NCBI RefSeq assembly: GCF_011386835.1 | Contig: NC_088807.1 | Location: 23,436,001-23,500,000 of the forward strand | Length of the DNA: 64,000 bases | Direction: 5' to 3' | Origin: Chrysemys picta bellii | Taxonomy: Eukaryota | In this document: in pieces, positions 1 through 64,000 of the stretch | How the letters are laid out: each line of letters opens with the position of its first letter | How positions within the stretch are numbered: the stretch's first letter is position 1 | Program-made: the position numbers and the translations under genes | Notes under the pieces: model-generated | Database searches by the model: none | Seen by the model: the letters and a program-made list of their open reading frames with translations, nothing else | Told to the model about the DNA's origin: nothing

Positions 1-1289
1 CCTGGCTCCCAGCCCCCATCCTACTCTAACCACTAGACCCCATGCCTCTCCCAGAGCCAGGGGGAGAACCCAGGAGTCCTGTCTCCCAGCTCCCCCTGCC
101 CTATCCGCTAGATCCCACTCCCCTCCCAGAGCCAGGGAGAGAACCCAGGAGTCCTGTCCCCCAGCCCCTTTCCCAGGTGGAGCCACCCCAAACATGGCTG
201 GCGGTTGTGGGTAGTTTTCACGGCCTGGGTTTTCAAGTTCCCCCCAGAGGCGATTTGCTCAAATCTACCTGGGTCACCCACCCGACTCCTGCCCTGGCGT
301 CTGGGCGCCTCACGCCTGGGGACAGGCTCTTATCCCATGGTACAGAGCAGAGGAGAGAGGCTAAGTGACCGAACCAGGGTCACCTAGGGAGTTTGTGGCA
401 GAGTACAGGCTCGAACCAGGTTTGTCATCTCCTAGGCCGGGTCCTAACCACTGGGCCGTCCTGCCCTGGGTCAAGGGAAATAGCAGCTCTAGGGGAGCAA
501 CATTGTCTCCCCCACACACACTCGGGGGTCAGGTGGAACAAACCAGGAACTCCTTGAAAACCTCCATCCCCCTCCCCCCCCAGCTCCCTGGGCGCCCCGC
601 TTCCCTCCCAGAGATTCCCTACAACCCCCCGATTGTCCCCCATGCTAGGGGCTGTATGTGCCCTGCCATTCCCGCCACCTCCCATACCCGGGTCTCCCAG
701 TGTGCTCTCCTGTGCCGGGGTAGCTGTGTGTGCCCACCCCCCCAAATACCTCTAAGGATTGTGTTTTTAAGTTTTCTCCCTCAACCGGACTGTCTAAAAC
801 AATTACTATTTCTTTTTTAAATGGAAGCTGACATTTTCACAAAATCCCAGGACTCTGGGAGCTGGGGATTTGGAGAGAAACAGAGACTGTCGCCAGACAC
901 CGAGGTGCTGTCAAAACCCCTGGGGTGCCTCTTGCTGCATCTTTGGGTGCCTAAATCTCTTGGGAAATTTGGGCCCAATTTCTCTCTCTCTCGCTGACAC
1001 ACACACACACAGAGCAGGACTCATCCGCTCAAGCAGGGGGAGGCCGGGACACAGGGGCACACAGGATCCGGCCTTGGCACACGACAAGAAGCAATTTCAC
1101 ATTGGGAGCCGGTCTGGAGGATAAGCCCTGGCCCAGCTGTCTAGTTCACAGCAGCGAAGGGAAAAATATCGAGCGGCCTTTCGGCTTCGTACTGGCCTCC
1201 CGTGACCCTGAAAGGTGTCGGCTGCTGGCAAACGACCCAACGCGGCCCGCAAAAATCTCCTGTGTGTGTGTGAGAAACAGGCGGGTGGG

Positions 1290-1470
1290 NNNNNNNNNNN
1301 NNNNNNNNNNNNNNNNNNNNNNNNNNNNNNNNNNNNNNNNNNNNNNNNNNNNNNNNNNNNNNNNNNNNNNNNNNNNNNNNNNNNNNNNNNNNNNNNNNNN
1401 NNNNNNNNNNNNNNNNNNNNNNNNNNNNNNNNNNNNNNNNNNNNNNNNNNNNNNNNNNNNNNNNNNNNNN
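1290..1470. other. Assembly gap (run of N)
   Basis: Ns seen directly. Confidence 0.99.
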
Positions 1471-2606
1471 TAGATAGATAAAGGGGTGGATGGGGATAGA
1501 TGGCCAGACAGTGGGTGGATGTTTTGTCACCCCCAGTCACTGGACACGCTCCAGTCCCCAGGGCGATTTCATTAGAGTTTAAACCAGTTGGAGGAAAAGC
1601 CCCTCGTTAAGGGTGCGACGTCAACGATGCCGTAACTCAGGTGGGCCGTGCGACCTTATCCACGCCCCCGGTGCACGTGCTCCCGCGCCAGCCCGGCTCC
1701 GGGGGCGACTCGGCCCGGCCCCTGCCGGGTTTGCTGCCGACGCCAGGAGCCGGGCGGGCCATGCGGCGGTGCGTTGGAGGAAGGGACAAGAGCCTCTGCC
1801 CTGGAGCTCCTGGGTGAGGCCAGGCAGGGCCTCCAGGTGCCCGCCGTGCTGGGAGCACCCTGCACACGCAGGCCCTACGCCCGCCAAGCGGGTGCTCCTG
1901 CCCGGCGTCTCAGCTCCCCGGCGTCGATCACCGGGCTCGGTCCCTCGCCGGCGCGGGGAGAAAGGAATCCACCCGTGGGAAGCTGGCGGGTCCCGGAGGA
2001 AGGCCCAGAAGGGATCAAGCTCTGAGCAGCCAGCAGTGGGCGGCGTGAACCACACGCCGGGAACAAGGCGCGAGGCCACACGCGGCGGGATGAAGAGAAA
2101 AGCGAACGTCGAGCCACGAGGCCAAAACTCGGCACGGAAGAGCCGCCCTGTGACGGGCCCCGGCCGTGCCCGGTGTTGAAAGAAGCAGGTGGGGCCAGAG
2201 TTAAGGACGGTCTGGAAAGGCCGGCGCACAAGGGGACCCGAATTAAGGACGCCGAAGCACCTTCAACTGGTCTTTTAACGCCGGTTTCATCCACACGCAT
2301 CCAGCGCTTTAGTTGAGGGAACAGATACGCACCCAGATCTGTGCCCCCCCGGATTGTAGTAGCTACACAAAGATTTGGCTTGAGCTTCACAGCCAGAGTG
2401 TATGGTGTGTGTTTATATATTATAATTATAGATAAGAAACGGTGTGTGTGGATCTCTATTCTATGGACACTTTCACACACATGCATGTGTCTGTATGTCT
2501 CTCAAATCGGCGTGTCCATGTAATAGAGAGAGATACATCTATGCAAATAGGTTTTATTTTGTCCGTACTCATGATTTTATGCATACAACGGATGAAAGGT
2601 CTAGAC

Positions 2607-3839
2607 CAGTGGTTTTCAAACTTGGTTTCTGGCGACCCAGTTGAAGAAAATTGTTGATGCCTGCGACCCAACGGAGCTGGGGATGAAGGGGTTGGGGTAT
2701 GGGAGGGGGTCAGGGCTCTGGGCTGGGGGTGCAGGCTCCGGGGTGGGGCCAGAGATGAGGGGTTTGGGGTGCAGGGGGAGCTTAGGTCTAGGGCAAAGGG
2801 TTACCGTGTGGGAAGGGATCAGGGCTCTAGGGTGGGGCCGAGGATGAGGGGTTTAGGGTGGAGGAGGTGGTTCCGGGTTGGGGGGCTCAGGGCTGGGGCA
2901 GGTGTTTGGGGTGCGGGAGGGGATCAGGGCTCTGGGACAGGGCCGGGGATGAGGGCTTTGGGGTGTGGGAGGAGGTCAGGGCTCTGGTCTGGGGATGCAG
3001 GCTCTAGGGTGGGGCCAGAGATGAGGGGTTTGGGGTGCAGGAGGGGGCTCCAGGTTTGTGGGGGCTCAGGTCTGGGGGTTGGGGGTCAGGGCTCTGGTCT
3101 GGGGATGCAGGCTCTAGGGTGGGGCCAGAGATGAGGGGTTTGGGGTGCAGGAGGGGGCTCCAGGTTTGTGGGGGCTCAAGGCTGGGGGTTGGGTGCAGGA
3201 GGGGGTCAGGGCTCTGGTCTGGGGATGCAGGCTCTAGGGTGGGGCCAGAGATGAGGGGTTTGGGGTGCAGGAAGGGGCTCCAGGTTTGTGGGGGCTCAGG
3301 GCTGGGGGTTGGGTGCAGGAGGGGGTCAGGGCTCTGGTCTGGGGATGCAGGCTCTAGGGTGGGGCCAGAGATGAGGGGTTTGGGGTGCAGGAGGGGGCTC
3401 CAGGTTTGTGGGGGCTCACGGCTGGGGCAGGGGATCGGGGCACGGGGTTACCTCGGGCAGCTCCCGGTCAGCGGCGCAGCAGGGGTGCAGAGGCAGTTTC
3501 CCGCGTGTCCCGGCACCGGGAGCCGCGCTGCGCCCCAGAAGTGGCAGCAGCAGGTCTGGCTCCGACGCGGAGGCGCGCAAGCAGCTCCGCACGGGTCTCA
3601 CCCGCAGACACCACCTCCCCAGCTCCCATTGGCCGTGCACAGCCAGTGCTCGGGGCAGGGGCAGCGCGCGGAGCCCTGTAGCCCCTCTGCCTAGGAGCCG
3701 GACCTGCTGCTGGGCTCTTCCGGGGCGCAGCGCGGTGTCAGAACAGGTCGGGACTAGTCTGCCTGAGCCGGGCAACGCCGCTGACAGGACTTTTAACGGC
3801 CCGGTCAGCGGTGCTAACCAGAGCCGCCGTGACCCACTG
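2607..3839. mobile_element. Non-autonomous hAT (Charlie-type) element with internal ~120-bp G-rich tandem repeats, in SLC17A7 intron 1
   Basis: Ends CAGTGG...CCACTG; flanks GTCTAGAC (2599-2606) and CTCTAGAT (3840-3847) fit the NTCTAGAN hAT-Charlie target duplication. Confidence 0.7.
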
Positions 3840-5951
3840 CTCTAGATAAGACTTAGTCCTGCCGTGAGCGCAGGGGACTGGTCTAGACGACCCTCGCGGT
3901 CCCTGCCACGCCTCCCATTCTATATACAATACATAGACACACACCTGGGAACATCTCCATATATACACGGGTGTGTATATATGTACGCGTGTCTTTTGCA
4001 TCATTTTTATTACGTGTGTCCGTATATGATATATAACCAAATCTGGGTGTGTGCGCATATCTATTACATACACACCCATGCACTTAGGGTGTTTTATATA
4101 CATACAGGCAGACATCTGTGTATTTGCGCAAAAGTTTGTGCAGCTAGGTACGTATGACAGATCATCCCATCGGTGGGTGTATATTTTATCGTATGTAACA
4201 CACAGATACGCTCACCGATGGGATGATTATATAATCTACACACATCTGATTCGATCTCGAAGTGCGTGTCTCTATCAGACGCACAATGTTTATGACACAC
4301 ACGGAGGCCTTCGCTCTAACCACCGCCCGCTTTGCACAGCTCCTGGCCGGAGCCTCTCGCGCGGGGTTTCTCGCTCGCTGTATAAATAAATCGCGCGGGC
4401 TCCATTTATAAACCTGGTGCATATTTCATGAGGTTTGGCTCTGGCGGGACCCACTCTTCGCTGGAATCCAGGCCAGTTACGTAAGGGCACCGGGGTCCTC
4501 CTCCACGCCAGCGCCGGGATCTGTTTTGCTCGCTCGGCGGTTTGCGAACAACACGATGTCCCGGCTTGGCATCGATCTGCCTCCGCCCCTGCTCCCCCGG
4601 GTGCAGCAGCGCCGGCCGGCTACGGACCAGACAGGAGGGCCGGGGCCCGAGGCGGGAATTCACGGCTTACGTTCAACCTTGTTCAACCCCCCAGCACACC
4701 CCCACACGACACATTCCCCTCCCCCCCTCCAAGAGATACCCACATGCACACGCTCGTGCGCCAACACGCACACAGCGCAGGGTCCGTCCCCTCCAGCAGG
4801 GGGCAGCAGGGACCCACACCAGGCCCTATCCCAGCCCCACTCCGGCTACTCCATGACCTGCAATATTCTTCTCGCATTTTTTTTACCCTCTCCCTCTCCC
4901 TTCCCCCCCGCCCCCACTTGCAGGGCAACCCCAATATTTTGTGATCCCCGCCACACTCATCGCAACCCCCCCCAGATCTCCCAACTCAATGGGCCTTCCC
5001 CCCCCGGCGATTCCCCTCCCGACCCCCCGCCAGACCCACAGAAGGGTTCAAACTGAATCAAGGGAGTGGGGTGGGGAAAACTGCACCGAGCTACAGAAGG
5101 CCACAGCGGGGGGATTAGAGAGGGCCGGGGGGGGGCAAGGGGGGATGAATGGATGAAGGTTATAAATAGAAAGCAAATATCCCTCCATCGCATCTGCCCC
5201 AGGAAGGGCTGATGGGGAGGGAGATGCTTCCCAAGGCAGATCTGGGGCGCACCCCCGAGCGAATCGCCAGCCCCTGCACCCCACCCCAAAGAGTTGTATA
5301 TGGGGGGGGGGTGTCCCCGGCATCTGGCCCTGGGCATCAAGGCGGGGGTTGGGAAGGGAGGGGCATCCGTGGGGAAGAGCAGATGGGGGGTGGGAGTGTG
5401 TGGGTGGGGTGAGTGAGTGTGTGTATGGGGGTGTGGAGGGGAAGTCTAGGGTTAAGAGTGGGGGGCTGAACGATGGGGGGTGAATCCAGGGGGTGAGCGT
5501 GGGGGGCTGAGAAATGGGGTAAATCTAGGGGGCAGTGTGGAGGGGCTAAATCCAGGGTTGGAGGGGAGGAGATGGTGTGTGTGGGGGGGGCTGATGGAGA
5601 AGAAGTGGATCTGGGGAGCAGGTGTGTGAATGTGGGGGGCAGGGGGTGAATGTGGCGTGAATGTGGGGGGCAGGGGGCTGAGGGACAGGAGTGAATCTTG
5701 GGGATGGGGGGCTAAGATAGAGGGGGTGGATTTGGGGGGCAGAGGCCTGAGGGAAGGGGTGAATGTGGGGGGCAGGCGAAGACTCAGAGGGTCGGGGCTC
5801 GTAACCCAGCCCGGGTCAAGCAGTAACCCGCCACCCGCTGGCCACCGTCCGACCCCAGCCTGCCAGGGCCCGATCCCGGCAAAGCAGGGACCGGGGCCCC
5901 AATCCTGGCCCCACAGGGGCCCCGATCCTGACACCCCCCCGCACTCCTCAC

Positions 5952-6013
5952 CTGTGCACCTGGCCCAGCGTCTTCCCGGCCAACTTCTGGAATTCCTCCT
6001 TGTTGAACTGCAT
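5952..6013 (-). CDS. SLC17A7: Vesicular glutamate transporter 1, first coding exon (62 nt; remaining exons not found in window)
   Basis: Minus strand GCCGCCATG Kozak then MQFNKEEFQKLAGKTLGQVH(R), resembling human [21 protein letters not shown]; ends AG|gtgag donor; next to PIH1D1/ALDH16A1 as in mammals. Confidence 0.9.
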
Positions 6014-6487
6014 GGCGGCGAGCGGGACCGGGCCAGGTCACAGCACCATGCTCCGGCTCCGGCACCTGGGGGGGTCTGTCTCTCTCTCCTTCCTCCCTCG
6101 GTTTCCTTTTCTCTTCTCTCTCTCTCTTCGCCTCCTTCCTTCTCTCTCCTTCGCTTCTTCTTTCCTTCCTTCTCTCCGCTTCTCTTCCTCGCTTTTCTCT
6201 CCCTCTTTCCTTCCTTCCTTCTCTCCCTCGCTTTTCTCTCCTCCTTTCTCTCGCTCTCTCCTTCCTGCCCTTCGCTGGCTCCCGAGCGCGGGAGGAGCTC
6301 TCAGCCGCCGGCTGCCCAGGACCGATCTGTCCCAGCCCCAGCTGGTCCCCCCCCCCCCGCCCCACGCTGAGCCTCCCGCGTCACTGGCTCTCAATCCAGG
6401 CGATCCTGCGTGGGACGCTGCCGCCGGCTCTGCCCTCCCCCCCCAGGCTCTGCCGGGCCAGCCCCGAGGCCACGGGGAGGGGCCGGG

Positions 6488-6508
6488 AGCAGCACCAGGG
6501 ACAGCTCC
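6488..6508 (+). promoter_or_regulatory. RE1/NRSE (REST) site upstream of SLC17A7
   Basis: agCAGCACCAgGGACAGCtCC, 17/21 match to TTCAGCACCACGGACAGCGCC with both half-sites and canonical spacing intact. Confidence 0.65.
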
Positions 6509-6554
6509 GAGGTGGAGCGGGTTCTTCCAGAGAGGAGACCATGGGGGACAAGTG

Positions 6555-7230
6555 AGGGCTGGGAGCCAGGACTCCTGGGTTCTTTCCAGGACTCTAAACC
6601 TCTACAGCCCATCCCCTTCCCAGAGCCAGGGAGAGAACGCAGGAGTCCTGCCTCCCAGACCCCACCTGCTCTAACCACTAGACCCCACTCCCCTCCCCAA
6701 AGCCAGGGAGAGAACCCAGGAGTCCAGGTGTCCAGTCCCGCCCCTGCTCTAACCACTAGACCCCACTCCCCCACAGAGCCAGGGAGAGAACCCAGGAGTC
6801 CTGGCTCCCAGCCCCCTCCTGCTCTAACCACTAGACCCCACTCCCCTCCCCAGAGCCAGGGAGAGAACCCAGGAGTCCAGGTGTCCAGTCCCGCGCCTGC
6901 ACTAACCACTGGACCCTGCTCCCCTCCCAGAGCTGGGGATAGAACCCAGGAGTCCGGGCTGCCAGCCCCCCTGCTCTCACCACTGGACCCCACTCCCCTC
7001 CCAGAGCCAGGGAGAGAACCCAGGAGTCCTGCCTCTCAGCCCCCCCCCCCCACTCTAACCACTAGACCCCACTGCCCTCCCAGAGCCAGGGAGAGAACCC
7101 AGGAGTCCTGCCTCTCAGCCCCCCCCCACTCTAACCACTAGACCCCACTGCCCTCCCAGAGCCAGGGAGAGAACCGAGGCGTCCTGGGTCCCCACCCCCC
7201 CTGCTCTCACCACTGGACCCTGCTCCCCTC
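6555..7230. repeat. Tandem array of ~75-90-bp units derived from the tRNA-like head of a MIR/CORE-type SINE
   Basis: Unit ctctaaccactagaccccactcccctcccagagccagggagagaacccaggagtcctggctcccagccc; reverse strand has A-box-like GGTCTAGTGGTTAG and B-box-like GGTTCT(C/A)TCCC. Confidence 0.7.
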
Positions 7231-7835
7231 CCAAGGCAGTGGTCCTGGCAAGCTCCGAGCTCGCCCTCCCCTGGGCCCCGGAGCTGCCAGCTGTCGGCAG
7301 CCCCAGCCGGCCGGGAAGCAGCTGCCCAGACCTAGGTGTGTGTGTGGGGGGGGACGTGCCCCAGTGGGAGACAGATGGTGTGAGCTACTCAGGGCACAGC
7401 CCCTCCTTGGCGGGTGAGGGGGGAGCAGCCGGCAGCCTTGAGCAAATCTGTGCCCCCCCCCACAACCCACCAGCCCCCACCCCCCTCCCAGAGCCAGGGA
7501 GAGAACCCAGGAGTCCTGCGCCCCCCCCTCCCCAACCACCAGTGAGAATTACCTCCCAGGAGCAATGGAAACTATCCAGCACCAGATTGAATGGGTGGGT
7601 GGGATAATGAGATGCAAATATATGCACAGAGGGAGTGCGGACAGGGTCTGGGAGTAAAGAGAGAGAACAGGCTTGGGGCCCCCCCTAGTCTGAGTTTCTG
7701 GGGTGGGGGGAGGAGCCAGGGACACCATTAGACAGACACCCCCCCCCAGCACAGCAATGAGGCCTTAACTGGCCTCAGGGGAAGGCTGCAGGTGCGCCCC
7801 CCCCCCCCCAAGAAAAAGGCCCCATCCCCCACCCC

Positions 7836-8175
7836 CCTGAACCAGTCCCTGCCCCGGGGCTGGATGGGAGCTGGTGCCCCCTAGAGGGGACAGGCCCTGT
7901 GCCCCATTCCCTGTCCCCCCTGAGCCAGCCAGTCCCTGCCCTGGGGCTGGGTGGGAGCCAGCGCCCCGTAGAGGGGACAGGCCCCGTGCCCCATTCCCTG
8001 CCCCCCTGAGCCAGCCCGTCCCTGCCCTGGGGCTGGGTGGGAGTCAGCGCCCCGTAGAGGGGACAGGCCCCGCACCCCATTCCCCACCCCCCTGAGCCAG
8101 CCAGTCCCCGCCCTGGGGCTGGGTGGGAGCCAGCGCCCCGTAGAGGGGACAGGCCCCGCACCCCATTCCCCGACC
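7836..8175. repeat. ~85-bp minisatellite, same family as 19700-20440 in opposite orientation
   Basis: Repeated gggagccagcgccccgtagaggggacaggcccc...cccctgagccagccagtccc. Confidence 0.85.
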
Positions 8176-8427
8176 CCCTGAGCCAGCCATCCCCGGCAGA
8201 GGGAAAAGGCCCCGCATGGGGCGGCAGAGAAAATCCTGCTGCGGCTGGCAGATGGCTGGGGGGCGGAGAGGGGGCTGACTGCGAAGGGGGGAGAACAGGC
8301 TGTACGCAGGGAAGGTGAGAAAACAGCGCGAGGAAGGCGGAGCTGGCAGAAGAGAGGAGGGAGGGAGAGAAAACCGGACTGGGACAGAAACCAGAGCTGG
8401 AGACGCGCACACTGAGCCCAACCAGCG

Positions 8428-8750
8428 CCCCCAGCTGGGCAAGGCCGGGCACTGCCCCCCCAGCCGGCGCTCCTGCCCTGTCCCCCCCCAGCATCCCCAG
8501 CTGGGCAAGGCCGGGCACTGCCCCGCCAGCCGGCGCTCCTGCCCTGTCCCCCCCCAGCATCCCCAGCTGGGCAAGGCCGGGCACTGCCCCCCCAGCCAGC
8601 GCTCCTGCCCTGTCCCCCCCCAGCATCCCCAGCTGGGCAAGGCCGGGCACTGCCCCCCCAGCCGGCGCTCCTGCCCTGTCCCCCCCCAGCATCCCCAGCT
8701 GGGCAAGGCCGGGCACTGCCCCCCCAGCCGGCGCTCCTGCCCTGTCCCTC
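8428..8750. repeat. 66-bp minisatellite, about 5 copies
   Basis: Unit recurs at 8433, 8499, 8565 etc.; ORF track shows a 22-aa repeat GKAGHCPPSRRSCPVPPQHPQL. Confidence 0.9.
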
Positions 8751-8804
8751 CCCCACCGGGCACGGCCAAGCACAGACGGACGCCGCTGTGGTTCCGTCGC
8801 ACTG

Positions 8805-8810
8805 TTTATT
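8805..8810 (-). terminator. PIH1D1 polyadenylation signal
   Basis: tttatt (AATAAA on minus) about 380 nt past the stop codon. Confidence 0.65.
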
Positions 8811-9185
8811 CCGCTCCTGCGGGTGCAGATTTGACATGGCACGAGCCAGCCCCCCGACAAGCCAGCTGCCCCCCCATCCCCACGCCAGGGCAGCAGGGTC
8901 CCGGCCCCCCCACGGACAGCAGATCTCTGGGCAGGCCAGGAGCAAGAGCTGGAAAGAAAAACCCAGGTGTCCTGGCTCCCAGCCCCACCCCCCTGCTCTG
9001 ACCACTACGCCTCACTCCCCTCCCAGAACCGGGGAAAGAACCCAGGAGTCCTGGTTTTCTCTGTCCACCCATTGCTGCTGGGCATCACAGCCCCAACCCC
9101 CCACATCCGGCTCCCCCTTGGCCTGGTGGGGGCCCCCCCACTCTGGATCCTGGAGTCTCTCCTGCGGGCAGAGGGGGGGGTCTGC

Positions 9186-12100
9186 TCAGGGGGGCCCCAG
9201 CTGGGGCTGGACGGGCATCTTCACAGTCAGCACCTGTGGGGAGACGAGGGGGCGATGAGTGGGGAGGGGGCCGGGGGGGCGTAGAGCTACCCCTGAGCAG
9301 CGAGGCGTGGGCGGGCTCATGGGGCAGGGGCCACTGAGAAGGGGGAGGAGTTCCAGCCTGGTGGGAGGGGGCACACCTGAGGGGGCAGGGTCACGACAGA
9401 AAAGAGGGGGCCACAGAAGGCGAGGCCACAGCCAGAGGGGGAGGAGTCACACCCTGGGGCGGGGGAGGAGCCATACATTGGGGGTGGTATGGGAGTTTTT
9501 GCCCTAGGGGATGAGAGCTTGCCCCACCCTGATGCAGAGGGGCAGGATTCCCTATGGGGGCAGGGACAGGAGGGAGAATGGGGGGCTCCCCGGGGGGGCA
9601 GGGACAGAGGGTTCCCCAGGGGGTTGGATGGCAGGGGGGTATGGGGAGGTTCCCCGGGGTGGGCAGTGACGGGGTGGTTCCCGAGGGGGCTGGGGGCAAT
9701 GGGGAGGTTCCTCAGGGGGGCAAGAACAGGGCGGTTCCCCAGGTGGCTGGATGGCGGGGGGCAATGGGGGGTTCCCCAGGGGGCGCGGTGGGCAATGGGG
9801 AGTTCCCAGGGGGCTGGATGGCGATGGGCAATAGGGTGGTTCCCCAGATGGGCAGGGACGAGGGGGTTTCCCAAGAGAACTAGATAGAGGGGGGAAATGG
9901 GGGGATACCTGGGGGACTGGATGGCAGAGGGCAATGGGGGATTCCCCAGTGGGGCAGGGATAGGGGGGTTCCCTAGGGGGCTGGGTGGCGGGGGGCAATG
10001 GGGGGTTCCCCGGGGGGGCAGGGATAGGGGGGTTCCCCGGGGGGCTAGATGACGGGAAGCAATGGGGGGCTCCCCAGGTGGCAATGGGGGGTTCCCCAGG
10101 GGGCTGGTTGGCGGGGGGCAATGGGAGTTCCCCGGGGGGCTCACCGCGGTGCGCCGGTGGAAGCGGGCGCGGCTGCGCTCCGGGACGATGTCGTGGGGGA
10201 TGTAGATGTCGAGGACGTAGGGGTCCGGGCCCCCCCGCAGCACGACCCGGTCCTGCCCCAGCTCCAGGGAGAGCTCCCGTGCCGAGCCCTGCGGGAGGGG
10301 TCATGAGAGCCTGTGGGGAGAGAACTGCCCCACGGGCAGCACCCCCGCCCCACAGCGCCCCCCTGCACGGAGAGACCCGCCTCACAGCACCCCCTGTGGG
10401 GACAGACCCGCCCCCAGCTGGCACCCCTGACCCACAGCGCCCCCTGCAGGGAGAGACCCGCCCCCCAACTGGCACCCCCGCCCCACAGCGCCCCCTGAGG
10501 GGACAAACCCGCTTCCAGCCGGCGCCCCTGCCCCACAGCACCCCCTGGGGGGACAGACCCACCCCCCAGCTGGCACCCCTGCCCCACAGCACCCCAAGAC
10601 CTGCCACATGGCCAGCACCCCCACCCCACAGCGCCCCCTGCGGGGACAGACCCGGCCCCCAGCCAGCGTCCCACCACCCCCTGCTGGGACAGACCCGCCC
10701 CCCCCAGCCAGCACCCCGCCCCCCCTGCTGGGACAGACAAACAGACCCGAGGCTGGAGCAGCCAGGAACTCCCCCGAGCAGAACTCACCACTCTGGGCAG
10801 GTGGATCTCGGCCAGCAGGAATTCGGGGGACCCTCCCGCCGGCTCTGCCAGGATGGTGAATTTGGGGAGCACAGGGGAGCTGTGGAAAGAAATGGGGGTG
10901 GGGAGGGCAGGCGGTCACAGAGGGCCAGGTCTGAGCTCCCTGCCCCACACGGCACAACAGCCAGTGCCCCACTGGGGAGGGGCCGCATGGCAGTGAGGGG
11001 GGACCCAGCAGGGAGGGAGCTGTGGGGGGAGGGGATTTCAGCACCCAGTAAAAATCCCTGTCTGCCCCCCCCCATCCCCCTTTGCCCCAAGGCCCGGCCA
11101 TGGACCCAGCCCCCCGAGTCTGTCTGGGGACGGCACAACCCCATGGGGCTCTGGCTTGTCTCCCACAGGGGACACGCCCAGGCCTGGGCTCTCTGGTCGA
11201 TTTCTCTCGCCATGTCAATTTCAGCAATGGGAGGGGGGGGCCTTTAGCAGCCTCTCCCACAGGCACACACCGCCCCCCCCAGCATACACAGCCCCCTCCA
11301 CCAATCAACTAGCCAGGGAACCATTTCAACCAGGCCAGCCAGACCCCTGCAATCACGTCAGTCTGATTACCACATCGCCTTCCCCACGCACTGGATTTCA
11401 CCGCCCCGCCCTTCCCATCCCGCTGCCCGGAGCCCCTTGTGCCTGACGCCAGCGCAAAGCTGGGGTGCTCGGCTTTTTGGGGGTGCTGGAGAATCTTTTG
11501 TAGCCCCTGAGGCTCACAAGAGACCCACAGTTCTAGGCTTCCCCCACCCCGCTGGAGCTGGGCACGGTCGGCTCAGAACAGTTGTATTTTCCATCCCTGG
11601 GTGCGTGCCAGATGGGGGAGAGCCCATTGCACTCCTGGGGGGATAGGGGGGGTTCAGACACACCAGCTTTTTTCCTCATTACAAATGGAGCCAGCGGAAC
11701 TCTCTGCCACTGGATTTCCAAAGCAGCAGCCCGCAATCAGAGAACAGCGGTCACGGGGGGGGGGTAGGGGGGGATTGGGGAGAGGGTTGTTAAAATCCAC
11801 AGCATCCCAAGGAGCTAGACCCCCAGGGGGCAGAGTAATCAGACACCCCCCCACTCACCTGAAGTCCATCTCCTGTATAACGGGGCTAGACTTGGTGCGG
11901 ATGGTCTGTCCCGAGATGGAGCCCATGAACTTCCGGTTCTTCAGGATTCGCCACCCTACAGAGTGGTGGGGAAGGGGTTAATGGGGAGGGGCAGATTGGG
12001 GGTGTGGAATAAGAGCCCCCCTACCTCCCACAGTCCTGCCAGTGCCCCTCATTCCCAATCCGCAGCCCCGTGCTAGCCCAGCCCAGCCCGCCCCCAGCCC

Positions 12101-14264
12101 TGCCAATGCCCCTGACTCCCAACCCACAGCCCCTGCTAGCCCAGCCCTGGGCTTCCCCCATCCCAGCCCTGCCGGTGCCCCTCACTCCTGACCCGCAGCC
12201 CCCGCTAGCCCAGCCCAGCCCCCCCCCCAGCCCTGCCAATGCCCCTCACTCCCGACTCGCAGCCCCTGCTAGCCCAGCCCTGGGCTTCCCCCAGCCCTGC
12301 CGGTGCCCCTCACTCCCGACCCGCAGTCCCTGCTAGCCCATCCCAGCCCTGCCGGTGCCCCTCACTCCTGACCCGCAGCCCCTGCTCGCCCATCCCAGCC
12401 CTGCTGGTGCCCCTCACTCCCACCTTGCAGCGCCTGCTAGCCCAGCCCTGCCCCTACCCAGCCCTGCCGGTGCCCCTCACTCCCAACCCGCAGCCCCTGC
12501 TAGCCCAGCCCTGGGCTCCCCCAGCTCTGCCGGTGCTGCTCACACCCGACCCTGGACGGTACCCGGGTGATTGACGTCCATCTTGTACTTGTCTGCCAGC
12601 CCCTCCAGGGCTACGGTGATGAAGAACTCTTTGAAGAAAGGGTCAGCCTGGCACAGAGAAAGGGCAGGGTCAGCGGGTCCCAGGGGACAGCCTGGAGACC
12701 ACTAGGGAGCTGCATCCCCCCCCCCGCCCCCCACATTGACTCCCCCATAGCTGCGGGGGGGGGGCCCGGCCCAGCAGGGGGCGCTTACCTCCACTTTGCT
12801 GAAGAAGCCGGAGTTGATGACCACGTCGTACGCGATGCAGCCGTTCCCGCCTGCGACAGAGAATGACTGTAAGCGCTCTGAGCTCCCCTCGCCCCGCGGC
12901 CGGGGCTCAGACCCAGTGCGGCCTGATCTCTGGGGCCGGGTGGGAGCCAGCGCCCCCGGAGGGGAACAGCCCCGTGCCCCATTCCCCACCCCCTGAGCCA
13001 GCCAGTCCCTACCATGGGGCCAGGTGGGAGTCAGCATCCCCTAGAGGGAAAGGCCATGTGTCCCATTTCCTGCCCCCCAAGCCAGCCAGCCCCCGCCCTG
13101 GGGCCCCCTACAGGGATAAGGGACAGGAGTCCTTGCTGAGGATTGGGTGTCACAGAGATCCCAACAGTAGGTGTTTGTATGCAGGCGGAGCCAGGGGTCA
13201 CCGTGGGAGGTTCCACCCATAGGGCTGTGGGGTCACAGCGGGGGGTGGGGGGTGGCTCACTATTGTCCAGCTCGGCGTGGGGCTCCCCAAGGCTCATGGG
13301 GATGCGGAAGGAGGAGGCGCTGTCCGACTCGATCAGACACTCCAGCTCCTGGTGGCTGAGGTCGGGGGGCGCCGGGATGTGCAGCGACCGGCAGATGTTC
13401 ACAAACACCTTCTCCTGGGAGCCCGCGTGGGTCTTAATGCAGAAGCCTGGAGAAAGAGGGAAAGGAAGGGGTTGGTGCCCCTCACTCCTGACCCACAGCC
13501 CCCTAGCCCTGGGCTCCCCCGGCCCAAACTCCATACCAGGCTGAGGCTGGATCGGCTTCGAGTCGCGCACCGAAGGCATCGCACTCTGGATCTTCTGGGT
13601 GGCCTGCAGGGAAAGGGGGATGAGACAGGCACTGGACCCCACCACACCCACCCAGTGGTCCCTCCAGACCCACACGCCTGCGATGAGGCCCCAGCACAGA
13701 CAGGTCATTGTGAATGAACCCACAACTCCTCACACACACACACCCCGGATCCCAGCTCGCCTCAACTCAATCGCTGCATCACCTAGAACGAATGAGAGTG
13801 GGACCAAGGGGATCTCACCAGTCACCGATTCCCCCATCCGATCCCACCAGCCCTCACAGGGTTGATCCTGCCCCACCAGATCCCATCAGCCCCCCGCTTC
13901 CTCCTCCCAGGGGCTGATTCCTCTGTCAGCTCCCTTGGCCAGATCCCACCTACCACAGCTATCAGAGTGCTGCAAACCCTGCAGGTGGGAAGGGAGCAGA
14001 GGCCACTGGGTCGACACCGCACCAAGAGATCCCTGCTGAGACCCAGCCCTGCCGGCTCCGAGGGCTTGCTACTCCCCCACAGGGCCCCACAAGCAGAGCC
14101 AGCCTTCTGCCCCCACAACACTCCCCAGTGCAGCCCTGCACCCGGGGGGGTGCGGGCAGGAGCTGGGCCCGCTCACAGACCTGGAGCAGCAGCTGTCTGA
14201 ACTCCTCATCGTCTTCCTCCTCCAGCTCTGCCGACAGCAGGGACTTGTCCGTCTGGGAGGCCAT
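9186..14264 (-). CDS. PIH1D1: PIH1 domain-containing protein 1 (R2TP co-chaperone), 9 coding exons, 287 aa
   Basis: Exons 14264-14181, 13603-13537, 13446-13261, 12850-12789, 12647-12563, 11955-11859, 10879-10789, 10288-10145, 9233-9186; all GT-AG, phases compatible, total 864 nt. Motifs IQPQPGFCIKT, KVFVNIC, FRIPMSLGEPHAELD, AYDVVINS, WRILKNRKFMGSI. An acceptor at 14287-14288 implies an upstream non-coding exon. Confidence 0.96.
9560..10140. repeat. Degenerate G-rich minisatellite, PIH1D1 intron 8
   Basis: Recurrent ggggttccccagggggctgg...gggcaatg. Confidence 0.75.
10325..10650. repeat. Minisatellite with CTCF-like motif, PIH1D1 intron 7
   Basis: Repeated cccacagcgccccctg...ggg(ga/ac)agacc. 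Confidence 0.75.
12060..12540. repeat. C-rich minisatellite, PIH1D1 intron 5
   Basis: Repeated cccagccctgccggtgcccctcactcc...cgcagcccctgctagc. Confidence 0.8.
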
Positions 14265-14939
14265 GGGCTCTGCTCCGGGGACGGGGCTGCAAAACAGACA
14301 GAGCTTCAGACGGATGTGCCCACTCCCGTGGCATGGGAGCGAGGGACCACGCAGCCCTGCCAGCCCCAAAACCGCCACCCTACCGCCATGGGCAGAGAGG
14401 CCCGCGGCCTCCCAAGCCAGGCCTGGTCCCTGCCAGCGCAGACTCCGGAGCAGTGCTGGAGCCCGGAGCACCAGGCCCGGCCACCGGCTGCACGGAGCGG
14501 ATCGGGGCACCGGGGGGGCATTGGCCCCTGGGGTGATCTATGCAGACTAAGGGACAGCAGCCCCCCACAAGGTGTCACTCCCCCGCGGCACCATGCCAGG
14601 CTGCCGGGGCTGCCAGCCCAGGGTGCCCGGAGGAGGCTGTGATACCAGCCCCCAGGTCCCATCCCCCGCTGAGCCGGGGAGAGAACCCAGGAGTCCGGGC
14701 TCCCAGCCCCCCCTGCTCTACCCACTAGACCCCACTCCCCTCCCAGAGCCAGGGAGAGAACCCAGGAGTCCGGGCTCCCAGCCCCCCCCCTGCTCTAACC
14801 ACTAGCCACCACTCCCCTCCCTGAGCCAGGGAGAGAACCCAGGAGTCCGGGGTCAGGGAGGGCAGGAGGTCACACCAGCTTCCCCCCCGCCCCTCGGGCA
14901 CTGACCCCTGCCCTTTGCCTCCCCGCTGCTATTGGCAAC

Positions 14940-15320
14940 CCTGGCCCAAGCCTGCGACGCCCACTTCCGGGAGCGTTAAACCAACTTCCGGTGTCTGTTG
15001 CCACACTTCCGGTAATGACAGTATCGCTTCCGGGGTAGGGGTTTCGCCGCACTTCCCGTCTTCTGCCACATTTCCTATCACGGGGCGGAGGAGGTGGGAC
15101 TTGCGGCGATACACTTACTGGTTCTTTGTCAATTTCAGAGAGGGTCCCCCCCTTCCGGCTTTTGGACGCCACACTTCCGGCTGCGGTCCGCCACACTTCC
15201 GGTCTCTCCGCAGCGCGGTTTTACCTTCTTCCGGCGGAAGTCACAGAGATAGGTCATGGCCCGTCCCCGAAACCCTAGTCTCTATGGTACTCCGGAGGCC
15301 GGAAGTGGCGCTGGGTCCCT
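14940..15320. promoter_or_regulatory. Bidirectional CpG-rich promoter of PIH1D1/ALDH16A1 with clustered ETS (GABP-type) sites
   Basis: At least 9 TTCCGG/CCGGAA cores (near 14964, 14984, 15005, 15026, 15154, 15172, 15195, 15228, 15300) between head-to-head start codons about 1.1 kb apart. Confidence 0.8.
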
Positions 15321-15369
15321 CCAGCGGCCAGGGGCGGGCTGCCTGGGGACAGAGTCCGGCGGGGAGTCA

Positions 15370-18300
15370 ATGGCTGGAGCTGCAGGGGGGCGCCCGTCCG
15401 TGTGGGGCATCTACAGCTCCATGGAGTATGGGCCTGCCCCAGAGGGGGCGGGGCCTGCCCAGGTAAGCCCCCCCCCCCCCCCAACACACACACATTGGGA
15501 ACCGGACTCCTGGGTTCTCTCCCCAGTGCTGGGAGGGGCTGGGAGCCCGGACTCCTGGGTTCTCTCCCCAGTTCTGGGAGGGGACGGGGGCTGGGAGCCC
15601 GGACTCCTGGGTTCTCTCCCCAGTTCTGGGAGGGGAGAGGGGGCTAGTGGTTAGAGCAGGGCAGGATGGGACCCAGGACTCCTGGGTTCTCTCCCTGGCT
15701 CTGGGAGGGGAGGGGAGGGGTGGCTAGTAGTAGTGGTGGGGGGTTGGGATCCAGGACTCCTGGGTTCTCTCTCCAGCTCTGCCCCAGGCTGCATTAAGGT
15801 GGTTGAGTCCTACCAGCGCTGTGTGCCTCAGTTTCCCCACAGGCAGCGACAGCCCTACTGGCTCCTAGGAGGCTGTGGGGATTCAGCTGCTAGGCCCTGG
15901 CTGGCAGGCTGGCCTTTGGCCAACACAGAATTGCCAAGACAGCGAGATTCCACTTCCCCTTCCCTACCCCGCCCGCGGCCCTGACCTTGGTGTAGCTGAG
16001 GCAGCACCCGGGGCGGGGCGGGGGAGTGATGGCTGCACTGTGCCAAGAGCCCGGGCCCTGGGCCTGTCCCGTCCCACCTGGGTTTTTCCACTGCAGCCCC
16101 AGCTCTTGTCCTGCTGCGCTGACACCGCACCCAGACGCAGGAGCTCATCCCTGGCGGGGGCGGGGATGGGACGACAGTACAAGAATAGAACCCAGGTGTC
16201 CTGGTACCCGGTCACCTCCTCCTAGATCCCACTCCCCTCCCAGGATTAGTAATAGAACCCAGGCGTCCTGACTCGCAGTCCCCCCGCTCTAACCCACTAG
16301 ACCCCACTCCCCTTCCCAAGCCATGGAGAGAACCCAGGAGTCCTGGCTACCTAATTTCCCATCCTCAAAACATGTTAAAACACATCACAGTGGGTTTGCT
16401 AAGAGCTGGGATCCAATGATTGACAGCCAGGACTCCTGGGTTCTCTCCCTGGCTCTGGGAAGAGAGGGGTTTCTAGTGGTTAGAGCAGGGGGGCTGGGAG
16501 ACAGGAGGACTCCTGGATTTTCTGCCCAGGTCTGACCCTCTGTGGCAGTGTGTCAAGTCCATTCTCCGTATCTCAGTTTCCCCGTCTGTTTAATCAAACA
16601 GTGGGTAGCATTTCATTTCAGCTCGCAGGGGTGCGTCTGTTATGCTGGGCTAAGAATCAGAACACAGCGATCCTGCTGGGAACATCCCCTGTCCCTGCCA
16701 CAGCGGGACCCCTCCCTTCCCGCACCTGACTGGGCATTCTGCAGAGAATCCCCTTTTTGCACTATAGGGCTTAGGACCCGCGATTACCACGTTCTGCTTC
16801 CAGCCACTAGAGGGCAGCGTGGGGCCGGTTGCCCCCGGTGGGTGTGTGGTGTATTGCCGATGGTCTGACTGTCCGTTCCAGGGTGTGTATTTCTCCTGCT
16901 TCCCCCCACCCCAGGCCTGGCTGGAGACTCACGGTCGAAGCTTTGGGCACTTCGTGGACGGCAAATGGTTGAAGCCGGAAGGGAGAGAAACCGCCAGCAG
17001 CACCAATCCAGCCACCGGTACGAGCCCAGGCTGCAGCAGCTCGCCGTGTCTGACCCTGAAGGGTTAAACTGGATCTTGAGAGGGGGGTGGGGGACGGGGA
17101 CGGGGGGGACGGGGGGGCTTCTCCCCATAAGGGGTGCCGGTTCCCATCCGGCCACAGGGCGGGTGACTGACTGGCTCAAGGGGACAGGAAATGGGACACA
17201 GGGCCTCTAGGGGGCGCCGATTCCCGTCCTAGCTGGTGAGTCCATGTGTGAACCGAGTTGTTTGGGTCTCAGCTCAGTTCCGAGCAGAGTGGAGGGATGA
17301 GGTGGGGTGGGGCTGTGTGGATGGGGAGGAAGCAGGGAGATCTCTCCATGGGGTGGCGATTGGGCGGGGGTGATCTCTCTGTGGGGAGGGGGCAGTTGGG
17401 GGGGCTATGCATAAGTGGGGATCTTTCTCCCTGGCCCTAGGGGAGCTGCTGGCCACCACCCTCCAGGGGGCGCCGGAGGATGTCGAAGCTGCCGTCCAAG
17501 CTGCCGCGAAAGCCTTCGAAGCCTGGAGTCGGCTGCCGTGCCACGCCCGAGCCCGACACCTGCACAAGTCAGCGCCGTCCGTGAGGGTGCCGGGGGGCAG
17601 GGAGGGGGCGTTGGTTGGGGCGGTGGGGGAGAAACCCCGCCCGGTTTGGACATGTGGTTCTGTCGCCACCTAGTGACGGCAGCCTGCCTGGCGCCCGCGG
17701 AGCCGTCGCGGCGCCCCCTGCTGCCTGGCACGCTCGGCTCGTGACTGTCGCCACCCGCTGGCCGCAGCCTGCTTTGCGGGGACGCCAGCCCCGGCCTGAC
17801 CCCAGCCCCCTCCCTTCTCCAGCATGGCCCGGACCATCCAAAAACACCAGCGCCTGCTGGCACTCCTGGAGAGCCTGGACACCGGCAAGCCCATCGGGGA
17901 AGCCCGGGACCGGGACCTGCCCCTGGTCGTGCGACATTTCTACCACCACGCCGGCTGGGCCCAGCTCATGGGCACCGAGATGGGGGGCTGGAAGCCCCTG
18001 GGTGAGTATCTCGCCCAGAGAGTGAGGTTCCCTCGCCCCGTGCTGGAGCCGTGCGCCTGTTTATGTGGGGGGAAACTGAGGCCCGATGTGGGAACGGGGA
18101 TTTAGGCGTGTGTAACTGCTTGACCTCCCCTCTGCTCCCAGAGCCTGGGAGAGAACCCAGGAGTCCTGGCTCCCAGCCACCCCTCCCCCCCGCTCTAACC
18201 ACCAGACCCCATTCCCCTCCCAGAGCCAAGGCGAGAACCCAGGAGTCCTGGCTCCCAGCCACCCCTCCCCCCCGCTCTAACAACCAGACCCCATTCCCCT

Positions 18301-21300
18301 CCCAGAGCCAGGGCAGAACCCAGGAGTCCTGTTTCCCAGCACACCCCTGCTCTAACCACTAGACACCACTCCCCCTCAGGCCTGGGGAGAGAACCCAGGA
18401 GTCCTGGCTACCCGCTCTGACCTCTTTCTTCCTCTACCTCCCCCCCCCAGGGGTGGTCGCTGCCGTGGTTACCTGGAATTCCCCATTGCTGTCGCTGGCC
18501 TGGAAAATCTGCCCAGCTCTAGCCATGGGTAGGTGTGTGTGTGTGGGGGTTGCCCCACTCTGTGCCCCCCACGTGTGTTCCCTTGGGATCCCCTCGCCCC
18601 TCTTGGGGGCCAGCCCAACCCTCTCGCTTGGAGTTCACCCCCCCACCTCCATATTTCTATCCCCCGGGTCCTCTTGGGGGGTGTCACGTGGTTCTGAGTC
18701 TCCCCCAGCTCCTGTGTGTCTCACCTAGAGCTTCCCCACACCCCCCTTCTAAGGGGAAGGGGTCGCCCAGCGGGGATCCCCCCCCTGTGATTGTCCCTGT
18801 CTGGGGGTCCCCCTGTGCCTGCCCCGTGTGGTCCCCTCTGAGGCCCCCTCTTCCCTTTTTGGGGGTCCCCCTTCTCTGAGCCCCCTGCAGGCCCTGCCCT
18901 GAGCCCCCCACATGTGGTCCCCCTCTGAGGCCCCCTCTGTGGGGGTCCCCCTGCCCTGAGCTCCATGTGCCCCCCTCTTGACCCCCATCTACCCCCCCAG
19001 GGAACACCGTGGTTCTCCTCCCACCCCCCCGTGCCCGGCTCTCTGCCCTGCTGCTGGCCGAGCTGGGGGCCCAGGCCGGGCTGCCCCCAGGGGTGCTGAA
19101 TGTGCTGACGGGGGAGGGGGCGCTGGCCGGGGGGCTGGCTGCCCACGCCGGGGTGGACGCTGTGGCCGTGGCTGGCTCCGTGGAGGTACGTGCTTCCAGG
19201 AGGGGGGGGGGGGCTCTCCCCCTGACCCCATGTGCCAGAGGGCTGGTCTGTGGGGGGGTGGAATTGGGGGGCTGGTTTCTTGGGGGGAGCTGCCATGGTC
19301 TAGGCTGGGGGGATGGGAGGGGGCTCTGGAGAGCTGAGCTGAGAGGGGAGTGGGGTGCCCTGAAGGGAGGGGGCCGCTGTGACTTGGAGGGGCCTGGGGG
19401 GAGGGGGCTGGACCCCGGGGGTAGCTGGACTAGGGTGGGGGGCTGGGGACCTAGGCCATGGGGGGTGCTGGGCTGGTGGAGTTGGGGGCTGCCCTGGCCC
19501 CATTCCCAGCGCTCCCCCTCCCCTCCCTGCAGGTGGGGCGCTCGCTGCGCCGTGCCACGGCCGGCAGGGGCCCCCGGCTCTCGCTGCAGCTGGGGGGTGA
19601 CACCCTGGCCATCGTCTTCGACTCGGCCGACCTGGATGGAGCTGCCGTGGGGCTGAGCAATGCCGTGAGCTGCCAGCGGGGCCCGGTGAGCAGGGAGCGC
19701 GGCCTTCCTCTAGGGGGCGCCAGCTGTCGCGGGGGTGGGGAATGGGGCCTGGGGCCTGTCCCCTCTAGGGGGCGCCAGCTCTCATCCGGCCCTAGGGCAG
19801 GGACTGGCTGGCTCAGAGGGACGGGGAATGGGGCTCGGGGCCTGTCCCCTCTAGGGGGCGCTGGCTCCCATCCGGCCCCAGGGCAGGGACTGGCTGGCTC
19901 AGGGGGGTGGGGAATGGGGCAGGGGCCTGTCCCCTCTAGGGGGCGCTGGCTCCCATCTGGTCCCCAGGGCAGGGACTGGCTGGCTCAGGGGGGTGGGGAA
20001 TGGGGAAGGGGCCTGTCCCCTCTAGGGGGCGCTGGCTCCCATCTGGTCCCCAGGGCAGGGACTGGCTGGCTCAGGGGGGTGGGGAATGGGGCAGGGGCCT
20101 GTCCCCTCTAGGGGGCACCGGCTCCCATCTGGTCCCCAGGGCAGGGACTGGCTGGCTCAGGGGGGTGGGGAATGGGGCCCGGGGCCTGTCCCCTCCAGGG
20201 GGCGCCAGCTCCCATCTGGTCCCCAGGGCAGGGACTGGCTGGCTCAGGGGGGTGGGGAATGGGGCCCGGGGCCTGTCCCCTCTAGGGGGCGCTGGCTCCC
20301 ATCTGGTCCCCAGGGCAGGGACTGGCTGGCTCAGGGGGGTGGGGAATGGGGCCCGGGGCCTGTCCCCTCTAGGGGGCGCTGGCTCCCATCTGGTCCCCAG
20401 GGCAGGGACTGGCTGGCTCAGGGGGGCAGGGAACAGGCCCCTCTGGATTGCGACTGCATTGCTGTGAGGGCCTGTGCCCTGCAGGGGGCGCTGGTGTGTC
20501 ATTAACCCCTTTCCCCCCAGGCTCCCGGCGCCGGGGCGCTGCTGCTGGTGCAGGAGGCCGTGGCCGGGGCGCTGCTGCAGCGGCTGAGGGCGCGGCTGGG
20601 GAAGCTGCGTGTTGGGGACCCGCTGGACAAGGCCATGGACGGGGGGGGCCCTGGCAGACGAAGCCCAGCGGGGCGCCATAGAGGCCTACGTGGAGGAGGC
20701 CCGGGCAGAGGGGGCTGAGGTGAGGGGCTGGGTCTAGTGTGTAGGGGGGGGGGGCTGGGAGCCCGGACTCCTGGGTTCTATCCCTGGCTCCGGGAGGGGA
20801 GGGGAGGGGGGGCTGGGAGCCCGGACTCCTGGGTTCTCTCCCCGGCTCGTGGGTGGGGGGGGGGGGATCTAGTGGTTAGAGCGGGGGGTGGGGAAGGATT
20901 GGGAGCTCGGACTCCTGGGTTCTCTCCCTGGCTCCGGGGGGGGGGGGGGTCTAGTGGTTAGAGCATGGGGGGGAGGTTGGGAGCCCGGACTCCTGGGTTC
21001 TTTCCCCGGCTCTGGGAGGGGAGTGCCTGTCTCTGGGGCTCACGTGCTGCTGTCTCCCCACTCACAGATCTTCCAGGCGTGGGCAGCGCTCCCGGCCCGA
21101 GGGCCCTTCTACCCCCCGACTATGATCACCGGAGTGGCCACCACCTCGCGCTGCGTCCGGGAGGAGGTAGGGGGCTGTGACGAACTGGGACTGTTCTTGC
21201 TGGGGTGTGTGAATGCTGACAGGGGAGTGTGACTAGGATGGTCTGCATCGGGGGATGGGAGCCGGCCCAAGGGAACATACCTGAGCTTGTAACATGAGAA

Positions 21301-24300
21301 CCCAGGAGGGGGTTGGAGGTCAGATGACTCCGGGGCCCGGGAAACTGAACAAAGGCTGTGGGAGGGGTCGCTGAGGGCAGAGTGCTGGAAGCTGGCTGGA
21401 AGGAGGCTGGAGAGATGGCTGGGAGGCAGAGATGGCTCTGACCCCCCCCCCCCCAAGGGGGTGGGCTGGCATGCCCTGGGACCCCAAGCTGGACCTAACT
21501 GAGGGGGGCCCTGTTGTCTGTGCCTGCAAGACCTGTCTTGGACTGTATTCCTGTCATCCAAATAAACCTTCTGCTTTACTGGCTGGCTGAGAGTCATGGT
21601 GAATCGCAGGAAGCCGGGGGTGCAGGGCCCTGAGTTCCCCAATACTCCGTGACAAGTCCCAGTTCGTCACATCTCTCCCCCCTTCGAGACCGAACTGAGC
21701 AGGGTCACTTTAGCCAGTGACCCGGGGAAGTTCGAACCTACCCCCGTTCCCATGGATGCCCCCGCATCCCTCCAGTTCCTTGGTGAGAATTACACCAGGC
21801 CCCTTCCGTTCCACGCCCCCCCTTAGGTCGGGGGTGCTTGATGGCACTCGCAGTTCGCATGTGGGAAGGTTTATGCGGCCTGTGCCCTTTCCCCACCCCC
21901 ATACCTCTGGGGTTCCAACTGGGCTGTGGTCTTCTCCCAGCGCTCCAGTCTGGAGGTCTGTGCTTTGGGCTCTCTTGGTTTAGAGCCGCCCTTTTAACCT
22001 TGGCCACCCTCTGGAAAGGATCCTTTATGCTGGGCAAGGGTCCTAAAGCTCTTTTCCCCTTGTCCCAGGCCTTCCTCCCCCTCTGACAGGGGTCACAGGA
22101 TCCGCAGTACTGTCGGACAGTAACAAAGACCCCAGGCCAGTAAAAGCTCCGTAGCAGCCTCTGCTGGGTACGCCAGGTTCCCTGGTGCCCTGAGAGGGGA
22201 ATGTCATGGGCCCGGCACAGCAGCTGGCGGCGATACTTCTGGGGTACCACCAGCTGCCTCCTGATCCCCCCTGACTCCATTTTCCCTGGGGGAGCCCATT
22301 CTCGGTACAGGAACCCCTTCTCCCACAGGAACCTTTTCCGGCCACCTCGTCCCATGGTCTGTACCGCATTGAGGTCGGCCAGGTCCCTTATCTTCCGCAA
22401 GGAGGGATCTCTCTGTAACTCGGCCTGGAACTCAGCAGCTGGGACAGGGATGGCCACCTGCTCTTTCTCGCCCGCTGGGTCCGAAGCTGCAGCCTCCCTG
22501 CGCCGTGTCCCTGGGCGTTCCCTCCCCACCAGGTTAGGGTCCTGCGCCTCAGGCAAGGCACCCCCCCCAAGGCCAGGGCGCAGTGCCCCTCGCCGGCTCT
22601 GACTGCGGGTCACAACTAAGGCGGTCTGGGGGCTGCTTGGCCAGTCCTCTAGGTCCCCCCCCATCAACACCTCAGTGGGCAAATGGTGGTGCACTCCCAC
22701 GTCCTTGGGGCCCTCCTTGGCCCCCCATTTCAGGTGTACCCTCGCTACGGGAACCTTGAATGGGGTCCCGCCCACCCCGGTCAGGGTCAGGAAGGTGTTG
22801 GGCACCACCCGATCTGGGGCCACCACCTCGGGCCGGGCCAGTGTCACCTCTGCGCCCGTGTCCCAGTATCCATAAACTTTCTTCCCATCCACCTCCAGGG
22901 GAACAAGGCACTCGCTCCGCAGGGACAGCCCCGCGCCAACCCTGTAAACGGAGAACTTTGAATCCGGAGCATCTGGCCCCCCAGAGAAGCTGGCCTGGGG
23001 CCCTTCTCTCTCTTGAGCAGTTGATAAGCTGCCAGCCCCTCTTGCGTTAGAAGCCTGCCCCTCGTCCGTCTGGGCCTCTACCAAGTTAACCCGGTGCGGG
23101 TTCGGTCTGCTCAGTCTGTCCTTGAGCTTGGGGCACTGGGCCCGAACGTGGCCTCTTCGGCCGCAGTAATAGCAGCTCAGGTCCCGTGGGTCCCCTCGAG
23201 CCGGTCGGTTGTCCCTGACGCTGGGCATTCCCCGTGGGAGGGGATTCCCCATATTCCCCCTTTGGGAGGTCCCAGGGTGACTCTCTCTCTGCATCGCGGC
23301 GGGCCTGTTCCTTTGGGGCTCCTCCCTGCCACCCCCTGACCGGCTCTTTACAAACTCATCAGCCAGCTGCCCGGCGTGTCGCGGGTTCTCTGGCTTTCTG
23401 TCCACCAACCACAGCCTCAGGTCGGATGGGCACCGCTCATACAGTTGCTCCAGTACCAGCAGTTTAATCAGGTCCTCCTTCGTCTGGGCCCCACCAGCCC
23501 ACTTGCTGGCGTATCTTTCCATGCGGGCGGCTAGTTGCAGATATGAGATCTCAGGGGTTTTATCCTGACTCCGGAACCTTTCCCGGTACATCTCAGGAGT
23601 CAGCCCAAACTCTCGTAGCAGGGCCTTTTTGAATAGTTCGTAGTCCCCTTTCTCTGCCTCTCCCAGTTGGCGGTACAATGCCACGGATTTGGGGTCCAGT
23701 AAGGGGGTAAGGACCCGGAGTCTGTCCGCGGGATCAACCCGGTGCAGCTCGCAGGCCGTCTCAAAGGCCTCCAGGAAGTCATCCATGTCCTCCCCCTCCT
23801 TGTATGGGGCCATGATGCACTTATCAAAGCTCCGTGCAGTCCTGGGTCCCCCCTCACTCACCGCAGCCGGGGGTTCGCTGCCCTTCAATCTCGCCAGTTC
23901 CAGGTCATGCTGACGCTGTCTCTCATTCTCCTCCCGTTCATGCTGTCTCTGTCTCTCTTCACGCTGATGCTGTCTCTCTTCATGCTGTCTCTGTTGTTCA
24001 CGATCCTCCAGCTCCCTCAGTTTTAGCTCTTTCTCCCATTCCAGCCAATTCCGCTCCCCGGATGCCGAACGTCGCCGGGAGGATCCTCTGCTGGCCGGCG
24101 AGCTTCGCCGGGGGGACCCCCTGCTGGCCGGGGGGGTCACGGCGCCTTCGGTATTTGCTGGGCTCCTCCCCACCCTTCCCCTAGGCATAGGAAGGAGGGG
24201 TCTCGGGAAGCCCTCAGCAGCGGGCTGACCACTCCCAGCTGGGACAGACACTGGTGCCTGCGCTGCATTTGCCAGGCTGCTTCCCTGAGACACAGGGATC

Positions 24301-27300
24301 AGTTCATTCGCGCGATCTTCCGCCTCCAGCTGGGCAATGAGCTGTTCTTTGGTGAGCCTCCCAATGCGCAGCCGCCTCTGCTTGCACAGCTCCACCAGGT
24401 CGCTCTTAAGCCGCTTGGCATACATCTTCCTGCTGGCCACTCACCGGCCTGTGTGCTCACAGCTCCCCACAGTTCCCAGGGGGCCCCCTAGTGTGCCAGC
24501 CCTTCTCGAGGTCACCGCCTCTCCGCCAGGGTCGAGCTGCAGACTCCTCCGCCCCTGGGACCACTCGCTGCGATCCCCCCGGGGGACCCTGTTACTGCAA
24601 AAGTCCTTCTCGCTGGTCACACACTCCCAGGGGTAATAACCGTCTCTCTCCCACTCTTCAGCAGGCCTGGTTCCCGTCCATCCCCCTTCGTTTTACTGCT
24701 CCCCAGTCACTTACTGCAGGAAGCGCCGTCCACGGGGTGCAGTAGATCCCACCGCTGCCACCAGTTGTCACGGAGTATTGGGGAACTCAGGGCCCTGCAC
24801 CCCCGGCTTCCTGCGATTCACCATGACTCTCAGCCAGCCAGTAAAGCAGAAGGTTTATTTGGATGACAGGAATACAGTCCAAGACAGGTCTTGCAGGCAC
24901 AGACAACAGGGCCCCCCTCAGTTAGGTCCAGCTTGGGGTCCCAGGGCATGCCAGCCCACCCCCTTGGGGGGGGGGGGTCAGAGCCATCTCTGCCTCCCAG
25001 CCATCTCTCCAGCCTCCTTCCAGCCTGCTTCCAGCACTCTGCCCTCAGCGACCCCTCCCACAGCCTTTGTTCAGTTTCCCGGGCCCCGGAGTCATCTGAC
25101 CTCCAACCCCCTCCTGGGTTCTCATGTTACAAGCTCAGGTATGTTCCCTTGGGCCGGCTCCCATCCCCCGATGCAGACCATCCTAGTCACACTCCCCTGT
25201 CAGCATTCACACACCCCAGCAAGAACAGTCCCAGTTCGTCACAGGGGCGCTCCCCCCCCACCCGCCTGGGGGTCAACCCCGGGCTCCCGCCGCCTGCGCG
25301 CCGGACCATGCATGGGGAAGTGGTGACCTCTGGTGGTCACGATCAGAATTGCCGTTCTCTGCTTTTCCTTTGATTTTCCCTCAGCCCTTCCTGCCAGAGG
25401 AGAGCGCCCCCTGCTGTCCCTCTCCCTGCAGCCCAGCGTCCCCTGCTGTCCTCCGCCCCCTGCTGTCCCCCGCCCCGCAGCCCAGCGCCCCCTGCTGTCC
25501 CCTACCCCGCTCCCTGCAGCCCAGCGCCCCCTGCTGTCCCTCTTCCTGCAGCCCAGCGTCCCCTGCTGTCCCCTACCCCGCTCCCCGCAGCCCAGCGCCC
25601 CCTGCTGTCCCCCGCCCCGCAGCCCAGCGCCCCCTGCTGTCCCCTACCCCGCTCCCTGCAGCCCAGCGCCCCCTGCTGTCCCTCTCCCTGCAGCCCAGCG
25701 TCCCCTGCTGTCCCCCGCCCCCTGCTGTCCCCTACCCCGCTCCCCGCAGCCCAGCGCCCCCTGCTGTCCCCCGCCCCGCAGCCCAGCGCCCCCTGCTGTC
25801 CCCTTCCCCGCTCCCTGCAGCCCAGCGCCCCCTGCTGTCCCTCTCCCTGCAGCCCAGCGCCCCCTGCTGTCCCCCGCCCCCTGCTGTCCCCTTCCCCGCT
25901 CCCTGCAGCCCAGCGCCCCCTGCTGTCCCTCTCCCTGCAGCCCAGCCCCCCCTGCTGTCCCCCGCCCCGCTCCCCGCAGCCCAGCACCCCCTGCTGAGCC
26001 CCCCGCACCTCCCTGCAGCCCAGCGCCCCCTGCAGCCCAGCACCCCCTACCTCCCAAGACTTCTCTTGTCCTCTGCTGCAGATCCTTGGGCCGGTGCTGG
26101 TGGTCCTGTCCTTCCGGACCGCCAAGGAGGCCGTGGCACTGGGGAACAACCGCCCCTCCGGGCTGGCAGCCAGCGTCTGGACCGAGAACCTGCCCCTGGC
26201 CATGGAGGTGGCGCAAAGGTTAGTTCTGAGCCCACGGTCCGGCTCCCCCCACCCCACCCCGTGAATCCGCTCCCAGAGCCGCAGGGATCCGGTTCAGGTT
26301 TCCACCCCTCTGCCAAGGAAACTTCAGTCCCAGGGCCACAGGTCTCCCCCGGACCTGTCTGTCCACCCCACTTGGTTACGCTCGAATCTCCGGGTTCACA
26401 GCGCCCCAATTTCACTAGCGTCCCTTGAGTTCAACCCTCCCTCGAGCACTCGGCACCGGGAGGTCCTCGCCGTAAAACCAAAGCAAAGTTTATTGGCCGC
26501 GGGAGAAGACGAAGATTCACGGAGAAGCCAGCGTGGCAGAATCCGCTTTGCATTTGGGTATCGTGTAGACGCACGGCACCCGTGTCGGTTTGATTTTTGA
26601 ATTCACTCTTACAGGCAGACTTATGGGGTTTAAGCGGGTTTTGGGGGTTTCTCTTTGGCTGGATTGACACGTTCCCAGTCGCGGGGGGGCGCTGGCCGAC
26701 CGATATTTAACGCCCCGCAGCCGCTGAGATCTAGAGTTACAGTCTGAACCCGTGAGGCAGTCTGCAGCGGAAGTCAGCTCCCCCGCGAGGGTTTTCACAC
26801 GTGGCCTGGCCCTACGCTTCGACTGCTCTCGGTGGAAAATCTTTCCGTGGCTTGGTGCGGGCGGGCGGCGTTTGCAGATGGAAAAACCCCTCCTCCCCCA
26901 CCTGCCTGCGCCTTCCTCCTGGCTCAGGAGAGATTTCGCCCCCAAGGGTCAGTCCGGGCGGCGCCTGGCCAGCCGAGAGAAGAGAGATCCTTGGCTAACC
27001 GGCCGGAGACGTGTTCCCAGGGGCAGATCCGTTAGAGAAAGAGCCGGGCTGGATTTCAGAATTGCCCGTGATGGAGAATCGCCCGCGAGCCTGGGGAAAT
27101 CGTGCCCGGGGTTAATCACGGTCACCGTCAGAAACTGACGTCTTGTTTCCAGTCTGAGGGCGTCGCGCCCCGACGCCCAGCTGCTGGCCCCCGATTCTGC
27201 ACGTTGGTTCGATTTCTGAGCTTCCACTCGGTCCCCCACTTTCCCGGCTTTTTCTCGGTCTCCCAAGACGAGCGGCGAGTTTGGTGCGTTCTGTCAGACC

Positions 27301-30300
27301 CCGCAGCGGGGGTGTGGGGGATCTCGCAGGGGAAACGCGCCCATTTGTCACTGTGGGGCCAGCCTGGGGTCCCTGGGCTCTGACCAACCCCTCCCTTCTC
27401 CCCCTTCCCCACCGATCTCGCTTTCTGTTGCAGCCTGCAGGTCGGCACCGTCTGGATCAACGGGCAGAACCTGTTTGACGCGGCCGCGGGCGTCGGGGGA
27501 ACCAAGGAGAGCGGGAACGGCCGGGATGGAGGCAAGGAGGTGCGTGGGGCCGGGCCGGGGAGGGGGAGATATCAGGCTGGAGGGCCCATGGGGCTCACTT
27601 GTCCCTTCCTTCCTCTCCCAGGGTCTGTACGAGTATGTCAGACCGAGCTGGCAGAGCCGGCCCCGGCCAGGCCCCGCGGAGCTGGACTACAAAACGTTTG
27701 CTGCGTCCTCTGGGGCCGCCCCGCCCCCCGTTCCCGGGCACAGTGGGGTCGCCCGCCCCGAACTGGAGGAAAACATGCCAAGGTACTAACGACTCCTGGT
27801 CTTCCAGACCTGGCGCCCCTCGCCCGGTGCTGGGACGCGGCCCCTCTGGGGTGGGGCGCGGGGGCTCGGTACACGGGGATCCCTCACCCGGCACTGAGAT
27901 GCGGCCCCTCTGGGGTGGAGCGCGGGGGGCTCGTTATACGGGGACCCCTCGCCTGGCGCTGGGATGCGGCCCCTCTGGGGTGGAGCGCGGGGGGCTCGTT
28001 ATATGGGGACCGCTCGCCTGGCGCTGGGATGCGGCCCCTCTGGGGTGGGGTGCGGGGGGCTCGTTATACGGGGACCAATGTTCCCTCTAAATTTTTCCAT
28101 CCACATGCGGACTGAATTTTGTTCTGTGAAGCACCACTAGGGAGGTGACATGCGGCTGTGCGCCATCACCTCCGTACTTTCGGGCACCCCTTATCCCCCC
28201 GCGAGGTCGCAGCTCGTCCCTAGCTGGGTCTCAGGGAAGGTCTGTCTTCAGGTGACGTCTGCAGCACCTATCAGTTCATTCCTCCAGCCTCCTTCCACGA
28301 GGATGAAATGCAGCCACCTCTGGGGAGGGAAATCAGCAGCCAGCTAGCACAGAGAGCCCCGGGCAGTCGTTTGGAAAGAGACGGGGAATTTTGGATAGGA
28401 AGCGTCTTTTCCTCTTATGCAAAATGCTGGAGCTATTTAATGTTCAGACGGGGCTTCAGCTGTCAAAGTCTCCTCTGGAGGTAAAATATAATACGGCCAC
28501 GTTTGAAATCCAAGTAAACGTTTCTAAATCAAGACATTAAGGCTTAAAATAATTGTAAAAAACTCAACTTCCCTCCTCCTGTATTAACAATATGAAGCAC
28601 TTTAAAAGCCCCGTTCGCTATTCGTGTTTTCCGCTGGATTAGCTCGGCCAATGAGTCAGGTTCACCTTTGGATCTCCTGCCCGCACACAATGTCCCAGTG
28701 TCTCGGTTATTGCAGTGAAACTCATAGGTCGCTATGTTTGCACGGCACTTTCCAAACACGTGGGCTCGGGCAGACTTTCACTTGACGTGACATTTTTCTC
28801 ACGCTCCTTTCCGTGAGAAAAACTCTGCAGGGTCAGGCCTGTAGGTAAACCCCGTCTCCTGCTGCCTGTGATGACGTGGGAATGTTCTTAATGTTTTCTC
28901 GGAATACTGGATGGGTGCCTCAGTTTCCCCTATGCAGTTCTTAGGTGGGGGGAGGGTAAGAGGGTGTGATTGTTGCAGAGCCCTAGAGGGAGGTGTGATG
29001 GTGTCTGCACAGAGAAGGGCCGACGCCCTGTCTCCTGGCAACTGATGGCCTGGTCCCCTCCCCTGCAAGGTGCCAACTGAAGGTGTTGGAGAACAAAGAG
29101 ATCAGGTGGCTCCTGGCCCGGGAAAGAGACAAAGGCCAGAGGAGGGGGTGTCAGTTTGGAGCTGGCTGGGGAAATGGAGGGAGGCGCCGACCCGGGATCT
29201 GGGCTCCCCACCCCCCAAGAGGGATCTGACTGAGGGGTCCTGTTCTCTGTACCTACAAGCTCTGTTCTAGACTGTCTTCCTGTCGGCTAAGAAACCTCCA
29301 ATGTTACTGGCTGGCTGAGAGTCCCGGTGAATTGCAGGAAGTGGGGGGTGCAGGGCCCTGACTCCCCCCGCACTCGGTGACACTGCCCATGAAAAACTTT
29401 GCAAACACGGGGAGGGGGAGTTTAAACCCACCAAGGGGGATGGTTGTCGTTGGAAATCAGACACAGACGTTTCTGTTTTGGTCATTTCCATTTAAAACAC
29501 AAACCGAAAAGCCAACGCTCTTTAGCGCTTTGCGTTTGTAAATCTCAAAGGGGTTTACAGCATTGTTCCCCTCTGGGAAATGGGGAAACTGAGGCACCGT
29601 GGGGGTGAGGTGACTTCCCAAGGCCGCACAGAAACTCAGTGGCAGAGCTGGGGAAAGACCCAAAGTCTCTTCATTCCCCAGGCTCTGGGGCTGCGGCGGG
29701 GAGAGAGGACTCCCGTCCCTGCTGCAGCCCCGGGGCTGGGGCCGGGGGAGAGGCATCTCTCCCCCCCCGCATAGCCCTGCATGGCCCAAGTTCCCCCAAA
29801 GCCCCATCACCACCCCCCCACCTCACCCCACTGCTCCCGCCCACCCGACACATCCTCCACACTCACCCGTGTGTGCACCTTAGAGGGAACACAGACGCGG
29901 ACCCCTCGTCCAGCGCCGAGATGCGACCCCTCTGGGGTGGAGCGTGGGGGCTGGGTAGACAGGGATCCCCAGCCCGGCGATGGGACGCGGCCCCTCTGGG
30001 GCGGGGCGTGGGGGCTTTCCAATGAGCGTGAGGGTTCAGGGATCACCTTGCCCCCCCTCCCTCTTGTGTCTCTGCAGGGTGGACAGGACCTACAAGCTCT
30101 ACTACGGAGGGGCTCAGAAGCGACCCGAGGGAATGGCCTCGCTCCCCGTCCTCGACCCTGCCGGCAACGTGCTGGCGTATGTGGCGGACGGCAGCGCCAA
30201 GGACATCCGCAACGCTGTGGAGGCTGCTCACAAGGCCGCGCCGGGGTGAGATGGGGAGCAGCTCGGGACGCTTGGGTTCTCTCCCCGGCTCTGGGAGGGG

Positions 30301-33300
30301 AGTGGGGTCTAGTGGCTAGAGCGGGGGGAGCTGGAAGCCAGGACTCCTGGGTTCTCTCCCTGTCTCTGAGAGGGGAGTGGGGACTAGTGGTTAGAGCTGG
30401 GGGGGCTGGGAGCCAGAACTCCTGGGTTCTCTCCCTGGCTTTGCCCCTGAACTCGCAGTTTACCCTTCATGCCTCAGTTTCCCCGTGTACCGAGCAAGAT
30501 CGCTGCTCGCCGTATGAGGCCTGGCTGCAGTTTGGGGCCCTCTCTGAGTTCGCAGGCCAGGTGGTGCCAGCCTGGAGCAAAGTGTCACCCGCTTTCTGGC
30601 CCACTGCCAGGTGAAGATAAACTCCCCACTCCCCGGCCTCGCCTCTCTTATCTCTCCCTCACCAGCACAGGCGGCCAGAGTCCCTGAGAACCCCGGCTTA
30701 TCAGGGCTGCGACCTGCCCGGAATCTCACGCTGTTGGGGAATGATTTCCTCATCATCGGGGAGCCAGGGGGAGGGCGGGGGCGGGGAGCGCGTCCCATAG
30801 AGCTGAGATCTGATCAAACTGGGGGAGAATAATTTCTGCCTAAATTTTCCAGGGAAAATGACAATTTTGTTGGTTGGGGCGAAAGCTGGAGAAGTTGGGA
30901 TGGTTTTGGCCGCCTCCCAGAAAGGGACCTGTTGGCTGCTTCCGGGGCGCAGCATGGTGCCAGGACAGATAGGGACTAGCCTGCCTTAGCCCTGCGGCAC
31001 CGCTGACCGGGATCCGCCAGGGTCCCTTCTCGACCAGACAGCCGTGGTGCATCATGGGAGTTGTAGTTCTCTAGGGCGGGCGGGCTCCCTTCCTGGACTA
31101 TGTCTCCCCCAGCAGGGAGCCACGCTCCCGAAGACCCCCACCTGCTCTGACCTACGGGGAGTTCCCTTCCTAGCCCTGCTTTGCAGCGGCCCCCCAATGC
31201 ACAGGGCCGTGCCCAGTGCTGCTGAGTGACGGCCCCTGAAATTCGGGGGGGCCTCGGACGGGGGCGTTGGGGATTCGACCTCCGGGCTGGTGGGGAAAAG
31301 CGGGGCCAGGAGCAGGGCTGGCTTTAGCAAGAGCTGGGCCTGATTCCTGGGGGCGGGGCTTGCTGCAAGCCCCGCCCCCAGGAATCAAGCCACGCTTCGG
31401 CCGGGGTTGCCGGGCTTGGGTCCGACCCGGAGCCACGCTGCGGGGGCCGGGCCGGAGCCGCGCCGCGGGGGCCGGGCCGGGGCTGGGCCGGACCCGAGCC
31501 GCGCCGCGGGGGCCGGGCCGGGGCTGGGCCGGACCCGAGCCGCGCCGCGGGGGCCGGGCCGGGGCTGGGCCGGACCCGAGCCGCGCCGCGGGGGCCGGGC
31601 CGGGGCTGGGCCGGACCCGAGCCGCGCCGCGGGGGCCGGGCCGGGGCTGGGCCGGACCCGAGCCGCGCCGCGGGGGCCGGGCCGGGGCTGGGCCGGAGCC
31701 GCGCCGCAGGGACCAGGCCGGAGCCGCGCCGCGGGGACCGGGCCGGAGCCGCGCCGGGCCAGAGCCGCTGGGGCCTGCGTGCTCGGCGGGAACGGGCGGC
31801 GCCTCCCCGGAGCCCTTCTCGCGCCCCCACCACCCCAGCTTACCTGGTGCTGCCGGGCCGCCCCTCTTCTTTTCAGACTTCCCGCGAATCAGGGGAGGGG
31901 GTGGAGCGTTCAGGGGAGGGGAGGACGGGGAAGTGAGCTGGGGGCGGGGTGCAGAGCTGCAGCGCGGGGCCCTCTTGGCGCGGGGCCCAATTCAGCCGAA
32001 TCGGCTGAATCGGCCTAAAGCCGGCCCTGGCCAGGAGGGTGGGGGCCAGGTGTGGCAGCCAGGTGGAGAGAGGAGCCCAGAGGCACTTACATTTTATTGC
32101 TTTATTGCCTGGGGGTTGATTGGCGTAATCTGATCGGGGCTGGGGGGCAGCTCCCGGGCCAGGCCTCGTCCACCAATCAGATTCAGAGGGGCACTGGGCT
32201 GGGGGGGGGGGGGGGGGCTGTTTCCTTGTGGGAGGAGCAAAACACTGTTAGAATGGGAATCAATTCTGCAGTCTACTGGGTTAGCGTGGGGGTGGGGCTG
32301 GGAGCCAGGACTCCTGGGTTCTATCCCGGCTCTGGGTTGGGGAGTGGGGTCTAGTGGTTAGAGCGCAGGGCTGGGAGCCAGAACTCCTGGGTTCTATCCC
32401 GACTCCGTCTCTCTCCCGGCAGGTGGGGGAAGCGGGCGGCCCACGCCCGGGCGCAAGTGCTGTACTACGTGGCGGAGAACCTGGAGCTGCGGCGGGAGGA
32501 GGTGGCGTCCAGGCTGGGGGCGCTGACCGGGGCCCCCCCCAAGGAGGCACAGCGGGAGGTGGATCTGGCCCTAGAGCGCCTCTTCCACTGGGCGGCCTTC
32601 TGCGATAAATCCGGGGGCGCCGTGCAGGTGGGCCCCAGAGCACCCCCTTCGGCCACGGGGCAGGCGGGGAACACAAGGGGGCGGGGGTGGGGCGGGTTTG
32701 GAACTGGGGGTAGGGCGCAGTGGGGGGGCGGGGCTTGGGGAGGTGAGGGCTAGAGGGACGGGAACAGGGGGAGGGGCTGGGAGGGTGTAAGGTTGGGAGT
32801 GGACCCAGGAGGGGGTGGGACATGTGGGGTAGGAATGGGGGTGGGGGCTCTGCCCACAGGCTGAACAGAGCAGCAGGTGCTTGGGGGCGGGGTTTACTTT
32901 GTCGCTAGGGCTGGAAGTGGGGTAGGGGACCCCCCCCGAATCATTCCCCTGGCTCTGCCCCTCCCCCAGGAAACCCCCCTGCACGGCACCACCCTGCAGC
33001 TCCGCCAGCCCCTGGGCGTCGTGGGGGTCGCCTGCCCGGACGAGCGCCCCCTGCTCAGTTTCCTCAGTCTGCTGGCCCCCGCCGTGGCCCGGGGAAACGC
33101 CGTGGTGATGGTCCCCAGCTCACGCTACCCGCTGCCCGCCCTGGACCTCTGCCAGGTACCTGCCCCGGAGTCCGCTAGCCCCGCCCCCCGTGTGCCTCAG
33201 TTTCCCCATGCCAAAAAGGGAGGACATGGCTGTTGAGAGATGGAAAAGTAGCTACTGGGAACATATGAGCCATTGGACCCTGAGACCCTCTGCCTGGGGA

Positions 33301-36300
33301 GTGAACCCAGGAGTCCTGGCTCCCAGTCCCACTGCTCTAACCACTAGCCCCCGCTCCCCTCCCAGAGCCGAGAGCAGTAACCATAGCTCTGTTGGTGCTG
33401 GCTCCTGTCCCGCCCCTTCTGCGCTGCCCCGGCTGGGAGCGACCCCACACACCAATCCGGGCTTACGCTGCTTGAAACAGACCCATCCCCCCCACCTGCG
33501 ATCGGGGTCCCCATGGGGCCGGGCGCTGCACAGACCCCTCCCCTCACCCGATCTCAAGCGAGGGTCCCCAAGGCGTTACCCCGATGCTTGTGCAGAGCCC
33601 TGCAGGGCTACGTTTGGACCCGCGTCCGATCCACAAACATGGTCCGCAGCTGTCCACCGATTTGCCGGGCTCTACGCACCTAGATCAAGACTGAGAAGGC
33701 CACGCTCAGGGCAGACTGCACGAAACAGGGGAGCCACCCCCAAAACCTGGTGGTTTACAACCAGTAATACGGGTTTCTGCAGGCCCCCGCTGGTTCACAA
33801 GAAGCCGAAACACAATCCCCCGTTAGGCATTTCCAGCCCGATTCACCGGCCACACAGCGGGTTTTTATAGTGAGAAGTTACTAAAAACCCAATTCCCCAT
33901 GCACGAGGTTTTACTGATCCCAAAGGATGTGCCACCCCCCGGTCCATGTCACTTCACATCTCACCCAAACATCCCGCCGGCCCAACTAGCGAACGGGTTT
34001 ATTTGGAAGACAACAGAAAAGCGGAGAGTTACTAATGGGGGGGAAAGAACCACGTAGGTTATGAGCGGGTTCACGTCCTTAAAGCAGTGTGTTGCAGTCT
34101 CCGGGCGGGCACACGCGTCTCTCTGGGACGCTCCCAACTGGCTAGAAGCCCAGGGGCGGTGCAGGTGGGGCGGCCGAGCCCTTGGAGACCCCAGGCCCCT
34201 GCCTGTGGCTTGTCCCCGGTCACAAGCCAGAGGTGGCCGGCTCGGGCCGGTGGTTTCTCTTTTCTCGCTGTCCCGGAATTTGAGCCCCGTGTGGGACAGC
34301 CCTGTTCTGTGTCTAGCCGTTCAATTTCCTCGTTACACTCATTGACATAAGGCGGAGGTCCCCAGAGTGTGGGGCGTACCCCCTGGTGGGGGGGACATGA
34401 ACGCACATCCAGTGGGGGACAACAGCGGGGCCCGGGCCAGCCCGCTCACCTGGCCCCGGGGCTGAGTCTGGGGGCAAGCCCTGCTGCAGTTCCGCCCCCT
34501 GGCCACGGCCCCAGACCCCCCCCCCCCAGCCTTGGCCCCCTTACCCCTGCCCCCCCCCTGAGTCGCAGGCCCGGCTCTGGGGGGGCGTGGATATGGGTAA
34601 GGGGGGCCCACCCTCAAAAGTTTGGGGACCGGCATGAGCCAGTCGTTCATTAGAATCGGAATCGTTAAGTGAAGACAATGTCGGTCAAAGGAGTCTCACA
34701 TCTTTGATCTTATGGCTGACGACAGTCACCTGCGTAATCTAGAGGCCATTAAGACATGAAAGGGACTTCGCACCTCCCGGCTCCTTTGATGGCTTTGGTA
34801 ACCGGCTCCCAGGAGCTCGGTAACCACAGACACACACGCTCGGCATCGACGCTTCGATTCCTCTCGACACGAGGAAACGGGGTCGAAATTGTTCGGCGAC
34901 TGCAGCGCATAGGTGGGGCCCTACCAAATTCCCGGCTCCTTTGGGTCCGTTTCACGGTCGTCGGATTTTTCGCAGCGTCTGTTTCACGGTTTCAGATCTT
35001 TCCATCTGAAATCTCGCGGTGTTGTCACCGGACGCGGGCGAGGGGGACACCCAAAAGAAGGTGGGGTGTCCGCAAGGCTATTTTGGGGGGAGTCACGGGA
35101 TTGCCGCCCTTACTTCTGCCCTCAGAGATGGGCGTCTGGAGCCCAGAGCACATTAGGAGCACCCGCTCCTCTCTGGCCACCCAGCTCTGTGAAATCTGGT
35201 CTCCCCTACACCAGCCAGATGTCCCGGGGGGGTGAGATTTCACGATCCATGATGTCGGTAGGGCCCAAACATAGTCACCCTGCATGGAGCAGCTTTAACG
35301 CTTTCACACCCACTGGGCAGCACTGCAAAACGATGGGGAAACTGAGGCACGCACAGGGGACTCCTGCGAATACAGCAGAAGAGTCCTGCGCACAAAGTGC
35401 AGCTCCCGGCCTGCGTGACCTCAGGGGGCGGTGCAAGTGGAGCGTTTCCGTTCACTTCCTCGTTAAGGAGCCCGTTAATTGCCTTCCCGAGTCACTTGTT
35501 TCTGCTGCTAAGAGCTGGGAACAATTAATGCCGGCCCATGTGGACCCCGCTGGCCTGGCCCCAGGCACAGGCCATGTGTTCCCTTCGGTGGCTGCATCCG
35601 ACCACGCGAATGTTTCTCGCTTCGGCCCATGGCGTCCGCCAGGGATTTGTCTGTGCGACCCTCCCCATCAGTTCTCTGGTTCTCTGTCCTGGCCTACGCA
35701 ACCAGCTCCCCGAGACAGGAGAGAACCCAGGAGTCCTGGCTCCCAACTGCCCCCCCGCCCCCAGCTCTAAGCACTAGACCCCACTCCCCTCCCTGCACTG
35801 GGATAGAACCCAGGAGTCCTGGCTCCCCACCCCCGCTGGTTCCGGCAGCTAATAGGGCCCATCTGCTTCCTCCCCCACTCAGATCTTCGACACCTCGGAC
35901 GTCCCCGGGGGGGTGGTGAATATTGTGACGGGGAATCGGGACCATCTGAGCCGGACGCTGGCCCAGCACCAGGATGTTCACGCCATGTGGTACTTCGGGT
36001 CTCCGCAGGTGAGAGCGATTCTGCCCCCACCGCCTGTCCCCTGTCACGGAGTCCCCGGGCGATGCTCTGGAACTGCTCCCCCCAAAGCCAGTCAGGACTT
36101 TGGGGAGCCTCCTCTCCCTCAGAGCAGACTGTTTTCAGGGCAAGAAGCTCACACGGCTTCACCTCCTGGGTCTCTCCCGGAGCATTCAGCATATGCCCCT
36201 CCGTGCGCTTCCCACAGCGAGTCCGCCCCAGCGGGGTCCTGGGGAAGCCAGAGAGTCCTGCACCCCCACTTCGCAGGCAGACGTGACTCTCAGCCAGCCA

Positions 36301-36978
36301 GTAACACAGAGGTTTATTAGATGACAGGGACATGGTCTAAAACAGCTTGTAGGTACAGCGGCGAACGGGACCCCTCCTCCGGGTCCATTCTGGGGCCCAG
36401 CGAGCCAGACACCCACGTCTGCCCTCACTCCTAGTCCCCAGGTAGCTCCAAACTGAAACCCCCTCCAGCCCCTCCTCTCGGGCCTTTGTCTCTTTCCCGG
36501 GCCAGGAGGTCACCTGATCTCTTTGTTCACCTTTAGCTATTTCCTTGCAGGGGGGAAGGGCCCCGGCCATTTGTTGCCAGGATACAGGGTGTCGGCCATT
36601 TATGCACACTGGAGACTTAAGAAATGCATAGGGGAAACTGAGGCACCCACACTGTATTCAGAGGAAACATTAAGAACAGTCCCACTTCGTCACATCCCCC
36701 TTCGGCCAGCCAGTCCCCGCCCTGGGGCCGGATGGGAGCCGGCGCCCCCCAGAGGGGAAAGGCCCCACCTCCCGCTTCCTCTTTTAACCCTTTCTCTCCT
36801 ACAGGGCTCCCAATTTGTGGAATGGGCCTCGGCCGGTAACCTGAAGCGGACCTGGGTGAGCCACGGGGCCCCCCGGCGGTGGGAGGACCCCGCCCAGGGG
36901 GCAGGTGAGGAGTTTCTGTACCAGGCCACCCAGTGTAAGAACATCTGGATCCCCATGGGGGAGATCTTTGCCAACTGA
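15370..36978 (+). CDS. ALDH16A1: Aldehyde dehydrogenase 16 family member A1, 17 exons, about 825 aa (apparent +1 frameshift in a G8 run in exon 8)
   Basis: Exons 15370-15462, 16915-17017, 17441-17567, 17823-18001, 18451-18528, 19001-19185, 19533-19685, 20521-20719, 21068-21166, 26082-26218, 27434-27539, 27622-27782, 30078-30245, 32423-32627, 32970-33155, 35883-36008, 36805-36978; GT-AG throughout. Motifs [77 protein letters not shown] match ALDH16. Confidence 0.95.
19700..20440 (+). repeat. ~85-bp minisatellite, about 9 copies, each with CCTCTAGGGGGCGC, ALDH16A1 intron 7
   Basis: Unit ggggcctgtcccctctagggggcgctggctcccatctggtccccagggcagggactggctggctcaggggggtggggaat. Confidence 0.92.
21176..25243 (-). 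mobile_element. Non-autonomous Gmr1-like Gypsy LTR retrotransposon with inverted LTRs, ALDH16A1 intron 9
   Basis: LTRs 21176-21654 (+) and 24766-25243 (-); 5-bp TSD GGGGC (21171-21175, 25244-25248); PBS 24746-24763 matching the tRNA-Leu 3' end; PPT 21672-21684; 900-aa gag-pro-partial int ORF. Confidence 0.92.
21738..24440 (-). CDS. Gypsy/Gmr1-like Gag-protease-truncated integrase polyprotein (900 aa)
   Basis: SCAN-like capsid ([13 protein letters not shown]...LLVLEQL), CCHC knuckle [14 protein letters not shown], protease [10 protein letters not shown], integrase zinc-binding region AHDIPLSGH...YWPG...CGSCDPCQ; no DDE core, RT or RNase H. Confidence 0.88.
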   Translation of the reverse strand: MASRKMYAKRLKSDLVELCKQRRLRIGRLTKEQLIAQLEAEDRANELIPVSQGSSLANAAQAPVSVPAGSGQPAAEGFPRPLLPMPRGRVGRSPANTEGAVTPPASRGSPRRSSPASRGSSRRRSASGERNWLEWEKELKLRELEDREQQRQHEERQHQREERQRQHEREENERQRQHDLELARLKGSEPPAAVSEGGPRTARSFDKCIMAPYKEGEDMDDFLEAFETACELHRVDPADRLRVLTPLLDPKSVALYRQLGEAEKGDYELFKKALLREFGLTPEMYRERFRSQDKTPEISYLQLAARMERYASKWAGGAQTKEDLIKLLVLEQLYERCPSDLRLWLVDRKPENPRHAGQLADEFVKSRSGGGREEPQRNRPAAMQRESHPGTSQRGNMGNPLPRGMPSVRDNRPARGDPRDLSCYYCGRRGHVRAQCPKLKDRLSRPNPHRVNLVEAQTDEGQASNARGAGSLSTAQEREGPQASFSGGPDAPDSKFSVYRVGAGLSLRSECLVPLEVDGKKVYGYWDTGAEVTLARPEVVAPDRVVPNTFLTLTGVGGTPFKVPVARVHLKWGAKEGPKDVGVHHHLPTEVLMGGDLEDWPSSPQTALVVTRSQSRRGALRPGLGGGALPEAQDPNLVGRERPGTRRREAAASDPAGEKEQVAIPVPAAEFQAELQRDPSLRKIRDLADLNAVQTMGRGGRKRFLWEKGFLYREWAPPGKMESGGIRRQLVVPQKYRRQLLCRAHDIPLSGHQGTWRTQQRLLRSFYWPGVFVTVRQYCGSCDPCQRGRKAWDKGKRALGPLPSIKDPFQRVAKVKRAALNQESPKHRPPDWSAGRRPQPSWNPRGMGVGKGHRPHKPSHMRTASAIKHPRPKGGRGTEGAWCNSHQGTGGMRGHPWERG
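25400..26045. repeat. Short-unit (~25-40 bp) minisatellite with CTCF-like motif, ALDH16A1 intron 9
   Basis: More than 10 copies of cagcccagcgccccctgctgtccc. Confidence 0.9.
27815..28075. repeat. ~55-bp minisatellite, ALDH16A1 intron 12
   Basis: Repeated tgggatgcggcccctctggggtggagcgcggggggctcgttatac. Confidence 0.8.
28867..29382 (+). mobile_element. Solo LTR, Gypsy family related to 21176-25243
   Basis: TGTGA...GTGACA termini, shared 3' end ctggctggctgagagtc...gtgcagggccctga, 5-bp TSD CTGCC. Confidence 0.85.
31313..32029. mobile_element. Non-autonomous hAT element with internal 41-bp GC-rich tandem repeat and 47-bp palindrome
   Basis: TIRs CAGGGCTGGCTTTAG / CTAAAGCCGGCCCTG; perfect 8-bp TSD GCCAGGAG. 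Confidence 0.88.
36042..36694 (-). mobile_element. Solo LTR (antisense), ALDH16A1 intron 16
   Basis: TGTCACGGAG...CTTCGTCACA termini, 5-bp TSD TCCCC. Confidence 0.85.
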
Positions 36979-37020
36979 AGCCGGGGGTCCCCACCCCGAA
37001 CCACGCAGCCCGAGGGCTCT

Positions 37021-37026
37021 AATAAA
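37021..37026 (+). terminator. ALDH16A1 polyadenylation signal
   Basis: AATAAA 42 nt after the stop codon. Confidence 0.75.
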
Positions 37027-37519
37027 AAGGCTTTGGTATTGTTTAACCCTGGTCCGTCTCCGGTTGCGGCCCGCGCGTCGCTGCCTGAGAAGGGAAACAG
37101 GCACGAGGCGGGGGACAGAGAACGAATGAGAGAGGGAGTCTTGGCTCCCAGCCCCCTGGTCTAACTGCTACACCCCACTCCCCTCCCAGACCTCAAGCCA
37201 CTAGAACTCAGGACTCCTGGGTTCTCTCCCCAGCTCTGGGAAAGGAGTGGGGTCTAGTGGGTGAGAGTGTGTGGGCGGGGTGTAAATCACTGCCCCCTCC
37301 CCCCCCCCGGAAGGGCTGGGCCTGATGCCACAACACTGAGCGCCCTGGGGAGGGGGCAGAAACCTTGGACGGAAGAATCAGCCCCCAGGGCTGGGATAGG
37401 GTAGTTATAAAGCTCGAATTTTATTGTCTGTCATAATAATCGTGGTTTGCCAACCCACCTGCGTCTTACAGGCTTGGCACATACCCAGGCCTCGTGCTTC
37501 TTCCCCGCTCCCCTCCCAG

Positions 37520-37855
37520 AGCGGGGAGAGAACCCAGGAGTCCTGGCGCCCAGCCCCCGGCCTAACCACTAGACCCCACTCCCCTCCCAGAGGGGGAGAG
37601 AACCCAGGAGTCCTGGCTCCCAGCCCCCCTGCTCTAACCACTAGACTCCACTCCCCTCCCAGAGCGGGGAGAAAACCCAGGAGTCCTGGCTCCCTGCCCC
37701 CTGCTCTAACCACTAGACCCCACTCCCCTCCCAGAGGGGGAGAGAACCCAGGAGTCCTGGCTCCCAGCCCCCCCTGCTCTAACCACTAGACCCCACTCCC
37801 CTCCCAGAGCAGGGAGAGAACCCAGGAGTCCTGGCTCCCAGCCCCCGGCTCTAAG
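37520..37855. repeat. SINE-head-derived tandem array
   Basis: Same unit as 6555-7230; further arrays near 45075-45330, 48345-48515 and elsewhere. Confidence 0.75.
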
Positions 37856-38041
37856 TGGGCTACAGTCTAGACCAGGGGTGGCCAACCTGAGCCGGAGAAG
37901 GAGCCAGAATTTACCATTGTATATTGCCAAAGAGCCACAGTGATACGGCAGCCGCCCCCCATCAGCTCCCCCCCCCCGGCTCCTCGCCAAGTCCTGGCGG
38001 GTGGATCCCACTGGCAGCCTGTGGCCACCGGCTGAGCTCTT

Positions 38042-39091
38042 CTAGCCAGTCGTACCACTGCGCAGCGGGGAGAGATCGGCGTCAATCCCGATCCACTCAG
38101 GGAGGAAGGCGGCCTCAGGTTTGAAGATCTTGAGGAAGGGGGAGTCGGGGAGGGTGTAGTTGGCCAAGTAGATGGTCTCCCCCCCAGCCAGGTAACCGGC
38201 CCAGATGCCGAAGGTCCCGATGGTCATGATCGTGTGGTTGCAATGGACCAAGAGAGCAAAGTCCCTCCCCGGCGACGACTCCTTCCCGTCCCCCGAGAAA
38301 TACACGTCCCCCCGCGAGGCGTTGATGTTCTCCCGGCACCACTCCATCCCGTTGCTGGTCACCACAAAGACCGGCTCCTGGTACTTGGCCCGGAAGTAGC
38401 CCATGGCCTTCTCCAGGTAGGCCTGGTCCGCCAGCACCCCCTTCCAGTGCTCGGCCATCTCCTGGATGTAATCCCCCCTCCGGACGTGGACGCCCACGTA
38501 GGTCACGTTCCGGCGCTGCCCACGCAACCCGGCCAGGTACCGGTTGGCCTCCTCCTTGACGTGGTCGTGGAAGGAGAATTCCTGGAGGATCTCCTGCCGG
38601 AGGTGGTGGTAGAAGGTCCAGGAGCAGGGGTAGCCCGTCAGCCGGACGTATTTCCCCTCGATGTGCCCGTACTCCTCCGACATCCAGTCTTGGAGCTCAT
38701 AGTCCTTCCACGGGACGCTCCGGACCATGTCGCCGGGGACCACGGGCAGGGTGATGCGGAAGAGCGGCGCCAGCTGCCAGTGCATCTCCGGGAGGATGTA
38801 GGCCTGGCGCCCGTTCATCTTGGCCAGGGCGTAGAGGGTGGCGTATTCCCCCATCTGGTTCCCCAGGCGCCCGGCGGAGTTCACGGTCCACATGCCCCGC
38901 TCTGTTGGGGGGGTTGTGGCGGGAGGCGTGGCTGGGGACCCCTTCATTGTATTCGGGGAGGGGAGCCTCTGCCATGCGGAGGGGAACCGGCTGTTTACGT
39001 GGATGAGGAAGGAGAAGGTCATGATGGCCAGCAGGCAGACGGTCACCTTGAGGAGCGTCCGGAAGGGGACCCAGGAGCCCGGGGCAGTCAT
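38042..39091 (-). CDS. FUT2: Galactoside alpha-1,2-fucosyltransferase (GT11), FUT2/SEC1-like, copy 1 (349 aa)
   Basis: Single-exon ORF with type II TM N-terminus; [68 protein letters not shown]. The symbol denotes closest similarity, not proven 1:1 orthology. Confidence 0.93.
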
Positions 39092-41740
39092 GGCTCCCAG
39101 CGATGATGAGGGAAGGAGATCCCAGCCTGGGGGAGGGGCGTGAATAGAAGGGAAAGTGTGGGGGGGGAACAGGGGAGGGAGGAAAGGGGGGGGATGGATA
39201 GGCGGGTGGTTAGAGGAGAAGGGGGAGGGGCTCTTCCTGGCCCAGGTACCTCTGTTCCCAAAAGGCCTCCGGCTGCCAGCAGAGCCCCGCCCCTGAGCTG
39301 CCCCGCCCCCACGCCAGCCGAGGGGCCGGTGACCCCAGCTCCAGCAGGACGCGTGTTGTTGGGGGGAGCAGAGCCACTGCTTGATCCCGGATCGGTCCCT
39401 TCAGCTACAACCCAACCCAGGGGCAGGCGAGAACAGTCAGAGCAACAGTGTTTTCACCCCCTCCCCCCCGCCAGCTCTGCTGGTGCCCCTCCGGCCTGAT
39501 CCGCAGCCCCCCCTGCTGAGAGAGAACCCAGGAGTCCTGGCTCCCGGCCCCCCCTGCTCTAACCACTAGACCCCACTCCCTTCCCAGAGCCAGGGAGAGA
39601 ACCCAGGAGTCCTGGTGAGCTGTGGTGGGGAAGTGGGGGTCAATGGGGCAGAAGGGGGCTGTCATGGTCACAGAGCACACTGACTGCCCAGGGGAGGGTG
39701 CCCCCTACCGAGCCCCCTGCCCCACTCCTTACAACCCAGAGCCCCCTGGGACCGGGTGGGGGGGGGGGACGACAACAACGTCCTCTGGTTACCTAGAATC
39801 GCTGAGTTTTACCCCTTGGCCCCCGCCCAGAAACTCAGCAGTTGGGGGGGGGCTCAGCCGGTACCCACAGGGTATCAGACTGGGGGAGGGGCACAGAGAG
39901 ATGTGGCGTGGGGGGAATGGAAGGGTGGGGGGAGGGGATGGAGGGGGAAGGGAAATGGGGGAGGGGATGCAGGGAGGGTGGAGATGGAGGGGGAGGTGAG
40001 GAGGAAATGGGGGAGGGGACGCAGGGAGGGGGAAATGGAGGCAGAAGAGGAGGGAGGAAGTAGTCCCCAGCAGAGGAGTGCGGCGCAGGGTGGGAGGTTT
40101 CCGAGCTGACAGGCAGGACAGGAGCGAAGCCGGGTTGGGCCGGGCCGGGCCGGGGAGTCTGGGGTCCGAAGGGATCTGGGGGCCGAGCTGGGGTGACGCC
40201 CCCCTGCCCTCTCCCCTGGGCCTGCGGCCAACGTCCCAGCCCTGGGTCTCTGGGCCCAGCTGCACCAGGCCTGTCGCCACCCCCGGACGGACGGTTTGGG
40301 GAAGTCGAGCCAGGCCAGCGTCAGCACCCCACGCCCCGGTCCCACAGCACTCAGAGCAGGGGGGGATGGGAGCCAGGACTCCTGGGTTCTCACCCCGGCT
40401 CTGGCAATGGAGCATCTCCCCAACTCCCCTTCAAAGCTGCCGGGCTCCAACCCTCCTCCCCCAGCTCTCGGGGCCCCGTCCCCACCCTCCCCCTGCCCCC
40501 GTCTCTGTTCCCCGGGTCAGGTCGCCCGCTGCCGTGCGAGCGAGCTGCTCTGCAGGGGTGACATCCTGCCACAGTTTCCTGAACCAGCGCCCGGGCCGGA
40601 GCTCGACGTGAGGAAGTGTCACCGCCGGTAGGGGAGGCGTTACTCACCCCCATTCGCCCGGGGGGGTGTTTCTTGATGCTTTTCGCAGCCCCGCTCAGCG
40701 CAGACAGGGGGCGTCCCTCGTCCCAACCTGCTCCTGGCACTTCCAGGTCCCCCGACCCTGAGTCGCACACGTGGCGACGCCCGGCTGACGCGTTTCCTGT
40801 CTACAGCTGGCTTCCTCCGCCGGCTCCGGCGCGCCGGCTGCAGCCATTGGCCTCTCTCGGGCAAGTGGAGCTGGGATGTCTCTGGCCGTAAAGAAGGGAC
40901 CAAAAGATGCCTCGTTATCTCTGGGCTCGCGCCGCTTCACGGCCGGGGTTCGGGCCCCAGGTCCTGCCCCGGGCCCAGAGCTCCAGACTGGCTAGCACTG
41001 CTGGCAGGGCTGGCCCCTGGGGGCGCTGGGCTGCGCGGAGCGGGGGGCTCAGCAGGGGGCGCTCTCCCCTGGGCACCAGAGCTGGGCTTTAGCGACTGGG
41101 GTGGGGGCAGGTCCTGTCCCTCTGACCCCATGACCTGAGCTGCCTGGTTCTCAACTCTCTCTGACCACAGGCCTCTCTCTGCCCCTACCTGGTGCTTACA
41201 AAGGGTCAGAGAAAACAGAAAACCAGGAATGACAGATCGGATTTGTCTAAGGGTTCGTCTACAGAACGAAATTAATTCCAACTTATTCGATTCGAATTTT
41301 CGGAAGAGATTTGATACATTCGGGGTTGTGTCCCCCCCCACTAAAGCGCGTGAATTCGGCGGAGTGAGTCCACAGCACCGAGGCTAGCATCGAAGGGCGG
41401 AGCGGTGCAGTGTGGGAAGCTATCCCACCGTTCCCGCAGTCCCCGCCGCCCATTGGAATTCTGGGTTAAGCTCCCGGTGCTTGATGGGGCAAAAACATTC
41501 TCGCGGGTGTTTCTGGGTGTGTGTCGTCACTCGCTCTTCCCTCCATGAAAGCTACAGCAGACGCCAGGTGCTACCGCCTGTCTCCTGGTACTAAGAAAGA
41601 CGGGAGGACCTGCGAGGTGGATTCACTCTACTCTTTTATCTAACCATTTCCCACCTTTTCTCGGCTACCGTGAACCGAACAGCACAGCTTCCGCCGCAAA
41701 CTCTGCTCTCCCGCTCTTGCATCGCTAGCTAATTTCTCCA

Positions 41741-42239
41741 TGTTGGAAGAGAGGAGTCTAAGGGGGGATATGATAGAGGTCTATAAAATCATGAGTGATG
41801 TAGAGAAAGTGAATAAGGAAAAGTTATTTACTTGTTCCCATAATACAAGAATTAGGGGCCACCAAATGAAATTAATGGGCAGCAGGTTTAAAACAAATAA
41901 AAGGAAGTTCTTCTTCACACAGCACCCATTTAACCTGTGGAACTCCTTGCCTGAGGAGGTTGTGAAGGCTAGGACTATAACAGCGTTTAAAAGAGAACTG
42001 GATAAATTCACGGAGGTTAAGTCCGTTAATGGCTATTAGCCAGGCTGGGTAAGGAATGGTGTCCCTAGCCTCTGTTTGTCAGAGGGTGGAGATGGATGGC
42101 AGGAGAGAGATCACTTGATCATTGCCTGTTGGGTTCATTCCCTGTGGGACACCTGGCATTGGCCACTGTTGGTAGACAGGACACTGGGCTAGATGGACTT
42201 TTGGTCTGACCCGGTATGGCCGTTCTTATGTTCTTATGT
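41741..42239 (+). mobile_element. CR1 LINE 3' fragment nested in the Harbinger element
   Basis: LEERSLRGDMIEVYKIM...FFTQHPFNLWNSLPEEVVKA; ends (ttcttatg)2. Confidence 0.85.
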
Positions 42240-43354
42240 TGTCTGTCCTGGGCTCCCGTGGAAGTTACAGAAGGCAACAATTCCCCGCCGTTTTTCAGCC
42301 ATTGTGAACTGAGCCGCACAGCTTCCGCCGCAAACTCTGCTCTCCCGCTCTTGCAGCTCTAGCGAGCTTCCTGCCTCCGTGAAAGCTACAGAAGACAACC
42401 ATTTCCCGTCTTTTATCGGCCATCTTGAACCGAACAGCTCTCCTCCGTTTCACGCCCTTTTTCCAGGATTAGCCATGCAGGGGCCATAGCGCGGCAAGCA
42501 TGGAGCCCGCTGCAGTTTTGACCATTGTAAATACCTCGCGCGTTATCCAGCAGTATGTGCAGTACCTGCAAAACCGAGCGAGGAAGCGACGACAGCGCGA
42601 TGACTATACTGATGAGGACATGGACACAGACGTTCCTAGAAGCACGGCATGTGGCAACTGGGAGATCATGGTGTTAATGGGGCAGGTTCATGCCGTGGAA
42701 CGCCGATTCTCAGCCCGGGAAACAAGCACAGACTGGTGGGACCGCATAGTGTGGCAGGTCTGGGATGATTCCCAGTGGCTGCGAAACTTTCGTAGGGCCA
42801 CTTTCATGTAACTTTGTGACTTGCTGTCCCCTGCCCTGAAGCACAAAGACACCAAAATGAGAGCAGCCCTCACAGTTGAGAAGCGAGTGGCCATAGCCCT
42901 GTGGAAGCTTGCAACGCCCGACAGTTACGGGTCAGTCGGGAATCAGTTTGGAGTGGGCAAATCTACTGTAGGGACTGCTGTGATCCAGGTAGCCAACGCA
43001 ATCACTGAGGTGCTGTTATCCAGGGTAGGGACTCTGGGAAAGGTGCGGTCCATTGTGGATGGCTTTAATGCGCTGGGGTTCCCTAACTGCGGCGGGGTGA
43101 TAGACGGAACGCATATCCCTATCTTGGCCCCAGCACACCGGGGCGGCCAGTACGTAAACCACAAGAGGTACTTTTCCATGGTGCTGCAAGCACTGTTGGA
43201 TCACAAGGGACGTTTCGCCGACATCAACGTGGGATAGCCGGGAAAGGTGCATGATGCTCGCATCTTCAGGAACTCTGGTCTGTTTGAACAGCTGCAGGAA
43301 AGGACTTACTTCCCAGAACAGAAAATTACTGTTGGGGATGTTGAAATGCCTATA

Positions 43355-43519
43355 AAAAGAACCGGAGTACTTGTGGCACCTTGTAATTTTCCACTACATG
43401 CATCCGATGAAGTAGGCTGTAGCCCACGAAAGCTTATGCTCAAATAAATTTGTTAGTCTCTAACCTGCCACAAGTACTCCTGTTCTTTTTGCGGATACAG
43501 ACTAACACAGCTGCTACTC
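43355..43519. mobile_element. Penelope-like element tail with internal inverted repeat and minimal hammerhead-like motif
   Basis: Interrupts the transposase; flanked by 13-bp direct repeat TGAAATGCCTATA; inverted arms 43355-43378 and 43466-43489. Confidence 0.65.
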
Positions 43520-43802
43520 TGAAATGCCTATAGTTATCCTTGGGGACCCAGCTTACCCCTTAATGCCATGGCTCATGACGCCATACACAGACATCCTGGA
43601 CAGTAGTAAGGAGCAGTTCAACTATAGGCTGAGCAAATGCAGAATGGTGGTTGAATGTGCTTTTGGACGTTTGAAAGCGCGCTGGCGCAGTTTACTGACT
43701 CGGTTGGATCTCAGCACAACCAATATTCCAATTGTAATTGCTGCTTGTTGTGTGCTCCACAATATCTGTGAGAGTAACGGGGAGACGTTTATGGCTGGGT
43801 GA

Positions 43803-44880
43803 CCTGGTTTAGAGGGGAAGTGGAGGCAGCTATAAAAAAGAACAAATTGAAAGTGAGGGGAAATTGATAGTAACGAAAATCAATCAGAAGCGAAGAATTG
43901 TAGAAAACTGATAAGGGAAGCTACCGGACACAAGGAGAACTGTATGGCTACCAGACTTAAGGACAATAAGGAGCTTTTTAAAGTATCTTAGGAACAAAAA
44001 GAACCCTTCCAATGGTGTTGGTCCATTACTAGATGGAAATGGCAGAACTATCACTAAAAATGAAGAAAGGCAATAATATTTCTGTTCTGTATCTGGGGGG
44101 AAAAGCAGCTGATGCAGTCTCATCAGATGGTGATGCCGTCATGGACTCACCGCTCGTGCCCACTCTTGGCCCCGTGCGGTCCATGGGGGGGTGCCCCTTT
44201 CAGTGAGACAGCCCTTCTCGGGGGTCCACTCTCTCCCGGGGTCAGGCCCCTCCACCTCCTGGAGCCGCACCTCTCTGAGCCTTAGCACGTCTGTCTCTGC
44301 CGTGGGCCCCCTCAGGGAGTCCACTCGCTCTGGACCCCCAGGGCCTCCATCCCCCTGAAGGAGACAATACGCACACACACACACACACACCCTGTTCTTT
44401 AGACCGGAGCAACTCTCAGCCAGCGTAAAACAGGAGGATTTATTGAGCATTGAACACAGCACAGGAAACTCTCAGGGCCTCAGGCCTGGCCTCCCTCAGC
44501 CCAGCACATCCCAGTCTCCCTGCATTCAGGTGGGCTCCGCCTACTCCCCCTCTCCAGCCCAGAGCCCCCCTGCTTCCCAGCTGGGCATCTGATACCCCCG
44601 GCCCCAAGCCCCGCCTCTGTCCATTGTCTTCTCTCCACGTAACCAGGGTTGCCTGGGCCTCCTCTCTCCTCTTCCGTCCTCTGGCCCCTCTGGCTGGAAC
44701 CGGCTGGTCAGGTCACCGGGGTCCTCTCTCTGCAGCCCATTGTCCTCCCACTGGCCAGAACCGGCTGCAACTCCTGAGCTGGGTCTCCGGGTCGTCAGGT
44801 CACCAGTCGTTACTCGTTAAACCAGTAACACCCAGGGACACTGAGTCCCACCCCCTCGGCGTGCAAACCATTGGAAAAGC
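43803..44880. mobile_element. Old CR1 ORF2 fragment plus LTR, duplicated at 50195-51376
   Basis: Near-identical blocks gacctggtttag...catcagatggtgat followed by cgtca(c/t)ggactcac LTR in both FUT units. Confidence 0.65.
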
Positions 44881-45344
44881 TCTGAGCACCTCCCGGCACA
44901 TTGGAAAGTTGGCGCCTGTCGCCCCAGCCCTGGAGTCGGTGTCTAGACAAGGAGCCGCCTATTAACCTCTGAAGAGCTGCAGGTGGCTCCGGAGCCCCGG
45001 TCTGGACCAATCTTGTACATACTTGGTGCTTTAGAAGGGCCAATTTCACAAAGCTGCAGAGAATGATGAACCTCTGCTCTAACCACTAGACCCCACTTCG
45101 CTCCCAGAGCCGGGGATAAAGCCAGGAGTCCTGGCTCCCAGCCCCCCCCCCCCCCCCGCTCTAACCACTAGACCCCACTCCGCTCCCAGAGCCGGGGATA
45201 AAGCCAGGAGTCCTGGCTCCCAGCCCCCCCCGCTCTAACCACTAGACCCCACTCCGCTCCCAGAGCCGGGGATAAAGCCAGGAGTCCTGGCTCCCAGCCC
45301 TCCCCGCTCTAACCACTAGATCCCACTTCCATCCGCTCTAACCT

Positions 45345-46180
45345 CCCAGACCCGGTGACACCACACTCCGTATTCTTCATAGAACGTGTGTAACAATATA
45401 ATTATAGCATCACTGTGACCTATTTTGTGCAAGACGAGGCATGTGAGGTATCAATAGAAAGGTGACGATTGGCTGAATGTGATTATGGTATTGGTGTGAA
45501 CGTACCAGGCCTGAACATCAGGAATATCGACGCTGGACCAATGACCAGTGGGTTTCCCCCGGGGAACGCCCAGCAGACAGCAGCCATCAGTCCGGCTGGG
45601 CCGTTGGGAAGAACAATACGTCCTTGAAGATGCTCCTCTCCCACCTGCCTGGGATGGGACAAAGCGTCTCTGTCTCCTGGCTGCTTTGATCACGTGATCC
45701 CGGCCCCTGGTTCCGGACTCCATGATGGAATACCAGGAGGGGCGGGGGACGACACTGGAAAAAAGGATTCCCCCCCCACACACCCCATGTGTCAATCCTA
45801 TGTAAGGCAGGGGAGTGAGTTAATCTTGGTTCATTCGTCACTGAATCCCCACCCAGGCTGACTGCTGAGAACATCTAAGAAACAAAGACCAAGGTGGAGC
45901 GGAGGTCTGAGCCCAGGCTGGGAAAGGTGTCGGGCCTGTGACAGGAATACCTGGAGTTTTAAGCTGCAAGGAAGAGCAGTTTGCCTTCAAGAACCTCTGC
46001 AATCTGTCGAAGGCAACATTTCGGGGGAGAAATTCCTGCTTGTAACAATTTCTTCAGTTCTGTTTCTGTGTTGGTTTTATTTGCTACGTGATCTGCTTCC
46101 CTCTGTTGGCCAACCCTTATCATCACTTAAAATCTATCCTGTGTCGTTAATACGCTTGTTTTTGCTTTTCCCTAAAACCA
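45345..46180. mobile_element. LTR-like element; related sequence near 52370-53760
   Basis: Shared AT-rich head (tattttgtgcaag...gaggtatc) and tail; similarity judged by eye. Confidence 0.45.
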
Positions 46181-46864
46181 GCTTATGGAATTCATAAGTG
46201 GGGTGTGTGTGTGTGTGGGGGGCGAAACGCTGTGCAGATCTTCCTCCCCATTGCGGGAGGGGGCGAATTTCAGGAGCTTGCGCTGTGCAGGCCTCCGTGC
46301 AACACAATTTGGGGTTTGCACCCCAGAGCGGGTGAGCACTGGAGTGCTGGGCTATTCCCTAGCTGAAGCCTTCCCACGCAGAGCTGATCCCCGTGTCTGT
46401 CTTTCTGCGGCTGGGCGTGTCCCTACCTGCGTGGGCTGGAGGAGGCTTGAGGGCCTGGCTTAGCAGGACAGGGTGAGGGAGCCCAGGCTGGTGGAACAGG
46501 CGGGCTCAGTGGTACCCCAGTACATCACGTGGCACCCCGCAGTGGGGGAGGCGACTCGTCACAGACCCCACTCACCTCCCGGAGCTGGACGCGAACCCAG
46601 GAGTCCTGGCTCCCAGCCCCCACTCCCCTCCGCTCTAACCATTCAACAGACGGAGACGGTCCATCACTCTGGAGACTCCTATGAGAAGTTGTCCGATGTA
46701 GGTCATTGGCTGCTCCGTGTGGGGCTCTGAATCCCGCCAGCCCAGCTCCAATCGCCCCCGATCTCCCCAGCGCAGCCCGCACCAGCCGAGGGGCCCAGGT
46801 GCCCAGTCCTCAGCCGACCAGCCAGGTCCTGGTGAGTGGATCCCACTGGCAGCCTGTGGCTGAT

Positions 46865-47914
46865 TTAGCCAGAATTCCCGCTCCGCAGTGGGGAGAGATC
46901 GGCGTCAATCCCGATCCACTCGCGCAGGAAGGCGGCCGCAGGTTTGAAGAGCCGGAGGAAGGGGGAATCGGGGAGGGTGTAGTTGGCCAAGTAGATGGTC
47001 TCCCCACCGACCAGGTAACCGGCCCAGATGCCGAAGGTCCCGATGGTCATGATCGTGTGGTTGCAATGGGCCAAGAGAGCGAAGTCCCTCCCTGGTGACG
47101 ACTCCTTCCCATCCCCCGAGAAATACACGTCCCCCCGCGAGGCGTCGATGTTCTCCCGGCACCACTCCATCCCGTTGCTGGTCACCACAAAGACTGGCTC
47201 CTGGTACTTGTCCCGGAAGTAGCCCATGGCCTTCTCCAGGTAGGCCTTGTCCGCCACCACCCCCTTCCAGACCTGGGGCATCACCCAGACGTAGTCCCCC
47301 CTTCGGACATGCACGCCCACGTAGGTCACATTCCGGTGCTGCCCGCGCAGCCCGGCCAGGTACCGGTTGGCCTCCTCCTTGACGTGGTCGTGGAAGGAGA
47401 ATTCCTGGAGGATCTCCTGCCGGAGGTGGTGGTAGAAGGTCCAGGAGCAGGGGTAGCCCGTCAGCCGGACGTATTTCCCCTCGATGTGCCTGTACTCCTC
47501 TGACATCCAGTCGTGGAGCTCATAGTCCTTCCACGGGACGCTCCGGACCATGTCGCCGGGGATCACGGGCAGGGTGATGCGGAAGAGCGGCGCCAGCTGT
47601 TGGTGCATCTCCGGGAGGATGTAGGCCTGTCGCCCGTTCATCTTGGCCAGGGCGTAGAGGGTGGCGTATTCCCCCATCTGGTTCCCCAGGCGCCCGGCGG
47701 AGTTCACGGTCCACATGCCCCGCTCTGTTGGGGGCGTTGTGGTGGGGGATGTGGCTGGGGACCCCTTCGTTGTGTTCGGGGAGGGGAGCCCCTGCTTTGT
47801 GGAGGGGAACCGGCTGCTTACGTGGATGAGGAAGGAGAAGGTCATGATGGCCAGCAGGTAGAGGGTCAGCTTGAGGAGCGTCCAGAAGGGGACCCAGGAG
47901 CCCGGGGCAGTCAT
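46865..47914 (-). CDS. FUT2: Alpha-1,2-fucosyltransferase, FUT2/SEC1-like, copy 2 (349 aa)
   Basis: Intact ORF with the same GT11 motifs, highly similar to copy 1. Confidence 0.93.
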
Positions 47915-50194
47915 GACTCCCAGCGATGATGAGGGAAGGAGATCCCAGCCTGGGGGAGGGGGGTGAATAGAAGGGAAAGTGTGTGGGGGGGAACAGGGGA
48001 GGGAGGAAAGGGGGGGGGATGGATAGGCGGGTGGTTAGAGGAGAAGGGGGAGGGGCTCTTCCTGGCCCAGGTACCTCTGTTCCCAAAAGGCCTCCGGCTG
48101 CCAGCACAGCACCGCCCCCATGCTGCCCCCCCCAGCCCAGCCGAGGGGCCGGTGACCCCAGCTCCAGCAGGACGCGTGTTGTTGGGGGGAGCAGAGCCAC
48201 TGCTTGATCCCGGATCGGCCCCTTCAGCCGCAATCCAGCCCAGGGGCAGGCGAGAACAGTCAGAGCAACAGTGTTTCCACCCCCTCCCCCCCGCCAGCTC
48301 TGCTGGTGCCCCTCCGGCCTGATCCGCAGCCTCCCCTGCTGAGAGAGAACCCAGGAGTCCTGGCTCCCTGCCCCCCCTGCTCTAACCACTAGACCCCACT
48401 CCCTTCCCAGAGCCAGGGAGAGAACCCAGGAGTCCTGGCTCCCCGCCCCCCCTGCTCTAACCACTAGACCCCACTCCCTTCCCAGAGCCAGGGAGAGAAC
48501 CCAGGAGTCCTGGTGAGCTGTGGTGGGGAAGTGGGGGTCACTGGGGCAGAAGGGGGCTGTCATGGTCACAGAGCACACTGACTGCCAGGGGAGGGTGCCC
48601 CCTACCGAGCCCCCTGCCCCACTCCCTGCAACCCAGCGCCCCCTGGGGCCGGGTGGAGGGGGGGACGACAACGACGTCCTCTGGTTACCTAGAATCGCTG
48701 AGTTTTAACCCTTGGCCCCTGCCCAGAACCTCAACAGCGTGGGGGGGGCTCAGCCGGTACCCACGGGGTATCAGACTGGGGGAGGGGCACAGAGAGATGT
48801 GGCGTCGGGGGAATGGAAGGGTGGGGGGAGGGGATGGAGGGGGAAGGGAAATGGGGGAGGGGATGCAGGGAGGGTGGAGATGGAGGGGGAGGTGAGGAGG
48901 AAATGGGGGAGGGGACGCAGGGAGGGGGAAATGGAGGCAGAAGAGGAGGGAGGAAGTAGCCCCCAGCGGAGGAGTGCGGCGCAGGGTGGGAGGTTTCCGA
49001 GCCGAGGGGCAGGACAGGAGCGAAGCCGGGTTGGGCCAGGCCGGGCCGGGGAGTCTGGGGTCTGGAGGGATCTGGGGGCCGAGCCGGGGTGACACCCCCT
49101 GCCCTCCCCCCTGGGCCTGCGGCCGAGGTCCCAGCCCTGGGTCTCTGGGCCCAGCTGCACCAGGCCTGTTGCCACCCCCGGACGGACGGTTTGGGGAAGT
49201 CGAGCCAGGCCAGCGTCAGCACCCCACGCCCCGGTCCCACAGCACTCAGAGCAGGGGGGGCTGGGAGCCAGGACTCCTGGGTTCTCACCCCGGCTCTGGC
49301 AATGGAGCATCTCCCCAACTCCCCTTCAAAGCTGCCGGGCTCCAACCCTCCTCCCCCAGCTCTCGGGGCCCCGTCCCCATCCTCCCCCCGCCCCCGTCTC
49401 TGTTCCCCGGGTCAGGTCGCCCGCTGCCGTGCGAGCGAGCTGCTCTGCAGGGGTGACATCCTGCCACAGCTTCCTGAGCCAGCGCCCGGGCCGGAGCTAG
49501 ACGTGAGGAAGCGTCACCACTGGGGTGAGGGGGGGAGGGTGTTACTCACCCCCATTTGCCCGGGGGGACCAGTTCTTGCTGCTTTGCATGGCCCCGCTCA
49601 GTGCACACAGGGGGCGTCCCGCGTCCCCTCGGGCTCCTGGCACCTCTGAGCCCCCCGACATTCAGCCCCTGAGCCGCACAAGCGGGGACGCCCGGCTGAC
49701 GCGTTTCCTGTCTACAGCTGGCTTCCTCCTGCCAGGTCTGGCTGCAGCCATTGGCCGCTCTCGGGCGAGTGCAACTGGCACGTGTCTGCCTGCAAAGGCG
49801 GGACCAAAAGATGCATCAGGACCTCTGGGCTTGCGCAGCTTCACGGCCGGGCTTCGGGTCCCAGGTCCTGCCCCGGGCCCAGAGTTCCAGCCTCGCTAGC
49901 ACTGCTGGCAGGGCTGGCCCCAGGGGGCGCTGGGCTGCGGGGAGCAGGGGGGTCAGCAGGGGGCGCTCTCCCCTGGCCACCAGGGCTGGGCTTTAGGGAC
50001 CTGGGGGGGGGGTGGGTCCTGTCCCTTTGACCCCATGACCTGAGCTGCCTGGTTCTCAGCCCTCCCTGACCACAGGCTTCTCTCTGCCCCTACCTGGTGC
50101 TTTAAAAGGGTCAGAGAAAACAGAAAAACAGGAATGACAAATTGAATTTGTCTACACTTTCTTAGATCCCCAAAAACCAGGCCGTACTGGTTAC

Positions 50195-51376
50195 AAACCG
50201 ACCTGGTTTAGAAGGGAAGTGGAGGCAGCTATAAAAAAGAACAAATTGGAAGTGAGGGGAAACTGATAGTAATGGATATCAATCAGAAGCGAAGAATTGT
50301 AGAAAATTGATAAGGGAAGCTGCCGGACACAAGGAGAACTGTATGGCTACCAGAGTTAAGGACAGTAAGGAGTTTTTAAAGTATCGTAGGAGCAAAAAGA
50401 ATCCTTCCAATGGTGTTGGTCCATTACTAGATGGAAATGGCAGAATGATCACTAAAAATGAAGAAAGGCAATAAATATTTCTGTTCTGTATCTGGGGGGA
50501 AAAGCAGCTGATGCAGTCTCGTCAGATGGTGATACCGTCACGGACTCACAGCTCGTGCCCACTCTTGGCCCCGTGTGGTCCGTGGAGGGGGGGGGGGCTT
50601 TCAGTGAGACAGCCCTTCTTGGGGGTCCACTCTCGGGGTTAAGCCCCTCTACCTCCTGGAGCCGCACCACTCTGAGCCTTAGTACATCTGTCTCTCGCCT
50701 TGGGCCCTCTCAGGGAGTCCCCTCGCTCTGGCCCCCCAAAGCCTCCACCCCCCCGAAGGGGTTGATGCAACCCTGTTCTCTAGTCCCGAGCGACTCTCAG
50801 CCAGCGTAACAAAGGAGGGTTTATTGAGCGTTGAACCCAGCACAGGAAACTCTCAGGGCCTCAGGCCTGGCCTCCCTCAGCCCAGCACATCCCAGTCTCT
50901 CTGCATCCAGGTGGGCTCTGCCTGCTCCCCCTCTCCAGCCCAGAGCCCCCCTCCCCCCTGCTTCCCAGCTGGACATCTGATACCCCCGGCCCCAAACCCT
51001 CCTCTGTTCATTGTCTTCTCTCCACGTAACCAGGGTTGTCTGGGCCTCCTCTCCCCTCTTCCGTCCTCTGGCTGGAACCGGCTGGTCCGGTCACCGGGGT
51101 CCTGTCCCTGCAGCCCATTGTCCTCCCACTGGCCACAACCGGCTGCGACTCCTGAGCTGGGCCTCCCGGTCACCTGGTCACTAGTCACTGGGGTGTCCAT
51201 TCTCCAGGCCAGTGGCTGGGGTCCCAAGTTCCCTCTCCGGTCCTCTGTAACCACAAACTCCCTCTCCGCTCACCTCGTTAAACCAGTAACACCCAGGGAC
51301 ACTGAGTCCCACCGCCTCTGCATGCCAACCATTGGACAACCAAGGAAAAAACAAGAAAATCCCCCACTTCGTCACA
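50195..51376. mobile_element. CR1 fragment plus LTR, paralogous to 43803-44880
   Basis: LTR about 50535-51376 ending cacttcgtcaca. Confidence 0.65.
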
Positions 51377-51599
51377 TCTGCGAACCCTCTTTCCATGCCA
51401 CGCGTACCGCTGGGGGAGTCAAACAGCTGCTACCAACGTCAGACTTTGTTAAATCAGCAGAAGACAGTTTGGAGCCCTGGGGCAATTCCGGATACCTGAA
51501 GAAAAGCGAACGTTGGGCCAAGATTTAGACAGGGTCAGCAGGCCGACCCCAGAGGCCCATTCCACAATTATAGGTGTCTTAGCCGGACATCCATCCCGG

Positions 51600-52230
51600 G
51601 CAAGTTAATGGAGCAGCTGCTACGGGACTCGCTTAATAAAGCCCTAAAGGCGTGTAACGTAATTAACGCCGCGCAGTTTGGGTTTATGGAGAATAGGGCC
51701 TCTCAAACTAACGCGGTAGCGTTTTTTGAGGAGAGGACAGGTTTGGGTGATGACCTGGGGGCGGGGGGAGTGACGCCAAGCCCGGGTCCAGGACACAGAG
51801 CCACGGGGGTCGCTGGGGGCAAGCGACCAGCCTGTGTTTTCATATGGCTCCGTGTCAGCATGTCCGTCCGGGACCCAGAGAACGCCGGTCACTCGCACAG
51901 GCTGGGAGTCGCTCTCCTGGGCAGCCGGGAAAGATTTGGGGTCGTGGTGGGGACCCAGCCGCACCTGAGCTCCCCGGGCGTCGCTGGGGCCGATGGGCTA
52001 ACGGGATCTTTGGACACATCAACCGGGGATCCCAGAGTGGGAGCAGAGAGGTGGTTCGGCCTCTGGATCCGGCCTGGGGGCGGATCCTGCGCCCAGCTCT
52101 GGTGCCCGCAGTTCCAGGAGGATGTGGCGAAATGGCAGAGGGGCCGGAGAAGAGCCGGGGGGTTGAGTGAAGAGTTAGAAAACCTGCCAGAGGGCGAGAG
52201 ACGCCAGGAACTCCAGCTGTATCGCTGAGC
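51600..52230 (+). mobile_element. Highly decayed CR1 reverse transcriptase fragment
   Basis: MEQLLRDSLNKAL...NAAQFGFMENRASQTNAVAFFEE resembles CR1 [10 protein letters not shown]...[21 protein letters not shown] seen at 59065. Confidence 0.6.
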
Positions 52231-52708
52231 AGAGACGGCTCAGGGTGGACTCGATCACTGGCTCTAAGGACCGACGTGGGGAACGGGCTCCTCAGGCGAG
52301 CAGAGGAAGGTTGAACCCGGCCCCACGGCTGGAGGGTGGAGGGAGACAGATTGGTGGCAGCCGGCGCACGTTTTTGCCAGAGGAATTAACCATTTGTGAT
52401 GTTATTGACATGAACGGTGACCGTATAGATCATGGTTGCAACCAAAGTCCTATAGTTGCACCAAATCTGGTACAAAGGAGGTCAAGTAAGGTGTCTATGA
52501 AAAGGTTGTCGTTTGCTGGTTATGATTATGCTGTCTGTAGGTGTGCATCATTTCTGTATTTGAAGTTATGAGTATTCGCTATGTACGTCTATCTCAATGT
52601 GTTTGATTCAAAGTAGCAGCAGTGAAGAATATCAAGACACACTTAACTGACAATGGCCCTTGGGAGACTCCAATCCGCATCTGAGGAGCTTTCATGGGAA
52701 CATTTGTT

Positions 52709-53103
52709 TGTCACAGACTCACAGGTCGGGCCCACTCTTGGCCCCGTGCCGTCCGTGGGGGGTGCCCCTTTCAGTGAGACAGCCCTTCTCGGGGGTCCAC
52801 TCTCGGGGTTAAGCCCCTCTACCTCCTGGAGCCGCACCTCTCTGAGCCTTAGCACGTCTGTCTCTCGCCGTGGGCCCCCTCAGGGAGTCCCCTCGCTCTG
52901 GACCCCCGGGGCCTCCACCCCCCGAAGGGGGTGATGCAACCCTGTTCTCTAGCCTGGGGCGACTCTCAGCCAGCGTAAAACAGGAGGGTTTATTGAGCGT
53001 TGAACCCAGCACAGGAAACTCTCAGGGCCTCAGGCCTGGCCTCCCTCAGCCCGGCACATCCCAGTCTCCCCTGCATCCAGGTGGGCTCTGCCTGTCCGCG
53101 ACA
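52709..53103 (-). mobile_element. Partial LTR, same family as about 44135 and 50535
   Basis: tgtcacagactcacagg...ggagggtttattgagcgttgaacccagc shared. Confidence 0.65.
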
Positions 53104-53832
53104 ACGTTCAAGGTAGCATGTGAGCAATGGTTGCTCTACCTGTAAAGAACTGCGACATGCATGGACATGTGACTCGCCCATGTGACTCCAAACTCCATCT
53201 TACGGCTGTGATTTTCCACAGTAAGAACAAAGGGGGGGGGGGGTGTCCTTCCACATGGCAGAGGATATAAAAGGCCCTGGAATTTCCTCTGTCTTGTTTT
53301 CCTTCCTGCTTCTGACCTCCGGAGGAACTTTGCTACAAACTGAAGCTCTGAACGACCCATCCAAGCTGGGATGTTTGTACTCCAGAGACTCGATTGGTTT
53401 AAAGCAGCGGTTATCCCGTCAAGCCTGAAACGGGCTTGAACGAAGAACTTTGCAATTGTTGGATGTTTTTGATTCCATTTAACCAATTTTAACTCTCATC
53501 TATGTTTTCTTTCTTTTTATGAATGCTTTTCGAGTCTGAAGGACTGGCAACAGCGTGATTTGTGGGTAAGATCTGACTTGTATATTGACCCGGTCTGGGT
53601 CCTTTGGGATCAGGAGAAATGTTTTTATTTTAACTGGGCTGTTGGTTTTCATTCGTCCCCATAAGGAGCGGGGCTGGTGGTGATACAAGGGAACTGGAGT
53701 GTCTGAGGGAATTGCTTGTGTGACTTGTGGTTAATCAGTGGGCTGGGACTGAAGTCCTCTCTCTCGGGTTTGTTTTGCCTTAATAGGAAAGGAACTCAAA
53801 GCTGCCCTGCTCTAAGCAATTTGACCTGAATT

Positions 53833-53985
53833 TCATAGAATATCAGGATTGGAAGGGACTTCAGGAGGTCATCTAGTCCAACCCTCTGCCCCAGATCCCT
53901 AAATGGCCCTCTCAAGGATTGAACTCCCAACCCTGGGTTTAGCAGGCCAATGCTCAAAGCACTGAGCTATCCCTCCCCTTACTAA
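53833..53985 (-). mobile_element. CR1 3' end fragment
   Basis: catagaatatcagg...ggaagggacttcaggaggtcatctagtccaacc. Confidence 0.65.
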
Positions 53986-54419
53986 TTGATACTCTCGGCT
54001 GTGTCCCATCAGAAGCCGCTTTGTTTCACCATCGCAACTGTTTAGCGGCAGATCCTCCGCCGGCTTCGCTGTTTTTGCCCAAGGGCTGCCCTAGAAATCG
54101 TCCGGGGCAGTTCCGGGGCCTAGAGCCGTGTTTCTTGAATGCAGCCACCACAGCGTCCAAGGCCGGGCAGGGGGAGCAGAGCAGCGGCTCCCTCCCTGCA
54201 GCGCCCGGCTGTTGCTGCAGAATACCTGGTCCCAAGGGCGGCACGATGCCCCGCGCCGGTGTTTGCACTGACGGGCCGCGGGAGGCAGGGACAGAGCCGG
54301 GTCTGGGCTCCCCCCACCTGGGCCTCGCTCGCAGTTTCCAGTTGCTGTAGCTACCGGAGCTTGACTGCTCTGGGTTAGGAGATCCAAACGGTCCCGTCTG
54401 GCTTTGGAACATATTAATC

Positions 54420-55085
54420 CAACCCCACTCGCCTCCCAGAGCCGGGGAGAGAACCCAGGAGTCCTGGCTTCCAGCCAACCTGCTCTAACCACTAGACCCC
54501 ACTCCCCTCCCAGAGCCGGGGAGAGAACCCAGGAGTCCTGGCTCCCAGCTCACCCTGCTCTAACCACTAGACCCCACTTCCCTCCCAGAGCCGGGGAGAG
54601 AACCCAGGCATCTTGGCTCCCAGCTCCCCCTGTTCTAACCACTAGACCCCACTCCCCTCCCAGAGCCAGGGAGAGAACCCAGGCGTCTTGGCTCCCAGCT
54701 CCCCCTGTTCTAACCACTAGACCCCACTCCCCTCCCAGAGCCAGGGAGAGAACCCAGGAGTCCTGGCTCCCAGCCAACCTGCTCTAATCACTAGACCCCA
54801 CTCCCCTCCCAGAGCCGGGGAGAGAACCCAGGAGTCCTGGCTCCTAGCTCACCCTGCTCTAACCATTAGACCCCACTCCCCTCCCAGAGCCGGGGAGAGA
54901 ACCCAGGAGTCTTGGCTCCCAGCTCCCCCTGTTCTAACCATTAGACCCCACTGCCCTCCCAGAGCCAGGGAGAGAACCCAGGAGTCTTGGCTCCCAGCTC
55001 CCCCTGTTCTAACCATTAGACCCCACTCCCCTCCCAAAGCCAGTGAGTGAACCCAGGAGTCCTGGCTCCCAGCCAACCTGCTCTA
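54420..55085. repeat. SINE-head-derived tandem array, about 8-9 units
   Basis: Same unit as 6555-7230. Confidence 0.85.
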
Positions 55086-57337
55086 ACTGCAGTAGTAGGA
55101 TTTTATGTTTGTATTTTGTATAACTCAGAATGAAGGATGTCGTGTGTATTCAATATATCCATGTATGGTAGGGTTGGATTGGATTCTGCCGGCCACCCTG
55201 GGTCGTTGGAAAAGACACGTCAGCCAGGCTGCCTGTCTCTGAACTGTTAAGGCAGGAACAGACCAGACCGGTCCTTATGGCGGATTATGGCCCCCTTTGG
55301 TTTTAGGAGAAGTTTTCATGACAATGTTGGCTCTAAGGTCTTGTCTCTCATCTGCATTGCAAACGAAGTTGGGGGTGGTTCTTTTGTAACCCCTGTAGTA
55401 ACCATGTAACCCTTTATAAACGGTAACCCTGTCTGAAATGTTCTGTACACTTGTCTGGGGTGAGGAGCAAAGGACGTGTGCGTGGTTAAGGAGGCATGTG
55501 GAAGCCATCGCAGATGTCCAGATGGTCAAGAAGAAGTGAGGGACTTGGAGAGGCGGCAGGAAAAATCCATTCGCCCGATGCTAAGCGAGTTAGCGGCACT
55601 GACGACCTCAGAGATGAGGCAAACCCCCCCGAAGGCGAGACAAGAAATCAGCCCCTCGCCCCCTGGGGCCAGCCCTGACGGCTGTGCTAACTAGCCTGGA
55701 GCTCTGGACCCGGGGCAGGACCCTGAACCCCGGCTGGGAAGCGGCGCGAGCCCAGAGATAATGAGGCGACTTTTGGTCCCTTCTTTGTGGCCAGACACGT
55801 CCCAGCTGCACTCTCCTAGCTGGAGCCAGTGGGAGGAACCCAGCTGGGAAATGCGTTAGCCGGACGTCCCCGCCTGTGTGGCTCAGCGTCTGAATGTCGG
55901 GGGGCCCGGAGGTGCCAGGAACCTGTTTGGATGCGGGTCACCCCGTGTCTGCACTGAGCGGGGCTGCGAAAAGCATCAAGAAACACCCCCCCGGGCGAAT
56001 GGGGGTGAGTAACGCCTCCCCTACCGGCGGTGACACTTCCTCACGTCGAGCTCCGGCCCGGGCGCTGGCTCAGGAAGCTGTGGCAGGATGTCACCCCTGC
56101 ACAGCAGCTCGCTCGCACGGCAGCAGGCGACCTGACCCGGGGAACAGAGACGGGGGCGGGGGGAGGATGGGGACGGGGCCCCGAGAGCTGGGGGAGGAGG
56201 ATAGGAGCCCGGCAGCTTTGTAGGGGAGTCACCCCATTGCCAGAGCCGGGGTGAGAACCCAGGAGTCCTGGCTCCCAGCCCCCCCTGCTCTGAGTGCTGT
56301 GGGACCGGGGCATGGGGTGCTGACGCTGGCCTGGCTCGACTTCCCCAAACCGTCCGTCCGGGGGTGGCGACAGGCCTGGTGCAGCTGGGCCCAGAGACCC
56401 AGGGCTGGGACCTCGGCCGCAGGCCCCGGGGGGAGGGCAGGGGGCCATCACCCTGGCTCGGCCCCCAGATGCCTCCAGACCCCGGACTCCCCGGCCCGGC
56501 CCAACCCGGCTTCGCTCCTGTCCTGCCTGTCGGCTCGGAAACCTCCCACCCTGCGCCGCACTCCTCCGCTGGGGACTACTTCCTCCCTCCTCTTCTGCCT
56601 CCATTTCCCCCTCCCTGCGTCCCCTCCCCCATTTCCTCCTCACCTCCCCCTCCATCTCCACCCCTCCTCTGTTCCCTCCCCTCCCCCTCAATCTTCACCT
56701 TCCCCCCATCTCCCCCTCCCCCCCTCTCCATTTCCACCCTCCCTCCATCCTCTCCCGCTGCACTCATGGCAGCCCCCTTCTGCCCCAGTGACCCCCCTTC
56801 CCCACCACTGCTCACCAGGACTCCTGGGTTCTCGCCCCGGCTCTGGGAGGGGAGTGGGGTCTAGTGGTTACGGGGGGAAGGGCTGGGAGCCAGGACTCCT
56901 GGGTTCTCTCTCAGCAGGGGGGGCTGCGGATCAGGCCGGAGGGGCACCAGCAGAGCTGGCGGGGGGGAGGGGGTGGAAACACTGTTGCTCTGACTGTTCT
57001 CGCCTGCCCCTGGGTCGGGTTGTGGCTGAAGGGGCCGATCCGGGATCAAGCAGTGGCTCTGCTCCCCCCAACAACACGTGTCCTGCTGGAGCTGGGGTCA
57101 CCGGCCCCTGGGCTGGCGTGGGGGCGGGGCAGCTCAGGGGCGGGGCTCTGCTGGCAACCGGAGGCCTTTTGGGAACAGAGGTACCTGGGCCAGGAAGAGC
57201 CCCTCCCCCTTCTCCTCTAACCACCCGCTTATCCATCCCCCCCCTTCCTCCCTCCCCTGTTCCCCCCCCACACTTTCCCTTCTATTCACCCCCCTCCCCC
57301 AGGCTGGGATCTCCTTCCCTCATCATCGCTGGGAGCC

Positions 57338-58345
57338 ATGACTGCCCCGGGCTCCTGGGTCCCCTTCCGGACGCTCCTCAAGGTGAACCTCTACCTGCTG
57401 GCCATCATGACCTTCTCCTTCCTCATCCACGTAAGCAGCCGGTTCCCCGCCGCATGGCAGAGGCTCCACTCCCCGAACGCCACGGAGCAGGGCATGTGGA
57501 CTGTGAACTCTGCCGGGCGTCTGGGGAACCAGATGGGGGAATACGCCACCCTCTACGCCCTGGCCAAGATGAACGGGCGACAGGCCTACATCCTCCCCGA
57601 GATGCATCAGCAGCTGGCGCCGCTCTTCCGCATCACCCTGCCCGTGCTCTCCAGATTCAGAGCTTGGAGTATCCTATGGAAGGACTATGAGCTCCACGAC
57701 TGGATGTCGGAGGAGTACAGGCACATCGAGGGGAAATACGTCCGGCTGACGGGCTACCCCTGCTCCTGGACCTTTTACCACCACCTCCGGCAGGAGATCC
57801 TCCAGGAATTCTTCTTCCACGACCACGTCAAGGAGGAGGCCAACCGGTACCTGGCCGGGCTGCGTGGGCAGCGCCGGAACGTGACCTACGTGGGCGTCCA
57901 CGTCCGGAGGGGGGACTACGTCTGGGTGATGCCCCAGGTCTGGAAGGGGGTGGTGGCGGACAAGGCCTACCTGGAGAAGGCCATGGGCTACTTCCGGGCC
58001 AAGTACCAGGAGCCGGTCTTCGTGGTGACCAGCAACGGGATGGAGTGGTGCCGGGAGAACATCGACGCCTCGCGGGGGGACGTGTATTTCTCAGGGGAAG
58101 GGAAGGAGTCGTCGCCGGGGAGGGACTTCACTCTCTTGGCCCATTGCAACCACACGATCATGACCATCGGGACCTTCGGCATCTGGGCCGGTTACCTGGC
58201 TGGGGGGGAGACCATCTACTTGGCCAACTACACCCTCCCCGACTCCCCCTTCCTCAAGCTCTTCAAACCTGCGGCCGCCTTCCTCCCTGAGTGGATCGGG
58301 ATCGACGCCGATCTCTCCCCGCTGCGCAGTGGGACATCTGGCTAG
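57338..58345 (+). CDS. FUT2: Alpha-1,2-fucosyltransferase, FUT2/SEC1-like, copy 3 (335 aa, inverted relative to copies 1 and 2)
   Basis: Intact ORF with GT11 motifs and a 14-aa shorter stem; preceded by polypyrimidine tract and AG at 57301-57302 (upstream non-coding exon implied). Confidence 0.93.
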
Positions 58346-59064
58346 AGGAGCTCAGCCAGTGGCCACAGGCTGCCAATGGGATCCACCCGCCAGGACTTAG
58401 CCAGTCGGGCGAGGACTGGGCACCTGGGCCCCCCGGCTGGTGTGGGCTGCGCTGGGGAGATCGGGGGCGATTGCAGCTGGGCTGGCGGGATTCAGAGCCC
58501 CACACGAAGCAGCCAATGGCCTACATCGGACAACTTCTCATAGGAGTGTCCTGAGTGATGGGACCGTCTCCGTCTGTTGAATGGTTAGAGCGGAGGGGAG
58601 TGGGGGCTGGGAGCCGGGACTCCTGGGTTCGAGTCCAGCTCCAGGAGGTGAGTGGGGTCTGTGACGAGTCGCCTCCCCCACTGCGGGGTGCCACGTGATG
58701 TACTGGGGTACCACTGAGCCCGCCTGTTCCACCAGCCTGGGCTCCCTCACCCTGTCCTGCTAAGCCAGGCCCTCAAGCCTCCTCCAGCCCACGCAGGTAG
58801 GGACACGCCCAGCCGCAGAAAGACAGACACGGAGATCAGCTCTGCGTGGGAAGGCTTCAGCTAGGGAATAGCCCAGCACCCCAGTGCTCACCCCCTCTGG
58901 GGTGCAAACCCCAAATTGTGTTGCACAGAGACCTGCACAGCGCAAGCTCCTGAAATTCGCCCCCTCCCGCAATGGGGAGGAAGATCCGCACAGCGTTTCG
59001 CCCCCCAGTTACAAATTCCACAAGCTGCTTTTAGGGAAAACAAGAAACAAGTTTATTAATTTAT

Positions 59065-60384
59065 TCATGGAGCAGGTCCTCAGGGAATCAATTCTGAAGC
59101 ACTTAGAGGAGAGGAAAGTGATCAGGAACAGTCAGCATGGATTCACCAAGGGGAAGTCGTGCCTGACCAACCTGATTGCCTTCTATGAGGAGATAACTGG
59201 CTCTGTGGATGAGGGGAAAGCAGTGGATGTGTTATTCCTTGACTTTAACAAAGCTTTTGATACGGTCTCCCACAGTATTCTTGCCGGCAAGTTAAAGAAG
59301 TATGGGCTGGATGAATGGACTGTAAGGTGGATAGAAACCTGGCTAGATCGTCGGGCTCAACGGGTAGTGATCAATGGCTCCATGTCTAGTTGGCAGCCGG
59401 TTTCAAGCGGAGTGCCCCAAGGGTCGGTCCTGGGGCTGGTTTTGTTTAATATCTTTATTAATGATCTGGAGGATGGTGTGGACTGCACTCTCAGCAAGTT
59501 TGCAGATGACACGAAACTGGGAGGCGTGGTAGATACGCTGGATGGTAGGGGTCGGATACAGAGGGACCTAGACAAATTAGAGGATTGAGCCAAAAAAACC
59601 TGATGAGGTTCAACAAGGACAAGTGCAGAGTCCTGCACTTAGGACGGAAGAATCCCATGCACTGCTACAGACTAGGGACCGAATGGCTAGGTAGCAGTTC
59701 TGCAGAAAAGGACCTAGGGGTCACAGTGGACGAGAAGCTGGATACGAGTCAACAGTGTGCTCTTGTTGCCAAGAAGGCTAACGGCATTTTGGGCTGTATA
59801 AGTAGGGGCATTGCCAATAGATCGAGGAACGTGATCGTTCCCCTTTATTCAACATTGGTGAGGCCTCATCTGGAATACTGTGTCCAGTTTTGGGCCCCAC
59901 ACTACAAGGAGGATGTGGAAAAATTGGAGAGAGTCCAGCGGAGGGCAACAAAAATGATCAGGGGGCTGGAGCACATGACTTATGAGGAGAGGCTGAGGGA
60001 ACTGGGCTTGTTTAGTCTGCAGAAGAGAAGAGTGAGGGGGGATTTGATAGCAACCTTCAACTACCTGAAGGGGGGTTCCAAAGAGGATGGAGTTCGGCTG
60101 TTCTCAGTGGTGGCAGATGACAGAACAAGGAGCAATGGTCTCAAGTTGCCGTGGGGGAGGTTTAGGTTGGATATTAGGAAACACTATTTCACTAGGAGGG
60201 TGGTGAAGCACTGGAATGGGTTCCCTAGGGAGGTGGAATCTCCTTCCTTGGAGGTTTTTAAGACCCGGCTTGACAAAGCCCTGGCTGGGATGATTTAGTT
60301 GGGGATTGGTTCTGCTTTGAGCAGGGGGTTGGACTAGAACCTCCTGAGGTCCCTTCCAGCCCTGATATTCTTTGATTCTATGAT
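59065..60384 (+). mobile_element. 5'-truncated young CR1 LINE (RT C-terminal half) with one stop and adjacent frameshift near 59586
   Basis: [57 protein letters not shown]; ends ttctatgatt. Confidence 0.93.
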
Positions 60385-60584
60385 TAACGACACAGGATAG
60401 ATTTTAAGTGATATTAAGGGAAGCAGCGAATAAAACAAACACTGAAACTTAACTGACGAAACTGGTTACAAGCTATCAGAGGGGAGCCGGGTTAGTCTGG
60501 ATCTGTAGAAAGCGACAGAGAGTCCTGTGGCACCTTATAGACTAACGGAAGTATTGGAGCACAAGCTTTCGTGGGTGAATACAT

Positions 60585-61440
60585 CCAGGCCTACATCCTC
60601 CTGAACACGCACTGGCAGTTGGCGCCGCTCTTGCACATCAGGGAATTGAGGTGGGGGGCGGAGGGCGGGGCTGGGGACCCCGGGATGGATAGGCGGGTGG
60701 CCCAGTTACCTCTGTTCCCAAAAGGCCTCCGGCTGCCAGCACAGCCCCGCCCCCATGCTGCCCCCCCAGCCCAGCCGAGGGGCCGGTGACCCCAGCTCCA
60801 GCAGGACGCGTGTTGTTGGGGGGAGCAGAGCCACTGCTTGATCCCGGATCGGCCCCTTCAGCCGCAAGCCAGCCCAGGGGCAGGCGAGAACAGTCAGAGC
60901 AACAGTGTTTCCACCCCCACCCCCCGCCAGCTCTGCTGGTGCCCCTCCGGCCTGATCCGGGCCCCTCGCCACCCGCGGACGGACGGTGTGGGGAAGCCAA
61001 ACCAGGCCGGCGTCAGCACGCCACACCCCGGTCCCACAGCACTCAGAGCAGGGGGGCTGGGAGCCAGCAGGGGTGACATCCTGACATTCCTGGACCACCA
61101 CCCGGGCCGGAGCTAGACGTGAGGAAGCGTCACCGCTGGTGGTGGGGGGGGTGTTACTCACCCACATTCGCCCGGGGAGGGGGTTCTTGCTGCCTCCACT
61201 TCCCCTCTAAACCAGGTCAGTTTGTAACCAGTACGGCCTGGGTTTGGGGGAGCTAGGAAAGTGTTCGTAGACAAATCCGATCGGTCATTCCTGTTTTTCT
61301 GTTTTCTCTCACCCTTCTAAAGCACCAAGTAGGGGCAGAGAGAGGCCTGGGGTCAGAGAGGGCTGAGAACCAGGCAGCTCAGGTCATGGGGTCAGAGGGA
61401 CAGGACCCACCCCCCCAGTTCCCTAAAGTCCAGCCCTGGT
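60585..61440. pseudogene. Scrambled relic of a fourth FUT unit
   Basis: 60585-60640 reads QAYILLNTHWQLAPLLHI (compare [18 protein letters not shown]); followed by FUT-upstream blocks in mixed orientation. Confidence 0.6.
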
Positions 61441-61772
61441 GGCCAGGGGAGAGCACCCCCTGCTCCCAGCCCCACCTGCTCTAACCACTAGACCACACTC
61501 CCGTCCGAGAGCCGGGGAAAGAACCCAGGAGTCCTGGCTCCCAGCCCCCCAGCTCTAACTGTAGTAGTAGGATTTTATGTTTGTATTTTGTATAACTTAT
61601 AATGAAGGATAAAGGATAATAATGTCGTATGTAGTCAACGTATCCATGTATGGTAGGATTGGATGGGATTCTGCCGGCCACCCTGACTGGACAGCAGGAA
61701 GGAACGACCCTGGGTCTCAAGTTGCAGCAGGGGAGGTCTAGCTTGGATATTAAGAAAATCTTTTTCCCTAGG

Positions 61773-63187
61773 CAGGGCCGGCTCTAGGTTTTTTGCTGCC
61801 CCAAGCAAAAAAAATTTTGGCTGCTTCCCCCTCCCCCAGCACCTCCTGCCGCCCCAGCACTGGGCTCCCCGTCAAACGTGGGATCCGCTACCAGCACACG
61901 GCGGCCAAGCCCTGGCCCAGCCGTGACTCTGTCCCCATGCGGGTGGAGCTGCTGGGCGGCGCGGAGTGGGAGTACTTCCAGGTGGCGGTGCGGCTGCGGG
62001 GCGGAGAAAACGGCCCCTCCCTGGGCTTCGCGGCACTGCTGGTGGCCAAGGTGGATCAGTTCGTACTCACCGCCCTCACCCCTGACATGTTGGCGGCCGA
62101 GGACCTGGAGAGCCCCCTGGACCTGCTCTCTTCAGCCTCACCGCACCCTGGCCCAGCCCCGGCGGGCTGGAAGGCGAGGATCTCCGGCGGCGGGGCTACC
62201 TGCTCAGCACCGACGAGCCCAGCCGGCCGCTCACCTCTTCACACGCTCCGGGAGCCCCTCTCGCCGCAGCTCGGGCTCGGCTCCAGGGGACCCCGCTTCC
62301 CTCCCTCCCCGGCTCCTCACACACTCTGGGCAGAGCAGCCCAGAGGATTCAGGGGGCCTGGGGCAAAGCAATTTCGGGGGCCCCTTCCATAAAAAAAAGT
62401 TGCAATACTAGAGTAACATGTATTTGGAAATGTAAAAAGTAACCAGTGAGATAGATTCAAAAATTAATTTGTAACCATTTGAAAATACACTAAATACATT
62501 ATTTAAAAACATTCAATGCTTTAATGGGATGTCGACATTTGCAATTACATAATGGGCTGTCGCTGGGTGATGGTGATGGTTGGTGCCAATGGGCTGTCGC
62601 TGCCTGGGGGTGGTGCTACTGTTGCCCAGGGCTGGGTGGGGAGCTGGGCTCTGGGTTGAGGGGTGCCCGGATCACAGGGGCTGGGCTCAGGGCTGTGGGG
62701 AGATGGGGTTGGGGGGTGTCCGGCACAGAGGGGCTGGGCTCAGAGCTGGGGGTCAGGGCTGTGGGGAGATGGGGTCGGGGGGTGTCCGGCTCAGAGGGGC
62801 TGGGCTCGGCGCTGGGGGTCAGGGTTGTGGGGGATGGGCTCGGGGGGTGCCAGGCTTAGAGGGGCTGGTCTCGGAGCTGGGGGTCAGGGCAGTGGGGACT
62901 GCCGGAGCGGCGCCCGGGATACAGGGAGGGAGATGGGGTCCTGCTGCCGCTGCCGCGCCGAGTCCCCCCAGGGCAGCGCAGTACAGGGCGCCGCCGGGCT
63001 GGGCAGGGGGCACGGATCCCAGCTCGCGCTGACAGGGCGAGTGGCTGGGCCAGGGCTGGCTCCCGGTAATACCGCCCCAAGCAAAAAAATAAAAAATAAA
63101 AATAAAAAAGGGGGGCCGGAGTGCCGCCTCTTAGAAAGTGCCGCCCCAAGCACGTGCTTGGAGGGCTGGTGCCTAGAGCCGGCCCTG
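61773..63187. mobile_element. Non-autonomous hAT element carrying a captured gene fragment, inserted into a CR1 3' fragment
   Basis: TIRs CAGGGCCGGCTCTAGG / CCTAGAGCCGGCCCTG; perfect 8-bp TSD TCCCTAGG (61765-61772, 63188-63195). Confidence 0.9.
61880..62128 (+). pseudogene. Captured FREM2/FREM3-like coding fragment
   Basis: GIRYQHTAA...[11 protein letters not shown]...[14 protein letters not shown]...[27 protein letters not shown] resembles the N-terminal region of FREM2/FREM3 (recognised from memory, not searched). Confidence 0.75.
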
Positions 63188-63560
63188 TCCCTAGGGGGGG
63201 GGGTGAAGCACTGGAATGGGTTCCCTAGGGAGGTGGTGGAATCTCCTTCCTTAGAGGTTTTTAAGGCCCGGCTTGACAAAGCCCTGGCTGGGATGATTTA
63301 GCTGGGAATTGGTCCTGCTTTGAGCAGGGGGTTGGACTAGATACCTCCTGAGGTCCCTTCCAGCCCTGATCTTCTATGATTCCGGGTCGTTGGAAAAGAC
63401 GCACCAGCCAGGCAGACCAGAACGGTCCTTATGGCGGATTATGGCCCCCTTTGGTTTTAGGGGAAGTTTTCATGACAATGTTGGCTCTAAGGTCTTGTCT
63501 CTTATCTGCATTGCAAACGAAGTTGGGTATAGTTCTTTTGTAACCCCTATAGTAACCATG

Positions 63561-64000
63561 TGTGACGAACTGGGACTGTTCTTACCGTGGTCTGTGAATG
63601 CTGACAGGGGAGTGTGGCTGGGATAGTCTGCATTGCGGGATGGGAGTCTGCCCGAAGGCGCATACCTGAGTGTGTAATATGAGAACCCAGGAAGGGGTTG
63701 AAGGCCAGGTGACACCTTGGCCCGGGAAACTGAACAAAGGCGGTGGGAGGGGTCGCTGAAGGCAGAGTGTTGGAAGCGAGCTGGAGAGATGGCTGGGGGG
63801 GCAGAGATGGCTCTGACCTCCCAAGGGGGGCTGGGCTGGGATGCCCTGGGACCCCAAGATGAACCTAACTGAGGGGGTCCTGTTGTCGGTGCCTGCAAGA
63901 CCTGTCTTGGACTGTATTCCTGTCATCCAAATAAACCTTCTGCTTTACTGGCTGGCTGAGAGTCATGGTGAATCGCAGGAAGCCGGGGGTGCAGGGCCCT
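63561..64000 (+). mobile_element. LTR of the same Gypsy family as 21176-25243 (runs off the window)
   Basis: Starts TGTGACGAACTGGGACTGTTCTT; collinear with 21176-21630, including AATAAA. Confidence 0.9.

What the first reader, a model, noticed from the sequence alone, without database searches (positions are those of the whole stretch)
21171..25248. Gmr1-like Gypsy element whose two LTRs are inverted rather than direct
Seen: 21176-21654 is the reverse complement of 24766-25243 (by eye about 1 substitution plus homopolymer differences; the ORF track shows the same [10 protein letters not shown]... peptide on opposite strands). On the minus strand the 5' LTR is followed by a tRNA-Leu PBS as normal. 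After the PPT, only the first 17 nt of a normal 3' LTR appear (21671-21655), then a complete LTR in flipped orientation. A perfect 5-bp TSD (GGGGC) flanks the whole unit. Established: LTR retrotransposons have direct LTRs. Inference: the element now has ~480-bp terminal inverted repeats with two U3-type ends. The intact TSD fits integration in this form (aberrant strand transfer during reverse transcription) or a precise local inversion. If other copies share the layout, this is an undescribed non-autonomous LTR-derived element class.
Basis: partly seen in the sequence, partly recalled or inferred. Interest (0 to 1): 0.85.

Follow-up and report, generated by a model that had tools for sequence, protein, structure and literature searches.

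The report
Turtle LTR retrotransposon with inverted LTRs
A very young, still polymorphic copy of an abundant turtle Gmr1-like retrotransposon was inserted in one event with its second LTR flipped, so both outer ends are "U3" ends; it looks like a one-off by-product of faulty DNA copying, not a new kind of mobile element.

Summary
21176-21654 is the reverse complement of 24766-25243, with one substitution and one C-run length difference. On the minus strand the order is 5' LTR, AC spacer, an 18/18 tRNA-Leu-AAG primer site, a 900-aa gag(SCAN)-CCHC-protease-integrase-zinc-finger ORF, a polypurine tract, U3 nt 1-17, then a complete inverted LTR. GGGGC flanks the unit.

Contigs from two public runs join the flanks with a single GGGGC. 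The duplication is therefore real, and the whole unit is absent from some animals.

Nine sibling copies fetched from Chrysemys picta bellii all have direct LTRs. So do the contigs of most copies in the read sets. Of the runs scored, only one appears to hold a word spanning the odd junction. The flipped LTR also provides no R region or poly(A) signal in the sense direction, so this form cannot copy itself.

Best reading: an aberrant cDNA with two U3 termini was integrated once, in trans. How its right end formed is unresolved: plus-strand copy-back, end joining, or one-ended autointegration.

A second, older element with two U3 ends and its own 5-bp duplication turned up by chance (L006). That suggests a recurrent by-product rather than a propagating class. 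The scan's notes hold no earlier report of this layout.

The parts
21171..21175 (.). Left copy of the 5-bp target-site duplication, GGGGC (intron positions +5 to +9 of the host gene)
   Evidence: sequence; empty-site contigs carry a single copy.
21176..21654 (+). Complete LTR (U3-R-U5, 479 nt, TGTGAC...GTGACA), inverted relative to the rest of the element. Its U3 nt 1 abuts the duplication. AATAAA lies at 21561-21566 on the + strand.
21655..21671 (-). 17-nt stub equal to U3 nt 1-17 in normal orientation, directly after the polypurine tract. 21654|21655 is the aberrant junction (U5-terminal CA joined to the complement of U3 nt 17).
   Evidence: loose ends at 21655 show that other copies continue with normal U3.
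21672..21682 (-). Polypurine tract GGGGGGAGAGA, identical in the 8 siblings whose ends were read
21738..24440 (-). 900-aa ORF: gag with SCAN-like domain and CCHC knuckle, DTG protease motif, integrase H2C2 zinc domain. No integrase core, RT or RNase H, so the copy is non-autonomous.
   Evidence: 95% identical to P0001.
24746..24763 (-). Primer-binding site TGGTGGCAGCGGTGGGAT, an 18/18 complement of the 3' end of tRNA-Leu-AAG. The AC spacer lies at 24764-24765.
   Evidence: PMC9161985 gives the tRNA-Leu-AAG 3' fragment and its complement.
24766..25243 (-). 5' LTR (478 nt) in normal orientation
25244..25248 (.). Right copy of the target-site duplication, GGGGC
21068..21166 (+). Host exon (aldehyde dehydrogenase, ALDH16-like) ending 9 nt before the insertion point. 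The GT donor is at 21167-21168.
   Evidence: Aldedh profile 344-368
26082..26222 (+). Next host exon. The element therefore sits in the intron between two consecutive ALDH exons.
   Evidence: (Aldedh profile 369-415, E 2e-10)

Best explanation
This is one insertion event of an aberrant cDNA from a very young, high-copy, non-autonomous Gmr1-like (Ty3/Gypsy) family of emydid turtles. The cDNA had a normal left end (5' LTR, tRNA-Leu primer site, gag-PR-IN-zinc-finger ORF, polypurine tract). Its right end was U3 nt 1-17 followed by a whole LTR in reverse. Both outward-facing termini were therefore U3 nt 1, the kind of end made where plus-strand DNA starts at a polypurine tract. Inferred: integrase supplied in trans joined these two U3 termini to the chromosome with the family's usual 5-bp stagger. 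The site lies 9 nt into an intron of an ALDH16-like gene. Also inferred: the right end formed before or at integration, when two plus-strand products that each began at a PPT/U3 border were joined head to head at their 3' ends. One product is a strong-stop U3-R-U5 segment. The other is the long plus strand that had re-entered U3 by 17 nt. Three routes could do this. (1) Reverse transcriptase jumped from one strand to the other (copy-back), about 40%. (2) Two separate cDNA pieces each gave a U3 end and their far ends were joined by host end joining, about 25%. (3) The U5 CA-3' end made a one-ended integrase strand transfer into its own U3, followed by displacement synthesis, about 15%. The product cannot replicate as such. 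The insertion is recent and absent from some animals.
For: The layout and both exact U3 termini abut GGGGC. Empty-site contigs in X16 and X25 bridge 21175 to about 25249-25253 with room for only one GGGGC. Nine siblings from GCA_011386835.2 have the same 3.1-kb interior with direct LTRs; the eight whose ends were read also show the same spacer, PBS and PPT, perfect 5-bp duplications and LTR pairs 99-100% identical. So this copy is the exception in an active family. Contigs from X25 and X1 leave the window exactly at 21655 and continue with normal U3 (table 7). In the 70-nt junction search only X25 held both sampled words; every other run scored held one or none. The window matches the family majority on both sides of the junction (tables 3 and 4), so the rare word is inferred to span the junction. 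The inverted LTR carries AATAAA only on the + strand; the element's sense strand has none for more than 4 kb. A second independent case exists: L006 8658-13480 is an older LTR-PBS-leader unit ending in an inverted copy of its own U3 nt 1-144. It has a GGTGG duplication and 7-8 nt of microhomology at the turn-round point.
Against: No contig listed bridges flank to LTR at this locus, and which run is the assembly's source is unknown. Support for the junction in reads therefore rests on one inferred 31-mer. The junction shows at most 1 nt of microhomology, so annealing-based switching has no direct support in this copy. The exact CA at the junction fits integrase chemistry as well as it fits a template run-off. 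The three sub-mechanisms give the same product and one sequence cannot separate them. The two arms differ at two positions, although they should have been made from the same template; the differences may be RT errors, later mutations or homopolymer noise.
Confidence: 0.78

Rival explanations
1. Several steps after insertion. A normal minus-strand copy inserted at GGGGC. A second copy then inserted in opposite orientation into its 3' LTR at U3 nt 17/18 and collapsed to a solo LTR. The remaining 461 bp of the first copy's LTR was then deleted exactly up to the second LTR's first base, perhaps through the shared TGT at LTR termini.
For: Opposite-orientation nested insertions into an LTR do occur in this family: L005 has a + copy inside the 3' LTR of an older - copy. 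X1 has a contig joining the U5 end to inverted U3 nt 27-1. An adjacent long inverted repeat would be unstable and prone to deletion.
Against: This needs four events within the life of an insertion that is still polymorphic. The + LTR has no duplication of its own (GGGGC on the left, AGTCC on the right), whereas the true nested copy in L005 has one (CCTGG). The deletion would have to end exactly at two LTR termini. The + LTR and the 5' LTR share the long C-run (12-13 C against 6 in the L001 LTRs).
Confidence: 0.07
2. A local inversion of the 3' LTR after a normal insertion, with staggered breaks that duplicated 17 nt at one breakpoint.
For: Staggered-break inversions are known to leave short inverted duplications (established knowledge; not tested here).
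Against: The outer breakpoint would have to coincide to the base with the LTR terminus next to the duplication. The extra 17 nt sits exactly at the U3/PPT border. The second example in L006 has a different geometry that an LTR flip cannot produce.
Confidence: 0.04
3. Assembly or read artefact: the true allele has a normal direct 3' LTR.
For: Three runs of sample S1, including the run that best holds the element as a whole (X1), lack one of the two junction-region words. No listed contig bridges flank to LTR. Palindromic joints elsewhere in the LTR (21580->24805) look like fold-back library artefacts.
Against: A simple flip or fold-back would not create a full LTR plus a 17-nt stub with an exact U3 terminus against the duplication. 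One run (X25) holds both junction-region words. Logan contigs drop low-depth branches off repeats at about 100,000-fold word depth, so absence of the word means little.
Confidence: 0.04
4. One reading: a heritable, propagating class of non-autonomous LTR-derived elements with about 480-bp terminal inverted repeats.
For: A second element with two U3 termini and its own duplication exists (L006). The family integrase evidently accepts two U3 ends.
Against: The two cases have different LTR subfamilies, different junctions and different contents, so they are independent accidents rather than copies of one design. All 9 siblings have direct LTRs. The junction word is rare. There is no sense-oriented R region or poly(A) signal for RNA-based copying. 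No transposase is present.
Confidence: 0.03

Closest known systems
Canonical non-autonomous Gmr1-like (Ty3/Gypsy, Metaviridae) LTR retrotransposons of emydid turtles, e.g. L001 (GCA_011386835.2 CM062319.1, record positions 664962-669019)
   Same: LTR sequence 97% identical and interior 96% identical. Same AC spacer, tRNA-Leu primer site, polypurine tract, gag(SCAN)-PR-IN-zinc-finger ORF, 5-bp duplication and length of about 4.06 kb.
   Different: Siblings have two direct LTRs. Here the 3' LTR is a 17-nt stub plus a complete LTR in reverse, so both termini are U3 ends.
Autointegration 'inversion circles' of retroviruses and LTR retrotransposons (Ty1; Arabidopsis SISYPHUS, PMC7197481)
   Same: A U5-terminal CA is joined in inverted orientation to a site inside the element's own DNA. 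The two LTRs end up inverted relative to each other.
   Different: Those are extrachromosomal circular dead ends with two internal junctions and a duplicated internal target. Here there is one internal junction, a complete inverted LTR and a chromosomal insertion with a host duplication.
Complex LTR retrotransposons made before integration by template switching or cDNA recombination (Sabot and Schulman 2007, PMC1950507; bioRxiv 10.1101/452573)
   Same: Abnormal cDNA architectures that are still integrated as one unit with flanking duplications.
   Different: Those are LTR-interior-LTR-interior-LTR tandems with direct LTRs. No inverted-LTR form was found in the passages searched.
DIRS1-like tyrosine-recombinase retroelements (PMC7192593, PMC3950715)
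   Same: Inverted terminal repeats, plus a short internal segment matching a repeat end.
   Different: DIRS elements encode a tyrosine recombinase, have no tRNA primer site and make no target duplication. This element has a DDE-integrase-type 5-bp duplication, a primer site and a polypurine tract, and its siblings have direct LTRs.
Isolated endogenous retrovirus with inverted LTR, mentioned in passing (guppy foamy-like ERV, PMC5210030)
   Same: A provirus-like insert reported with inverted LTRs.
   Different: That report gives no junction, duplication or mechanism. Whether it is the same kind of product is unknown.

Membership tests
LTR retrotransposon, Ty3/Gypsy, Gmr1-like clade | LTRs with TG...CA termini | tested here: met
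   TGTGAC...GTGACA in both LTRs
LTR retrotransposon, Ty3/Gypsy, Gmr1-like clade | tRNA primer-binding site next to the 5' LTR and polypurine tract next to the 3' LTR | tested here: met
   18/18 complement of the tRNA-Leu-AAG 3' end. GGGGGGAGAGA precedes U3 nt 1 here and in the 8 siblings read.
LTR retrotransposon, Ty3/Gypsy, Gmr1-like clade | Short target-site duplication made by a DDE integrase | tested here: met
   GGGGC on both sides and single in empty-site contigs. Eight siblings have perfect 5-bp duplications.
LTR retrotransposon, Ty3/Gypsy, Gmr1-like clade | Gag with SCAN-like capsid C-terminal domain and CCHC knuckle; pol order PR-IN-RT-RH (integrase before RT) | tested here: inconclusive
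   SCAN, CCHC and Integrase_H2C2 are present in that order. This copy has no RT. Autonomous relatives P0008 and P0009 (66-71% identical) show H2C2-rve-SH3 before RVT_1-RNase H.
LTR retrotransposon (canonical structure) | Two LTRs in direct orientation | tested here: not met
   The LTRs are inverted. Nine siblings meet this feature.
DIRS-like retroelements | Tyrosine recombinase gene; no target duplication; no tRNA primer site | tested here: not met
   The 900-aa ORF hits only SCAN, CCHC and Integrase_H2C2; the other ORFs are short and were not scanned. A duplication and a primer site are present.
Autointegration inversion product | U5 CA end joined in inverted orientation to an internal site of the same DNA | tested here: met
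   ...GTGACA at 21654 is joined to the complement of U3 nt 17.
Autointegration inversion product | Second junction, with 5-bp duplication of the internal target flanking the inverted segment | tested here: not met
   The inverted LTR is complete and runs to the chromosomal duplication. No second internal junction exists.
Fold-back / TIR DNA transposon | Transposase, or TIRs unrelated to LTRs | tested here: not met
   The arms are full LTRs of a family whose other members are ordinary retrotransposons. No transposase domain was found.

The most novel reading that the evidence does not exclude
cDNAs with two U3 ends ('copy-back' cDNAs) are a regular, integration-competent by-product of these turtle Gmr1-like families. 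Inverted-LTR insertions with intact target duplications would then form a recurrent category of LTR-retrotransposon insertion that has not been described. Each one would place two LTR promoters in convergent orientation.
Probability: 0.3. Interest if true: 0.6.

Novelty: new variant of a known kind. Interest (0 to 1): 0.45.

Why it matters
It is a natural, dated record that a retrotransposon integrase can insert a cDNA whose two ends are both U3 ends. The empty allele is still present in some animals. It also shows that plus-strand synthesis can turn back on itself and still yield an integrated product. I found these forms discussed only as extrachromosomal dead ends (autointegration circles).

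If such insertions are recurrent, standard LTR-finding software, which demands direct LTRs, misses them systematically. The L006 case hints that they are recurrent.

Two local consequences can be tested. First, the flipped LTR puts a poly(A) signal (21561-21566) and a promoter in the sense direction of an ALDH16-like gene, about 400 nt after a splice donor. Second, the two LTR promoters now converge across the interior of a family present at very high copy number. Convergent transcription is a plausible source of double-stranded RNA against that family. This is speculative; no RNA data were examined.

Tried and rejected
- A 60-nt junction query for sequencing runs had too few indexed words. 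The 70-nt query had only two, so the read-level test is weak. The caps then prevented a second read laying.
- The window's 900-aa ORF is not on record as a called gene, so the same locus could not be fetched from another assembly.
- No tRNA gene lies in the window or the loci. The primer-site assignment was checked against published tRNA-Leu-AAG 3' fragments instead.
- A DIRS-like reading was rejected: there is a duplication, a primer site and no recombinase.
- A concerted autointegration inversion circle was rejected: it predicts a cut LTR and a second junction, not a complete inverted LTR.
- A simple fold-back chimera was rejected: it would read LTR followed by its own complement, not LTR followed by the 17-nt stub.
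- The palindromic joints 21580->24805 (X1, depth 1728) and 21616->24841 (X7, depth 560) turn back at a 4-nt inverted match inside the LTR. They were considered as evidence for multi-copy inverted LTRs. I set them aside because 0.2-0.5% fold-back chimeras at a repeat with about 100,000-fold word depth are an expected library artefact.
- The X1 joint 21654->25217 (U5 end joined to inverted U3 nt 27-1) could be a second copy-back junction or an ordinary nested insertion. It could not be resolved.
- Literature searches for integrated LTR elements with inverted LTRs found only DIRS elements and one passing mention.
Full report
**What is there.** The repeat finder and a BLAST of the element against the window both show 21175-21655 and 24765-25244 as a 481-nt inverted repeat, 99.6% complementary. 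An alignment of the two LTRs shows one substitution. The inverted copy has T at 21393 and the 5' LTR has A at 25026; the two L001 LTRs also have A there. The only other difference is a C-run of 13 versus 12.

Read on the minus strand, the element has these parts, in order:
- a 478-nt 5' LTR (25243..24766, TGTGAC...GTGACA);
- an AC spacer;
- the primer-binding site TGGTGGCAGCGGTGGGAT;
- a 900-aa ORF (24440..21738);
- the polypurine tract GGGGGGAGAGA (21682..21672);
- the first 17 nt of U3 (21671..21655);
- a complete LTR in reverse (21654..21176).

GGGGC lies on both sides (21171-21175 and 25244-25248). The primer site is the exact complement of the 18-nt 3' end of tRNA-Leu-AAG as printed in PMC9161985. 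The ORF carries SCAN, CCHC and Integrase_H2C2 domains but no integrase core, RT or RNase H. Autonomous relatives from sea turtles have the order SCAN, CCHC, H2C2, rve, SH3, RVT_1, RNase H. Integrase before RT is the Gmr1 order.

**Is the duplication real, and is the unit one insertion?** Read laying gave the key result. A 337-nt contig of run X16 and a 417-nt contig of run X25 each align to 20996-21175 and then, after three unaligned letters, to 25253 onward. That leaves room for GCT and a C-run one shorter than the window's, but not for a second GGGGC. This is the empty site. It shows that the 4,068-bp unit plus one GGGGC was added in one piece and that the insertion is absent from those samples. 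The tool files them under the same species label as run X1. Both outer junctions are the exact first base of U3 next to the duplication. Only an integrase-type joining is expected to produce such a junction. A chromosomal inversion or deletion would have to hit the LTR terminus to the base.

**What is normal for the family?** The ORF's closest relatives are 'uncharacterized proteins' of Chrysemys picta bellii, 89-95% identical. Further members occur in Malaclemys and Terrapene. I fetched nine loci from GCA_011386835.2. All nine carry the same 3.1-kb interior between direct LTRs. In the eight whose ends I read:
- the spacer, primer site and polypurine tract are the same;
- each has a perfect 5-bp duplication;
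- LTR pairs are 99-100% identical, five of the eight pairs being identical.

Word depths in four runs are around 100,000 over the element, against about 10-26 for the single-copy flank contigs. The family is therefore very abundant and very young. Contigs of X25 and X1 that align from 21655 rightward carry, just before it, the complement of U3 nt 18 onward, which is the ordinary direct 3' LTR (table 7). Several first-reader notes from the same genome describe copies of about 4.0-4.1 kb as young non-autonomous Gmr1-like elements. I did not check those copies.

**Is the odd junction elsewhere?** The 70-nt query centred on 21654|21655 contained only two indexed words. Only X25 held both; every other run scored held one or none. 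The window shows no private letters or indels in 21620-21689 relative to the family majority (tables 3 and 4). Words lying wholly on either side of the junction should therefore be in every run. I infer that the rare word spans the junction. This is weak evidence. Logan contigs drop low-depth branches off high-depth repeats, so absence means little, and no listed contig bridges flank to LTR at this locus. It does argue that the junction exists in reads of at least one run and is not a common family feature.

**Can this form replicate?** The inverted LTR has its AATAAA only on the + strand (21561). On the element's sense strand there is no AATAAA within the flipped LTR or in the next 6 kb, and the first ATTAAA is 4.6 kb away. 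A transcript from the 5' LTR would end in the complement of U5-R rather than in R. The first strand transfer would then have nothing to anneal to (inference from the standard reverse-transcription scheme). Together with the nine normal siblings, this rejects the 'new propagating class' reading for this layout.

**A second case.** I scanned the 240 kb in hand for outward-facing U3 starts with matching flanks. Two pairs turned up: the window's element and one in L006. With the nested young copy (9188-13227 and its CACCT duplication) removed, L006 8658-13480 is a 778-bp unit. It consists of a 557-nt LTR of a related subfamily, an AC spacer, the same primer site with one mismatch, and about 60 nt of leader. 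It ends in an inverted copy of its own U3 nt 1-144. The arms are 92% identical, and GGTGG lies on both sides. The turn-round point lies in 7-8 nt shared by the leader and the inverted U3. The two cases differ in LTR subfamily, content, age and junction, so they are independent events of the same general kind. One unbiased case in about 180 kb of family-rich sequence suggests the kind is not extremely rare.

**Mechanism.**
- Shown: both outer ends are U3 nt 1; the internal junction joins the U5-terminal CA to the complement of U3 nt 17 with at most 1 nt of overlap; the duplication is genuine.
- Inferred: the strand 5'-LTR, then complement of the stub, PPT, interior and 5' LTR-3' begins exactly where plus-strand DNA starts at a polypurine tract. 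The right end is therefore best read as two plus-strand products joined at their 3' ends. One is a strong-stop U3-R-U5 segment. The other is the long plus strand that had crossed the element and re-entered U3 by 17 nt.

Three routes give the same product:
- Reverse transcriptase jumps from one strand to the other (copy-back, or mutual priming). The microhomology in L006 favours this route.
- Two cDNA fragments each contribute a U3 end to a concerted integration, and host end joining closes the gap between their far ends.
- The processed U5 CA-3'OH makes a one-ended strand transfer into the opposite strand of its own U3, followed by displacement synthesis from the upstream plus strand. The exact CA at the window's junction favours this route.

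A full concerted autointegration is excluded. It would cut the LTR and leave a second junction, as described for inversion circles in PMC7197481.

**Rivals.**
- Nested insertion, then solo-LTR formation, then an exact deletion. Nested opposite-orientation insertions are real (L005). However, the + LTR here has no duplication of its own, and four events would be needed in a polymorphic allele.
- A staggered-break inversion needs a breakpoint exactly at the LTR terminus.
- An assembly artefact cannot easily create a full LTR plus a 17-nt stub with an exact terminus, and one run seems to hold the junction.

**Context.** The element lies in an intron of an aldehyde dehydrogenase gene on the + strand. 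Exon 21068-21166 matches Pfam Aldedh positions 344-368 and exon 26082-26222 matches positions 369-415, so they are consecutive. The best solved relatives include the 767-residue ALDH16 structures 6mvu and 6mvr. The insertion point is 9 nt after the exon and leaves GTAGGG intact. The element body is antisense to the gene. The flipped LTR, however, now presents its promoter and poly(A) signal in the gene's sense direction. No RNA data were examined.

**Comparison and novelty.** By sequence the element is a member of a known family, and by structure it is an exception to it. The nearest described phenomena are autointegration inversion circles and TSD-flanked 'complex' LTR elements made before integration (PMC1950507; bioRxiv 10.1101/452573). 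Neither has this form. DIRS elements have inverted repeats but fail every other test. One paper mentions a guppy ERV with 'inverted LTR' without analysis. I rate this a new structural variant of a known kind. It is of moderate interest, mainly as in vivo evidence for U3/U3 integration of copy-back cDNA and as a lead for a genome-wide count.

Noticed in passing
L006:8658-13480 (GCA_011386835.2 CM062337.1), with the young copy 9188-13227 nested inside: An older 778-bp unit: a 557-nt related LTR, the tRNA-Leu primer site and about 60 nt of leader, ending in an inverted copy of its own U3 nt 1-144. A GGTGG duplication lies on both sides, and 7-8 nt of microhomology lie at the turn-round point. This is a second element with two U3 ends.
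   Followed up: partly
window 21068-21166 and 26082-26222: Consecutive exons of an ALDH16-like aldehyde dehydrogenase gene. The insertion lies 9 nt after the splice donor. The flipped LTR puts AATAAA (21561-21566) in the gene's sense direction.
   Followed up: partly
window 21580->24805 (run X1, depth 1728) and 21616->24841 (run X7, depth 560): Contigs in two organisms turn back on the LTR at positions about 405-440, at a 4-nt inverted match (GGCT/AGCC). They are either multi-copy palindromic LTR junctions or fold-back library chimeras at a very high-copy repeat.
   Followed up: no
window 21654->25217 (run X1, depth 65.6): A contig joins the U5-terminal CA to the complement of U3 nt 27-1. This is the same type of junction as the finding but 10 nt further in. 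It is either another copy-back product or a nested insertion elsewhere in that genome.
   Followed up: no
L005:8903-17011: A clean nested insertion. A young + copy (9199-13303, duplication CCTGG) sits inside the 3' LTR of an older - copy at about LTR nt 151. It served as a look-alike control for the finding.
   Followed up: yes
window 63561-64000: An LTR of the same family in + orientation, 87.6% identical, cut by the window end. What follows it could not be seen.
   Followed up: no
window 28866-29385 and 36284-36694: Copies of the related 'LTR-B' subfamily, the one in the L006 unit. They share the first 25 nt or so and the R-U5 part with the main family. They are probably solo LTRs.
   Followed up: no
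window 20008-20444 and 25402-26078: Tandem arrays close to the insertion site: five 87-nt units upstream, and a 71-nt (39+32) array in the same intron downstream. The X25 empty-site contig differs from the window by several small indels in the downstream array.
   Followed up: no
window 20729-21026: Four diverged copies of a 76-nt unit containing GGGAGCCCGGACTCCTGGGTTCT. They look like SINE fragments and lie just upstream of the ALDH exon. Many read-set joints fall in this stretch.
   Followed up: no
window 1290-1470: A run of 181 N, left untouched.
   Followed up: no

What the first reader, a model, noticed from the sequence alone, without database searches (positions are those of the whole stretch)
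61773..63187. Pack-type hAT transposon carrying an in-frame FREM2/FREM3 coding fragment
Seen: between perfect 16-bp TIRs and an 8-bp TSD lies a ~250-bp stop-free stretch (61880-62128) reading GIRYQHTAA...[10 protein letters not shown]...[14 protein letters not shown]...[26 protein letters not shown], in frame with a 199-codon ORF starting near the left TIR. Recognition from memory: this matches the N-terminal region of the Fraser-complex proteins FREM2/FREM3, which are not expected at this locus. Inference: gene-fragment capture by a DNA transposon, well known in plants (Pack-MULE type) but rarely documented in amniotes.
Basis: partly seen in the sequence, partly recalled or inferred. Interest (0 to 1): 0.72.

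Follow-up and report, generated by a model that had tools for sequence, protein, structure and literature searches.

The report
Turtle hAT transposon carrying FREM3 fragment
A small cut-and-paste (hAT) transposon in this turtle genome picked up a 360-base piece of the host gene FREM3 and spread it to dozens or hundreds of places, where it now decays as junk. Such capture is known in animals, but a captured piece copied this often is unusual.

Summary
Window 61773-63187 is a 1,415-bp non-autonomous hAT-type element with perfect 16-bp terminal inverted repeats. Its 8-bp target-site duplication (TCCCTAGG) duplicates a site inside a CR1 repeat.

Bases 61877-62238 come from a host gene, and that gene is FREM3, not FREM2. 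They are 82% identical in protein to snapping-turtle FREM3 residues 236-360, and they group with turtle FREM3 in a tree (support 100/99).

The "in-frame coding fragment" is only partly right:
- A 1-base deletion near 62127 breaks the FREM3 frame.
- The 199-codon ORF is a by-product of 68% G+C; 22% of shuffled sequences match it.
- The copies decay at a neutral-looking rate.

The new point is that the element is not single-copy:
- The same cargo sits in short mis-annotated "proteins" of Mauremys and Platysternon, on two scaffolds in the latter.
- In three turtle DNA runs, 20-50 distinct contigs cover each cargo position. Their summed depth is roughly 50-450 times single-copy depth.
- The end sequences belong to a far more abundant family.

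Pack-type hAT elements are already documented in animals (Tan et al. 2021: 370 cases, 38 in alligator), though none in painted turtle and almost none multicopy. The verdict is a new, unusually amplified member of a known kind, with no sign of function. The scan also noted another hAT capture candidate elsewhere in this genome (s1-318421), which I did not test.

The parts
61765..61772 (.). Left copy of the 8-bp target-site duplication TCCCTAGG, inside a CR1 3' end
   Evidence: The CR1 family reads this site once (loose ends at 63198 and joints 61758-61772 to 63202).
61773..61814 (+). Left terminus shared by the whole high-copy hAT family; the perfect 16-bp TIR is 61773-61788 (CAGGGCCGGCTCTAGG)
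   Evidence: (I3). In one search, about 300-500 contigs per DNA run stop exactly at 61773 and continue into unrelated flanks (agreement 0.33). Most family members diverge from this copy after 61814.
61815..61876 (+). C-rich subterminal segment of a sub-family; it ends in a pyrimidine tract followed by AG (61856-61857)
   Evidence: depth here lies between that of the termini and that of the cargo; the Mauremys reevesii TRIM10-like model P0022 begins to match at about 61856.
61877..62238 (+). Captured FREM3 fragment, matching FREM3 residues about 239-360 (end of the Frem_N domain plus about 100 residues after it). A 1-base deletion at about 62126-62128 shifts the FREM3 reading from frame 61793+3k to frame 61795+3k
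   Evidence: (82% identity, E 3e-63 to Macrochelys FREM3). table 4: an extra G behind 62127 is present in part of the family's contigs.
61793..62392 (+).
62239..62321 (+). Segment with the same depth as the cargo and of unknown origin; possibly a decayed continuation of the FREM3 exon
   Evidence: depth matches the cargo bins and contigs break at 62320-62321. No significant protein match.
62322..62433 (+). Fragment of a second, very high-copy repeat (possibly starting at CAGGGGGCC, 62349); the RNA-run (X15) contigs of this repeat diverge from this copy after 62410
   Evidence: depth is close to that of the TIR bins. In the RNA run X15, the loose end at 62410 has a consensus ending GGGGGCCCCTG.
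62434..62626 (+). A+T-richer internal segment, moderately repeated
   Evidence: depth table.
62627..62898 (+). G+C-rich tandem repeats with a 53/66-bp unit, about 3-4 copies
   Evidence: D1-D5; period 66, 3.3 copies, 89% matches.
62899..63137 (+). G+C-rich internal segment with the lowest copy number in the element; no protein family match
63138..63187 (-). Right terminus shared by the family; the perfect 16-bp TIR is 63172-63187
   Evidence: In one search, 177-252 contigs per DNA run end at 63187 and continue into unrelated flanks.
63188..63195 (.). Right copy of the TSD TCCCTAGG, followed by the rest of the CR1 3' end

Best explanation
Window 61773-63187 is one copy of a non-autonomous hAT-type DNA transposon family of turtles. 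In a turtle ancestor its interior acquired about 360 bp of a coding exon of the host gene FREM3, together with scraps of other repeats.

The composite kept the family's terminal inverted repeats. A hAT transposase supplied by another element could therefore cut and paste it. It was amplified to dozens, probably a few hundred, copies. This copy landed in a CR1 repeat and made an 8-bp target duplication.

The cargo is a sub-domain scrap: the last ~21 residues of the Frem_N domain plus about 100 residues after it. It has no promoter or start codon of its own, and it drifts neutrally. It has no protein function. Its visible effects are false gene models, and perhaps occasional exonisation into host genes.

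Shown: TIRs and TSD, FREM3 origin, presence at several loci and in several turtle families, and a frame break shared by part of the family.

Inferred: mobilisation by a transposase supplied in trans; capture by template switching during repair or replication; the copy number.
For: Ends
- Perfect 16-bp TIRs begin CAGGG, which fits the hAT YARNG motif. The TSD is exactly 8 bp.
- A second element with near-identical TIRs and its own 8-bp TSD (GCCAGGAG) lies at 31313-32029.
- Hundreds of contigs in each of three DNA runs stop exactly at 61773 or 63187 and continue into unrelated flanks (table 7).

Parent gene
- The cargo, read with X at the break, is 82% identical (102/125, E 3e-63) to Macrochelys FREM3 residues 236-360. 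It is 47-50% identical to turtle and bird FREM2.
- In the tree, the four transposon copies plus chelydrid FREM3 form a clade with support 100/99 inside sauropsid FREM3.
- The Frem_N domain of that FREM3 spans residues 56-259.

Multicopy
- P0001 (Mauremys mutica), P0002 and P0004 (Platysternon, two scaffolds) and P0022 (M. reevesii) carry the same cargo.
- P0022 shares the non-FREM residues just upstream of the junction, so the capture boundary is common to copies in different species.
- 20-50 distinct contigs cover each cargo position. Summed depth is 6.8-16k in X1 (single copy about 31), 3.3-10.7k in X2 (about 20) and 0.4-3k in X12 (about 7).
- Contigs from other copies join the left TIR region to the cargo (records 17 and 26).

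Neutral decay
- Each copy is 83-86% identical to FREM3 and 77-85% identical to the other copies. The majority state of the copies equals FREM3 in 73 of 79 columns.
- The frameshift near 62127 is shared by part of the family (table 4).
- The ORF is compositional.

The left flank-TIR junction is present with 0 differences over 146 bp in runs of two organism labels (records 1 and 25).
Against: - No autonomous partner with a hAT transposase was found, so superfamily assignment rests on the TSD length and the TIR motif alone.
- The TSDs (TCCCTAGG, GCCAGGAG) do not fit the weak hAT target preference nTnnnnAn well.
- The copy number comes from summed contig depth, which the tool itself warns is not a copy count. 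Only the number of distinct contigs (20-50) is a safe lower bound.
It is therefore not shown that the other copies have both TIRs and their own TSDs.
- The FREM3 gene of this genome itself was not seen. The parent comparison uses chelydrid FREM3.
Confidence: 0.85

Rival explanations
1. It is a single-copy, transposition-independent Pack-TIR, the common class in animals according to Tan et al. 2021. In that model a FREM3 piece is copied between two pre-existing hAT relics by gap filling or template switching, and is never mobilised.
For: This is the majority mode in animals; only 4 of the Pack-TIRs in that survey were multicopy. The interior is a mosaic of unrelated pieces, as template switching would produce (depth profile).
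Against: - Perfect TIRs and a perfect 8-bp TSD that duplicates a single CR1 site show that the whole unit was inserted here.
- The same cargo, with the same upstream junction, occurs in other turtles and on two Platysternon scaffolds.
- Tens of distinct contigs cover each cargo position.
Confidence: 0.05
2. The cargo is a functional coding or exapted sequence: a short FREM3-like protein, or an exon or small-RNA source kept by selection.
For: - The frame is open for 199 codons.
- Gene predictors call proteins on other copies, and one copy is joined to a TRIM10-like model.
- A poly(A) RNA run holds contigs over the cargo (records 17-20).
Against: - The FREM3 frame is broken near 62127, and the break is shared by part of the family.
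- The ORF is expected from 68% G+C.
- Amino-acid divergence between copies (15-23%) is what 8-11% neutral DNA divergence predicts.
- The fragment spans the tail of one domain and about 100 residues beyond it, not a whole domain.
- RNA contigs of a repeat family do not show specific expression.
Confidence: 0.06
3. It is an assembly artefact or a chimera joining a FREM3 read to repeats.
For: The region is rich in repeats and G+C, and short-read contigs break inside it.
Against: - Independent runs of two organism labels hold the exact left flank-TIR junction (records 1 and 25).
- Other runs hold TIR-to-cargo contigs from other copies (records 17 and 26).
- Independent genome annotations of three other turtle species contain the same cargo.
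Confidence: 0.02

Closest known systems
Multicopy Pack-hAT elements of animals, such as Pack-hAT-N8_XT of Xenopus tropicalis carrying 291 bp of the CAPSL 5' UTR (Tan et al. 2021, PMC8277862)
   Same: A non-autonomous hAT element with TIRs and TSDs carries a few hundred bases of a host gene located elsewhere, and more than one transposed copy exists.
   Different: - The frog case has three copies. Here tens of sequence variants, and probably a few hundred copies, are spread over at least three turtle families.
- The cargo here is coding sequence (FREM3) rather than UTR.
- That survey found no Pack-TIR in painted turtle.
Pack-MULEs of rice and other plants
   Same: Gene-fragment capture by a TIR transposon, amplification of the chimera, frequent mis-annotation as genes, and mostly non-functional cargo.
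   Different: - The superfamily differs: Mutator has a 9-10-bp TSD and long TIRs, whereas hAT has an 8-bp TSD and 16-bp TIRs.
- The host is an animal.
- Only one recognisable gene fragment is present here.
Ssk-FB4 of Drosophila melanogaster (Tan et al. 2021)
   Same: A captured host gene moved to several loci, with distinct TSDs at each.
   Different: Ssk-FB4 carries a nearly complete gene and is young and polymorphic with four copies. This element carries a sub-domain scrap and is old and decayed.
Helitron gene captures in vespertilionid bats (PMC4224331)
   Same: Amplification of host gene fragments to high copy number in an amniote genome.
   Different: Helitrons are rolling-circle elements without TIRs or TSDs, and they capture by read-through. 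Here the carrier is a cut-and-paste hAT element.

Membership tests
hAT superfamily (non-autonomous member) | 8-bp target-site duplication | tested here: met
   TCCCTAGG lies on both sides and duplicates a single CR1 site. The related element at 31313-32029 has the 8-bp TSD GCCAGGAG.
hAT superfamily (non-autonomous member) | Short TIRs (about 10-25 bp) beginning with YARNG | tested here: met
   16-bp perfect TIRs begin CAGGG. The YARNG rule is taken from established knowledge of hAT elements.
hAT superfamily (non-autonomous member) | Target preference nTnnnnAn | tested here: inconclusive
   TCCCTAGG fits neither the T at position 2 nor the A at position 7. GCCAGGAG fits only the A at position 7. 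Two sites are too few to judge a weak preference.
hAT superfamily (non-autonomous member) | An autonomous partner encoding a hAT transposase (BED finger, RNase-H-like core, hAT dimerisation domain) with matching ends | not testable with these tools
   None is present in the 64-kb window. The TIR-like pair at 49909/55662 encloses no transposase ORF. No search of the host genome was available.
hAT superfamily (non-autonomous member) | Many insertions that end precisely at the TIRs | tested here: met
   About 300-500 contigs per DNA run end at 61773, and 177-252 end at 63187, all with unrelated flanks (table 7).
Pack-TIR / transduplicating element | Internal sequence derived from a host gene that lies elsewhere | tested here: met
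   82% protein identity to turtle FREM3 residues 236-360, in a clade with support 100/99. No other FREM3 piece lies in the window. The FREM3 locus of this genome itself was not examined.
Pack-TIR / transduplicating element | Cargo enclosed by both TIRs of one element, with a TSD | tested here: met
Pack-TIR / transduplicating element | Multicopy class: the same chimera at several loci, each with a distinct TSD | tested here: inconclusive
   Several loci and species carry the cargo, and the same upstream junction is seen in other copies.
FREM3 (as source of the cargo) | Closer to FREM3 than to FREM2, FREM1 or FRAS1 orthologues | tested here: met
   Identity is 82% to chelydrid FREM3, 55-59% to snake, bird and alligator FREM3, 47-50% to turtle and bird FREM2, and 33% to FREM1b.

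The most novel reading that the evidence does not exclude
The FREM3-carrying hAT sub-family is the most amplified Pack-TIR yet seen in an animal, with on the order of a hundred copies across Testudinoidea. On this reading its copies are also not inert. They would supply FREM3-homologous sense or antisense RNA (piRNA or siRNA) that modulates FREM3, or they would donate a ready-made splice acceptor plus open frame that is exonised into host genes such as the TRIM10-like model of Mauremys reevesii.
Probability: 0.07. Interest if true: 0.75.

Novelty: new member of a known kind. Interest (0 to 1): 0.45.

Why it matters
The one broad survey of animals concluded that DNA-transposon gene capture is almost always single-copy and independent of transposition. 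It found nothing in painted turtle, probably because the repeat library then held few turtle elements (12 hAT copies counted).

A captured coding fragment that was mobilised many times in turtles is a clear counter-example. It suggests that multicopy captures are hidden inside repeat-family sequences, where pipelines mask them.

There is also a practical lesson for annotation. At least four database "proteins" of turtles are just this transposon cargo. They are named hypothetical protein, RASL11A-like and anthrax toxin receptor-like, and the fourth is the tail of a TRIM10-like model.

Tried and rejected
- **Pfam alone:** gave only a sub-threshold Frem_N hit (E 0.0017), too weak to decide the question. 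The PDB sequence search found nothing.
- **FREM2 as parent:** rejected. Turtle (Terrapene) and tinamou FREM2 are only 47-50% identical and fall outside the clade.
- **Fetching DNA of the other turtle copies:** TIRs and TSDs of the other copies, and a DNA-level dN/dS, therefore could not be obtained.
- **Other cargo in the rest of the element:** six further ORFs had no Pfam family, and no further FREM3 homology was found beyond 62238.
- **A possible 5.8-kb autonomous element between TIR-like sites at 49909 and 55662:** the flanking 8-mers match at only 6 of 8 positions and there is no transposase ORF. I treat this pair as chance.
- **A second cargo copy in the window:** none.
- **Emydid FREM3:** not retrieved. 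The 90% cluster of P0100 holds only chelydrid sequences.
- **Literature:** no paper links FREM3 to a turtle transposon. The hAT-6_XT horizontal-transfer paper concerns a different family.
- **Depth as copy number:** used only as a rough guide, because read laying warns against it.

Full report
**1. What is in the sequence**

Window 61773-63187 (1,415 bp) is bounded by CAGGGCCGGCTCTAGG and its exact reverse complement (pair I3). These are the only two exact matches in 64 kb. Directly outside them lies TCCCTAGG on both sides, at 61765-61772 and 63188-63195.

The two flanks are consecutive parts of one CR1 3' end. In sequencing runs, other CR1 copies join 61758-61772 directly to 63202-63203, with a few of their own bases between. 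The CR1 family reads ...TTTCACTAGGA immediately upstream of 63198 (tables 5, 5c and 7). The octamer therefore occurs once in the uninterrupted repeat and twice here, which makes it a true target-site duplication. An 8-bp TSD and short TIRs beginning CAGGG (YARNG) are the hallmarks of hAT elements (established knowledge; PMC11008031 restates the 8-bp TSD).

A second element with near-identical TIRs (1 and 3 mismatches), its own 8-bp TSD (GCCAGGAG) and a quite different interior of G+C-rich tandem repeats lies at 31313-32029.

**2. The cargo is FREM3**

The evidence for its origin built up as follows:

- Pfam gives only a sub-threshold hit to the last 25 positions of Frem_N (E 0.0017, 18.6 bits against a cut-off of 27).
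- The word search found a quail FREM fragment (57% identity, E 9e-19). It also found three short turtle "proteins" 80-85% identical to the cargo.
- The exhaustive search of 1.84 billion representatives found 32 hits. All that could be named are FREM-family proteins or further turtle fragments.
- Compared with these, the window copy has lost one base near 62127. Other copies and all FREM proteins read [14 protein letters not shown], and the window continues that reading in frame 61795+3k.
- Read with X at the break, homology runs from about 61877 to 62238.
- A search seeded with shrew FREM3 retrieved FREM3 of the Suwannee alligator snapping turtle (P0100, 3,161 aa). Its residues 236-360 are 82% identical to the cargo (102/125, E 3e-63).
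- Identity is 55-59% to snake, bird and alligator FREM3 and 47-50% to box-turtle and tinamou FREM2.
- In a maximum-likelihood tree, the four transposon copies and the two chelydrid FREM3 sequences form a clade with support 100/99. That clade sits inside sauropsid FREM3 (82/99), and FREM2 lies outside.

The parent is therefore the turtle lineage's own FREM3. The Frem_N domain of P0100 spans residues 56-259. The cargo is thus the last ~21 residues of that domain plus about 100 residues beyond it, which is not a foldable unit. No other part of FREM3 is in the window, so this is not the FREM3 locus.

**3. Not a coding sequence**

- The 199-codon ORF starts at TTG, and the first in-frame ATG is at 61937.
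- The segment is 68% G+C. Another forward frame is also stop-free over the same 606 bases. In addition, 22% of dinucleotide-preserving shuffles give an open run of at least 199 codons.
- The FREM3 frame is broken near 62127.
- The four transposon copies are each 83-86% identical to FREM3 and 77-85% identical to each other. Their majority state equals FREM3 in 73 of 79 columns. This is a star-like pattern of independent decay from one founder.
- Contigs of other copies differ from the window by about 8-11% in DNA (records 2-7). That predicts roughly 20% amino-acid difference if all changes are tolerated, and 15-23% is observed. This agrees with neutral drift, although it is not a formal dN/dS.

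**4. It is a multicopy family**

Evidence from annotated proteins:
- The cargo occurs in Mauremys mutica (P0001).
- It occurs on two scaffolds of Platysternon megacephalum (P0002 and P0004).
- It forms the C-terminal tail of a TRIM10-like model of Mauremys reevesii (P0022).
- These species belong to Geoemydidae and Platysternidae. Earlier notes of this scan call the window's genome painted turtle, an emydid.
- P0022 also shares the non-FREM residues just upstream of the junction (SIGVPTPKHG against STGLPVKRG; FREM3 has CGRFLRAG there). This points to a single capture event.

Evidence from laying Logan contigs of three DNA runs (three organism labels) and one poly(A) RNA run on 61650-63320 at 80% likeness:
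- About 300-500 contigs per DNA run end exactly at 61773, and 177-252 end exactly at 63187. All continue into unrelated sequence, so the termini belong to a very abundant family.
- Most members share only 61773-61814 and 63138-63187 with this copy (loose ends at 61814 and 63138; joints from 61806-61814 to 63138-63165).
- Each cargo position is covered by some 20-50 distinct contigs.

| Run | Summed contig depth over 61874-62321 | Depth of single-copy contigs |
|---|---|---|
| X1 | 6.8-16k | about 31 |
| X2 | 3.3-10.7k | about 20 |
| X12 | 0.4-3k | about 7 |

- Taken at face value, these depths mean about 50-450 copies. The tool warns that summed depth is not a copy number, so I regard "dozens at least, probably a few hundred" as the fair reading.
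- Contigs from other copies run from the left TIR region into the cargo (records 17 and 26).
- An extra G behind 62127 is present in only part of the family's contigs. The window's frameshift therefore marks a sub-family that went on multiplying after the frame was lost.
- The exact left flank-TIR junction of this locus is present with 0 differences in runs of two organism labels (records 1 and 25).

**5. Anatomy of the rest**

The interior is a mosaic:
- a C-rich subterminal piece (61815-61876);
- the FREM3 piece (61877-62238);
- 83 bp of unknown origin that has the same depth as the cargo (62239-62321);
- a fragment of a second very high-copy repeat (62322-62433);
- an A+T-richer stretch (62434-62626);
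- 53/66-bp G+C-rich tandem repeats (62627-62898);
- a low-copy G+C-rich stretch (62899-63137).

None of the other ORFs matches a protein family.

**6. Mechanism**

Shown: the unit transposed as a whole (TIRs plus TSD), the cargo comes from FREM3, and the chimera exists at many loci. Inferred: a hAT transposase from an autonomous relative recognised the retained termini and moved the chimera repeatedly.

The capture itself most likely happened by template switching to the FREM3 exon, either during repair of an excision gap or at a stalled replication fork. These are the gap-filling and FoSTeST models of Tan et al. 2021. The patchwork interior fits such switching. The breakpoints cannot be examined without the parental DNA.

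**7. Comparison with what is known**

Tan et al. 2021 (PMC8277862) catalogued 370 Pack-TIRs in 100 animal genomes:
- 208 of them are hAT.
- 38 are in American alligator and 97 in primates.
- Only four are multicopy, and the worked example has three copies.
- Their table lists painted turtle (chrPic1) with 0 Pack-TIRs and only 12 hAT "consensus" copies.

However, this FREM3 case, the species and the degree of amplification are not in that survey. No paper linking FREM3 to a turtle transposon was found. I could not consult Repbase or Dfam, so the family may already have a name.

**8. Limits**

No DNA of other copies could be read, so their TIRs and TSDs and a DNA-based dN/dS are untested.
- No host-genome search tool was available.
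- The RNA run holds divergent cargo contigs (records 17-20). For a repeat family this does not show specific transcription.

**Verdict**

It is a new member of a known kind and of moderate interest.

Noticed in passing
window 31313-32029: A second non-autonomous element of the same TIR family (CAGGGCTGGCTTTAGC / CAGGGCCGGCTTTAGG) with the 8-bp TSD GCCAGGAG. Its interior is a quite different, about 60-bp G+C-rich tandem repeat. Members of this family share little beyond their ends.
   Followed up: partly
window 62322-62433: A fragment of another very high-copy repeat, with depth close to that of the TIRs. It possibly starts at CAGGGGGCCTGGGG (62349). In the RNA run X15, contigs of this repeat leave the window copy after 62410 with a consensus that ends GGGGGCCCCTG, so it is probably a palindromic MITE with CAGGGG-type ends.
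   Followed up: partly
window 61826-61857 and protein P0022 (Mauremys reevesii XP_039373715.1): The C-rich tract followed by AG, just upstream of the cargo, looks like a splice acceptor. A TRIM10-like gene model of M. reevesii switches from its PRY-domain sequence into a cargo copy at exactly the equivalent point. This may be exonisation of the transposon, or a prediction artefact.
   Followed up: partly
proteins P0001, P0002, P0004 (KAH1176320.1, TFK15583.1, TFK04373.1): Database proteins of Mauremys mutica and Platysternon megacephalum are named hypothetical protein, ras-like protein family member 11A-like and anthrax toxin receptor-like. All start at the cargo's internal ATG and are transposon-borne FREM3 fragments, so they are annotation errors.
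   Followed up: yes
window 49909-49924 and 55662-55677: An inverted pair of the identical TIR-like 16-mer CAGGGCTGGCCCCAGG lies 5.8 kb apart. The flanking 8-mers match at 6 of 8 positions, and the three largest enclosed ORFs have no Pfam family. It is probably chance in G+C-rich DNA.
   Followed up: partly
window 61706-61772 and 63196-63370: The insertion target is the 3' end of a CR1 retrotransposon of an extremely abundant turtle family. Its depth is the highest of all bins laid, and it is also abundant in the RNA run.
   Followed up: no
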